Assembly: GCA_951406725.2 (NCBI GenBank)
Contig: OX597823.1
Location: forward strand, 7,192,001-7,256,000
From: Octopus vulgaris
Taxonomy: Eukaryota
Reading direction: 5' to 3'
Length of the DNA: 64,000 nucleotides
Each line of letters opens with the position of its first letter. Within the stretch, counting starts at the first letter, position 1. The notes beneath the pieces were generated by a model that was given only the letters and a program-made list of their open reading frames with translations, was not told the DNA's origin and did no database searches. The position numbers and the translations under genes are program-made. Positions 1-64,000 of this stretch are shown here, piece after piece.

Positions 1-78
1 TGCTCGACTAAAGGCGGTGCTCCAGCATGGCCGCAGTCAAATGACTGAAACAAGTAAAAGAGAAAAGAGTAAAAGAGC
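1..78 (+). mobile_element. 3' end of SINE family A (tRNA head + CORE-like domain; OR-type octopus SINE)
   Basis: Matches the tail ...GGCGGTGCTCCAGCATGGCCGCAGTCAAATGACTGAAACAAGTAAAAGAG of the full copy at 55254-55673. Confidence 0.85.
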
Positions 79-319
79 ATGTCTGACTATCAAACATCAG
101 ATGATATAGAAAAGTACCTAACATGAACACATGACTGTATTCTATTCCTGCTGCTCATTAGTTCAATCTCTCAGTTCCTTTGTGCTCCATCATTCAGGCA
201 CACACATTCACATGTGATATAGAAGAATTTTCACTTTGGAAAATGTACTTAAATGTCCAGATGTACTTAAAACTGTTAGATATGATTTTATATAAATATA
301 TTTATTTGACACTGCTTTG

Positions 320-848
320 TATCAATATGAAGCAGCATAAAGAATGGCTTAGCCCCGGTAAACAAGCAACACTGCGTGTGAAACAAGATCTTCATCCGCA
401 TAAAACGATGTTGTGAATATGGTGGGACTGGGAAGGGATTATCCATTACAAATTGCTTGAATGGAACCAAACGGTAAATGCGGAACTCTATGCTCAACAG
501 ATGGAACGACTCAACATGGCTATTCAAAAGAAAAGACCTAATCGGCAGCACAAGGTTCTTCTGCTGCACGACAACGCCCACCCTCATATTGCCAGTATGT
601 CCAAGGAAGCCATTCAAATGCATGGCTGGGAAGTGCTGCCACACCCCAATACTCTCCTGATTTGGTACCAATGGATTTTCACCTCCTTCGATCTCTTTCA
701 AATGCTCTGCATGGAGTTTCATTCAATACTGATGCAGAATTGAGAGCTTGGATCAATTTTCAAGTTGAAATCGAGTGATTTCTACCAACAAAGAATTGAA
801 AATTTTGTTGAACGTTGGGAAGAAGTTGTAAACAACAAGGGTGAGTAC
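320..848 (+). pseudogene. Mariner (DD34D) transposase remnant
   Basis: Frames give KQDLHPHKTML*IWWDWEGIIHY, TVNAELYAQQMERL, LLLHDNAHPH, WEVLPHP, SPDLVPMDFHL, VERWEEVVNNKGEY; stop and frameshift present. Confidence 0.92.
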
Positions 849-1150
849 AAGTGTCTTCTACTATAGCCTCAGGCCAACCAAAGCCTTGTGAGTGGATTTG
901 GTAGATGGAAACTGAAAGAAGCCCGTTGTATATATATATATATGTTTATGTATGTGTTTGTGTGTCTGTGTTTGTCCTCCCAACATTGCTTGACAACCGA
1001 TGCTGGTGTGCTTATGTCTCCGTAACTTAGTGGTTTGGCAAAAGAGACCAATAGAATAAATATTAGGCTTAAAAAGAATAAGTCCTGGGGTTGATTTGTT
1101 TGACTAAAGGCAGTGCTCCAGCATGGCTTCAGTCAAATGACTGAAAAGAA
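849..1150 (+). mobile_element. SINE family A, 5'-truncated
   Basis: CAAGTGTCTTCTACTATAGCC...GTGGATTTGGTAGATGGAAACTGAAAGAAGCCC...CAGTCAAATGACTGAAA. Confidence 0.85.
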
Positions 1151-1165
1151 TAAAGAATATATACA

Positions 1166-1233
<68 letters not shown>

Positions 1234-1375
1234 GGTCCCGGGTTGTGTGTTAACCACAGTAAATAAGGTACTCAATACAGATATCATCATCATCAAGTTT
1301 TAACGTCCGTTTTCCATGCTAGTTCATAGTTGGACTATATATAAATATATATATATATGTATGTATGTATGTATG

Positions 1376-1406
<31 letters not shown>

Positions 1407-1490
1407 ATATATACATATATGTATGTATGTATATATATATATATATATATAGCTGCTGTAATCAAACGAAAGTGCAATTGCATGTTAAAA

Positions 1491-1579
1491 AAGTGGTCTG
1501 AGGAGAGTGATAACTGATAGCACAAAAGCGAATTGCATTCTCTTTTGTGCTATCAGTTATCACTCTCCTCAGACCACTT
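1491..1579. repeat. Perfect 38-bp inverted repeat (hairpin)
   Basis: 1491-1528 is the exact reverse complement of 1542-1579; 13-nt loop can pair further (GAAT/ATTC). Confidence 0.95.
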
Positions 1580-1589
1580 ATTTATTTAA

Positions 1590-2366
1590 CATCCATCCCT
1601 AATTTTTAATATCTTCCCTTCCTTTTCTATTTCCCACTGATTGCCTCTTTCTGTGCCACTAGTGATCTCTCCTTTTCCCATGAGCTACATTGTAAGACTG
1701 ACATAACTTTTCCTTATCACCTTCTCATATCTTTTGTCTTTCTCAATGCCTTCTCGTATCAGCCATCAACACACTTCATCCTTGTCTGTCACTCTATCTA
1801 CCTCTATGTACCTTTAACTTCTATCTCTGTCACTGTACACCTTTCTCTCTCTCTACTACACTCTAACCACACAGATTAACTCCCTATTTCTCATCTATCT
1901 ACAGTTTTATTACACTGCTGTTCCCTACCCTTTCTCTACTGCCACATACCTATTTCTTTACTACCCACAATGAGCTGAACACAGAGGAGACAAACAAGGA
2001 CAGACAGACGGATTAAGTCGATTATATCGACCCCAGTGCATAACTGGTACTTAATTTATCGACCCCGAAAGGATGAAAGGCAAAGTCAACTTCGGCGGAA
2101 TTTGAACTCAGAACGTAGCGGCAGACCAAACACTGCTAAGCATTTCGTCCGGCGTGCTAACGATTCTGCCAGCTCGCCGCCCTACATACCATCATCTCCT
2201 GCCCAAGCCATTCCTATTTCTTTCTTGACCATACCAAACTGATACTTAACATTGACCACTCTTCCATCATTCTTCACTTTTCACTATATTCACTTTTAAT
2301 CCCTATCTCAAGCCATCAGTCACTTTCATCTTACAAACTCACCTACCCACACTTCTCAATCCTGTT

Positions 2367-2404
<38 letters not shown>

Positions 2405-3090
2405 CTCACCTTCTTGTACCTTGAGAGTATGCTCTGACACCTTATTACAACCATCTTCATCTCTCTTTCCACCCACTCTTATATAATGCAGGTAGCCATG
2501 TATTTCCTTGTTCCTGTTCCTCTATTGTACTTTGGTCTCTCGACACCTGGTATATAACCACGTCCCTCTCCACTACACACCACCTTAGTCAAGGGTGCTT
2601 TTTGTTTGTTGTGTGAGTTATTTGGCTACCTCACCAGTGCTGCTGCCATAGAAAAGCTCCCAGTGCACTGATCTTCAGCAAGATACTTTATTTTCACATT
2701 GCTCCAGTTCACTCAGCTGTAGAAATGAGTTGCAGCATCACTGGTGCCAAGCTGTATCAGCTTTTGCCTTTCCCTTGGATAACATTAGTGACATGGAGAA
2801 GTGAGGCTGGAATGCATGGGCGACTGCTGGTCTTTGATAAACAACCTTGCCTGGACTTGTACCTCAAAGAGTAACTTTCTAAGTGCAATCCCATGGTATT
2901 TCATTACCAAAGGGTTTTTTACTTTTTTCTTTACACTGTTAAGTGGGTTGCATTAGGAAAGGCATACAACTATAGAAATCATGCCAAAGTAGAGATTGGA
3001 GCTTAGTGCAGTCCTTCAGCTTGTCAGATCCTATCAAACCTTGCTATCCATGCCAGCATGCAAGATAGATGTTAAATGATGAGGATAATG
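1590..3090 (+). mobile_element. Old RTE-type LINE 3' region with long pyrimidine-rich UTR, interrupted by younger SINEs
   Basis: 2400-2580 aligns by eye to the reverse complement of 51240-51450; ends in GCATTAGGAAAGGCATAC...GATGTTAAATGATGA tail. Confidence 0.55.
1950..2182 (-). mobile_element. SINE family B (tRNA head GGCGGCGAGCTGGCAGAA, central GCCTTTCATCCTTTCGGGGTCGATAAA)
   Basis: Reverse complement matches the copy at 26543-26775. Confidence 0.88.
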
Positions 3091-3106
3091 TATATGTGTA
3101 CATGTG

Positions 3107-3974
3107 CAGAGTGCAATGGGAAAATTGTCACCATTTTATATTTTTAATTTCACGCATGCACATTATTTGTTTTTGATTTTGTCAACTACATAGTATAGGA
3201 GAGTCAGGTGGGCACCATCTGTGAGAAAAACAGCACCATGACACAATTCACTCTGCCAGAAATTTGGAAACGACATCCTGTACTGCTTGGTATTGGAGCT
3301 TCTGGCATGAATGCCTGAAGCTCCAATATGAACAGAGGTTGAACACACAGAACAACAGTTGGCTTGCTGTGCCCCTAAAACATGTACCAAGTGTGATAAA
3401 AATCAAGCATGCAGTCAACATCATGGTGTTTGAAGTGATCACTAGTGATGGTGACGTTATGCTTCCAGTTATCTTCCCACATGGTCTCAGACTCAACAGG
3501 GAGGCCTACATCAATTGCCTGGAGGGGGTAGTGCTGCCCTGGGTCAAGAGGATGTCTGCTGGAAGATGCTATGTCTGGCAACAAGGCTCTGCACCAAGCC
3601 ATACCAGCAGGAGAACCCAGTCATGACTGTCAGACAATTTCTGGAACCACATCACTCCTGACATCTGGCTACTTAACTCCCCAAGCTACAACACCCTTGC
3701 TTATTATGTGTGGCGTGCAGTTGAGAGAGAGACCGACAAAACTCTTGGCAGCATTGACCAACTTACATAAAGAGATTGTCCAGAAGAGTTGCAAGAGATA
3801 CCAAAGCTCGACTGGAGGCTGTGGTTAAAGCCAATGGCGATTTTATTGAATAAATTTATTCTTTTGTATTTTCAGATATTTCAATGAAATTTTGGTAAAT
3901 ATATCTGTTAAAATGAGCTGTCAGTATTATTTTTATTTTTGTAATTTAGACAACAATATATTCACTGCAACCTG
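3107..3974 (+). mobile_element. Tc1/mariner DD37D (maT-like) element, internally deleted and decayed
   Basis: KHAVNIMVFEVITSDGDVMLP...YVWQQGSAPSH...NSPSYNTLAYYVW with 37 residues between the mutated 2nd and 3rd catalytic positions; degenerate TIRs CAGAGTGCAATG / CACTGCAACCTG followed by TA. Confidence 0.85.
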
Positions 3975-3984
3975 TATATCTTTT

Positions 3985-4213
3985 ATTTTTTATCTTTTAC
4001 TTCTTTCTGCTATTATACTGTGGCCATGCCGGGGCACCATGTTGAGGTACTTATTCTATTAGTCTCTTTTGTCGAACTACTAAGTTATGGGGGCATAAAC
4101 ACACCAACACAAGCTGTCAAAGAGTGTTGGGGGACAAATACAAAGACACACACATACATACACACACACACATGTACACACTTTCACACATACACACACA
4201 CACATGCATACAC

Positions 4214-4259
<46 letters not shown>

Positions 4260-4589
4260 GCTTTTTTTCAGCTTCCCACCGACCACATCCACTCATAAGG
4301 CTTTTGTCAGCCTGAAGCTATAGCGGAGGATACTTTCTCAAGGTGCCATGCAGTGGGACTGAATGTCGGATCAGTGGTTGAGAAGCAAACTTCTTATCAC
4401 ACAACCACACCAGTTTATAAAAATTACATATAAATATTGATAAGCACAGGAGTGGCTGAGTGGTAAGAAGCTTGGTTCCGGGTTCAGTCTCTCTATGTGG
4501 CACCTTGAGCAAGTGTCTTCTACTATGGCCTCAGGGCGACCAAAGCCTTGTGAGTGAATATGGTAGATGGAAACTGTAAGAATCCCATC

Positions 4590-4590
<1 letters not shown>
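3985..4590. mobile_element. Two SINE family A copies head-to-head (3985-4410 minus, 4445-4590 plus)
   Basis: Family A head, CORE-like and body motifs on opposite strands. Confidence 0.75.
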
Positions 4591-4625
<35 letters not shown>

Positions 4626-4627
<2 letters not shown>

Positions 4628-4962
4628 TCATCATCATCATCATCATCATCGTTTAACGTCCGTTTTCCGTGCTAGCACGGGTTGGATGGTTCGACCGGGG
4701 TCTGGGAAGCCAGGGGCTGCACCAGGCTCCAGTCTGATCTGACAGTGTTTCTACAGCTGGATGCCCTTCCTAACGCCAACCACTCCGTGAGTGTAGTGGG
4801 TGCTTTTTACGTGCCACCTGCACAGGTGCCAGAGGGGTCTGGCATCAGTCACGATCGGTTGGTGCTTTTAACGTGCCACCGGCACGGAAGCCAGCCAAGG
4901 CGGCGCTGGCATCAGCCACGTTCGGATGGTGCTTTTTATGTGCCACCGGCACAGAAGCCAGT
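4626..4962 (-). mobile_element. RTE-type 3' end with (GAT)n tail and 3 tandem pseudoknot-like cores
   Basis: rc of GGCGTTAGGAAGGGCATCCAGCTGTAGAAA...GGACGTTAAACGATGATG plus repeats of GTGCCACCGGCAC. Confidence 0.85.
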
Positions 4963-4984
4963 CTATATATATATATAGTCTGTA

Positions 4985-5135
4985 GTCTGCAAAAGAGAAG
5001 AATGAATTGATATGGGCATATGGTGCATAAAACATGGTTTGTGTTCAAAATAGATGGTGAATGTGAAAGAGAAAGATTTAGAAAAACATGGGTTGAAGTG
5101 GTAAAAACCAATATCAAGATGCTGAACATCACATT
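4985..5135 (+). pseudogene. RTE LINE ORF C-terminal fragment
   Basis: RRMN*YGHMVH...IDGECERERFRKTWVEVVKTNIKMLNIT resembles the RTE motif WFGHV.R...G..RGRPRKTW.EVV..D. Confidence 0.7.
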
Positions 5136-5380
5136 CACTAGGCCCCCACCTCGAATACCGCTGTCCATTGTGGTCCCTCTACAAAAAACAAGACATAATG
5201 AAGATCGAAGTGCCACAAAGATCAATAACTAAAAAAATAAATGGCATGACAGGACTTGACTTTTGGGTTTGACTTAAACAGCTGAAACTCTATTCTCTGC
5301 AACACTGCCATGAGCAATATATTATTTGCACCATGTGGAAAATATTCCACTAATATTATCCAGATGATATCGGTATTATT

Positions 5381-5595
5381 CTTTTACTCTTTTACTCTTT
5401 TACTTGTTTCAGTCATTTGACTGCGGCCATGCTGGAGCACCGCCTTTAGTCGAGCAAATCGACCCCGCGACTTATTCTTTGTAAGCCCAGTACTTATTCT
5501 ATCAGTGTCTTTTGCCGAACCGCTAAGTGACGGGGACGTAAACACACCAGCATCGGTTGTCAAGCAATGCTAGGGGGACAAACACAGACACACAA

Positions 5596-5626
<31 letters not shown>

Positions 5627-5792
5627 CATATATATGACAGGCTTCTTTCAGTTTCTGTCTACCAAATCCACTCACAAGGCATTGGTCAGCCCAAGGCTAT
5701 AGCAGAAGACACTTGCCCAAGATGCCACGCAGTGGGACTGAACCCGGAACCATGTGGTTGTTTAGCAAGCTACTTACCACACAGCCACTCCT
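5381..5792 (-). mobile_element. Full-length SINE family A
   Basis: Complete reverse-complement match to 55254-55673. Confidence 0.9.
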
Positions 5793-5794
5793 CC

Positions 5795-6139
5795 ACAATT
5801 CAACAAAAACTAGGCACCCATGCAATGCATCCCCTACAAAGGTCGGGACCACATCACATAACATTGCGACACAATTTCTTCACTGCAAATGGTCCTGCTC
5901 TTTTCAATGTTATCCCAAAAGAAATTAACGAAGAAAAAGATACCTCAACTTTCAAACAGTACCTGGACAAATTCCTTCAGGAAATATTGGATAAACCACT
6001 TACACCTGGATACATCACAACCAACAACAAATCTCTGCTTGAGTGGTCCATGGCATCCCAAAATAATTAACAAAACTCTTTTCCAGATGGTGCAATTGAG
6101 TTAATCATAGCCTGGGCTAATAATGGCTGAAACCAATCT

Positions 6140-6142
<3 letters not shown>
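5795..6142 (+). pseudogene. CR1-clade LINE 3' end (ORF2 C-terminus plus short UTR)
   Basis: HNFFTANGPALFNVIPKEI...FKQYLDKFLQEILDKPLTPGY...NKSLLEW, followed by (TA)n. Confidence 0.8.
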
Positions 6143-6189
<47 letters not shown>

Positions 6190-6212
6190 TATAGAAACAC
6201 TGTATATATATT

Positions 6213-6430
6213 GATAAAATGGTAAGACACGCTAAATGAATGATGATGAGAGACCTCAATATTATGTATATATATTTATCTGTAAATGTAATATGTGACA
6301 ATTATTTGGTAATTACAATGATAACAACTCCATGTTTCGGATGTCGGGGTGGAAATCCACACTGCCATCTCTTCAGTTATCTGGCCATCGGAAAAAATGC
6401 TACTGAATAATTGTCACTTATTACATTTAC

Positions 6431-6436
<6 letters not shown>
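6213..6436 (-). mobile_element. Short Penelope-like element in (TA)n with degenerate hammerhead between 30-bp inverted repeats
   Basis: Minus strand GATAA-CTGAAGA-GATG...CATC-C-GAAAC...TTATC; IR 6277-6306 / 6407-6436 with one mismatch. Confidence 0.55.
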
Positions 6437-6478
<42 letters not shown>

Positions 6479-6548
6479 TAAAATTATATCATCATCATCA
6501 TCATCATCATTTTCTCTGAATGAAACGTCCTGCTTTCCTATATAATAA

Positions 6549-6585
<37 letters not shown>

Positions 6586-6745
6586 CTGCTCGCTTAGCAT
6601 GGGTTATCATTCGACTAAAACAATGCGAACGCATTGTAACCAGCGATTGTAACAACATCTGAATGGGTCGGTCTGTGATATATCTATATATATATTAGAA
6701 GGTTTGGAGATGATGTACAGGTATTTTATATTAGAAGAAATGAGG

Positions 6746-6831
<86 letters not shown>

Positions 6832-7611
6832 ATACATGTGTGCGTGTATATACGTATGTGTGTGTATGTGTATGTGTATGTGTGTGTGTACGACTGCAAG
6901 CATATATAGGTAAACCAGAAAGAACAGCACCAAAAATCCTTTTCTCGTTGTCTATTTGTATTAAAAGGCTTGCACTGTTTAAAATATTCTCAAAGTTTCA
7001 TTCTTACTTATTCCATCTTCACTTCCAGTGTCTGCGTATTAGGAAAACTCACTGAAATTTTTTTGGGAAACTTACTTTCAAATTCATTGTTGTGTACTTA
7101 TAACAAAAGATGTAATGTTATCTTTTGTGTGATGTGGCTACTTTCTTGAACTTGACATGTTAAGTAAGTCAAGGACATTAAAGATAAAACACATAGCAGA
7201 AGTGAATATAACTAGGATACTGGGCAGTTTACTCATGTTCTTATCACAAGCCCATTTTGGAAATAAAACTATAACATGCTGACATTTTATAATGCATAAC
7301 ATTCATGAAAAGGCCATATCTGTCACTTTGATGGTTTATGTATGTTGCACTAGCGCTAAAAATAACATTGTCAGGCTGCATTAAGAGTAAAGCTGCTTTC
7401 TCCATTATAGTATAGATAGAATATCATTAAACCATCCCAGGCATAGACTGACATCAATGCTTTAAAGGCATCATTGCATATTAGGCAATGCTAAACACAC
7501 CATATAAAGATTTAAACAATCTTCTTCTCTCAAGGGTTCAAAGAATGAAGTGTAAGTACTAAAACTTTAATGTTCACACACACACATACAAACACACAGA
7601 CATGCACACAT

Positions 7612-7678
<67 letters not shown>

Positions 7679-8029
7679 ACAATCACTAAGTTGATTTTGA
7701 ACACTTTGTTTCAGAAAGATATATGAAATCTCAGTTTTTCAAACAATATCTATATTATGTTTCTCTTAATTGTTGAGAACAATTAAGACTTTCTTTCATT
7801 TGCAGACTATTTTTCTTAATTAATCTTTGAATTTGAAGGGTCCTAATAAAATTATAAGTGTTGTAATTCATTATCATTTTATCGATTTCATATTCTTTTA
7901 ATAATATAAAAAAAATGATGGTGAGTTTTCTGTTCTAGTTATTTCACCGTTCAATAACAATCTTGCCGTTTAATTTATGCCAATTGTAGGTATCAACCAA
8001 ACTTATCAATAGCAGTCTATTTTATTATT

Positions 8030-8385
8030 GTTACCAGTGTCGCCTTACTGGCACTTGTGCCGGTGGCACGTGAACTAAACATTCAAACAATGTCGTTGCC
8101 AGTGCCGCTGGACTGACTCCTGTGCAGGTGGCATGTAAAAAACACCATTTTCAGTGTGGCTGTTGCCAGTACCACCAGACTGGCCTTCGTGCCGGTGGCA
8201 CATAAAAGCACCCACTACACTCTCGGAGGGGTTGGCATTAGGAAGGGTATCCAGCCATAGAAACTCTGCCAGATCAGATTGGAGCCTGGCGCAGCCATCT
8301 GGTTCACCAGTCCTCAGTCAAATCGTCCAACCCATGCTAGCATGGAAAGTGGACGTTAAAGGATGATGATGATGATAATGATGAT
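8030..8385 (+). mobile_element. RTE-type 3' end with tandem cores and (GAT)n tail
   Basis: Three GTGCCGGTGGCAC-like cores then GGCATTAGGAAGGGTATCCAGCC...GGACGTTAAAGGATGATG. Confidence 0.85.
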
Positions 8386-8783
8386 AGTATTCAATGCCTA
8401 CTAAACTTAACCAAGATCTTAGTTTTCTGAAGAACAACATTATCAGTTCAAATCCTAGGTAGTTTATTCAATAATCTTTTTCAACTTGCATGTGATGTTT
8501 GTCTTTTGCTTTTGAAATCAGACATTTGGCATTCATTTTAATGTAACATAAGACTGAAATTCTCTCCATTTTATATGATGAACATATTGAACTATCTATG
8601 TTAATATTGATTAGATTGTTGTATTTTAAGGAATCCAATTAGGACATCATGTACAACCATTTCTACCTTCTTAGTCAATGTATACTGATCTCCTCTAGTT
8701 GAGAAAAGACAAATTAACCTATAGCCTGATCAAAGCTCGTAACTTGCAATAACTATACTGAAAGCAAGTATGACAGCAACAGT

Positions 8784-9161
8784 GGTGGAGGTGCAATGGC
8801 CCAGTGGTTAGGGCAGCGGACTCGCGGTCGGAGGATCGCGGTTTCAATTCCCAGACCAGGCGTTATGTGTATTTTTTGAGCGAAAACACCTAAAGCTCCA
8901 CGAGGCTCCAGCAGGGGGTGGTGGTACCCCTGTTGTACTCTTTCGCTCCAACTTTCTCTCACTCTTTCTTCCTGTTTCTTGTCCCCGACTTCCTACACAA
9001 CCGCTGAGCCTGGATGCACATTCATCCATCCGTCAATGCTCTCGGTGTCGGGGGTTGACCTGCTTTCTCTTCTGCGGGTCTTACGAATAGCAAAGGACCT
9101 CGTTTCAGACTTCTCCCACTAATGGGACGAAGACCGCTTCACTCAACAAACAAACAAACAA
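8784..9161 (+). mobile_element. SINE family C, tail type 1, with 11-bp TSD
   Basis: tRNA-like head TGGCCCAGTGG (A box) ... GGTTTCAATTCC (B box); (AAAC)n tail; TSD ACAGCAACAGT at 8773-8783 and 9162-9172. Confidence 0.9.
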
Positions 9162-9517
9162 ACAGCAACAGTAATACTAATAACAAGTTCACAGAAGGTA
9201 TTCCGCTATCCTGTATATCCTTCTTTTACAAACATGTGAGCTTTTAACATAACTTTTTCTATTCAGTCTAGTTCTGTATCATGATTAAGTCATGACTGGC
9301 CATCCTCTGTTACACCAATACAGTGAAATGTGATGGTATTTTTTTACATGAACTGAATTGTTTTCGTCTGTGGATGTTATAAATGGTGTTAGCTGCTTCA
9401 CTGAAACAAGTTCGAGTGCAGCTGATTCTTGTCTCTCTAGTCAATCAGTGTTAAGGTTGGCAAACACAATGCTATTTACAGCAGTAACAGAGAACACCAA
9501 CTTAATCTTATATGAAA

Positions 9518-9899
9518 CTAGCAGTATCGCCCAGCGTTTTCTTGGGTTTGTTTTGACCCTTTAGAATTGGAATTTTTGAAAAGTAAAAATTTTGCATTAT
9601 ATAGTTTGCTATTCTCTTTAAGTGAACATTTTTTCTGGTTGAAATAGAGAGAAAAATGGCAACACAGCAGTAAAAAAATCGTAAAAAATAGGGATTTTCA
9701 TGGGGAAAGAGCATCTTTATGATGTAAATAAATTTTGGTGTTAACATGGTCTGATTTGAATTTTTTCTTCTACGGAAGGAAGAGCAAGCTTTCTTCTATC
9801 ATACTCTCAATTTTGGTCAACTTGTGCCAGAGGAGATAGTGTTAGTTGAAGGCTACCAAACCTGCCATACACAGACAACTTCAGCTTTATATATATAGA
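9518..9899 (-). mobile_element. Non-autonomous Helitron (family H1)
   Basis: Minus strand A|TC...CGCTGGGCGATACTGCTAG|T, no TSD, subterminal GC hairpin; second copy at 18234-18623. Confidence 0.88.
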
Positions 9900-10519
9900 T
9901 TTGTTTATTAATATTTTCAAAGGGTTTATAGTAATTGAAGGTTTCTCTTGATAAACTTTCTCTTGAAGACATTGTATACCAACCTACAGTAGTTTTGTAA
10001 CTGAGAAGAATCTTTTGTGAATATAAGTCAAAACAAGTAATTCTAGAATATAATATTTCAATGCTTGCTCTATCGCTTGAACTGTCATTTATATCTTGGG
10101 ATGATGCTGTTGATTCTAATTTATTGCAACGATGTAAATTAAGGAATTGTTTTTAAAAGATAAATTCAGTACTGTTACCAGAGATTAGAGAGAGCCTTTG
10201 TATGCTTGCACAATCTGCTAAAAATAGCAACCAAATCTCTCTCAGATAAAAAAGAGGATATAGATAATATGGCCATTGGGGTTAATATTGAGCTGGCTCT
10301 ATTGATATAAGGATACAATGTCTGGAAAATGAATGCTGTGTTGTGATTTGAAGTAAAGTATGTATGAAAGACTTTAAATGTTTGTTGACCACTGTAAACA
10401 CTTGGTAGCCTGGCAAATTAACTCTTTTCTCCAGCAAAATATATAATGTTTCTTGTTTAGTGAACTGTAGTATGGATTGGAAGTAACCTGCAATGAGAAA
10501 TATTAGTTTTTGAACACAG

Positions 10520-11850
10520 TTGAATGTAAAAAACTAAAAAAAATTATATCTAATTTTACAAAACAAGCTTATGTAAAGAGAATGACCATCAATCATGATG
10601 TCAAGATTTAGAAGTCTAGTTTCTGTATATGGACCTTAAGTTTTTCTTAATCCTAATAAAAAATGTTTGTGAATGTGTTAGAAATTTAAAAAACACACAA
10701 AACTGGACAAGAAAATGAGCTGAAACTAATTATAGAGAAGTTCAATAATAATTACCAAGACAAAAAGTGACATTTAAAGAATTTTATTCAAACAAACGAC
10801 TTTCTAGTACAGGTTTAAATGCTTTTCTTGTAAGATATGAATTTCTTTATAAAAATATCACAATTCAGAAGTGTCCAGACCTTTTTTGAGCTTAATGCTG
10901 TGAACATATACAGAGAAAATGAAAAGTTGGTATGTATCACATGTTTTCAATTGACTTACAAATGCATGAGAAATACACTCAATAAAGTATTAAGAGATAT
11001 TTCAATGAGTGAATGCATTGTACTAGTGTTAAACATGAACTAAAGACAGTTAACTTTAGCCATTGTAGCTGAGATAGAAAAATACAACAAAGACACCGTT
11101 AGAGAGAGAGTGGTAACAATTGTTAATTTTACTGTGATATTAGGTCAAATCCTACAGAGAGGAATAGTAGGATTATGAGATGTTTTAAATATAAGTCAAT
11201 TTAACATTTTGTCAAAGATTGTCATCTAAATCATATTAACGAAGTTGTTGAGTTTGATTAGGTGCATATGGTTTTAGGTCATGCTGAAACACCTGCTGAA
11301 AATATTCTGATTAACAACTCATACAGACAGGTGTCTGCTCTGGTAAAAGAGAGACTTTGTTCTGCTTTTATCTCATATAATTGCTGGAGAACTCTGGCTA
11401 GAAGTGCTTCTTTGTGCCATGAGTAATAGAGAAAAAGCCTTGGCTAAGATTAGTAAATCCAACAGAAGTTTTTGTTTTGGTAATGGAATGATAGTAACGT
11501 GTATTAAGATGGTCAAGTTTTGAGTTACTTTAATAGTGGGTGTCAGGGCATATATTGAAGTTGATATTGCAAAACTTGATTTACCTCTTTTTTTTAAAGT
11601 TATAGATCTATGAAAATTGGTGGCATGGTGTTGGATTTACAAAATAAACAAGCATTACATTTAACAGAGTAATCAGAATAGTAAAGGGTTAATGTTGCTA
11701 AATGACAGGTTCTTATGTAAATGGTTATTCACTGAATCAATTGTATCTGTTGATATGGATTATAATGTCCATGCTTTAGAGGTTCTTATTTAGCAAGGTA
11801 ACAGAAAAAATATAAGTTCTGAATTATTTGCATATGAATGTTTATAAGTA
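10520..11850 (+). pseudogene. Ty1/copia (GalEa-like) gag and aspartic protease remnant
   Basis: GQENELKLIIEKF; zinc knuckle NPTERNSRIMRCFKYKSI*HFVKDCH; protease IAGELWLE...SNRSFCFGNG...YIEVDIAKLDLPL...SMKIGGMVLDL. Confidence 0.75.
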
Positions 11851-12129
11851 TGTTTTATTATAAAATCATAACACAACCTTAATTAAACCCAACCAAGAAA
11901 TTTCTTTGAAGTTTTCTATAATATATCAAGATCATTTAAAAATGGAGTTTTTAGAGGTTCATGGTCCATGATTAAGATGGAATTTAAAACCAAGTAAAAA
12001 ATACTTCTGTTGTTCAGTGCACCAAACTAATGCATAGGCTTCATGCTCAATATTGGCCAGTTTCTAAGGCAATGAGCTAGCAGAATTGTTAGCATGCCTA
12101 ACAAAATGCCTAGTGGTGTTTCATCCATC

Positions 12130-13090
12130 TGTAGCGTATACTTCAATGAAATTCCTCTCTCCCTATTATATATATGTACATACGAATGTAGCAGATAACA
12201 GCTAACCTTTGGGTGCGATTTGGGCGCTATTTGGATCCTGTTGTGTCCACCACTCTGATTGGTTGGTATTGGCACAATTTGTCTCTTACTCTATCATGCC
12301 AATATGCAACCTAACCAATCGAAATCCCTAAATAAGATCACATGAGACAGTCTGTTCTCAACCCCAGTTTGAGCCAACTGTTCTCTATAAAAGCTCAACT
12401 TCTCCTCGTCTTGAAGTTTTTGGTTCCAGATCTTCTATGGCATAGCCACTGACCACATGACACAGCCAGTTCCAGTGACAATGCCAAACAACACCCATCC
12501 AACAGCATTACAGCAACCTCCATCTTCGTCACCACCATCATGTATCTCACCAACATCGTCAACATCTCTATGTACACAGCACCAGCAACACTGCACAGGT
12601 TCTAACAGCACTGTTCGTGAACTACTTCACCATGGTTAACAGCAAACATACAACCTGTGAGAACTGTACTAGTGACCCAGGCAGCAGCATTACAGTCACA
12701 ACTTTGTATGACACATACTGCAACCAGCTCTGCATCATCGCCACAACTTCTTCACCATGTACAACTGACTATGAACTGGTATTTCTCATTCTTGTGGCTA
12801 TGAACATTCGTCTAACATCGCATTCATACTCTTTCACTTTCTTCCTCTACATTGTTCTTATATGTACCCAATGCACACACAGACACACATACACTTTGTT
12901 CGGAAGATGGTCTGTCTATTATTCTGTATACATGACACACACACAGACACACAAGTTAACCTATGAATAAATGTTCTCCAAACCTTCTACTCGGTTGTGT
13001 GTCTCTCTTTTCCAACTGGCACATTATATGTATTATTTCAGCCTTCTGATATGAATCATTATTTGATGGTCACACTCCGCATCACCTTGA
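12130..13090 (+). mobile_element. Probable solo LTR inserted into a family B SINE
   Basis: Splits SINE B (12065-12129 / 13100-13255) with CCATC on both sides; starts TGTAG; CCAAT boxes (12258, 12315), TATAAAA (12387), AATAAA (12966); alternative inner TG..CA ends 12187-13023. Confidence 0.6.
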
Positions 13091-13099
13091 CCATCTATA

Positions 13100-13415
13100 T
13101 ATCTTTACATTCTGAGTTCAAATCTTGCCAAGGCCACCATTGCCTTTCATCCTTTCAGTATCAATGAAATAAGTACTAATTGAACACTGGGGTTTATGTA
13201 ATCAACTTACTGCTCCCCAAAAATTTCTGGCCTTTTGCCAAAATTTGAAACCAATTTTAAGCTTGTTTTCTTCTGAGTTCAAATACTGTCAGAGCCAACT
13301 TTGCCGTTCACATTTTTGGAGTTAATAAAATAAGTACCAGTTGAACATAGGTTGATGTAATCAATTTACTCCCTCCCACGAAATTGCTGGCCTGGTGTCG
13401 AAATTTGAAACCAGT
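13100..13415 (+). mobile_element. Two tandem decayed SINE family B bodies
   Basis: TTCTGAGTTCAAAT...GCCTTTCATCC...AAATTTGAAACC occurs twice. Confidence 0.75.
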
Positions 13416-13926
13416 ATTTGGTCAGTTTTATAGAGTTTTTATTAAATCTATGATTAATGAATGCTACAAGATGATCATTCCTTGCTACTAATTTTTGATA
13501 CACATCTGCCATCAGTGCAGAGGGTTTTTCATTGAGAATGGTTGAATAACAGGATTCCCTGTTAATGATTTCAGCAGTGAAAATGACTCATCTTTCTCCC
13601 ATTTCCTCCCATTCAAAATTTTGTCTTAAAGTCAATAATGGTGCAATATTTTCCATAATATTTCTGGTAAATCATCTATTGTAATTCACAAGTCTAATAT
13701 TTCTGGCTCCACTACTTTATTCCATTCTTAGGTCTTTTCAGTAGACTTTTTCTTTCCATTGACTGATCTTGATGATGCAAAGCCACTTGACAATGAAAGT
13801 ACCCTCCACCTACCCAAAATCAATGAATGACTGATCAGAAGGATTTTCTTTGTTTATGCTGAAATTAACAGCATTTGGTTTATGAAGAATGGTACTTTGT
13901 TGGATTTACTTAATGAATTCATAAAT

Positions 13927-14540
13927 CATCATCATCGTTTAACGTCCGTTTTCTGCGCTAGCATGGGTTGGACGGTTCGACCGGGGTCTGGGAAGCCAGG
14001 GGCTGCACCAGGCTCCAGTCTGATCTGGAAGAGTTTCTACAGCTGGATGCCCCTCCTAATGCCAACCACTCCGCGAGTGTAGTGGGTGCTTTTTACGTGC
14101 CACTTGCACAGGTGCCAGGGGGGTCCGGCATCGGCCACGATCGGTTCGAGCTTTTAACGTGCCACCGGCATGGAAGCCAGCCAAGGCGGCGCTGGCAATG
14201 GCCACGTTCGGATGGTGCTTTTTATGTGCCACCGGCACAGAAGCCAGTTGAGTCGGCGCTGGCTACGGCCACGTTCGGATGGTGCTTTTTATGTGTCACC
14301 GGCACAGAAGCCAGTCGGGGCGGCGCTGGCATTGACCACGTTCGGATGGTGCTTTTTATGTGCCACCGGCACAGAAGCCAGTTGAGTCAGCACTGGCTAC
14401 GGCCACGTTCGGATGGTGCTTCTTATGTGCCACCAGCACAGGTATCACAACTACTATTTCGATGTTCATGTTCATGTTCATGTTCATGTACTTGACTCAA
14501 CAGGTCTCCTCAAGCACAGCGGGACGTTCTGGGATCCAGG
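13927..14540 (-). mobile_element. RTE-type 3' end including ORF stop (AVLEETC*), 6-core 67-bp array and (GAT)n tail
   Basis: Cores at about 14097, 14159, 14226, 14293, 14360, 14427; candidate TSD ATAAAT. Confidence 0.85.
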
Positions 14541-14684
14541 GTAATAAATTATCTTTGTACATTCAGACAGCTTGACCACCTTTTAAAACATTCTCCAAAT
14601 GCTACTGAAACATACAGATGGGGTATTTGTGCTACTTCAAACAATGGAATCTGTCAATATGTATTTACATTGAGTATATATATT

Positions 14685-14890
14685 GGTTTCAAATTTTGGC
14701 AAAAGGCCAGCAATTTCAGGATCAGGGTTAAGTTGATCATATTGACTCCATTGCTCAACTGGTACTTATTTTATTGACCCCAAAAGGATTAAAAGTAAAG
14801 TTTGAATTTGAACTCAGAATGTATAGACAGATAAAATGCTGTTAAGCATTTTGTCTAGCATGCTAACAATTCTGCTGGTTCACTGCCTTA
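14685..14890 (-). mobile_element. SINE family B
   Basis: CTCAACTGGTACTTATTTTATTGACCCC...GAACTCAGAA...CACTGCCTT. Confidence 0.8.
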
Positions 14891-14911
14891 AGGTGAGTAT
14901 ATATATATATA

Positions 14912-15212
14912 TCATCATTATCATCATCGTTTAACGTCCGCTTTCCATGCTAGCATGGGTTGGACGGTTCAACTGGGGTCTGGAAAGCCTGAAGGCTGCA
15001 CCAGGCCAGTCAGATCTGGCAGTGTTTCTACGGCTGGATGCCCTTCCTAACGCCAACCACTCCGTGAGTGTAGTGGGTGCTTTTTATGTGCCACCGACAC
15101 AGGTGCCAGACGAGGCTGGCGAACGGCCATGCTCGGATGGTGTTTTTTTGTGCCACCGACACAGGTGCCAGATGAGGCTGGCGAACGGCCACGCTCGGAT
15201 GGTGTTTTTTAC
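14912..15212 (-). mobile_element. RTE-type 3' end with 62-bp repeat units
   Basis: Same subfamily as 37640-38312 (GAGGCTGGC..ACGGCCACGCTCGGATGGTG units). Confidence 0.85.
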
Positions 15213-15398
15213 GCATGATGAACTTTTGTAATTTATACACATTCTGAACAATTCTTCTTTTTTGTCCATAAGTGAAGTACACCTGCTTCATTTCCAATTA
15301 CTAGGTGGATATGACACAAAGATTTCAAAGTTACTTAACTTTTTCTTGATTTCTGTTTGTAAATGAAAAGGTGCTTTACAATCAGCTATTATAATCAG

Positions 15399-15830
15399 CA
15401 GGGCCGTCGCTAAGCCCTTGCAACCTCTACGGTCGCAGAGGGGCCTCTGCAGTTGAGGGGCCCTATGTTAAGATCAGAGTATGAGCCATCTATTTACTTT
15501 GGTTAAGATGTTAACTGAAAATTTCAAGCCGGACAAGGTAAAAAATTCGAAGGTGAACTGTAAATAAATTTTAAAAAAACAAAAAAAGTAAATGAAAAAA
15601 GCTTGTCAAGGAATTCCTGAGAGAAATAAAAGAAAAACAAAAGAAATCCAAAACAATGAAAATAAGAACAACTTCAAAAGAAAAGACATGAAAAAGAAAC
15701 AACAGTGATGAAAGGTGGGGAATGGATACTTATACATACATACATACAAACACACACAAGCATACTTACACACATTCATTCATTCACACATACATACATG
15801 CATACATACATACATACAACACACACACAC

Positions 15831-15863
<33 letters not shown>

Positions 15864-15938
15864 TCTCTGTCTCTCCCTCTTCCTCTCTTTCATTTCTCTC
15901 TTGCTCTCTCTCTTTTCTCTCTCTTTCTCTCTCTCTTT

Positions 15939-15982
<44 letters not shown>

Positions 15983-17101
15983 TTATATATAAAAGTGAGG
16001 TTGTGTTGTGTCTGTCTCCTACGATTTAGATTCCTAACTACTCCCACATATTGCGGTGCAGTTTAACCAAAAGCGGGTATCTTATAGTCATGATTCATAT
16101 CGAGCCCTTCTGGGTATTAGCGTGCCTCTACGATGAGTCTACGATTTAAAAATAATTTACTATCAATTTTTCCCATTTTTAACGCATTTTTAGCATATAT
16201 AAGGGAAGTAACTCTCTAAAAATTTATTATTAAAACTCAGAACGTAAAAAGCTACAGTAACACCACCACCCCTTTGTGGTTAGCCATATTAAGATGGCTA
16301 TTATACTTTACATCTCTAAAAATGCTTATATAGTTATTTCCCTTACAAACCTGAGCAACGCCGGGCGATACTGCTAGTATATATATAAAATACAAAATGG
16401 GGCAAGAACGCAAAACATCTGGACAACTTGGTGATACAAAAAGGGACAACAAAACATCCAGATAGACGATACAGACAAAACAAGGAGGGGTCATTTGAAA
16501 TTTTTTTGATATATATATATATATATATATATAGTTATTTGATGTTGTTGAAAAGCTGGTCACTTTGTACCCAGAACAGTGGCTTTTGACCTCCCAAGGC
16601 AATAAAAACTGGAGACAAAATTCTTTCTGTACAAAAAGCAAGCTGCGCATGCACGTGCGCACACACACACACACACAGAAGTTTGTGTGTGTGTGTATCT
16701 ATGTACAGATAGTGTTTATTCACTGTCACCAAGCATCATTTTGTATTTTGATGTTCTTGAATAAACTTCTTTGCATACAAATGCTGAGACAACTATACTT
16801 CACAGTTGTTATTTTGAAATGCTTGTCTTCTGATATTTGTGAGTCCATCGTATAATTATTCAACCCTATTAAATTTTGGCCTTGCTAAGCATGAAATTAT
16901 GTGATAGTTCCAGCCCTAAATGAATTTAACTTGTACTTTTAAAGATGTTCTTTAGGATAACAAGAAATATTGAACTTCAGATAGAATAAAGTAAAATATA
17001 GCTAGGAATAAAAGGTGTGCAGATTATGAATTTTGATTGAAGAGATGGGGCCTCAATCCAAAAAGTTGCAGGGGGCCTCTAAAAATTATGCGACAGCCCT
17101 G
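15399..17101. mobile_element. Non-autonomous hAT DNA transposon with nested Helitron and microsatellites
   Basis: TIRs CAGGGCCGTCGC / GCGACAGCCCTG; perfect 8-bp TSD ATAATCAG at 15391-15398 and 17102-17109; subterminal GGGGCCTCT repeats. Confidence 0.9.
15980..16377 (+). mobile_element. Non-autonomous Helitron (family H2)
   Basis: A|TC...AGCAACGCCGGGCGATACTGCTAG|T; 3' end shared with H1 but a different body. Confidence 0.85.
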
Positions 17102-18233
17102 ATAATCAGAATTATTTGTTGTAACACCAGCTACATAATTTTTCCCATTTGTTGATATTAAAACAAAGTATACCTTGATATCAAACCTTTCACTTGATCC
17201 AAAGTCATATGGAGAATTTATAACCACAAATTCCTGGTCTGTAGCTTTATGAACTATCACAAGTTGTTAAAGTTTTTGAATGTTGAATGAAATAGTTGAA
17301 TAAGATGTGCACCTACCTATTTTTACTTGAACTGAAATATCATTCAATTTGTAGATACATATCTTTGATATTATTAAGACTTCTGTCATTAACTTTGAGC
17401 AGGAGGCATTGCTATATTCATATAAAACTTCATTGATATTGTAGGGGCCCTGATTAGTGATGTTTGGCTATGCGATTGAACTTTTCATACTTATAACATT
17501 TATTTTGCATACTGGATATTCCTATGATTTGTGTTTCTGACTCCAGCTATGACAGTTGATAAAACATGTACCTTCACTGCTGTTGTGCTGTGATTGTTAT
17601 TAGAATCTTTCTAACAAGGGAATGTTTAACATCAATGCTTGCTTTCAATTTATCCATTTTGGACATGGATAATTATGAATGGAATTCAACACCTTTGTTT
17701 TAGATCCATAGAACAGAATCTTAATGTAAAAATCAGTTTAATTATATTTTGCTTAGGATTTCCTTAAAATGATTTAATTTACAAAATGTTGCTTCTGAAC
17801 TTCTTAAAATGAAATCATTTATCAACTCATTGCAACATCATTTGATTTCCAACAATTTCAGCCTATCGGCTATAATTAATATTTTAGTGGATTTAACTAG
17901 ATTCTCTGTTACTTTTTTCTATCTGAAGGTTTATAACAACATCAGTATTTGTCAAGGAAAGCATGTCTTTTAAGTTTCACAAGCGAACAAATTCAATTTT
18001 TTTTTCTATCATCTAAAATTATTTTTGTTTTAAATATCACTAACATGCTATGCCTTCTCACTTGATTATTCACTGTGAGATATTTTCCTGATATCTTCAT
18101 CACAATTTGTTGTGCTTTTTACAATTCATCATGAAATTACTGTATGGGAAGAAAAGACTAACTTGTAGGCTTGTCAAAGCTCTTAAGTCACAGCAACTCA
18201 GCACTGAAAACAAAAATTATGACAACAGCAATT

Positions 18234-18623
18234 TCTCTATATATAAAGCTGAAGTTGTCTGTGTATGGCAGGTTTAGTAGCCTTCAACTAACACTGTCTC
18301 CTTCAAGACCCTGCAGTGCAAGTTGACCAAAATTGAGAGTATGATAGAAGAAGGCTTGCTCTTCCTTCCGTACAAGATAAAATTCAAATCAGACCAAGTT
18401 AACACCAAAAATTATTTACATCAAAAAGGTGCCTTTTTTCTATGAAAATCCCTATTTTTTACGATTTTTTTACTACTGTGTCGCCATTTTTCTGTGTATT
18501 TCAACCAGAAAAATGCTCACTTAAAGAGAATAACAAGCTACATAATGCAAAATTTTTACTTTTCAAAAATTCCAATTCTAAAGGGTCAAAACAAACCCAA
18601 GCAACGCTGGGCAATACTGCTAG
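18234..18623 (+). mobile_element. Non-autonomous Helitron (family H1), second copy
   Basis: Reverse complement of 9518-9899; TC start, CTAG|T end. Confidence 0.88.
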
Positions 18624-18663
18624 TAATAGTATATATGCATATACGTATGTGCATATATACATA

Positions 18664-19060
18664 TCATCATCATTATCAGCATTTAACATCCATTTTCCAT
18701 GCTAGCATGAATTGGACAGCTTGATAGGGAACTGGCAAGGCCAGGTGCTGCACCAAGTTCCATCGTCTGTTTTGACTTTGGTTTCTACAGTTGGATGACC
18801 ATCCTAATGCCAACCACTTTACTGAGTGTACTGCTTGCTTTTTACATGACACCATCACCAGTGCTTTGTATGTGGCACCTTGGTTTTAGGATATCAGTTC
18901 TCTTGTGGTTTACAGAATTGCACCACATATATCAATCCTTTGTCATCTTGTTCGTAAGTGTCAGCATTTTTCTTCATTGGTCTTCAATACTTTGTCTTCT
19001 GCTTTCCTAGGTCTCCTTCTTCTACATCTTCCCTTTACTTTGAATGATTGGCACTTCTTT
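18664..19060 (-). mobile_element. Old RTE-type 3' end with ORF C-terminal remnant
   Basis: (GAT)n tail and conserved tail motif; rc of 18960-19060 gives [19 protein letters not shown]. Confidence 0.7.
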
Positions 19061-19150
19061 ATATATATATATATACATTAATATGTGTATGTGTGTCTAT
19101 ATGTATATATATATATATATATATATACATATATATACATATAAATATAT

Positions 19151-19301
<151 letters not shown>

Positions 19302-19312
19302 AAGGGAAATAT

Positions 19313-19358
19313 ATCCCGATGAAGGGATATAATAAATATCCTGGAAACAGCTGTAAGA
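19313..19358 (+). ncRNA. Minimal type I hammerhead ribozyme-like motif (Penelope-type)
   Basis: CCGATGA - A GGGATAT/ATATCCT G stem II - GAAAC AGCT GTA (palindromic helix III); same family as 54440-54489. Confidence 0.6.
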
Positions 19359-19689
19359 CCTTCTGTCTTTTTTTTTTTTTTAAATCTACACACCCTTGGT
19401 TTTTTTTTTATCTCATTACGAAAAAAAATGTCTATATACACACACTGACACATGACTAACGTTGAAGCCCTTATTCGCATAATCACTGAACCTGGAACTT
19501 AACTGCGGTTCATCTATAGCACTTATTCAGCATTACCTGACACCTTTGGGTCTTAATGACACCATTAGCTCTCATAACCTCCTTTATAACCTTTCTGTTT
19601 GACTATTTCCCCTGCTCCCTTCAACCCCATCCTCACAACTACATTCTGTTCTCGTTAAACCTTTATATTTGTAAACACTGCTCTGAAAT

Positions 19690-20760
19690 ATGTTTGCTAC
19701 CTGCCTTTGAGAAGGGACACCCAACTTACTTTAAGAATTTCATTGAAATTTGTTGCAACTGAGTTATCATCAATATATTAAAAAATGTTAATAATAAAGC
19801 CATCTGGTTGATTGGTAGGCAATTATTTAATGACATGCTACAACCATTAACCCTTTTGTTACCAACCCGGCTGAAACCGGCTCTGGTTCTGTAATACAAA
19901 TGTCTTGTTTTCATAAGTTTTGAATTAAAATCTTCCATCAAACCTTAGTCACAATTTATGTTCCTAACACTAGCTGAATGATAACCAAATTATTTTACTA
20001 ATTTCTTTGTAATATTTAAAGTAATTGAAAGAAACACGGAGCATTTCAAAATAAATACAGTAACGAAAGGGTTAACTCACAAGAACATTGTGGAGTACAT
20101 GTGTACTGCAACTTCTTAGAGTTGATAATAATTAAAAACAATGGTTGAACTGAGTTATGTGTAAAGGATTGGTCCCTGTGATGATCTACCTTGTAAAAGA
20201 ATGTACTAGCATGCAAGGTTATGACACATAATGTATCTAACCTTTTTCACTATTAGCAGTATTAGTTCAAATTAGCAATCTGTATCTCACACTTAAAGCA
20301 GTGGTGTTCACCTCAAGAAAGCTTTTCTTAGTGATGTATAGTGTATTAAAAACATTGAAATATATTAGCAGCAGATGAAAATTGTCTAGCAGTGGTAATA
20401 ACATTGCTGGATGAATTTGATCTGATATATTTCTGTGTTTTTTTTAACACTATATGTCTATAAGAGATGATTTCTCAAGATGAATACCACAGTTTAGTAG
20501 GCATTCAATACTATATATATATGCTTTACGTGTAATATACAAATTATCTATTGCACTTTAATTCCTATCTTATAAACCTAAAATATATCAAACCACAATA
20601 TGTTGAGAATACTTTGACTTTGGGTCTAATGAAGAAGCTCAAATTTAAATTAATAACAATCTCATAGGAGCAAAGCTTTCAACTTAATTCCTAATAATGA
20701 ATTATTGATAGTGAGAATCTTAATTTTAAAACAGGTATCTAAGATAATCCAGAATTACAA
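19690..20760 (+). pseudogene. Fossil ORF block 3: BTB/BACK-like, opposite strand to blocks 1-2
   Basis: Excising the TTAA MITE gives MLQPL|THKNIVEYMCTA, then (frameshift) NFLEL; later ILAADENCLAVVITLLDEFDL and MISQDEYHSLVGIQYYIYML. Confidence 0.55.
19851..20071. mobile_element. piggyBac-like TTAA MITE
   Basis: TTAA|CCCTTTTGTTAC ... GTAACGAAAGGG|TTAA. Confidence 0.9.
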
Positions 20761-21337
20761 CAGGTGTTCTTGTTTAGCTAAAGGTTAACATTGTTCTTTT
20801 TATATAGCTGATATAGATCAACTTTATGGAGAATGAATACACACATAAAGAGTTCATTTTTGTTGATAGTTGAATTTTTTGCGACTTATAAAATCTTCTA
20901 GAGTTGCTAAAGTTTAACCCTAAAATTATGTTGATGTTTAAAGCAAGGTAATATATGATGTAAAACACTTGACAGCGGTACCTGGTCAAGGTCTCAGTTT
21001 AATTGCATTAAACAGCACATACTTAAGAGCAGTATGCTCATTCTACATACATTATCTGTGACCTTTATCCTTTATAATAAGTGAATTTTGTCTATTGTCA
21101 TTTCCTTTATTTAGAAGAGACCAATTAGTCTCCCTCTTTAAGAACATTTTCATTTGAAGCAAAACATAAGTAACATTTGGTGAAAGATAATGCAACTCAT
21201 GAGAATGAATCAAAATATATTTACACTCTGAAAGAAAAGAAAAGTAAAACCAACCCTAAGGTTTATTTTAATTGTACTTAAAGTGCTGAGAATATTATTT
21301 GCTATGTCCTGTGACAGAGCCATACAGCAAGATAGAA

Positions 21338-21697
21338 ATTATTGTATACAGTGCTCAGGTGCACCACAACTTGTCAGACAGTGTGTATAAAGCATATGCA
21401 GCAATGTACAAATGTCTGGAAAGCGAACAATGTATGAGTCAGATACATGCTTGTGTGTGTATGGAGGGAAGAAAATCAAGTGTAGTGTTGGCGAATCTCA
21501 GAAAGCATGGAAGTTTTGAAGGATGCAGTGCTCCGACAACTAACAACTGATGCTGACAGTTTGTTCCATGCTTCAGCAACACTTAGCGTGAAAATATGTT
21601 TCCGAAAGTCATGGGAGCTGTGTTGTTTTCTGACTTTGTAAACATGTCCACGGGTGTTAGACAGGTGGAGTTTGAAAAGATGCTCAGAGTTATTGTT
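21338..21697 (-). pseudogene. CR1-clade LINE 3' fragment flanked by 122/139-bp direct repeats
   Basis: SNTRGHVYKVRKQHSSHDFRKHIFTLSVAEAWNKL...FKT; flanks 21199-21337 and 21698-21819 nearly identical. Confidence 0.85.
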
Positions 21698-22049
21698 ATG
21701 AGAATGAATCAAAATATATTTACACTCTGAAAGAAAAGAAAAGTAAAATTTAATTGTACCTAAAGTGCTGAGAATATTATTTGCTATGTCCTGTGATAGA
21801 GCCATACAGCAAGATAGAACTTGAAACACTGTAGTTATAAAGTAAATTCTGTATCTACACAGCCATGCCTGATACTAGAACAAATATACACAGCGATGTA
21901 CAAGTGACAGGCATGGCTGTGTGGATACAGAGTTTGCATGTACATGTACATGTATGCATGCATGCATCTGTTTATTTGTTTATCAATCCATCCATCCATC
22001 CATCTACACATACAAACTTAAGGCATAAATAAAAAATACATACATAATT

Positions 22050-22255
22050 CTTCCTACACTAGGCACTGGGCTTGAAATCGTGGTGAGATGGGGATAGTTG
22101 ATTTTGTCAATCCCAGTGCTCAACTGGTACTTATTTTATTGACCCCCAAGAGATGAACAGGTGATCTTGCTAGAATTCGAACCCAGACTGGAAAGTCAGA
22201 AGAAATGCTACAAAATTTTGTCCATTATGCTAACAACTCTGCCAGCTCATTGAAT
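22050..22255 (-). mobile_element. Decayed SINE family B
   Basis: CCCAGTGCTCAACTGGTACTTATTTTATTGACCCC...TCTGCCAGCTC. Confidence 0.7.
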
Positions 22256-22969
22256 TCATACATACATAATATTAACAGTGAGTATATAACAGCATACATA
22301 TAGTAGAATTTAATTCAATTGAATGCCTTTGATCATAAGATTACTTGATAAAGATGTACCTTGGGCTAAACAACAGCAATATTTACTACTTCAACCATCA
22401 CTATGTTTGCCACAATTTTGCTATCTTCTTGTGGTACATGCCATATCAATAAATAACTATATAAGGTAAGGAATGCAGCTGTTAAAACAAAGCTCCAATC
22501 AAACAGTTTTTGATTCACTTTTGTATGTAATCAGAAATTATTTATACATATCTATTGAAAATTAATATAACTGTCATATTTTATGTCTTTGTTTATTTTA
22601 AGATATTTACACAATTAAGAGACTTTTATATAAAAATCATTAATAATATGAAAACGGTCAAAAATTTTGAATTGGAGAGTATAAACTAGAAATTTGAAAT
22701 TGAGAAAAAGAAATGTTTCCAATTAAATTTTTCAAAATTCCGTATCTCCTCCTCCTTAAAATTTGATATGTGAACAACCCAGAATATTCATTTTTCAGTA
22801 AGCAAATGTAAGAACAAAATAGAATATAAAAGCACTAATCACACAGCCAGAAATTTCTCGTTTCCATATTTTAAAATTGAGACAAATGTATGTTATTTTG
22901 CTTTGTGTTTTTGTTATTAAAGAAAGAAAAGTTAAAAAAACCAATTTTACATTCAAAGGAATGTAAAAT

Positions 22970-23009
22970 GATAATAATAATAATAATAATTATGATGATG
23001 ATGATGATG

Positions 23010-23070
<61 letters not shown>

Positions 23071-23071
23071 C

Positions 23072-23142
<71 letters not shown>

Positions 23143-23308
23143 CTAAGGCACACAGAGCTGCGCTTGGTAGTGAAGTGAAAGCACACTATAAAAATAAAAC
23201 TACTGAATGATAATAATAATAATAATAATGATAATAACAACAACAACAATAATAATGACGATAATGATGATGGTGGTGGTGGTGGTGGTGGTGGAGGTGA
23301 TGATGATG

Positions 23309-23340
<32 letters not shown>

Positions 23341-23357
23341 GGTGATGATGATGATGA
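22970..23357. repeat. Compound (AAT)n/(GAT)n/(GGT)n microsatellite
   Basis: Directly visible. Confidence 0.95.
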
Positions 23358-23479
23358 TTTCTTTTATTTGCCATGAGGGCAATAAATGAGAGTAGCAATA
23401 CAAAGACGACAGACAAAAAAATGTGGGGATTTTCATAGAAAAGAATGAGAAGAAAATACAAGCATACATGGTACATAAT

Positions 23480-23692
23480 ATTGGTTTCAAATATTGGCAC
23501 AGAGCCAGCAACTTTGAGTGGTGGGGGTAAGTCAATTACATTGACCCCCCAGTACTCAACTGGTACTTATTTTATTGACCCCAAAAGGATGAAAAGTAAA
23601 GTTGACCTTGGCGGAATTTAAACCCAGGACAGATGAAATGCCGGTAAACATTTTGCCCAGCATGTTTACAATTCTGCCAGCTCACCGCCTTA
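23480..23692 (-). mobile_element. SINE family B
   Basis: Family B core and head on the minus strand. Confidence 0.85.
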
Positions 23693-24375
23693 ACATAGTA
23701 TATGATATTAACAAAAGAAAAAAAGTATACATGGCATATATCAGTAACTTTTAAAAAAATATGGTAATGATGTGATCCTCCAAATACAGGAGGACTTCTA
23801 GAGCCAATCAAGGAAACCCACCATCCAAGATCTCTCTGAACCCCAAGGGCAAGTGCCTTCTCTAATTCTTGTTCACATTTTTGCAACTTTGAACCACTTA
23901 TCAATAAATTTACTTGAGGATGCACCCCTCTTTTACCCTCACTCTCTTTTTCAATTGAAACTCGAAAAAATTGATGAGGGCTCTATCAAAAGGTAAGGTC
24001 TCTGTCCTCATACTTCAACATCATCCACTAGACAACTTCTTTAGCCATTACCATTACACAAAGGAAAACTTCCTTAGGTGCTCAGTTAAAGGCGAGCAGG
24101 TAAGACAATAATCTATAGAATCTGAAACTTATTTGTAAAAAATTTAATCAAAAATTATTCATTTTTTCATGAAGTTGCAAGGGGGCACACTTCTGTAGTT
24201 ATGTCAACATATTAAGGTACAAGAAATTTCTTATTTTCAAAAGTGTTAGCCTATAATTAACTAAATGTTTTTAATGATTGTGTTGAGAAAGTTATATTTG
24301 TTTATCTGTTTACATACATTTTGTACACTTATAAGAATGTATGTGTGTGTATGCCATTATATAGCAAAGTACAAA

Positions 24376-24585
24376 AGGCGGCAAGCTGGCAGAAACGTTA
24401 GCATGCCAGGCGAAATGCTTAGTGGTATTTCGTCTGCCACTATGTTCTGAGTTCAAATTATGCTGAGGTCGACTTTGCCTTTCATCCTTTCGGGGTCGAT
24501 AAATTAAGCAACAGTTGCGCACTGGGGTCGATCTAATTGACTTCCCCCTCCCCCGAGATTTTGGGCCTTGTGCCTAGAGAAGAAA
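24376..24585 (+). mobile_element. SINE family B
   Basis: GGCGGCAAGCTGGCAGAAACGTTAGC...GCCTTTCATCCTTTCGGGGTCGATAAA. Confidence 0.88.
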
Positions 24586-24900
24586 AGATTATATAGAAAA
24601 GGACAAAGGCAGAGAGAGAGAGAGAGAGAAGAAGAGAGGGAAAAGAGAAAGAGAGGACAGACAGAACAAAGATCCATATTTTTCTTCCAGTGTTGAAATA
24701 AACTACTTCTTTTAAAATTTCCATCCAACTATCTACCTGTCTGACTATCTGTCTGTCTATCACTGTTATTATCTTGAGCTCTTACCAAATATACAGGTAA
24801 CAAAAACAACTTACCTTTGCTCCCACTTGAGTTTCCTCCATTCAATCATTTGAAAAACAATATGATTATTTCCTTACAGTCAGATTTATATTCTTCTTAG

Positions 24901-25281
24901 TGGAGGTGCAATGGCCCAGTGGTTAGGGCAGCGGACTCGCGGTCATAGGATCGTGGTTTCAATTCCCAGACCAGGCGTTGTGAGTGTTTATTGAGCAAAA
25001 CACCTAAAGCTCCATGAGGCTCCGGCAGGGGGGGGGGGTGATCCCTGCTGTACTCTTTCACCACAACTTTCTCTCACTCAGTTTCCATTTCTGTTGTACC
25101 TGTATTTCAAAGGGCCGGCCTTGTCACTCTCTGTGTCACGCTGAATATCCCCGAGAACTACGTTAAGGGTACGCGTGTCTGTGGAGTGTTTAGCCACTTA
25201 CACGTTAATTTCACGAGCAGGCTGTTCCGTTGATTCAGATCAACCGGAACCCTTGTCGTCGTAACCGACGGAGTGTTTCCA
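24901..25281 (+). mobile_element. SINE family C, tail type 2
   Basis: Same tRNA head as 8784; body matches rc of 49905-50287; candidate TSD ATATTCTTC. Confidence 0.9.
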
Positions 25282-25501
25282 TCCATATATATTCTTCACA
25301 AACTAAGTTCACACTTAAGAGACAAAACATCAGAAGTTGAATATTATGTTTAATAACTGATATACATTTTGATCTATTTCTTTTATTTCAATAACGTTTT
25401 ACCTTTTTTAATTAATTATGTCTTGCATATATGCCCGTATTTCAATGGAGTAAAATATTATCTATTCTAAATATAAAACAAGGGGGTATGCACTTACAAT
25501 G

Positions 25502-26189
<688 letters not shown>

Positions 26190-26190
<1 letters not shown>

Positions 26191-26915
26191 CTTTCTATTA
26201 AAGGCACAAGACCAGAAACTTGGGGGGAGGAGACTAGTCAATTACATTGACCCTAGTGTTTCACTGGTACTTAATTTATTGACCCTGAAAGTTGACCTCA
26301 GTGGAATTTGAACTTGGAATTTGAGTGCAAAGATGGACAAAATGCTGCTAAGCATTCTGCCCAATGTGCTAATGATTCTGCCAGCTCACTGCCTTAAATA
26401 TGATAACAACAACAACAACAACAACAACAATAATAATAATAATAATAACCCTTTCTACTATAGGCACAAAACCTGAAATTTGGGGGAGGGCAACAAATCG
26501 ATTACATCAACCCCAGTGCTCAACTGGTATTTATTTTATAAAAGGCAGCGAGCTGGCAGAAACGTTAGCACGCCGGGCGAAATGCGTAGCCGTATTTCGT
26601 CTGTCGTTACGTTCTGAGTTGAAATTCCGCCGAGGTCGACTTTGCCTTTCATCCTTTCGGGGTCGATAAATTAAGTACCAGTTACGCACTGGGGTCGATG
26701 TAATCAACTTAATACCTATGTCTGTCCTTGTTTGTCCCCTCTGTGTTTAGCCTCTTGTGGGTAATAAAGAAATAGGTATTTATTTTGCCGACCCCAAAAG
26801 GATGAAAGGCAAAGTCAATCTTGGCAGAATTTGAACTCAGAATGTAAAGATGGACCAAATGTTACTAAGCATATTGCCCAACGTGCAAACAATTCTGCCA
26901 GCTTGCTGCATTAAT
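26190..26915. mobile_element. Cluster of three family B SINEs; plus-strand copy 26543-26775 nested in a minus-strand copy
   Basis: GGTATTTATTTT duplicated on both sides of the nested copy. Confidence 0.85.
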
Positions 26916-27129
26916 AATAATAATAACTATGCATAATTATATCTTTGTCCATCCATTCATCTTTTTGTCCACCTATCTATCTGTCTAACTGTTAATCTAT
27001 TTTTCTACTTGCCTATTCTTTCATACATACACCTACATCGTATTTTGATCATATTTTTGAAAAAATTATAATTATTTTGAAATATACCCTGCTTTCTCTC
27101 CAGTTTTGTAATATAATATATTATATAAT

Positions 27130-27475
27130 CTTTACTCTTTTACTGGAGCACTGCCTTTAGTCGAGCAAATTGACCCCAGGACTTATTCTCTGTAAGCCTA
27201 GTACTTATTCTATCGCTCTTTTTGCCGAACCACTAAGTTACGGGGACTTAAACACAACAGCATTGGTTGTCAAGCGATATACACACACCTACATATATAT
27301 ACACATATATACGACAGGCTTCTTTCAGTTTCCGTCTACCAGATCCACTCACAAAGCTTTAATGGGCCCAAGGCTATGGTAGAAGACACTTGCCCAAGGT
27401 GCCACACAGTGGGACTGAACCCAGAACCATGTGGTTGGTAAGCAAGCTACTTATCACACAGCCACACCTACGCCT
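27130..27475 (-). mobile_element. SINE family A
   Basis: rc of the family A consensus with small deletions. Confidence 0.85.
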
Positions 27476-28197
27476 ATATATAATACATAATAGTAACTAA
27501 TTTGAAAATATTCAAGCTTAAAAACAAAAGTACTTTGGCATACATGTGTAGTTTTATAAAGTATGATAATTTGTAAATAGTAAAGACTGGGAAATTCAAA
27601 ATAATCTGGGTTTCTAATATATGAGACATATTGACACAAGCGAGTCATTATTATCTTCTTAAGTGAAGTACTTCATTCTGTTTACATCAGACCATCTTGC
27701 TTGGAAGTAGATATCACTTAATATGAAGAATTAATCAGATGTTGGCTTGCATCATATCTAAAAGGCTTTTTCTCATCAACTAAATGCCAGAAAGCTTGAC
27801 ACAAACACAATTCTTGAGCAATCAACAACGACATGCATCATAATCAGCTATCAGAGAGGAAACTGAAATATTAAGAGAACTCTTAAATCAAGTGACATAA
27901 TTTACACTTTATCCCGTGTTTCATAATTTTCTGATTAGTAAGCAAGCCAGTCTTAACACCATTATGTGCATATTTTGGCAGATGTTTCAACATCTGAAAT
28001 TAAATTGTAATGAAATAACAACAATACAGCTCAACATGTTCTTTTATTTTTTTTTTTTATTCTTTTACTTGTTTCAGTCACTTGACTGTGGCCATCATTC
28101 TTATCTGTCTGTCCTTCCCTCCTTCTGCCTGCCTGCCTGTCTGTCTGTCTTTTTATCCATCTAGTTTTCAGTCAGTCTATCCATCTATTCATACATA

Positions 28198-28837
28198 CAG
28201 TGCCGGTGGCACATAAAAAGCACCGTCCGAACGTGGCCGATGCCAGCGCTGTCTCGACTGGCTCCAGTGCCGGTGGCACATAAAAAGCACCATCCGAACG
28301 TGGCTGTTGCCAGTGCTGCCTTGGCTGGTTTCCGTTCCGGTGGCACATAAAAAGCACCGTCTGAACGTGGCTGATGCCAGCGCTGTCTTGACTGGCTCCA
28401 GTGCCGGTGGCACATAAAAAGCACCATCCGAACGTGGCTGTTGCCAGCGCTGCCTTGGCTGGTTTCCGTGCCGGTGGCACATAAAAAGCACCGTCCGAAC
28501 GTGGCCAATGCCAGCGCTGTCTCGACTGGCTCCAGTGCCAGTGGCACATAAAAAGCACCATCCGAACGTGGCTGTTGCCAGCGCCGCCTTGGCTGGTTTC
28601 CATGCCGGTGGCACATTAAAAGCTCCAACCGATCGTGGCCAATGCCGGACCCTCCTGGCACCTGTGCAGGTGGCACGTAAAAAGCACCCACTACACTCGC
28701 GGAGCGGTTGGCGTTAGGAAGGGCATCCAGCTGTAGAAACTCTGCCAGATCAAGATTGAGGCCTAGTGCAGCCGTCTGGTTCGCCAGCCCTCAGTCATTC
28801 GTCCAAACCATGCTAACATGGAAAGCGGACGTTAAAC

Positions 28838-28870
<33 letters not shown>
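28198..28870 (+). mobile_element. RTE-type 3' end with 8-core array (67-bp period, ABABAB) and (GAT)n tail
   Basis: Cores at 28200, 28267, 28334, 28401, 28468, 28535, 28602, 28664. Confidence 0.9.
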
Positions 28871-28917
28871 ACACACATAGACACATACATTTAGGTTTAT
28901 AAACAGTGTAAAGAAGT

Positions 28918-29305
28918 ACAGGAGTGGCTGTGTGGTAAGTAGCTTGCTAACCAACCACATGGTTCCAGGTTCAGTCCCACTGCGTGGCATCTTGGGCAAG
29001 TGTCTTCTGCTATAGCCCCGGGTCGACCAATGCCTTGTGAGTGGATTTGGTAGACGGAAACTGAAAGAAGCCTGTCGTATATATGTATATATATATATGT
29101 ATGTGTGTGTGTTTGTGTGTCTGTGTTTGTCCCCCTAGCATTGCTTGACAACCGATGCTGGTGTGTTTACGTCCCCGTCACTTAGCAGTTTGGCAAAAGA
29201 GACTGATAGAATAAGTACTGGGCTTACAAAGAATAAGTCCCGGGGTCGATTGCTCGACTAAAGGCAGTGCTCCAGCTTGGCCGCATTCAAATGACTGAAA
29301 CAGAG
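28918..29305 (+). mobile_element. SINE family A
   Basis: Full head-to-tail match. Confidence 0.9.
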
Positions 29306-30498
29306 AAGTTTATTCATTTAAAGCTGAGGCTTTATTTCATTGTTATTCTCAATTTTCCATTTCTGTCCCTTTCTTCACAGTATATATATTGCAAGACATC
29401 TCATCCAATACACCAACAGTTCTGCCAACCTACCACCTAGCATAGCAATACACTAAGTAACACTAAAATAAAATCCCCAGGGAAGAAAGATAAGTAAACC
29501 ACATTCTATAAATGTGATTATTAAGAAAATAGACCCTAAAGAATAAATTGTCAAACAACACCCTAAAGGAAAGGGTAAACTCTTCATCACAAAGCTAAGT
29601 CAAAAGTGTGTTCTGATCCACCACCTATAAGTGTAATAATCGGTTATGCAAGAGAAATATAGTATGGTTCAACCCTCTTTGCACTGAACTTCGCGTCTAA
29701 CTTACCCAGCATCTTCTTTAGGGCAAGAGAAAATTACAGCTGTAGTGATCAACACAAATTGTAGCATGTAGTAAACAACATGGTATCTCATCCTAAAAGT
29801 TCGGCAGAACTAGGGGCACATAAAACCCCACCTATTCAAAATTTCACATGGCTTTGTAACTGTTGAACACCTTCCATGTGCTCTCTCAACAATCACTGCC
29901 TTAGGAAGAACATAGTATATATAAGGATACTGTTACCACTGACAATAATACCTTCCACTACATAGCACGCCAGCAGCATTTCGTACAATTTTGCAAACTG
30001 AGTTCAAATCCTGACAAGGTCAAAGGTTCGTTTGATCCTTTCGTTGTTGAAAATTTAAGTGCCAATCAAGCTTTGGAGCTCAACATGATCCACTACTCAC
30101 TCCACCAAATTTCAAGCCTTGTTCCTATAGAAGAAAGGAATATTTTATGTATGAGTTTTATTTACTGATCTTTGCTATCAAATCCCCTTACAGTTACACG
30201 ATTTTTTACAATGAAATATTCTGTGGGAATATATAGAGGGTGAAGTATCGTTTCTGGTTGGAACCTCCAGGTTTCCTGCCCTGAAATTGCCTGGCTAAGA
30301 GTTCATACGGTTGAAGGAACAATACCGGACATCTTGTAACTATGTTATGGTACCAACCAGCATGTTACAGAGGGTGTTTAAGAACTCAAAGGTGCTTAAA
30401 ACGGCAGACCCACACAATTGCGTCCCCGACTTTGTTTCCTGATAACCTTCAGAAACATGGGTATATTTTTAATGAAATTTTCCACAAATACCTCACAG

Positions 30499-30663
30499 CA
30501 GGGCCGGCTCAAGGTACCAGCAATTCGGGCAGTCACCCTGAGCACCATGTACTAGGAGACACCAAAGAGGGCGTGACAAAGACAAGGAATTTTCACATCT
30601 GTCAGCTTGTATACGATGAAGTTCAGCTTACCCGGGACGCCAGCAACTCTAGGGCAGGCCCTG
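30499..30663. mobile_element. hAT-type MITE
   Basis: TIR CAGGGCC/GGCCCTG; 8-bp TSD CCTCACAG / CCTCTCAG (1 mismatch). Confidence 0.8.
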
Positions 30664-30851
30664 CCTCTCAGATGGTGTAGATTACGAATATATAGGAATT
30701 TCATGTGGAAAGAGAAATAGAAAAAGTTCGCGGACATGCACGCATATATACTGACACACATAACTCGAATTTTTGAAAAAAATTGCGATGTGTGTCAATA
30801 TATATATGTGCACGCGACCACTATCTTTTTCCCATTAAATTCCGATATAGA

Positions 30852-31240
30852 CACAGGAGTGGCTGTGTGGTAAGTAGCTTGCTAACCAACCACATTGTTC
30901 CGGGTTCAGTCCCACTGCGTGGCATCTTGGGCAAGTGTCTTCTGCTATAGCCCTGGGCTGACCAATGCCTTGTGAGTGGATTTGGTAGACGGAAACTGAA
31001 AGAAGCCCGTCGTATATATGTATATATATATGTATGTGTTTGTGTGTCTGTTTTTGTCCCCCTAGCATTGCTTGACAACCAATGCTGGTGTGTTTATGTC
31101 CCCGTTACTTAGCGGTTCGGCAAAAGAGACTGATAGAATAAGTACTGGGCTTACAAAGAATAAGTCCCAGGGTCGATTTGCTCAACTAAAGGCGGTGCTC
31201 AAGCATGGCCGCAGTCAAATGACTGAAACAAGTAAAAAAA
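30852..31240 (+). mobile_element. SINE family A
   Basis: Full head-to-tail match. Confidence 0.9.
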
Positions 31241-31349
31241 AAAAAAAATAGTCGTAATGTACGCTATCTGAGAGTTATTTGTTGAATACTTCCTTAAAAG
31301 ATATCCATTTTCTTCTGAAACTTTTGAGGAAACAATTGTGTGGATGGCA

Positions 31350-32133
31350 CACTTGTCCGGTTTCAGGTGTGTTTCCGTAAGTGCTATGCATAAGGCTTGA
31401 TTGCATGCAACAAAGTCTCTCAAGAACGGGATTTTTGTCCTGTTACTGTGTGTTAGTAGTCCTCTGATGTTCAGTAGGAGCATCGAGGTGAGGTGTATGC
31501 TGTGGCCGGCGGTGTCCACCTTGGGTCTATTTGCTGTGGTGGTCTTGTATATTGTGGGTAGTCCCATCTGCGAGCTTGGGTTTGATGGAGCCAGGTTAGC
31601 TGCTGTACAATCTTTTGTGCCATGCACAAAAAAGATTCTTGTTCAGCAGCTGCCCTTTCAACAACATCATGTTGGCCGTTTGTGGCACGCACCACATCTG
31701 CGTACCTCCGTTTTGGGGCAGGTGGTGCGTGGTCCATCCCTTTTCCTTTCGGTAGTTGGTTTCTGATCTGTTTCGTGTCTCTGCGGCAGGGTCCTCGATG
31801 TGCAAAAAGGCAGCCTGCACCTTCCTCTCCATGCCAGCAGGTACCTCTCAGGTAGAACCTACATACCTGTGTGCGCTGTTTGTTTCCATCCTTTTTGGTA
31901 TATGGATAGTCAGGTTTGCTTCTATTCTTGGCTGTTTCGTTTTTTGGTTTTGCCTGAGTTTTAGTTTTAGTTTTTCCTCCTTTTTTGGTTCTTTCATCTC
32001 CATGGCTTTTGGTGCTGGTAGGAGCACTTGCACTTGGGTTTACTTCCCGGGCAGGTTTCTCACTGGAGTTTTCTTCCTGGGTGTCTACCAGGTGGGGGTG
32101 ACTTTTTTCATCAGCACCCGCGTCTCCATCCAT
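31350..32133 (-). mobile_element. LINE 5' fragment: ORF1 with CCCH zinc finger overlapping the start of an APE-type endonuclease ORF2
   Basis: 220-aa ORF with CRFYLRGTCWHGEEGAGCLFAH; overlapping frame LLLNIRGL...TKIPFL...IALTETHL, truncated after it. Confidence 0.8.
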
Positions 32134-32244
32134 ATGTATATATATATAAAATTTTATGTAACCTAATTACACATTTGTTTCCTGTGTTTGCATATATTAT
32201 AAAATATCTTGTATACAATATTCTTTGTGAACTTCTACAATCAA

Positions 32245-32476
32245 AAACCTTCTTCTTCATTCTCCTTCTTCTTCTTCTTCTTCTTCTTCTTCTTCTTCTT
32301 CTTCTTCTTCTTCTTCTTCTTCTTCTTCTTCTTCTTCTTCTTCTTCTTCTTTTCTTCTTCTTCTTCTTCTTCATTCTTCTTATTATTCTTATTCCTCATT
32401 CTTCTTCTTCTTCTTCTTCTTCTTCTTCTTCTTTGCTTTTTTGTTGTTGATATTATTCTTATTTCATTATTATTAC

Positions 32477-32507
<31 letters not shown>

Positions 32508-32515
32508 GTTATTAC
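32245..32515. repeat. (CTT)n and (ATT)n microsatellites
   Basis: Directly visible. Confidence 0.95.
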
Positions 32516-33283
32516 TCAAGGAAGCATCTTAGACACTGCTCCACAACAAACTGATGAAATAAACGACTAATTTAATGACCTTGACTCCAATTTCCTTAAA
32601 ACGAAGACAAGGCCAGAAGATCTAATAATGGAACTCACTGAAAACCTTTCTGCAAACAGCCACAAATCAAACTACATTGAATTCATATTTAATTAATGAA
32701 TAATAGATCATTTATATAAATCTTGTATATATACATATTGATTTTATGAATTATCATAATCACAGCTTTTAGTCTAATTAATAATTAAATGTAATTAATG
32801 ATCATATCATCAACATGCAAAACTGTAAATATCAAAAATTTTTTATCACAAATTTAAATTTTCCCTTCGTTTGTGTATGAGTGAGTGTGTGTATGTATAT
32901 GTCCTTAAATATGATTACTATATGAGAAAGAAGATATCCCTTTTCTGTGTAATAATTTATTGTCTATTGTCTTTTGTTTTTTTTTTTGTTTTTTCCACAT
33001 CAAAATATCTAGCTACAATATTACATTTTAAAATCAGTTTACATTGTAGGACACTTTCTTCCCCAGCTCTCAACGGAAGATCCTAATCACCATGATTTTG
33101 ATATTTTCCAGTAGCATTGCTACTGGCGGTGATACTAAGCACTATTATGCTACCAGAAAATGCCTATTTGGTTTACATTATAATATGGATTTTGTGGAAA
33201 ATCCTCATACTGCCAAAGAATGCTGTGTTTTCATGAGGTCTCTTTAGCTGTGTCAAGGACATGGTTATTTCTCTGGAGCTGGA

Positions 33284-34290
33284 GTATGAATGTATGTATG
33301 TATGTATGTATGTATTTATGTGTTAGTGTGTATGTATGTATGTATGAATGTATGTATGTATGTTTGTATGTATGTATGTATTTATGTGTTAGTGTGTATG
33401 TATGTATGTATGTATGTATGTATGCATGTTTGTATGTATGAATGTATGTATGAATGTATGTATGTATGTATGTATGTATGAATGTATGAATGTATGAATG
33501 TATGTATGTATGTATGGATGTATGAATGAATGTATGTATGTATGTATGTTTGTATGTATGCATGTTTGTATGTATGAATGTATGTATGAATGTATGTATG
33601 TATGTATGTATGAATGTATGAAAGTATGAATGTATGCATGTATGTATGGATGTATGAATGAATGTATGTATGTATGTATGTATGTATGTATGTATGTATG
33701 TATGTATGTATGTATGTTTGTATGTATGTATGTATGTATGGAGTCATGCCAAAGGCACTCAGTAGGTTCTGTGGAGTGTGAGGACCCTTTAGTTTTCTTG
33801 ACAACATTACACATCACTAGTGTTGATGCTGTGAAAAATTGCACAGTACATTCTATGCAGTGATTGGTGTTAGGAAGGACATTTAGCTATAGAAACCAAG
33901 CCAAAAATATGATATATGCAAGATGAGCCACCCCCAATCCATCTAGGTCAGCAATATCTCTCAAATATGCACTGATTGAAACCATGATGTTCCAACCACT
34001 TATTGCCTGCATAAGAGTAAACGTAAAGCATACACACACACATACATACATACATACACACATACATACATACATACATACATTCATACATACATGCATA
34101 CACACATACATACATACATACATACATACATACATACATACATACATACATACATACATACATACATACATACAAACAAACATACATACATACATACATA
34201 CATACATACATACATACATACATACATACATACATACATACATACATACATACATACATACATACATACATACATACATACATACATACA

Positions 34291-34320
<30 letters not shown>
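33284..34320. repeat. Inverted pair of tetranucleotide arrays: (TATG)n 33284-33740 and (CATA)n 34029-34320
   Basis: Complementary arrays separated by about 290 bp. Confidence 0.95.
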
Positions 34321-34321
<1 letters not shown>

Positions 34322-34322
34322 G

Positions 34323-35374
34323 TAAAGGTGCATTCCAGAAGTTTGGATACTTTTTAGGAGAGGTAGTTACAACTGTTCTTGATTATTGTAATTTTAATAT
34401 ATTAATACATCTGATGAGTATCTGACCAAAATATTTAAGCTGTTTTATATTGAAACTGACAGATCTCGCCTCTCACCTCAGCCCTACCATGTCATTCTAA
34501 AACTAAAAAATCACATCACTGAAATCTCTAAACTACAAGATAATGCATGATTAATTCAAACCATCTTAGATAAACAAACATCACATTTGACACAATAATC
34601 TGAACACTAAAGGGTTAATACATCTGATGAGCTGACTTACCAACTTTTTTTTTCCAGATTGAAGGAGACAGCTGTAACAGCACTTTGGACACACCCTACT
34701 AAACACTGCTTGTCACAGCTGACTAGGTTACAGAATGCAGTTGGAGCATGAAGGCAGCTTAGAAGCTTGCTATGCAATAAGGTTTTTGTGTGAAACAGGG
34801 CAAATATGCTACAGAAACCTTTGAAATGCTTTTGGATTAACTTATATGAGCTGGCCATCTCTTTTTCACTGGCACGAGAGGTCAGGCAAAGCAAATCTGA
34901 TGGGAAGCACATGATGATTCCTTTTTATAACTGTAAGGGCATCAAAACTGTTCCTCACTCTCCCTACGGTCCAGACATGCTCATCGTGACTTCTAGTCGT
35001 TCCTCAAGCTGAAGGAGAACATGAAGGAGACAGGACATAACTATAGGGGACTTTCATGGGGTCTTCATGAAGGGGTTGGAGTTCTACAAAAGATCTTACA
35101 TTGAAAGAGACTAGAGTTTTGTACTTTTTTGAAATTTTTTATTTATTTATTGCTCACAAGGGGCTAAACATAGAGGAGACAAACAAGAACAGACAAAGGG
35201 ATTAAGTCGATTACATTGACCCCAGTGTGTAACTGGTACTTATTTAATCGACCCCGAAAGGATGAAAGGCAAAGTCGACCTCGGCGGAATTTGAACTCAG
35301 AACATTGTGGCAGACAAAATAATGCTAAGCATTTCGCCCAGCGTGAGTCTCAAAACTTTTGGAATACACCATGT
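34323..35374 (+). mobile_element. Deleted mariner element with nested TTAA MITE fragment and SINE B (35140-35345)
   Basis: TIR-like GGTGCATTCCAGAAGTTT / AAACTTTTGGAATACACC; remnants NATETFEML, RQSKSDGKHMM, KTVPHSPYGPD. Confidence 0.75.
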
Positions 35375-37639
35375 ATATTTATACAAACTGGTATACATCT
35401 ATACACTTATTTATATAATACAGAGGATAAAGGAGCAAGAATTTTTTTAAAGTACACTAAAAATATAAGAAACGCGAACTTCAATGTTTCAAGCATTGCA
35501 TCAAGCATAATGTTTGATTCCATGTAAAAGCAAGTTTATAGTATTTGCTTTTTAGTGACTAGAGCTACAATTGCAATCACAATTTGATGGAAAATTTCAT
35601 AAGTGAGCTAAAAGTGATATATTAAATAATGAAGGAAATAGTCTCTTGCAAGGTTAAAATGTTTTAAATACTTTACCGTAGACACTATATTTTGATTACT
35701 TCAACAACAGGAGAGTTACTTTAAAACAGTATGCTTTACTATTGTCACTTATGAATTTTCACAAGCACTTTGTGTCTTATTCAGCAATTGACAAGAAATT
35801 TTGTTGTAAATAAGTTCATTCAAGAGCTGTCTAGTCATTGTATTTACTGTTTGGTAACACAGTCACAGGAAATTGTATTTCGAGGTTTTTGTTTTCTTTC
35901 TCAGAAAGTTCTTGAAATTTGGAGAACAAAATTAAGAGGTAGTTAATTACCGCTATAGAAGCAAATAACTTGATCCCAATTGCAGAATTAAATTAAAATC
36001 TTTGGGACAAATATTTATTTTGCATGATTGTGACTATAAATAAACAAAGTGCTTATTGTTGTATGAGGTCACTGTAGACTGGCAACAATGTACAAGTAGC
36101 TGTTTGTGCGTGGGAAGTGTACATGCAGCAATTTGATATTAAATTAAAACTATAATCATTGAATACATTAGATAATTAGTAATACTTTAGACAAGTGCAG
36201 GTATAATCAGATGGTAAGTAAGCTTACTTTGTAACCATGTACTTCTGGGTTCAAACCTATTACATGGTCCATTGGTCTGATACAGTGGTTCTCAAGCATT
36301 TTCTTTTTTTTTTTTTTTGCTTTTGATTCCTATTTTACTCTACTGGACCTCCATAACCATTCATTGTACATAGAAAAAAATCTTATTGTATTTTTATGAT
36401 TAATATTATTTGGAACTGTATAAAAAGTTGTTAAAATATTTCTATATTGTAGAAATGTAACCAATTTATTGCACATAAATTTTAACAAAATCTTATATGG
36501 ACCTCTTCCCGCCAATGCTTATATGGAGCCTGACTGAGAATTACTGGTCTCTGAGACTACAAGTCTTGGATTGACCAATGCCTTGTAAATGGAATATAGT
36601 AGCCAAAAACTATCAATGCATACATACATGCATAAATACATACATATATACATACATACATACATACATACATACATGCATATATGCAGGCATGTATGCA
36701 TGTAAGTGACTACAACTCAGTTTTAACCAATGTTATTGCTTGACTGTTCTCTTTTTGTTGTTGTTGTTAAGCAACAAGACGGGTAAGGGTGATTAGGTGA
36801 TGGTCTAGGGCTTAGGGGCGGGAGACCCCAGACCTTGGAAAAAAAAAAAGCTTTGGTCGTCTTGTTGTAGTCAAGGGTTCTTTGTTGACACCCGACACCA
36901 CTGGGAAGTGGCTCTCAAAGTCACTGGAAATGGAGATCTCCAGGTTCAAATTCTTGGATGGCTGACTGTTCTCTTGGACATGAGCAGCACAGAAGTGGCA
37001 TTTCAGTCCTGCAAGGGACTAACTAAGTTGCTCACAGCCTGGTAAGAATCAAGCAGAGGATATTATGTGTGTCAAGGTTGGGTGGCTGAGATGTGGGAAT
37101 GCTTGACAGGACAGTATGGGAGTAAGGACAGCAGTCAGCACTTGGAATAAGTGGCAACTCTCTTTTTCATGGATGTAGCAACGATGAGTGCCTCTGGCAG
37201 TAAATAGGGCACATGCCTTCATTCCATCATAAAATTTTCCATTGAGTGTTATGTATTTATAGGCTACAGCCAGCCATAGTATGCAACATATAATAAAAAT
37301 GTTAAAAATGAAGTAAAATTTGTACCTGATGCTTTTTTAAAGTGAGGAAAGGTCTTGTACAGGACCAATCCTGCTTTCGAAATAATGTATGCATTTGACC
37401 AAAAAGAAGAACTAGTGTTTATCATTGGATGCAAATGAAGTCACAGTTGTTAGTTCAGAGTTTTCCTTCTCCGAGAGAAATATCTAAACAAAAACTAGGG
37501 GTCTTCGACTTTCAGCAGCTGGATGGCTATTGACTCTACTGAGTTCATCCTCCCTTTGACAGGTTTTTGTTTTTCTTCCAGTAGGGCCCGTGGCCCCTAC
37601 CTGGGTTGTAGTCAGTCCGCCTGTGCATACCTTCCTGCT

Positions 37640-38312
37640 TGTGACACTTGTGAAGACCTGTTGAGGCAAATCAAATCAAAGTCAAATCGAATCAAGTCAA
37701 ACCAAATCAAAATAGATGAACATCAATGGAATTTGTATCCTTGTGGTACCAGTGCCGGTGGCACATAAGAAAACCATCACAACACATTTAACACCAACAA
37801 CAAATACATATGGGGTGGGCACGTAACAAACACCGTCCGAGCGTGGCCGTCTGCCAGCCTCGTCTGGCACCTGTGTCGGTGGCACATAAAAACACCATCC
37901 GAGCGTGGCCGTCTGCCAGCCTCGTCTGGCACCTGTGTCGGTGGCACATAAAAACACCATCCGAGCGTGGCCGTCTGCCAGCCTCGTCTGGCACCTGTGT
38001 CGGTGGCACATAAAAACACCATCCGAGCGTGGCCGTCTGCCAGCCTCGTCTGGCACCTGTGTCGGTGGCACATAAAAACACCATCCGAGCGTGGCTGTTC
38101 GCCAGCCTCGTCTGGCACCTGTGTCGGTGGCACATAAAATCACCCACTACACTCTCGGAGTGGTTGGCGTTAGGAAGGGCATCCAGCTGTAGAAACACTG
38201 CCAGATCTGACTGGCCTGGTGCAGCCTTCGGGCTCCCCAGACCCCAGTTGAACCGTCCAACCCATGCTAGCATGGAAAGCGGACGTTAAACGATGATGAT
38301 GATGATGATGAT
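37640..38312 (+). mobile_element. RTE-type 3' end with five near-identical 62-bp units (37831-38140) and (GAT)n tail
   Basis: Units start at 37831, 37893, 37955, 38017, 38079; upstream GAAGACCTGTTGA matches the ORF end seen at about 14500. Confidence 0.9.
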
Positions 38313-38445
38313 AGGGCATCCAATGAAAACCAACTTCCTTACCCAGTTGGCTTAGTTGGGTTGGTGGTTTAGTTGCTAACAGCCATATCATGCAACAAGT
38401 TGCACTGAGTTACATGTTAACAGTTACATTATAAGTGACATGACA

Positions 38446-38485
<40 letters not shown>

Positions 38486-39002
38486 CACATTTAACACCAA
38501 CAACAAATACATATGGGGTGCATTTATGATTGCACACATATACAAATGGCATCAAAGTCAGTCACATCAACATAAGGGGTCTGCTTTTTTTCTATAATGG
38601 ATACTAACACATACTAGAATGAAAATCCATCGATCACAAATTTGCTACAAACCCTCAAGTAGTGTATCACAGAATGAAAATCAATACCGTCAAGGTTGTA
38701 AAAAACCCTTCCCTAGATGATCTAGAATCATTTTTAGGTGGGATCTGGGCTGTAAACAAACAACAGCTGTGATGTAATGTGGTTAGGTGGGCTACAGAAT
38801 GAGTACTGAGCAAACAACTCTTCCAAAACTTATAATATCAACAGCGAATCACTCCTGATGGTTGCTGCAAAATGGCACAATGGGGAATCACCAGGGAGAG
38901 ACTTGATTATCAGTTACTGGCACAGAAAGTTCATACTCTACAGAGCAGCCCACATTAACCTCTCAAAGAACAATAAATGCTGAGATTGTTGTGCCACGCT
39001 GG

Positions 39003-40809
39003 TTGTCATTCTAGTTTTATTCACAGTCCCAAAAGATACAATATTCTCATCAATTCCGAGATATTTGTAACATCAAAGTAAAGGTAGGTTACCTTCTCAA
39101 GTCATGCCGACTCATAAGGGCTGGTTTCCCCAGTTTCCATGGCATATAAACCCCCCACCTGGATGGGACACTGGTTCATCACAGGATTACTAATTTTCTG
39201 CAAAGAGCACCATACGAGTGTGATCGTTGACAGAGCAGCTAACCGGCTTCCGTGCCAGTGGCACATAAAAGGCACCATTCGAGTGTGATTGTTACCAGCA
39301 TCACCTTACTGGCACTTGTGCCCCATGCTAGTAGGGTGTTAAGAGCACCATCCGAGTGTGATCGTTGCCAGAGCGGCTAAATGGCTAAATTTCTATTGCA
39401 TGAACAACACTCCTAGCTTAAAACCATATGTATGTAGCCAAAAACTAGAAGCCCAGAGCATGCTTGAATATAACATATGAATTATATACAGGTTGCTCAA
39501 ATGCATTCCTTCAGGATAACTACGAAACACACAATGTGATTACAGAAAAGTAGGCAGGAGGAAAGGAAAGAGTTTGGTGCTGTGCTAAACAACTCCTGAT
39601 CAGCAAAACTGTCCTTAAAAAAGTAAAATAGCATACCAACACTTGCTGACTGCATGGTGAGATTATATGAAGGCATGTGACTCTGTCTCTCACTTGTGGG
39701 TTTAGAGTCACAATGCTTTGCTAAGGTTTCAACTGCTGTAGTTAGTGCCATTAAGAGGCTGACAACAATATTGCCCACAGAACTATAATTAAGAACAGAT
39801 GCTACCACAACAGCCACTAACAGAATTAGACTACCAACATGAATATTTCAAAGTGACATAGTAATGGAGGTCGGTTAGGACAAGCGTTCACACAAGGAAA
39901 GATTGTTGACCAGATAGGAAATATGAATATCAATGGCCTATTTATTTCCCCAATCATCAGTGATGAATGCTACAAACAGTGGAGGCGTGTGACTTGGTGG
40001 TTAGGGTGTTGGCCCCATGATTGTAAGATTGTGGTTTTGATTCCTGGATCGGGCAACATGTTGTGTTCTTGAGCAAAACACTTCATTTCATGTTGCTCCA
40101 GTCCACTCAGCTGGCATCATCATCATCGTTTAACATCTGCTTTTCATGCTAGCATGGGTTGGACGATTTGACTGAGGGCTGGTGAACCAGATGGCTGCAC
40201 CAGGCTTCAATCTTGATCTGGCAGAGTTTCTACAGCTGGATGCCCTTCCTAATGCCAACCACTCCGAGAGTATAGTGGGTGCTTTTATGTGCCACTGGCA
40301 CGGGGGCCAGCCAGGCGGTACTGGCAATGACCTCGCTTGAATCTTTTTACACATGCCACCGGCACAAGTGCCAGAAGGCGACGCTGGTAATGATCACGCT
40401 CGAATGGTGCCTTTTATGTGCCACCGGCACAGAAGCCATTTAGCCGCTCTGGCAATGATCACGCTCGGATGGTGCTCTTGACACCCTACTAGCACAGGGC
40501 ACAAGTGCCAGTAAGGTGATGCTGGTAACAATCACACTCGAATGGTGCCTTTTATGTGCCACTGGCACGGAAGCCGGTTAGCTGCTCTGTCAACGATCAC
40601 ACTCATATGGTGCTCTTTGCAGAAAATTAGTAATCCTGTGATGAACCAGTGTCCCATCCAGGTGGGGGGTTTATATGCCATGGAAACTGGGGAAACCAGC
40701 CCTTATGAGTCAGCAGAAGGTAACCTACCTTTACTTTGATGTTACAAATATCTTGGAATTGATGAGAATATTGCATCTTTTGGGACTGTGAATAAAACTA
40801 GAGTGGCAA
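39003..40809. repeat. About 380-bp inverted duplication (39003-39386 / 40434-40809)
   Basis: Arms are near-identical reverse complements and span LINE, SINE and array pieces. Confidence 0.92.
40117..40620 (-). mobile_element. RTE-type 3' end with variant tandem cores, adjoining a SINE C-like head (39980-40115)
   Basis: Tail motif plus GTGCCAC(C/T)GGCAC cores. Confidence 0.8.
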
Positions 40810-42399
40810 AGGGATACTTCAGTAGGCTTTGGAAAATATGGGAGTCAGAGCTATCTACATTCAATAAAATTATATCTCACAATCTTTTCACAACATCAAC
40901 ACTAACACCAACATTTGAGATACTAGACTGGACACTTGAAGAATTCTGCAACTTGGACATTAAGGCCAGGAAGAGACTAACAAAGGCCAGAAGCTTTCAC
41001 ATCAGCAGTGACAGAAACAAAATCTGTGTTAAACAGAGGGATGGAAGTAGAGGCATAAGATTGGTCCTGGTGGTAGTTGAGTGCCACATTATGTTACTTA
41101 GACCTACTAAACAGCTAAGAGGGAATTGAGTACATCACATGTCTATTCATCTGCAAAAGTAACAGCATCAGAAGATTAGATGAAGAACTGAGCAACTAGT
41201 CTCAGGGTACAGCTGTTCTGTGTGAAACAAGAATGGCTGGACTGAGTAACTTAAATAGAAACTTGGAAAAGAAATACTTATCACACCAGCAGAAAGTTAA
41301 GCATGGGTGTATGTCTCACAGGCTGGAGAATGCCAGCAAGCAGCCTCTTCTGGACCTGCAATAAGCACATCTCATCTCATCAAGAAGGCTGTGCTTTTAC
41401 TACCCAGGAAAAAGAGACAACTACTAAATACCTGATCAACAAAAGAGATATGGATGTCTCTACCCCCATGATGTGATAGAAAATGTTGATTATGCTATAC
41501 TAATGTGGAAGGTATCACTCATATTAACAGCAGTTGCCCCAACATATTTACAAGATATTACCTTCCTTGAGACACAACATTACTGCACGGACAGTTTGAA
41601 ATGTTATATGCAAGAAGGATTTCCTGACAGCCATACTAAAAGCACAGCAGAACAAAAGAGTGTTTACAGCTTAAAAATGAAAGAAAACTAGTGGAACATT
41701 CCAATAAAACCCAGTGTAAGCCCAAGCCAGTGTAAGCCCAAGCCAAATATTGCTGTATGGGGCAGGGAGCAAAAGCTATGCATCATTATATGTTCAGTGA
41801 CCCAGTGGATGTGAATAATTCAAAAATTAAGGAAAAGGAGAATAATTAGGGAGAACTGATCTATAGCCCTTTTACCCAGGATATATATTATATTTGTTCT
41901 TATTATCATGCATATCATTGAGCAACATACCAACAGATTTTCTTGGGCTCTGCAAAACAAAACAGAGCAGACAGATTTGCATTTTCCAGATTCAATCAAT
42001 TATAGGAACAGTAAAATTTGGAAAAATATTTCAGGATTATCCATTTAAGATACCTAGGTTGACGTATGCACACAATCACATACACGTATGGAATATATAA
42101 GCATGCACATACACAGACAATAATGAAACATACATACGCACTTGCGCTCTTTTGTGACATGCACACCCACAAGTAGAAGCTTATTTATCTACCTGCTCAA
42201 AACACACACAAATATGCATACATCACCTAATTCAGCTAATTACAGACCCTAAGAGCTGCCATGACTTAAGCAGAAGAACTTTGGTACTTTCTTAGTCATT
42301 GGCTTGAATTCTGTAATGGTAAAAAAAAAAGAAAAGAAAGAGAATAACTATGGACAACTGCTTTGAAAGATCCAGTTTCTATATCCAGATTATAAATTC

Positions 42400-42660
42400 A
42401 CATTTATACCAACAATAATCAATGCATCTGGTTTTGCAAGTAAATGCCTAAGTGACAATCTGGATAAGCTAGGAATTTCAGAGAAAGAAATCGACCAATT
42501 AACTCACGCACTACAAATACAATCTATAAGTGGACCAGTGAAAATATGCAAGACTTTTCTCAAGTTAAAATGTGACATTGTTTTTGCTATCTGCATTTCA
42601 ATGATGGAGCTTTGTATCTTTGTTAGAAACCAGATCCTTCCTCAGAGAAAGAATTTAAAT
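42400..42660 (+). pseudogene. Second R4-like LINE 3' fragment
   Basis: ASGFASKCLSDNLDKLGISEKEIDQLTHALQIQSISGPVKICKTFLKL, paralogous to 41975-42040. Confidence 0.7.
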
Positions 42661-45600
42661 AATTATAATTAAAAACAAAGGAGAACATTCACGCACACAC
42701 ATGCACACACATGTACATACATAAAACTTTCCAGAAGTTTATCATTTAAGTGTATATGGGCATGTCTAGATATGTAAGTATATGCATGAGAAGACGTACA
42801 TAAAACAAAACATTCAAATCTGCACATATACATATATACAAAAATACCCTTTTTGATAATGAAATTTCAATGAAGGAGCCTTGGATATAGGTTAGAAACC
42901 AGCTCTTTTCTGTTGGCAAGAAATCTTGAAATAAAACTGAATAATGACACACACACACGCATTAAATGTATATGCATTTTGTGCCTGTTTGTGTTTATGT
43001 TTATTTGTGTAAATTTGTTATGTTTAAAGCATATCTTAGACTGAAATAAGAATAGGGATTGATATGATTAGTTAAAACCCTTGAAAGCAGTGCCCTAATA
43101 TGATTATAGTCTACTTACTAAAACTAGAAAATGAATTTAAAAAATGATTTGCGTTGTAATACGAGCAATATCATTCATTTCCAATATTGTGTGAGAATAC
43201 GTCAGGCCATGGGGAAATATTACGTTGCCTAGAAATAGGAGAGTGATAGGAAGAGTGTCTAATTGAAGAAAATCTTCTGCAATAAACTCCATCGTATCCG
43301 TGCAAGCATAGGAAAAGGACTTTAAAGTGGTTATGATGATGAATAAAAACTCTATTAAGTAAACAGAGACATCTAACACATAAAATGTGTATAAAATATA
43401 ATGTAACTAATCAAAGCCAAGGACTACCAAGGGTGTCATCATTGTAGAATGTTAACTACTATATATTGTGTTATTTTGTACCCTATTCACAGATAATTCC
43501 CAAACTGGTGGTTGTATATTAATCTATAACTAATCTTAATCTATAACTAATCTATATAAAAGTTATTTTCCAAAACTGTAAAAAAAGGTAAAACCCCAAA
43601 ACAAAATTTCTTGTATTGCGCAAGCTTTTGAATCTTACAAACTACAATATGTAATTTTATTAAGTTGTAATTAAAGTTTTATATTCAATATTTAACAATT
43701 TTAAATTACGATATAGAAATAGCACAAATCCTAAACCTCAAACTAATGTTTTATCATATCTGTCTTATTTATCTTTTTGTGAGAATCCTAACAGTTGTTT
43801 TAGTCTGTCATCCCTGCCACAATTGAAAGTCTAAATAACAATAATAATAATATACTGGGTTGATTCAATGAAATATATTTTCTTACTGTGTAAAATGTAG
43901 CCTTCTTTATTGTCAAAAGAAATCAATATTCTAAATTTAAACAGCTTTTATTTTCAATTTATATTCATTGATTACTACAATAAAATATATAATATGCAAG
44001 AAATTGAAGGGATTATTATTTTGCATGTTAGAATTCTAGGATAAAAAAACAAAAAAAAAAAGCCTTCCAAATCACAAATTGAGGTTTGTAATCCCTAATC
44101 ATCATGATTACTTTACTGCTTATTGCTATAACTTTATTGCTATCAGCCACTCTGTCTACATTTGTTCTCATCATTTATTGCTGCTGTCTATTTTCCTTTC
44201 ACTACATTTCCAATGAGGTGTAATTTATTTTTGGATGTCCCATGTGTATTTTAATTAAAAAAAAAAAAAACCTTGGGGAGGACATAACCTCTACTGAATC
44301 ACAAATTTTAGTTTGGAGACTTTAATTATGAAGTTTAGCTTCAAGGGAAGGGTTTTTGCTATTTTCCTCATCTCCTATGAGGGGCTATGTGAAATATTTG
44401 TTTTCCCCTCCCACTCCCTCCCATCATAAAACGCTGCTAGAATCTCTCTATTAATATCATTGCTATCATTCCTTTTGATTTCAAGCAACATCCCAACTGT
44501 CATAGAGAAACATCCACCACTGTCTACATTCAATACCCCTTGAATGGTCAACAATTACTCAAGGGAATTAGATATAAAAAAATTAACAGCCTTATTATAT
44601 AGCTCTTTTGCCAATAAAAAAAAAGTAAATGCATACTATAAAAAAAATGGATAAAACTAAAAAAAATAATCTAAAATAAAAATTATAACCCAAAGGCTTT
44701 CTAAATTATAGAAGGAGCTGAGACCTAAAAAAAAAGTAGGAAAAAATTAAACAAAAACAAAAAAAAAGATACTGAGAATAAATACAAACATGTGAACATA
44801 TCAATTTCTGTTAAAATTACTTTCCTACATACATATCTTCATCATCAGTGTGATGTGATAGATGTATGAAGTTTTATGATATCATTATCAAGCTAATACT
44901 ATTAGTTTTATTTTCTTTTTCTTACTTTGATTACAGTTGTTTTAGCTGTTATTATTGTTATTGTTGTCATTGTCAATCCCACTTGCATCACACGCCCAAA
45001 CCCTCTCCAATACCACAGAACTATCAATAATTATTATAATCTTATTAAAAGCAAAAAGGCTTCATACTATTGAAAAATAAATGAAAAATATAATAAAAAA
45101 ATTTTCTATTTTTTTAGTTCTCTCTTGTTTATGTAATTTTGTTTCTTTTCTTCTTTAGTTTTTTTTTTTCTTCTCCTAGTCTTGCACATGCTCTTTCTCT
45201 GTCATTTTAGTTTCATTCGATCTGTTTTTAGCTTTTCTATGTTTGCTTTTTTATTTTAATTTCTCTCCATCCATTTTTTTTCCTTTTTTGCTTTCTCTTA
45301 CTCAGTTTCCCCTTTTCCTATGTTTCTTTCTTGTCTATTTCTATTAATGATTTAGTTTCTGCTCATCCTTATATAACTAAAAGAAAAATAGCCAGTAGTG
45401 AAAAAACAAAAGCTAACAGAAATTATGGAAAAACTGAGGAAAAAAAAAAATTAGAAATTATTAAAAAAAATCAGCTACAGAAAAGGAGAGAAAGGAATTT
45501 TGATGAAAGAGTCTAAGTTGGGAGACTGGTATGTCTTTAATGTTGCTAATTAATTCAGAAGAATTAGAGAGAGGTACAGTAAAAGGATGGATTTCTTTGA

Positions 45601-45818
45601 ACATAACAGAGATCAGATTGATTTAGGTTATGTACAACAGAAAATTAATAATGTTGAGGAAAATTTTAACATTACCAATTCTGTTTAAGATAATGGTGGA
45701 ATTTAATAGGGAACAGATCAAAGATTCCGACACTAGAAAAAAGATAGCGAGTGTAAAATATAGACGAAAACAAGGAGAGAATTTTGCACAATATAAAGAA
45801 ATATATATATATATATAT

Positions 45819-45819
<1 letters not shown>

Positions 45820-45905
<86 letters not shown>

Positions 45906-45925
45906 TGTATGTATTTATATGTGTG

Positions 45926-45968
<43 letters not shown>
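45820..45968. repeat. (GATA)n and (TA)n microsatellites
   Basis: Directly visible. Confidence 0.95.
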
Positions 45969-45970
<2 letters not shown>

Positions 45971-48329
45971 GAAACAAAGAAACTAATACTATAACAGGAT
46001 ATTTTTTAAATATGTAATAGAATTGAGAAGCAATATAAAAAGGGGCAGAATGTAGTAAAAATTAAAGGGGAAAATAAATATATAAAGAACTCACAGACTA
46101 TAAGATCATTGGAGAAATACTGAAATTTCAGAACTGTTATTGAAAGGACAGAACCAATATTGTCATAATTAGGAACGTTTGAAGACAATAGAATGATCTT
46201 CTGCCAATATGTTGTTGTACAAATATCCAGTTTCAATTAAAATGGAGAGCATGACAATCAGGCTAATCTTCAATGGAATAAAACTCCCAAAGATAAAGAA
46301 AGAGTAATTATAGATAAATAGATTGTCCTATCTACAGGTCATATATCTCAATCCATGATCTATTTTCATCCACTTCCCCTAGATTTTCCATATTCCATTT
46401 AGTCTTTATACCTTTTCATTTATGTTTCCTATCACTCTCTATTCTTTTCACTCCTTTGTTTTCACAAACTGCTCTCTGCTGCTTTTCTTTACTAAATACC
46501 AATAAGCAAGCTTAAATGTTTAATCACATATCTATATCTATACATATATTTAAAAAGCTTTCTGATTTTTAAGAAATACTTTTATGAATATAAAGCATAT
46601 CATCTAATCCAACCTTTGATAATAACATTTATAAATAAATAATTGATATGTTGTAATACAGTTCATTGATTCCACTTATGATAGGAGTATGAGTATAGCA
46701 ACTGAATTTGATCAGAATATTGTGTATGCAATTTATATATTCATGGTAAACCTTCTAAGTATTTTTCTTAGCTATAACTGAATTATCACTGAATTGTTTT
46801 CATATATCAATATTTACATGTTATTTCAGCATTTTATTGTACTTTCAAAAGGGCTCGTAAGGAATCACAGAACATTATTAATTTCCTTTTGATTTAAGAC
46901 AGTAGGTAATTAAAGATTTTCCTACACGTAAGAACAGGAATAAATTATATTATATAGTTTTCCATTTATTTCCCACATGCTAACAGAAAATAGACCTCTT
47001 CTGATCTTGATGGTAGAATAAACACACAGCACATAGGTTACAAGTACAGGTTAAAATAGGAAAGAATTCAAACATAATCAATGTAACAGACTGCCATATA
47101 CCTGAACAATCAAGAGAAATTTTACATAATTGTAATTGCAATTACATGTACACATTTTCAGGTTTTACAAAGTTAACTGAATAATTTCTGTTGCAGAATG
47201 TGTTGATATATATTTTCTTTCTTATAAAATCAAAGTAGAAATTATTCTATCAACACTAGATGAAGCTAATGTCAAAAGGGAGAGAAGAGGAGGGGGAGGG
47301 AGAACATAAAATTTGACAGCCCAGCCATGACTGATAGTGACTTCTCTTTCACAGCCAAAACATGGCTCACAGATTACTCATCTCTGATTGGTTAAAATAA
47401 CACGTGACAATAGTGAAACTAAACTGAGCTTGCTACAAGAGCATCTCATTCAGTATAGTCATATGGCTATAATTTTCAGTGAAGCCAGAATATTCACTGA
47501 GAAAGCAAGTTTTAGAATTTACATGGCACGCATAAGATTTTAAAGACAATAATATTTTCATTCATTCATCCACATAAAACTGATGCAAGTATTGAGAAAA
47601 CTGAGTTTAAAGTTAAAATATTCATTCATACTTTCATTTACATAAAACACAAGATATCAAACAATGAAAGACCTTACATGCGTTGAAAAGAATAATAAAA
47701 AATTTTGATTATTCTTTATTTTTTTCAGTATATTTTCAGACTAATAAACTATAACAACAACAATGAGCTTTTATTCTATTGTTACAAAGATCATGAATGA
47801 GAAAGGATATTACAAATATTGGTTACAAAAGTGTTGAGATTTACAATGAAATCTGATGAATGAAAAAAGAAAGATCAGGAAAAATAGTATCCGTGCTATA
47901 CAAATATTTATGATGAAACCTCAAGAGGAGGACTATTGCCTAAGGCCAGTCAAAGAATCTACAGGCCCAGGATTACCCAAACTAAAATTGGTAAGTACTC
48001 TTTCTCAGATGTCATTCTCTAACCTATAAACATATGCTAACAGAAGGCTTATTCAAGTAGATAATGCTCACCATTTTCACCAGCATTCTACAGATTTACT
48101 TCTTCCTCTTCCCACACTCCTTCCTATCACCAATCCACACTTGTTTCTAATGATGATCTTCTTCCAGTTCCTGTCAACTAAATTTCATTCACAAAGCACT
48201 GGATATACCCTGACATTTTGAAGTACACATTAGTACATCACATTCCACCCCCTAAAAAACAACCCATCTAATCTAGCAAACTATTGAGCTTTTCGTCTCA
48301 CCTGTAACATCTCTCAGGTAATGGAGACA

Positions 48330-49520
48330 ACCATTAACCTTCTCCAAAACCTTGAATTTCTCTCTCTCTTTCTCTCTCTTGTCTTCTCTCCTCCTCACTG
48401 ATCCCCAGTATTGCTTCCTTGGAGCCAGATCCACTGCCACCCAACTCTCTTATGTCTCTTGCCAATTGATTCTTGCTACGGAGACACTTGGTGAAAACAA
48501 TTTTATTACCATGGACAACAGCAAAGTTTTCAACCATGTCTGGAATGCAAATCTCCTATCAATACTTCCCACCTGTCTCTCCTGTCCTGGTTCAGTAGCT
48601 TCCTGTCCAATCACACTATCAGGATATGTGTTGATCAAGCTCTTTCTTCCCCATTCTCCGTCAAGCCTGGAGTTATTCCAAGGTTTAACTTTGTCCACCA
48701 CTCTCTTTCTCAATGACCTACTTTCTGACACATCCAACAACACCCACTCTTATGCAGATGACACGATTCTTCATTCTTCCTTAACTTACCCTAGTCATGT
48801 ATCAACAGCATGCAGCCTATATTCCTTCACACTAAATCTGCATTGATTCCATGAACAGAGACCTTGTGAGTCTTCTGTGAGGCTATGCCAATCAATTTTC
48901 TATAGCACACAAAAAAAAAAATTCAATCACTGCTCATATCAAGAAATTATCACCAAAGTATGTATCTACTAAACATGAACAGCATTCAGCTTGAGCCCTA
49001 ACAATCATTCCTAAATCTTGGGCCTCCCTATCATCAAGTATCTCTCCTGGCAAAAGCACATCCTTAACATAACAAAGACAGTATCCCAAAGACTGACTCT
49101 TCTCTTCATGACCAGAAATTATCTTAACTCCCAACAGCTGCTAACACATTACAAGACTCAAGAGAGGACACAGTGGAGCACTGCTCCCACATCTGGGTTG
49201 GTACTGCTGCTATGCACAGAGGCATCCTGGACATAGGCATCCAGAAAAGAGCCATCTGACTAAGTGGAATTCAATTATTAACAGACATGTTCCAGCCTCT
49301 TGCCTATAAATGTGATATCTTCACTCTTTCTTTTCTACAATATTACAATTGCTTTTGTCCCTTAGAGCTAATTGGTCTTCATACCTCCATCACTCAGGAA
49401 CCTCTGTTCTACTTATCTTTCTGGTGCATCCAACCCTACACTAACCATCATGGCTAGTTCTTTCTTCTTAGAACATTGGCCTTCAGGAATCTTCATCATG
49501 CTTGCCTTTCCTGCAGGTGT
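48330..49520 (+). pseudogene. LINE reverse transcriptase remnant (Jockey/CR1-Zenon-like)
   Basis: LLTDPQYCFLGARST...MDNSKVFNHVW...LFLNDLL...HSYADDTIL; frameshifted. Confidence 0.85.
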
Positions 49521-49904
49521 TGATACTCTCTTTACTCTCTTTTACCTGTTTCAGTCATTTGACTGTGGCCATGCTGGAGCATCACCTTTAGTCCAGCAAA
49601 TCGATCCCAGGACTTATTCTTTGTAAGCCTAGTACTTATTCTGTCAGTTTCTTTTGCCAAACTGCTAAGTTATGGGGATGTAAAAACATCAAGCTAACTG
49701 ATCTTGAAAGGCCTGCAAAGGCTATGGGCAATGCCACTTTCTCCAAACTCAATAAGTGAAAAAACACAGCCATAGTAAAAAAAAATTTATAGTGTGCACA
49801 CAGTGGAAGTGAACCTCAAACCACATTGTTCTGAAAGAAACTTCCTAACTACACAGCCATGTCTACACTTATATGCACCTGTGTGTATGAGTGTGTATGT
49901 GTGT

Positions 49905-50287
49905 GGAAGCACTCCGTCGGTTACGACGACGAGGGTTCTGGTTGATCCGAATCAACGGAATAGCCTGCTCATGAAATTAACGTGTAAGTGGCTGAGCACT
50001 CCACAGACACGTGTACCCTTAACGTAGTTCTCGGGGATATTCAGCATGACACAGAGAGTGACAAGGCCGGCCCTTTGAAATACAGGTACAACAGAAACAG
50101 GAAGTAAGAGTGAGAGAAAGTTGTGGTGAAAGAGTACAGCAGGGATCACCACCATCCCCTGCCGGAGCCTCATGGAGCTTTAGGTGTTTTTGCTCAATAA
50201 ACACTCACAACGCTCGGTCTGGGAATCGAAACTGCGATCCTATGACCGCGAGTCCGCTGCCCTAACCACTGGGCCATTGCGCCTCCA
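49905..50287 (-). mobile_element. SINE family C, tail type 2
   Basis: Reverse complement of 24901-25281. Confidence 0.9.
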
Positions 50288-50639
50288 TGTATGTGTACAA
50301 CTGTATTTAAGACACTTATGCACACTCAGATGTCAATAGACCTTTGTTGCAGAAATTGTCTTGAGAGAAGAATTTCCATGTCTGAAAATATATCACTGGG
50401 CTACAAATGATGTAGGACACATGTATTTCTGCATCGTTATGCATCATCAGCTATAAACATCGAATCATCCTTCATGGCCCACTAAGAAATAAATCATTCT
50501 TATATTTAAGTAGTTGATGGGTGCTAAGCTTGGTCCAGCTGAAATTAATTTCCATATCCAAATGTTCACTGATATATGATTGTGTACACACATATACAAT
50601 TGTATGTATATATATATATATATATATTTCAATTAACAC

Positions 50640-50843
50640 TGCTTCATGTGTCTCAGTTCCACATAAAAAGCACCCAGTGTGTTCTGGGAAGTGGTTGACA
50701 TCCAGCTGTAGAGACTAAGCCAAAACAGACTATGGAACCTGGTGCAGCCTTGCCAGTTCCTGTCAAGCTGTCCAACGCATGCCAACATGCTAAACAGAGT
50801 TAAATGATGATGATCATGATGATGATGATGGTGATGATGATGG

Positions 50844-50890
<47 letters not shown>

Positions 50891-50933
50891 GTGGTGATGA
50901 TGATGATGATGATGATGATGGTGATGGTGATGG

Positions 50934-50968
<35 letters not shown>

Positions 50969-51200
50969 GTGATGGTGATGGTGGTGGTGATGATGATGAT
51001 GATGATGATGATGATTGTTATTATTTAATGTCTGTCTTCCATGCTGGCATGGGTTGGAGATATTGACAGGATCCAACAAACCGGAGAACTGTGTTGAGCT
51101 CCAATGTCTGTTTCGAGATGATTTCTACAGTTGGATATCTTTTCTCAGACCCAATATTTTACAGAATGTACTGGAAGCAATTTTGGGGGACACTAGTAAC
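50640..51200. mobile_element. Two old RTE-type tails facing each other across a ~210-bp (GAT/GGT)n tract
   Basis: Plus-strand tail 50640-50805, repeat 50805-51015, minus-strand tail 51020-51200. Confidence 0.7.
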
Positions 51201-52530
51201 TTGCAAGACAAAGAAAAGATCTTTGACTGAATAGTGTGATAGTAGGAAGGGAGGTGGCTTTACACCAGATGTTGACAGGCTGAAGCATGACTGAAGGACA
51301 AGCACAGATGTTTTGCTATAGAGGGATACAGGGCTACCCTGCATTATATAAGGGTAGATGGGAGTAGCTGGAAAGAAGACAATGATGGTGGTGAGGAGGT
51401 GTCAGGGTGTACCCTCATGATACAAGAAGGTGAGTGTAAGAGAGAATACAAAAAAAGAATCAGAAAGTTTGGATGGAGAAATTCATTAAGGTGTGAGAGG
51501 AGAGTGACAAATGGTTAGAGATGGGTGTAGAGTGAATGTATGGAATGGAGCAAGGGTGGTTGGTGTTAAATATCAGTATAGCAGGAGGAAGATGCGAAAA
51601 ATTAGAATTGCTCAGGAAAGAGGAAGTGATAAGTGGCACTACAAGAAGGGATGAGATCAACAGCACCTTTATGTAGATCAGAAAATGTAGATGACATGCA
51701 AGGTGGGGGAGTTGGATTGAGCATGAGAAACAGATGTACAGAGGTAGAGATAGACGTGAGAGGTACATAGGGATGGCTATAGTGAGTGGTGGGGTCAAGG
51801 GCAGATATGCCAGAGTATAAAAATGAAAGCAGATAAGAGAAGGTGTTAAAGATATGGTAATAGCAATCCTAACATGTATCACAGGGAGACACAGAAAGTG
51901 TGATTAGTACAAAAGAAAGTGGGAATATTGGGAATAAAGAATGAGTTTTAAAAGGAAGGGGTTCCATGAAAAGGGGAGGTAACTGGTAGCATAAAGGAGA
52001 ATAAGGAATTTACATATTCTGCTCATGATTATAGCTGCTGAATAGTACTGAAGTTGGAAGAGTGAATGAATGATGCTAGGAAGATGAGAGGCAAGGAAGG
52101 CTTGATGGGGACAAATTGAATGCAGGGAAAGGGACCAGTGAGTGTATAGACATACACATAATGCTTTTAGGGTCTCACTACCATTGAAATGCATGGGTCT
52201 TCTCAAGAACAGTGAATCATCAGTCATTTCAGCCCTGAATCATCTCCCCAAGAACCTCAACTTCATCCGATATCCTTCTGGGTCTCCATGTTCCTCACTG
52301 TGCTTCCAGAAACTGTTTTACTGGGATGGGCAGGTCTTCTCAATTACTGCGTATCACCAGTCATCTTGGTCTTCTGTCCTCTTCTCCATGAGGTCCTGAG
52401 ATCAGCCTTCACTACCTCATCCCATATCTTCTTGTGTCTTCCTCTTCTGCAAGCACCATCCACATTAAGGGATCAGTACTTCTTTTTACAGCTCTCCTCA
52501 TACATATGCATCACATGTAGAAACCAGAGA
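51020..52530 (-). mobile_element. RTE LINE 3' part: ORF end plus about 1.3-kb strand-skewed 3' UTR plus conserved tail
   Basis: rc of 52325-52530 gives WFLHVMHM...VDGACRRGRHKKIWDEVVKADL...W*YAVIEKTC. Confidence 0.7.
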
Positions 52531-53872
52531 AAATTCATTTCTTGTTTGTTCTTTGTGTTTATTACCTCTGCACATCTGCCACACACAAAGTCTACCTTCT
52601 CTGTTAATCTGTTAACCTTCATGTGATCCCACAGCACCTCATGTGTGCCCATACCTCGTACTCAATACACTGTACAGAGTTTCATCCAACACCTTTCTTA
52701 CAGGACTATTTTTCTGATGAGAGTAGAATAGAGTTTGTTTTTCTTACTAGGACTTTGATCTTTGCTACATTTCCTTTAAGGCTCTCTGATTTCAGGTTTT
52801 ACTTCCCCACCTGGAATTTCTTTTCTAATTCTATTACAAATACGGCATTAAAATTGAGGTCTTCAGTATATGGTAGTTTCTAAAGGGAACCAGTCTTAAA
52901 TTTCTTTGTCATGGCCTGGAGGACTATTATGTAAGAGGACTGAGGATGAAATCCTAGTGAAGTGAGCCCTACTCTTTTGACCAAGGGCTAGGCTGCTCAT
53001 GCCACTTACACTGTGCTGTTTCATATACAATAAATTGAACCTATCTACCTTATGTATATGTAAGCACAATGCACATAACCGCTTCTGATGAGTGCCTAAC
53101 CCGCAAACAGCTATAAAGAACTACCTACACTTTTCTACCCATCTCTTGCAAAGCTTTCACCAGTGATCTCATGGAGCTTACTTATGTATCCAGGTCAAAT
53201 GAGCATGAAAGACCACTTGAATTTTCCTATGTTTCATAAATGATGTTGTATGATTTTTTTTCCTGAGTTCGTATATGTCCTCATGAATAACTATGAATTT
53301 TCACTATTCAGATATTCTTAGATTCCTGCTATATTTATACTTTTTTGTTCCCTTTTCCGAAAATATGCTATAAATGACTCAATGCCCCGAAACTGCTCTA
53401 TTAATTTTATTCTATTATTCCTGAATCAGCTTGTCTGCTACATTGCCTCTAACCAACTCTTATTTCTATGGATTCTGCGTCCCTGCACTTAACTTTGAAG
53501 TTTAGGCACTAGGTTTGCTCCGAGCACTTACTGTATGTATCTCTTATATTATATGTCTTTTGACAGTTTCTTTCCTACACACACACACACACACACACTC
53601 ACACAGGCATGCATGTATACGAGATACTTTCACAACTCATGGTTAAGTAGTACTGTAATTTAACTACTAGGTCAACTTGATAATGATTTTTTTAATTTAG
53701 TTTGAAACCATAAAATTGCAAGAGATGGGGACCATTGAAAAGAAACTTCTACAGTCGTTGACAAATTCTTTTTGCAGTTTTCTTTTTCAATATTTGAGGA
53801 TGCACAGAGTTACTAATAAAGCTTATATGGCATACAACTTAAATTCAACTCACACTATACAATTCTATACAC

Positions 53873-53887
53873 ATCATCATCATCATT

Positions 53888-53928
<41 letters not shown>

Positions 53929-54055
53929 TGTTTAACGTCTGCTTTCCATGCTAGCATGGGTTGGACGGTTCAACTGGGGTCTGGGAAGCCAGAAGGCTGC
54001 ACCAAGCCCAGTCTGATCTGGCAGTGTTTCTACAGCTGGATGCCCTTCCTAACAC
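53873..54055 (-). mobile_element. RTE-type 3' end
   Basis: (CAT)n then TTTAACGTCTGCTTTCCATGCTAGCATGGG...GGATGCCCTTCCTAAC. Confidence 0.85.
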
Positions 54056-54098
54056 CATACATACACATATGCATACATACGCATATATATAAATAATG

Positions 54099-54148
<50 letters not shown>

Positions 54149-54335
54149 AGGTTTGGAGATGATGTACAGGTATTATATATTAGAAGAAATGAGGTAATCA
54201 GAAGATCGGATGGTTCATGTTTATAGATATTTATTTATATATTACATTTTTTACATATATATATCATATCATTCAGATTATTAGCGCTTTCTCCCATTCC
54301 AGTGGGGTTTTCAAATCAAATATATATATATATAT

Positions 54336-54369
<34 letters not shown>

Positions 54370-54778
54370 AAGAATTTTTTGCGTAATAAGATAAAAAAAC
54401 CAAGGCTGTATAGATATTAGAACATTTATAGATAGAAGGTCTTACAGCTGTTTCTAGGATATTAATTAATAATATCCCTTCATCGGAGATGGTGTGAGAA
54501 GAAAATTAAGACATAGTTAGTTTAGATGTGATACAAAATAGAGAGTGAGGTGGAGGAAAGAAAATAGATGTAAGATATGTATGGGTATTGAAGTTGTATA
54601 TCCACTTTATAAGCATAATGGTATATATGCAATATTCCAATACCCTTTGAGTAAAATCCAAAAGTTCAACAGAGTTTAATATGAGTCCTTCCAAATATAG
54701 AGTTTATAAGCAATGTAAGATTCCCTTATGACTGAGATCCGGCAGATTTTTAAACTTGGTCATTCCCAGTAGGAAATA
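54370..54778 (-). mobile_element. Penelope-like fragment in (TA)n containing a hammerhead motif
   Basis: Homologous to 19313-19430; bounded by (TA)n. Confidence 0.6.
54440..54489 (-). ncRNA. Minimal type I hammerhead ribozyme-like motif
   Basis: Minus strand TCT-CCGATGA-A-GGGATATT..AATATCCT-A-GAAAC-AGCT-GTA-AGA: helix I TCT/AGA, stem II, palindromic helix III, GUA cleavage triplet. Confidence 0.65.
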
Positions 54779-54782
54779 TATA

Positions 54783-54986
54783 TAGAGATGCAGCACGGAT
54801 TTTTGTCAGTGAACAGGTCGCGGATTTTAGCGACGAAAATATTTTGACAAATTAAACTTAAATGTTGAAGTGAATCGAACGGCTTTTGTGTGTTTCTTAA
54901 ATGGCTTATAAACACCTTCCACGCTGCAATTATTTTCGTTTCAGCACACGATCTCAGATCAAATTACTTGCTATGCGAGTACATCT

Positions 54987-54988
<2 letters not shown>
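54783..54988. mobile_element. Small MITE in (TA)n
   Basis: Termini GAGATGCAGCACG / CGAGTACATCTC form an imperfect TIR. Confidence 0.55.
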
Positions 54989-55035
<47 letters not shown>

Positions 55036-55253
55036 AATATTTACTTATTACTTATTATCTTATATTAAACTTTCTAATACTTTTCGATAGTTATATATAT
55101 TAAAAAAAAATTTAAAATTTATTAATTTAAATTTAAAATTTAAATAATTTAAATTTTATATATTTTGTATATTATATTAATTATGTTTATTTTTATGTTT
55201 TTCATTGTTTGATTTGCCTAATAGTGGTTTTATTTCTAATTTAATTTGTATAT

Positions 55254-55672
55254 AGGCGCAGGTGTGGCTGTGTGGTAAGTAGCTTGCTAACCAACCACAT
55301 GGTTCCGGGTTCAGTCCCACTGCGTGGCATCTTGGGCAAGTGTCTTCTGCTATAGCCCCGGGCCGACCAATGCCTTGTAAGTGGATTTGGTAGACAGAAA
55401 CTGAAAGAAGCCTGTCGTATATATGTGTATATATGTATATATATGTGTGTGTGTGTGTGTGTCTGTGTTTGTCCCCCTAGCATTGCTTGACAACCGATGC
55501 TGGTGTGTTTACGTCCCCGTCACTTAGTGGTTCGGCAAAAGAGACCGATAGAATAAGTACTGGGCTTACAAAGAATAAGTCCCGGGGTCGATTTGCTCGA
55601 CTAAAAGGCGGTGCTCCAGCATGGCCGCAGTCAAATGACTGAAACAAGTAAAGGAGTAAAAGAATAAAAAGA

Positions 55673-55673
<1 letters not shown>
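55254..55673 (+). mobile_element. Full-length SINE family A (reference copy)
   Basis: A box TGGCTGTGTGG, B box-like GGTTCAGTCCC, CORE-like CTTGGGCAAGTG, internal (TA)(TG) tract, GTAAAAGA-type tail. Confidence 0.92.
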
Positions 55674-55735
<62 letters not shown>

Positions 55736-56779
55736 GAGCTTATTATTTAAATGTATGTAAGTAATGAGCTAAACAAATGCTGGCAAGAACTTTTTGCTCT
55801 AATTCACCATACTACTGAAGGTAGTAACTTGGGAATGTATGCCACATCTTCAGTATCCTGATGAAGTATAGCAATAATTTCTTACTATTCTTTGTTTAAC
55901 TCATTACTTATCATACAATAAACATTTATAGCCATATAGAAAATGCATCTTAATTTATGCATGGTACGCTAATTTGAATGTTTGTGATAATTGGTCGATT
56001 TACTAACACATCAATGCAGTGTGAACATTAAAAAAAATACACAAACACAGAGATATGCAGTCACATACTGACAGATGCAGCCCATATTCCCCACCACACA
56101 TACGAACATGAGCACTTATGTTAAGTTTTGGTACATAGTTTTGTGAAGGTTACATTGGCAGATAAATTTATTGAATTCAAACTAAGAAATCTCATTATAT
56201 ATATATATCTAATGTATCTGTGTTCATGGTGAACCATAAGGTCTTTGATAAATTGAGTCTGATGACCCAGTTCTGATGTTCTGAGGAAATAATTTTGCAT
56301 TTCCTCCTTCTTGCAATTTTATGGTTTCATACTTAAATTTTAAAATTATTATTAAGTTGACCTAGTAGTTAAGTTACAGGACTACTTGGCCATGAGCTGT
56401 GACAGTGTCTTGTAGATAAAATATTAAATCTGTAAAAGGTTTCATGGAGCTTGTAATTTTATGTTTGTATAGGTTTTCCCTTCTAGATTAGTATGCATAT
56501 TTTTGCATACCATTGACTAAAAACATCATTAAGAATTTGTAATTTTGGTGCAATTATTATAATTTTTGTACCATTTCCTTCATTACATCTATAATAGAAA
56601 ATTTTCATCACTACTAAACTTTTATAAACAGATATGTAGTATCTATGTGTATTTAGTCTCTTCATTAACTTAGAACCACAAGTGCTCAGAACATATTATT
56701 TAAGAATAAATAAATGGAGGATAGATTTCAACCCAGAAGTATTTAACTTGCATCAGACTGAGATTACTCTTTATTTATG

Positions 56780-58375
56780 CGCTGACCATAACTACAGATG
56801 AGAGATGGCTCCATTTGTTTTCTCATAAACTTTCTGAAAAATGTATATTTTTTTAAAATTTAACATTACAGAAATACATTTTCAAGGATGTAGATTGTAG
56901 ATTATAATCGAGGCATTTAGTAACAGAGTGTTGTAAGTGCCAACCTGGCCATTTTCGAGGTTAGTATATCATTTTCTTTGTCTCAAAGTCTAGAATCTGA
57001 AAAAGTTGGGAGGAAGAACAAGTGAGACTTGCAATAAGGTCGAAAATTTGGCTGAAAAAATTGTACCTCAATGGCTATTGACATGACACTCACTCACCTA
57101 AACTCAGACCAGAGAGTTTAGTAACACACCATCGTAAGCACACACATTCAATCAATAACTTTGGTGTGGTCTCTGTATCGTTTTACGAGGTGTTATGGCT
57201 CATTTTCTAATACTCCTTATTACTGTCGTAATGATAATAGGTTATTATCTACCTACCGTGTCTTACTTACCTTAGTATATTAAAACACAAACAATCCTTC
57301 GGATGGGGTCTCTGTATATTTTTTCTAGGTATTATAGCTAAAATATGCAATGTGATACACCGTTTCATGGTACTGGTATACTCTTTTACTCTTTTACTTG
57401 TTTCAGTCATTTGACTGCGGCCATGCTGGAGCACCGCCTATATTCTAAAAAATGAGAAAGACGCAGTCATTGTTTCATCTTTCAGGCGCAGGTGTGGCTG
57501 TGTATAGGCGCAGGAGTGGCTGTGTGGTAAGTAACTTGCTTACCAACCACATGGTTCTGGGTTCAGTCCCACTGCATGGCACCTTGGGCAAGTGTCTTCT
57601 ACTATAGCCTCGGGCCGACGAAAGCCTTGTGAGTGGATTTGGTAGACGGAAACTGAAAGAAGCCCGTCGTATATATGTATATATATATATATATGTTTAT
57701 GTATCTGTGTTTGTCCCATAGCATTGCTTGGCAACCAATGCTGGTGTATTTATGTCCCCGTTACTTAGCGGTTCGGCAAAAGAGACCGATAGAATAAGTA
57801 CTGGGCTTACAAAAGAATAAGTCCCGGGGTCGAGTTGCTCGATTAGAGGCGGTGCTCCTGCATGGCTGCAGTCAAATGACTGAAACAAGTAAAAGCGAGT
57901 AATACGTAAATAAATAATTTTATATAGGTGGAATGATTAGAGGAGGTATTCATGGCCATTTTAAGACCAAAACCAGCTTCTTAACTTCATTCATTGCTGA
58001 GATATCACATTCTGATAGTTGCAAAACATTGACTGTTTTTCTCAGTTTTTAAGTTGTGGCACTTACGACGGTCTGCTACTAAACGCCTTAACTATTTTGA
58101 TACAATTGAGACAAAAAATTCTTGGAGGAGTTTCAAATCATTCTCCTCTTCTTGCTCTGATTTTGTTACCACCAAATTCTGCAACTTTAGCATTCTTAAT
58201 TTTTTTCTTTTCTTTTCTTTTTTTTTTTTTTTCTCAGAGTTATTTGTTTGAAATATCAACATTATACAATCTACAGCCTTGAAAATATATTTCTGTAAAA
58301 TGTCACTTAAACTTTGCATTTATAAAGAGCATCATGAAGAAACAAAGTCAGGGTGAGGAGATGAGAATGGTCCCA
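56780..58375. mobile_element. Probable DNA transposon with long imperfect TIRs, carrying nested SINE A copies (57380-57440, 57484-57900)
   Basis: TTACAGAAATACATTTTCAAGGATGTAGATTGTA (about 56866-56899) versus rc of about 58265-58298; outer limits uncertain. Confidence 0.45.
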
Positions 58376-58898
58376 AATTTCTTCATAATTTTGTTTTTCA
58401 TGCTTATTAATTTGCGTTGTAAGATTCCTGATGTGAAACTATGTGTTGAAACAGATATTGTTATATTTCAGGATGGTCGTTTATTTTTTTTATTTTCCTT
58501 TTCCTCTTTTTTTTTTTTGGCAAATAAACACATGCACTACAAATCTTTTGTCACACATCTGCGACCACCTCAGTGACCTTTTCCATCCATGTGTGTCCTC
58601 CTGCTCTGCTTAATCCATTCTAACAGAATGGATTTCCAGATAATGGACATAAGGTAAAATAAGGACAGTAATGAGTTAAAAACATGTGTTTATTGGGCAA
58701 TATATATATATATTTTTTTTCTCTCCTTTTTTTCTCTCCTTGTTTTTTCTGTGTCCCTTTCTGTAGAAGAGCGTAGGCTTGAAATTTAAAAGACTTTTTC
58801 TATTCCTGAGCATTATATTAATACATCTGTTTGTTTTCTACACCACCTGTCTTCGTCTTTTGTTTTTTTTGTAAACTCTCCTATATATATCTAAATAT

Positions 58899-59194
58899 CA
58901 CGTGATCACGTGACCGACCAGACCATCAGATGTTGTTACACATCGCTGATCACAATTCGTTTTAGCCTTTGAACGACGCCACCCCGCTGGCTGAGCGAGC
59001 AGAACAACAGAAGAAAGAGTGAGTGAAAGAGTGGTGGAAGAGTACAGCAGGGATCACCACCCCCTGCCGGAGCCTCGTGAAGCTTTTAGGTGTTTTTGCT
59101 CAATAAACACTCACAAGGCCCGGTCTGGGAATCGAAACCGCGACCCTACGACTGCGAGTCCGCTGCCCTAACCACTGGGCCATTGCGCCTCCAC
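58899..59194 (-). mobile_element. SINE family C, tail type 3, with 12-bp TSD
   Basis: Family C head; distinct tail ending CACGTGATCACGTGA; TSD ATATCTAAATAT; tail fragment also at 6582-6680. Confidence 0.9.
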
Positions 59195-59199
59195 ATATC

Positions 59200-59277
<78 letters not shown>

Positions 59278-59300
59278 TATATTTATATTTATATATATAC

Positions 59301-59360
<60 letters not shown>

Positions 59361-59533
59361 CCATCCCAAACTGTAACATCTGTTTTTTTTATATTATCAG
59401 CATAATCAAAATCTACACCCTTGAAAACATATATTTGCAAAATTTCATTAAAAGATATGCCTTTTACAGAAAGTTATGAGCTAGGGGTAAGGCCCTAGTC
59501 TGCAGATATTGCCAATATGCTGTTATTTACACG

Positions 59534-59584
<51 letters not shown>

Positions 59585-60351
59585 CCTGTGATTGGTGTAT
59601 TGTCATTTCACAGTTATGTTTTAGTGCTTTGTTATTTCATCCAGAGCGTTTTGTGGTGTGGTGATAAATTCTCAGCTTGTGACCTTTATGTTCCCTGTTG
59701 GATACATTTATCCTGTCACATACTTTTTATTTCTCTTGTTTTGTTGTTAAGAAAAAACAGGAATAATATATTTCCTAATTAGACTTCTCTGAAATCTCCT
59801 CTTCCTTCCCCTCCTCATTCTACTGCTGCTGCTGCCATTGTTGTCATCATTGTTGCCACTATGTCATCGTTGCCATTATTGCCATCACTGCCACTACTAC
59901 CACTCACTATCACCATCAGAATCATCAGTTTTATCACCATCCTCCCACTCCTTAACACCATCAGTTCACAGTGTGGGTTTTTTTTTTTTCTATGCTTGTA
60001 TGGGTTGAAAATGTCTGAAACTCAGTTACTTTCTTCCCATTTCAATCATAAACACTGTATTTCAGAAAGATGTAGCTTGGCTTTTACAGCTGAAAGTTTT
60101 TCCTGTGACCGAAGCAGATCAGGTGTGGTCTTGGAGTATTACAGTACAAAAGAAGTTGCCTTCTTAAACATGGAACCTTCATTACCACATACCTTCACAA
60201 TTAAAATTCTGTCTGATGCCAATATGGAATAAAATTATGTTCAAGTCAAAGTAATTCTAAGCTGCTATAGTCACCTGAGTCTGTATGAGCCACAGTATAT
60301 TCACCTGAGACGGAAGACCTGTGTTTTCAGAAAACCCTGAAATGATGATGA

Positions 60352-60545
60352 TGATCATCATCATCATTTAACGTCCGTTTTCCATGCTAGCATGGGTTGG
60401 ACGGTTTTGACTGAGGGCTGGCAACCAGATGGCTGCACCAGGCTCCAATCTTGATCTGGCAGAGTTTCTACAGCTGGATACCCTTCCTAACACCAACCAC
60501 TCCGAGAGTATAGTGGGTGCTTTTTACATGCCACCTGCACCTGAT
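60352..60545 (-). mobile_element. RTE-type 3' end
   Basis: Tail motif with one core. Confidence 0.85.
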
Positions 60546-62864
60546 GAAAAAGAATTTTCATAAGGGTGTGTGATAACTCTTTTTGATTTTGGGGTGCATG
60601 ACTACCAGCATCTTTTCTTTTGGTCTAGCAAAACAGGACTTCATTTGGGGTCATATTACTTGAGGGAAAAAATATAAGTAAAAATGTATGGTCATTACAT
60701 TTGTAGCATGAGTAATAAGACTTTATCTGTTAGTGATGGCAGAGAAGCCAGTAGAAATATCAGCTGAAATATCTGCAAGATGTTAATGAAGGGTAGACTT
60801 CAATAATAATGTCATCTGAACTGTACACTTATGTAAAAAATAAGTTGAAGGGAGAAAGGATATTAAACTGAAGAGTGTTTAATCTGATAATGGAAAGTAG
60901 TTGTAAAACATGACCTGAGAAGGAATGATTGTCAAATTTGAGAATCTGAGTTTTACAGATATGATGGTATGAAATCAAGACAAACCAGGGCAAACTATTC
61001 TATAAACTCCCCCAACTAATAACAGCATGGAAAAAAAAAAATGAAAATTGTGATTATAAAGAGTGAGTTGGGATTTTTATGAAACAAAATTTTGAAGATT
61101 GACAAAGAAAAACAAAAATGTGTAAAATGGGTGTCTAAGGTGGTGGTAAAAAGATTTCAATCTTTGCACCACTGTTTGAATATGGGTAGATGTTATTAGG
61201 GTGAATACCCGAAATTTCTTGTTTGTAAAACTATATTGAAGCAAACATAGAAACAACATATCAACAAAATAAACAAAATAAATGATAGATAACAGGTGAA
61301 AAAAGATCAAAGGAAATTATTGTGATGTCACACTTTATCAAACTGTTCTCAGCAAATTTTTAAAATTCTAAAATAATGTCAACTAGAAAGAACAATTATA
61401 AATATAGTAAATTACATAAAGTACTTTTCTTTTTTAACATTGGTGTTATACTAATTTCTAGTTTTATGTTTATGGGAAAGACGCAATATGGATGAAGAGT
61501 AAAAGGATGAAACAAAAATATCTTTATAAACTTTAAAATGGCCATATGAAACTATTTCATCGAATTACCAGAAACCACAGAAATAAAACAGAAACACAAA
61601 ATGCAAGGTAAGTACCTTCCATGACCTTTATGCATTTCTTTCACCAAGACCAAAACAAATCGATAGAAAAAAATCCCAAACCTTAAAATCTTCAAAACCT
61701 AATACTATGAGAAAACCTCAAATGTAGACCTGAAGAAATAATTGCACTCACCTATATGCTCAACTTCTCATACCAAAACATCCAACTCCTCAGAATTTGA
61801 AAACTGGACAAAATTAAGGGACTTTTAAAATGATATAAAATCCCAACTAAAGAGGCATTATGCTACCCTAGAAAATTATAGAAACCTTTATCTTTGGCAT
61901 CTCTAACCCATTCATTGATTTTTCAATTTACAATCAAATCACTACACTAACCACACTATCCACAAACTTTATATAAAGATTATATGACAGATCCAACACT
62001 AAAAATAAATTCACTCATAATATTGTCGTTGAAATGACAAGGACTCCTTGCTTTATTGCTACCTTATAAACACTTAACACTACTCAACTTGATATTGCTT
62101 AGTACAGTATCAATATATACAGAATCTACAACTTTCCAGCTGTGGTAACAATGGATCTTTTATCTTACCTGTTCTTTTAAACCTTCACCTAAAATATATA
62201 CAAAAGGAAAAAGAAAAAGAAAATGTGGATTATACTCGAGGATTTATGGTACTCGAAATGATAATTACCACTTTTTTTTTCAACAGAAACAACTGTATTC
62301 AAAATATTATTCAAACTGTAATCCTATTTTAATAAACATTCTAAAAATTGTTCTGAAGTTTAGCTTCTGTTCAAAGATACATTGCATAATATCTTGTGGC
62401 TATGGCAAGCTACAGTGCAAGTTCAAAATATAAAAGAAATTACAAGTAGACACCTTAAAGAATAGATAAATGATCCTTCAGTAATCAGTGGCCACTGAAA
62501 CTGCCTGGAATGACATGTACTGCTGTTATTCATGACAAAGAATGAATGACACTTGTTAACAGCAATGCATCCCCTTATTTTCACAGTGTTTACTACACCA
62601 GCTTCATAATCTCTTTAGTTGTGACAACTGTTGCCATACAGGGATGGTAGATGCAAGAGAAAACATACAAAAGATATTGACTTCCAAGAAAACTGACCAA
62701 AATAACATATTATGTTCTTATAGACTGATCGTCATTTTAAAAATTGATGGGAGGGTTGGTTGAATGAGTTTGTCTGGAGAATTAATTATGGAAAAATATA
62801 TTTGATAACTGAACTGACATGGATAGTCATTCCATGATGTATGAAAGATGAAGTTTTTAGCATT

Positions 62865-63575
62865 TTATTCTTTTATTCTTTTACTTGTTTCAGTCATTTG
62901 ACTGTGGCCATGCTGGAGCACTGCCTTTACTCGAACAATTCTTTGTGAGCCTAGTACTTATTCTATTATTGGTCTCTTTTGCAGAACCACTAAGTTACGG
63001 GGACATAAACACACCAATATCAGTTGTCAGGTGATGTTGAGGGGGACAAACAGGCACACAAATACATGCACACACTCACACACACATATACGACAGGCTT
63101 CTTTCAGTTTCCGTCTGCCAAATCCACTTACAAGGCTTTGGTCAGCCCATGGCTATAGTAGAAGACACTTGCCCAAGATGTCACACAGTGATATAATTTT
63201 ACTTTTAATTGCTTCAGTCATTGGATTGTGGCCATGCTGTGGCACCACCTTAAAGGGTTTAGCTGAACAAATCAATCCCAGTACTTATATTTTAGGTCTG
63301 GTACTTATTTCTTCTGTTTCTGTTTGCCAAACTGCTAAGTTACAGGGACATAAACAAACCAACACTGGTCGTAAAGCGATGGTGGTAGGACAACACAGAC
63401 ACACACACACACATGATTGAGGGGCTCCACACAGCTTCCCTCTACCATATTCACTCATAAGGCTTTGATAAGCCCAGGGCTTGAATAGAAGACACTTATC
63501 CAAGATGCTGCACAGTTGGAGTGAACCCAAAACCATATGGTCACAAAGTGAGTGTCTTAACCACACAGCCATGTC
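62865..63575 (-). mobile_element. Two tandem decayed SINE family A copies
   Basis: Family A tail and body seen twice (62865-63190, 63195-63575). Confidence 0.8.
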
Positions 63576-63657
63576 TATGTCTACACATATAGATATTGTA
63601 AAGATACAGGATTTTATAAATTCATACTCTTCACAAAGACAATACTAACATGAATGA

Positions 63658-64000
63658 AAGGCGGTGAGCTGGCAGAAATGTTAGCATGCCAGGTGAAATG
63701 CTTAGCTGTGTTTCGTTTGTCTTTATGTTCTGAGTTCAAATTTCATTGAGGTCAGCTTTGCCTTTCATCCTTTCGGGGTCAATAAATTCTTTACTACCCA
63801 CAAGGGGCTAATCACAGAGGGGACAAACAAGAACAGACAAAGGGATTAAGTCAATTACATCGACCCCAGTGCATAACTGGTACTTAATTTATCGACTTTG
63901 AAGGGATGACAGGCAAAATCGACCTCGGTGGAATTTGAACTCAGAACGTAATGGCAGACGAAATACCGCTAAGCATTTTGACCGATATGCTAATGCTTCT
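63658..64000. mobile_element. Inverted pair of family B SINEs
   Basis: Plus copy 63658-63788 directly followed by a minus copy running off the window. Confidence 0.85.

What the first reader, a model, noticed from the sequence alone, without database searches (positions are those of the whole stretch)
28198..28690. Structured repeat-plus-variable-hairpin arrays with higher-order ABAB periodicity
Seen: constant core GTGCCGGTGGCAC(A/G)TAAAAAGCACC(A/G)TCCGA, a hairpin whose GGTG can alternatively pair with CACC across an A-rich linker (H-type pseudoknot-like). It alternates with a GCCAG-loop-CTGG(C/T) hairpin whose loop differs between units and loci (4800, 8035, 14090, 15080, 37831, 39215, 40290) while the stem is kept. 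Here two loop types alternate (134-bp higher-order repeat). Inference: selection on RNA structure. The core recalls the repeated GGCACGTTAAA motifs of Nin/Deu SINE domains and, loosely, the P1-AAA-pseudoknot-GCGU order of pistol ribozymes, though a clear pistol P2 is absent. Possible roles are RT binding, nuclease blocking or RNA processing into unit-length RNAs.
Basis: partly seen in the sequence, partly recalled or inferred. Interest (0 to 1): 0.7.

Follow-up and report, generated by a model that had tools for sequence, protein, structure and literature searches.

The report
Pseudoknot arrays inside an RTE-derived retroposon
The repeat array is the tandemly copied front part of an abundant animal jumping-gene fragment built from the two ends of a LINE retrotransposon, and each unit carries a small predicted RNA pseudoknot that likely serves the element's own copying rather than acting as a ribozyme or serving the host.

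Summary
The array is real: 67-bp units, ABAB, seven other loci. It is not a stand-alone RNA. Each array is the 5' part of an interspersed retroposon: [62-67 bp units]n, a motif found just upstream of RTE-type LINE ORFs in other animals, and a tail whose last codons read RPTHASMENGR*, identical to the end of an RTE-type reverse transcriptase, then (GAT)n. This is a bipartite RTE derivative, a known kind. ABAB is a duplicated dimer shared with two other copies. The same fold, with two fully compensated pairs, sits at the same place in a full-length RTE-type LINE from another organism. Across tens of thousands of contigs, common variation falls on the unpaired L1 base and the loops. An unrelated RTE 5' end carries its own 64-bp pseudoknot-plus-hairpin array. 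Against: no significant covariation among the window's units, ordinary folding z-scores, no ribozyme core, no Rfam hit, only 12 bases shared with Nin/Inv-like bodies. Best reading: a selfish element amplifying an inherited RNA cis-signal. New variant of a known kind; interest 0.4.

The parts
28199..28600 (+). Three A-B dimers (six 67-bp units). Each unit = predicted H-type pseudoknot (S1 GTGC/GCAC, L1 one base, S2 GGTG/CACC, A-rich L3) + spacer + GCCAG..CTGG(C/T) hairpin with an 11-nt loop
28601..28662 (+). 62-bp C-type unit (6-nt hairpin loop; pseudoknot partly decayed), also found before the terminal pseudoknot at 4885(-) and 14171(-)
28663..28688 (+). Terminal pseudoknot, positionally homologous to the one in the 5' UTR of RTE-type LINE L031
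28694..28706 (+). Small hairpin (CACTC / GAG(C/T)G) with a 3-nt loop that varies across the family
28706..28740 (+). Conserved RTE 5'-UTR motif GGTTGGCGTTAGGAAGGGCATCCAGCTGTAGAAAC; lies just upstream of the ORF start in L031, L072, L103 and L113
28741..28799 (+). Subfamily-specific middle body, origin not determined
28800..28837 (+). 3' tail = last codons of an RTE-type ORF (reads RPNHANMESGR* here; RPTHASMENGR* in the 60.4k copy, identical to the end of P0077)
28838..28870 (+). (GAT)11 microsatellite tail
4640..4963 (-). Family copy: partial A, B, C, terminal pseudoknot, tail
8031..8385 (+). Family copy with older, heterogeneous 65-67 bp units
13930..14545 (-). Family copy A'-B-A'-B-C-terminal with a 5' extension (LINE-ORF-end-like AVLEETC stretch + ATGAAC repeats); candidate target-site duplication (TSD) ATTTAT
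14920..15213 (-). Family copy with 62-bp D-type units
18660..18880 (-). Older subfamily copy without array; its S1 inner pair is A-T instead of C-G
37590..38313 (+). Family copy with a monomer array (62-bp D unit x5.3) and a 5' extension; candidate TSD TAGGGC
39195..39386 (+). Partial copy, part of a local inverted duplication of the 40.1-40.8k region
40115..40608 (-). Family copy with heterogeneous 64-73 bp units
60350..60541 (-). Family copy whose 5' end falls at the start of the terminal pseudoknot; candidate TSD TCATCA

Best explanation
The array is the 5' part of a high-copy retroposon made of an RTE-type LINE 5'-UTR motif and that LINE's last codons plus (GAT)n, likely copied in trans by an RTE reverse transcriptase, and each unit repeats a predicted H-type pseudoknot inherited from the LINE 5' UTR that likely acts as an RNA docking or stabilising signal for the element itself. 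Shown: the element's anatomy, the identity of its two ends, ABAB as a duplicated dimer, and the conserved pairing potential. Inferred: (1) mobilisation by target-primed reverse transcription through the tail hairpin and GAT repeats (established for this kind of element; not tested here); (2) tandem duplication of a roughly 65-nt pseudoknot + hairpin segment in source copies, divergence into unit types, then duplication of monomers (D)n or dimers (AB)n by slippage or unequal exchange; (3) variable 5' truncation on insertion; (4) folding of the pseudoknot, with the A-rich loop in the S1 minor groove; (5) binding of the RTE protein as its role. I favour binding because the motif is kept in non-coding derivatives that need no translation. 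Selection acts among source elements; inserted copies such as this one are probably decaying and need no host function.
For: Same 3' body and GAT tail behind every complete array. Module found 14 times in 64 kb. 68,700, 69,220, 35,237 and 9,227 contigs laid on a 241-bp piece in four runs. Of 121 metagenome loci with the motif, 4 have an RTE-type ORF N-terminus matching from 41-99 nt after the motif start; L031's ORF is 1094 aa, endonuclease + RT + PHD. The tail of the 60.4k copy reads RPTHASMENGR*, equal to the C-terminus of P0077 (52% identical to the L031 ORF); 15 of 120 relatives end in [RS]PT[HR]A[SC]. L122 has the same motif + tail + GAT layout in another organism. B units of 28.2k are closer to the B units of 4.9k and 14.4k_4 (4-6 differences) than to their own A units (8-12), so the AB dimer predates this insertion. 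Pseudoknot: L031 CGAGA-T-GGTG-TCTCG-GTAAAAA-CACT against window TGTGC-A-GGTG-GCACG-TAAAAAG-CACC; 6 of 18 stem letters differ and all 9 pairs are kept (P=0.0017 under random substitution). Covariation score reached by 2 of 500 shuffles on 11 terminal modules. Family-wide, L1 is three-state (A, C 34%, T 20% in X1); non-CpG variants of 5% or more hit 7 of 25 unpaired positions and broke 0 of 38 paired ones (p=0.0009). 3 of the 4 LINE loci have such a pseudoknot upstream, against 5 of 117 others (p=0.0008). L103 has an independent 64-bp x 3.1 array of pseudoknot + hairpin.
Against: No covariation among the window's own cores: 1 of 9 pairs with a double change, 356/500 shuffles as high; the outer S1 pair is unpaired in 10 of 23. 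The plain hairpin model scores about the same on those data. The variable hairpin never shows a compensatory change. Folding z-scores are ordinary: sense -1.93 to +0.58, and the antisense strand was lower in 9 of 12 pairs (no pseudoknots modelled). The 2/500 rests on two divergent rows (L031 and the 18.8k copy), only 3 of 14 pairs had double changes (131/500), and the tool warns that relatedness alone can give such scores. One search shows only 40 of 54 variant rows and omits at least one common change seen in the window (GCACG/GCACA). CpG-type changes were set aside, one of them pair-breaking (28669 G>A, 11%). Unpaired but invariant stretches also exist (L3, the module). The pseudoknot scan was loosened after I saw L103 and L113, and over all 121 loci it shows no enrichment (8 loci; background 0.23 per kb gives about 8). 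L122's S1 is broken, and L072 has no pseudoknot. No promoter or head was found, so the true 5' end and the source element are unknown. RTE-clade assignment is by architecture, not by a tree.
Confidence: 0.6

Rival explanations
1. Neutral minisatellite inside the retroposon. The pairing is an inherited relic. Short inverted repeats merely promote slippage and loop replacement, and nothing selects on structure in the array units (at most in the terminal one).
For: No in-window covariation; no compensation in the variable hairpin; ordinary z-scores; older subfamily copies (2.9k, 18.8k, 33.8k, 50.6k, 51.1k) spread without an array; unit types turn over between organisms (the 62-bp C unit has about 0.1% of the module's depth in X12 against about 5% in X1; depth is only a hint).
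Against: 18 loop types with a mostly intact stem; loop-only variation family-wide in the C unit; an independent pseudoknot + hairpin array in L103.
Confidence: 0.25
2. The parent is an autonomous RTE LINE whose long 3' UTR contains the array and a captured bipartite element. The copies seen are 5'-truncated LINEs rather than a stand-alone short element. This changes the placement, not the origin of the parts.
For: The two copies that extend 5' of the array (14.4k, 37.6k) share CTTGWGRAGACCTGTTGAG + microsatellite. This aligns with the end of a decayed RTE-type ORF at 52.3k (YAVIEKTCPSQ* there, AVLEETC* at 14.5k). No tRNA head or pol III boxes.
Against: The match is only about 13-18 nt; the 52.3k ORF is not followed by an array; the two extensions differ further upstream; a search with the decayed ORF found no intact relative.
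Confidence: 0.3
3. The pseudoknot is a 5'-to-3' exonuclease barrier protecting uncapped element RNA. Tandem copies give nested fallback ends, so templates and insertions begin at pseudoknot starts.
For: 2 of 6 copies with a junction inside the array or terminal region (28.2k, 60.5k) begin within 2 nt of S1. The R2 ribozyme double pseudoknot is described as giving cap-like protection (PMC13708176, passage).
Against: 4 of 6 begin elsewhere; the count is post hoc; a 26-nt H-type knot lacks the three-way junction of flaviviral xrRNAs (recalled); no xrRNA family hit.
Confidence: 0.12
4. Each unit is a self-cleaving ribozyme (pistol- or hammerhead-like) releasing 62-67 nt RNAs.
For: RTE 5' ends are reported to carry self-cleaving ribozymes (PMC5786205 and PMC6765202, citing Ruminski 2011, which I could not read). 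The stem + AUA4 minor-groove triplex is shared with the pseudoknot hammerhead (PMC11300833).
Against: No P2 strand between the A-linker and the pseudoknot's 3' strand; no CUGANGA core on the sense strand in 6 of 6 copies tested; no ribozyme among the 6 Rfam matches at E up to 10; multi-unit arrays are inserted intact, which efficient cleavage in every unit would prevent.
Confidence: 0.04

Closest known systems
Bipartite non-autonomous RTE elements and RTE-bodied SINEs (Bov-A, RTESINE1/2, WALLSI3, MAR4, RTE-N2_Lch; Kojima 2018, PMC5786205)
   Same: Only the 5'-UTR-derived and 3'-terminal parts of an RTE LINE, a microsatellite tail, no ORF, high copy number.
   Different: A different RTE 5' motif (GGGCATCC has 0 hits in that paper's supplement, and 'octopus' has none); an internal array of 62-67 bp structured units with monomer and dimer expansions; a tail taken from the last codons of the ORF; possibly an extra LINE-end-like 5' extension.
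Nin/Inv/Deu conserved SINE domains (Lottia_Nin and Pan_3 in PMC4758252 supplement; EbuSINE2 and HaSE1 in PMC5786205 supplement)
   Same: Their 5' part has the same order: stem arm, pairing loop, stem arm ending in ACG, TTAAA, partner strand. By eye, Pan_3 gives TGTC/GACG with CTTCGG/CCGAGG and EbuSINE2 gives CGTCC/GGACG with TCAG/CTGG. The HaSE1 body (labelled 'unknown' in that paper) shares TGGCACGTTAAA with the window's 4885 unit.
   Different: The rest of the roughly 120-bp Nin domain is absent, there is no tRNA or 5S head, and the sequence match is 12 nt.
Pistol ribozyme and pseudoknot-containing hammerhead (PMC4604425, PMC11300833)
   Same: P1-type stem whose loop forms a pseudoknot, followed by an A-rich strand suited to a minor-groove triplex.
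   Different: No P2 or helix I, no catalytic loop, no P3-GU-P2 junction: the scaffold without the enzyme.
RTE-2_OV of Octopus vulgaris (Petrosino 2022, PMC9115989)
   Same: RTE-clade autonomous LINE with a single ORF and a microsatellite beginning at the ORF end; a candidate partner class if the window is octopus (recalled, not shown).
   Different: Its 3' UTR is described as mostly microsatellite; four window motifs had 0 hits in the 8 of 12 supplementary files searched.

Membership tests
Bipartite non-autonomous RTE element | Segment homologous to an RTE LINE 5' UTR | tested here: met
   Motif and pseudoknot align with the UTR directly 5' of the L031 ORF; motif precedes an ORF N-terminus in 4 of 121 loci
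Bipartite non-autonomous RTE element | 3' end homologous to an RTE LINE 3' end, with a microsatellite tail | tested here: met
   RPTHASMENGR* identity with P0077; (GAT)n
Bipartite non-autonomous RTE element | No coding capacity between the two parts | tested here: met
   About 60 bp between module and tail; 3 ORFs over arrays have no Pfam hit at cut-off
Bipartite non-autonomous RTE element | Interspersed, with target-site duplications | tested here: inconclusive
   14 interspersed module copies; 6-bp candidate TSDs in 3 of 8 copies examined, a TA-run match in 1, none convincing in 4 including 28.2k
Bipartite non-autonomous RTE element | Retains the LINE's extreme 5' end and has no upstream ORF | tested here: inconclusive
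   All copies look 5'-truncated; two have an extension resembling an ORF end
Bipartite non-autonomous RTE element | Partner LINE falls in the RTE clade by RT phylogeny | not tested
   Assigned from single-ORF endonuclease + RT architecture and repeat tail (recalled definition); no named clade references on hand
Nin/Deu-domain SINE | tRNA- or 5S-derived head with pol III A and B boxes | tested here: not met
   ARAGORN 0; no A/B box pattern in 6 of 6 copies; truncation could hide a head
Nin/Deu-domain SINE | Homology over the roughly 120-bp Nin domain | tested here: not met
   By-eye comparison with Lottia_Nin, Pan_3 and EbuSINE2 as printed: only the ACGTTAAA-type motif is shared
Pistol ribozyme | P1 stem with loop forming a pseudoknot | tested here: met
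   Pairing potential only
Pistol ribozyme | P2 and P3 stems with the pseudoknot strand in the P2-P3 junction, GU cleavage junction, 10 conserved nucleotides | tested here: not met
   A-linker leads directly into S2'; no Rfam pistol match at E up to 10 (definition)
Pistol ribozyme | Self-cleavage | not testable with these tools
   Needs an in vitro assay
Hammerhead / twister / HDV-like ribozyme | Conserved catalytic core sequences | tested here: not met
   No Rfam hit; recalled core patterns absent from the sense strand of the 6 copies, apart from isolated GAAA and one HDV-like pentamer

The most novel reading that the evidence does not exclude
A compact stem-ACR-TWAAA pseudoknot is an ancient, so far unrecognised RNA signal of RTE LINE 5' UTRs, bound by the RTE protein. 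It has been tandemly amplified at least twice independently (this genome and L103) because extra copies raise mobilisation. It is also the source of the Inv/Nin/Deu SINE domain, whose origin and deep conservation are an open question.
Probability: 0.2. Interest if true: 0.7.

Novelty: new variant of a known kind. Interest (0 to 1): 0.4.

Why it matters
As an element it is ordinary: a bipartite RTE derivative, probably already in a repeat library I could not consult. Its value is the structural lead. Kojima 2018 states that the origins of the widely conserved SINE bodies are unknown and that no LINE sequence similar to them has been found. Here a pseudoknot-compatible motif of the Nin/Inv type sits in RTE-type LINE 5' UTRs (L103, L113) and in this array, and it can be tested in a 26-nt RNA. 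RTE UTRs are also used as template handles in gene-writing systems (PMC13708176, passages), so a defined, repeatable cis-signal would be of practical interest.

Tried and rejected
No own genome is held, so genome-wide unit alignment and R-scape were not possible. Rfam: 0 hits in the window at the gathering threshold, 6 chance-level hits at E up to 10, 0 in 13 loci. Viral contigs: 0 hits for three DNA patterns and one protein. Genome contigs: 25 pattern hits for the L031 protein, none confirmed. V/Vhc domain considered and rejected: no shared motif in the supplement. Expression: no RNA holder listed; X23 is only guessed to be RNA and consists of contigs, so its 9,227 laid contigs say nothing about strand, ends or 62-67 nt RNAs. 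The decayed ORF at 52.6-52.9k found no relatives. Host identification through the CCCH ORF failed; 'likely octopus' rests on my recall of the repeat content and comes from no call. Pfam on 24 of 51 stop-to-stop frames gave 2 hits. Earlier findings: three look-ups, nothing returned. A translation written in my notebook (RPTHASMEKRTLNDDD) was wrong for the window's copies; one search gives the correct readings. Alignment A1 left out the divergent 18.8k copy, 5'-truncated cores and duplicate D units; 18.8k was included in A3.

Full report
Observation. The array is as described: 67 bp x 7.4 and 134 bp x 3.7 at 28198-28688, and 15 core matches against 0 in shuffles. The window is AT-rich, microsatellite-rich eukaryotic DNA. 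I take it to be octopus from recalled repeat content; no call shows this. The sequence reads A-B-A-B-A-B, a 62-bp C unit, then a terminal core.

Context. Self-comparison shows that the arrays continue into a common body and end in (GAT)n. A model of the terminal module finds 14 full-length copies in 64 kb. Seven have arrays upstream; the rest are truncated or belong to an older array-less subfamily. Tens of thousands of contigs per run align to a 241-bp piece in three DNA runs from three organisms, and 9,227 in one run guessed to be RNA. Candidate 6-bp target-site duplications were seen in 3 of 8 copies, and none was convincing at 28.2k. No tRNA, Rfam family or pol III box was found.

Identity of the two ends. 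A scan of metagenome contigs for the motif after the array returned 121 loci (the scan stopped early). In 4 of them an RTE-type ORF begins just downstream; in L031 it is a 1094-aa endonuclease + RT + PHD protein. Many of the others are short elements ending in a hairpin, TTAAA and a microsatellite (49 of 121 by my pattern), and L126 has a tRNA-like head by eye. Of 120 listed relatives of the L031 ORF, 15 end in [RS]PT[HR]A[SC]. The window's tails translate to the same peptide, and the 60.4k copy gives RPTHASMENGR*, identical to P0077. L122 has the same motif, tail and GAT run. This is the bipartite 5' + 3' RTE layout reviewed by Kojima 2018 (PMC5786205; I read parts 1-4 of 5 and searched its supplement), with a different 5' motif from those shown there. 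One complication: two copies extend 5' of the array into a short stretch resembling the end of a decayed RTE-type ORF at 52.3k, so the parent may be a LINE with all this as its 3' UTR.

ABAB. A-A and B-B distances are 1-5 and A-B distances 8-12. B units match B units in other copies better than their own A neighbours, and the order (AB)n-C-terminal recurs at 4.9k and 14.4k. Another subfamily expanded a monomer instead (37.8k, 15.1k). Duplication of a diverged dimer explains the period without selection.

Structure, for. L031 carries the same pseudoknot 26 nt before the motif (28 nt in the window), with 6 of 18 stem letters changed and all 9 pairs kept. The older 18.8k copy shares the A-T inner pair with L031. 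In the family-wide variant table the single L1 base is A, C or T, which fits the pseudoknot and not the plain hairpin, where it would pair. Non-CpG variants fall on 7 of 25 unpaired positions and break 0 of 38 paired ones. Three of the four LINE loci have such a knot upstream, against 5 of 117 others. L103 has its own 64-bp x 3.1 array of pseudoknot plus a GGCAG/CTGCC hairpin, with a different sequence.

Structure, against. Within the window, covariation is at shuffle level for both the pseudoknot and the hairpin model. The variable hairpin's stem is kept but never compensated, and folding z-scores are ordinary. The variant table shows 40 of 54 rows. CpG-type changes were set aside, one of which breaks S2 in 11%. 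Categories and scan settings were fixed after seeing the data, and over all 121 loci the scan shows no enrichment. The cross-taxon covariation rests on two rows.

Ribozyme and Nin leads. Pistol needs P1, P2, P3 and a pseudoknot to the P2-P3 junction (PMC4604425, passages); here the A-linker runs straight into the partner strand, and no ribozyme family matches. The stem + AUA4 triplex of the pseudoknot hammerhead (PMC11300833, passages) is a fair structural analogue. The element is not a Nin SINE. However, the 5' parts of Nin/Deu bodies printed in two supplements are pseudoknot-compatible by eye, with one double change between Pan_3 and EbuSINE2 (G-C against A-T), and the HaSE1 body shares 12 nt with the 4885 unit. 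L103 and L113 resemble that motif in sequence, though L103's best S2 register differs from the Nin register. These published sequences were compared by eye only.

Mechanism. I commit to a selfish non-autonomous RTE derivative whose source copies amplified an inherited pseudoknot + hairpin segment, the pseudoknot most likely being a docking or stabilising site for the RTE protein (confidence 0.6 overall; about 0.85 for the identity of the element alone). Rivals: neutral minisatellite 0.25; LINE 3' UTR placement 0.3 (compatible with the rest); nuclease barrier 0.12; ribozyme 0.04.

Literature seen. PMC4758252: passages, part 1 of section 11, supplement hits (file 1 not searchable). PMC5804259: passages and supplement hits. 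PMC4824008, PMC6765202, PMC13708176, PMC11300833, PMC4604425: passages. PMC9115989: passages, 8 of 12 supplements searched. PMC13282606: part 1 of 3; supplement listed but not read. Ruminski 2011 was not held. [quoted passage not shown] In the listings of searches, and in the passages I read, I found no description of these arrays or of a pseudoknot in RTE 5' UTRs or Nin/Deu domains; that is weak evidence of absence.

Verdict. Observation confirmed; interpretation partly supported; new variant of a known kind; interest 0.4.

Noticed in passing
L103:12-207 (+): Independent 64-bp x 3.1 tandem array of pseudoknot + hairpin units in the 5' region of an RTE-type LINE, followed by a second, larger pseudoknot-compatible element 46 nt before the motif.
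   Followed up: partly
window 28919-29302 (+) and about 10 further copies (e.g. 5405-5792, 30853-31230, 55259-55646, 57511-57887): A second abundant SINE-like family of about 385 bp. Its 3' part also contains a pseudoknot-compatible motif (GGTCGA-T-TTGC-TCGACT-AAAG-GCGG).
   Followed up: no
window 14666-14906, 23465-23708, 35140-35345 and others: A third interspersed family of about 250 bp.
   Followed up: no
window 39003-39386 (+) and 40420-40809 (-): Local inverted duplication (95% over about 200 bp of flank, plus array units). The 40.1-40.6k copy appears inserted into another repeat, with a possible TGC duplication.
   Followed up: partly
window 52320-52933 (-), 4975-5157 (+), 48322-48846 (+): Decayed reverse-transcriptase ORF fragments; the first two match the RTE-type relatives of L031.
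   Followed up: partly
window 31471-32166 (-): Open 231-codon frame with one CCCH zinc finger (Torus, E=1.4e-5, below cut-off); possibly a LINE ORF1 or a host exon; no relatives found.
   Followed up: partly
L122-L126: Eukaryote-like retroposon sequences carrying the same RTE motif inside contigs of bacterial MAGs in the genome collection, likely contamination; L126 has a tRNA-like head before the motif.
   Followed up: partly
L051, L103, L113, L002-type loci: A second recurrent hairpin upstream of the motif, GTCG-TAA(A/G)AGG-CGAC, with GATCG/CGATC in L113; no Rfam hit in the 13 loci scanned.
   Followed up: no
window 28200 and 60541: Two copies begin within 2 nt of a pseudoknot's first base.
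   Followed up: partly
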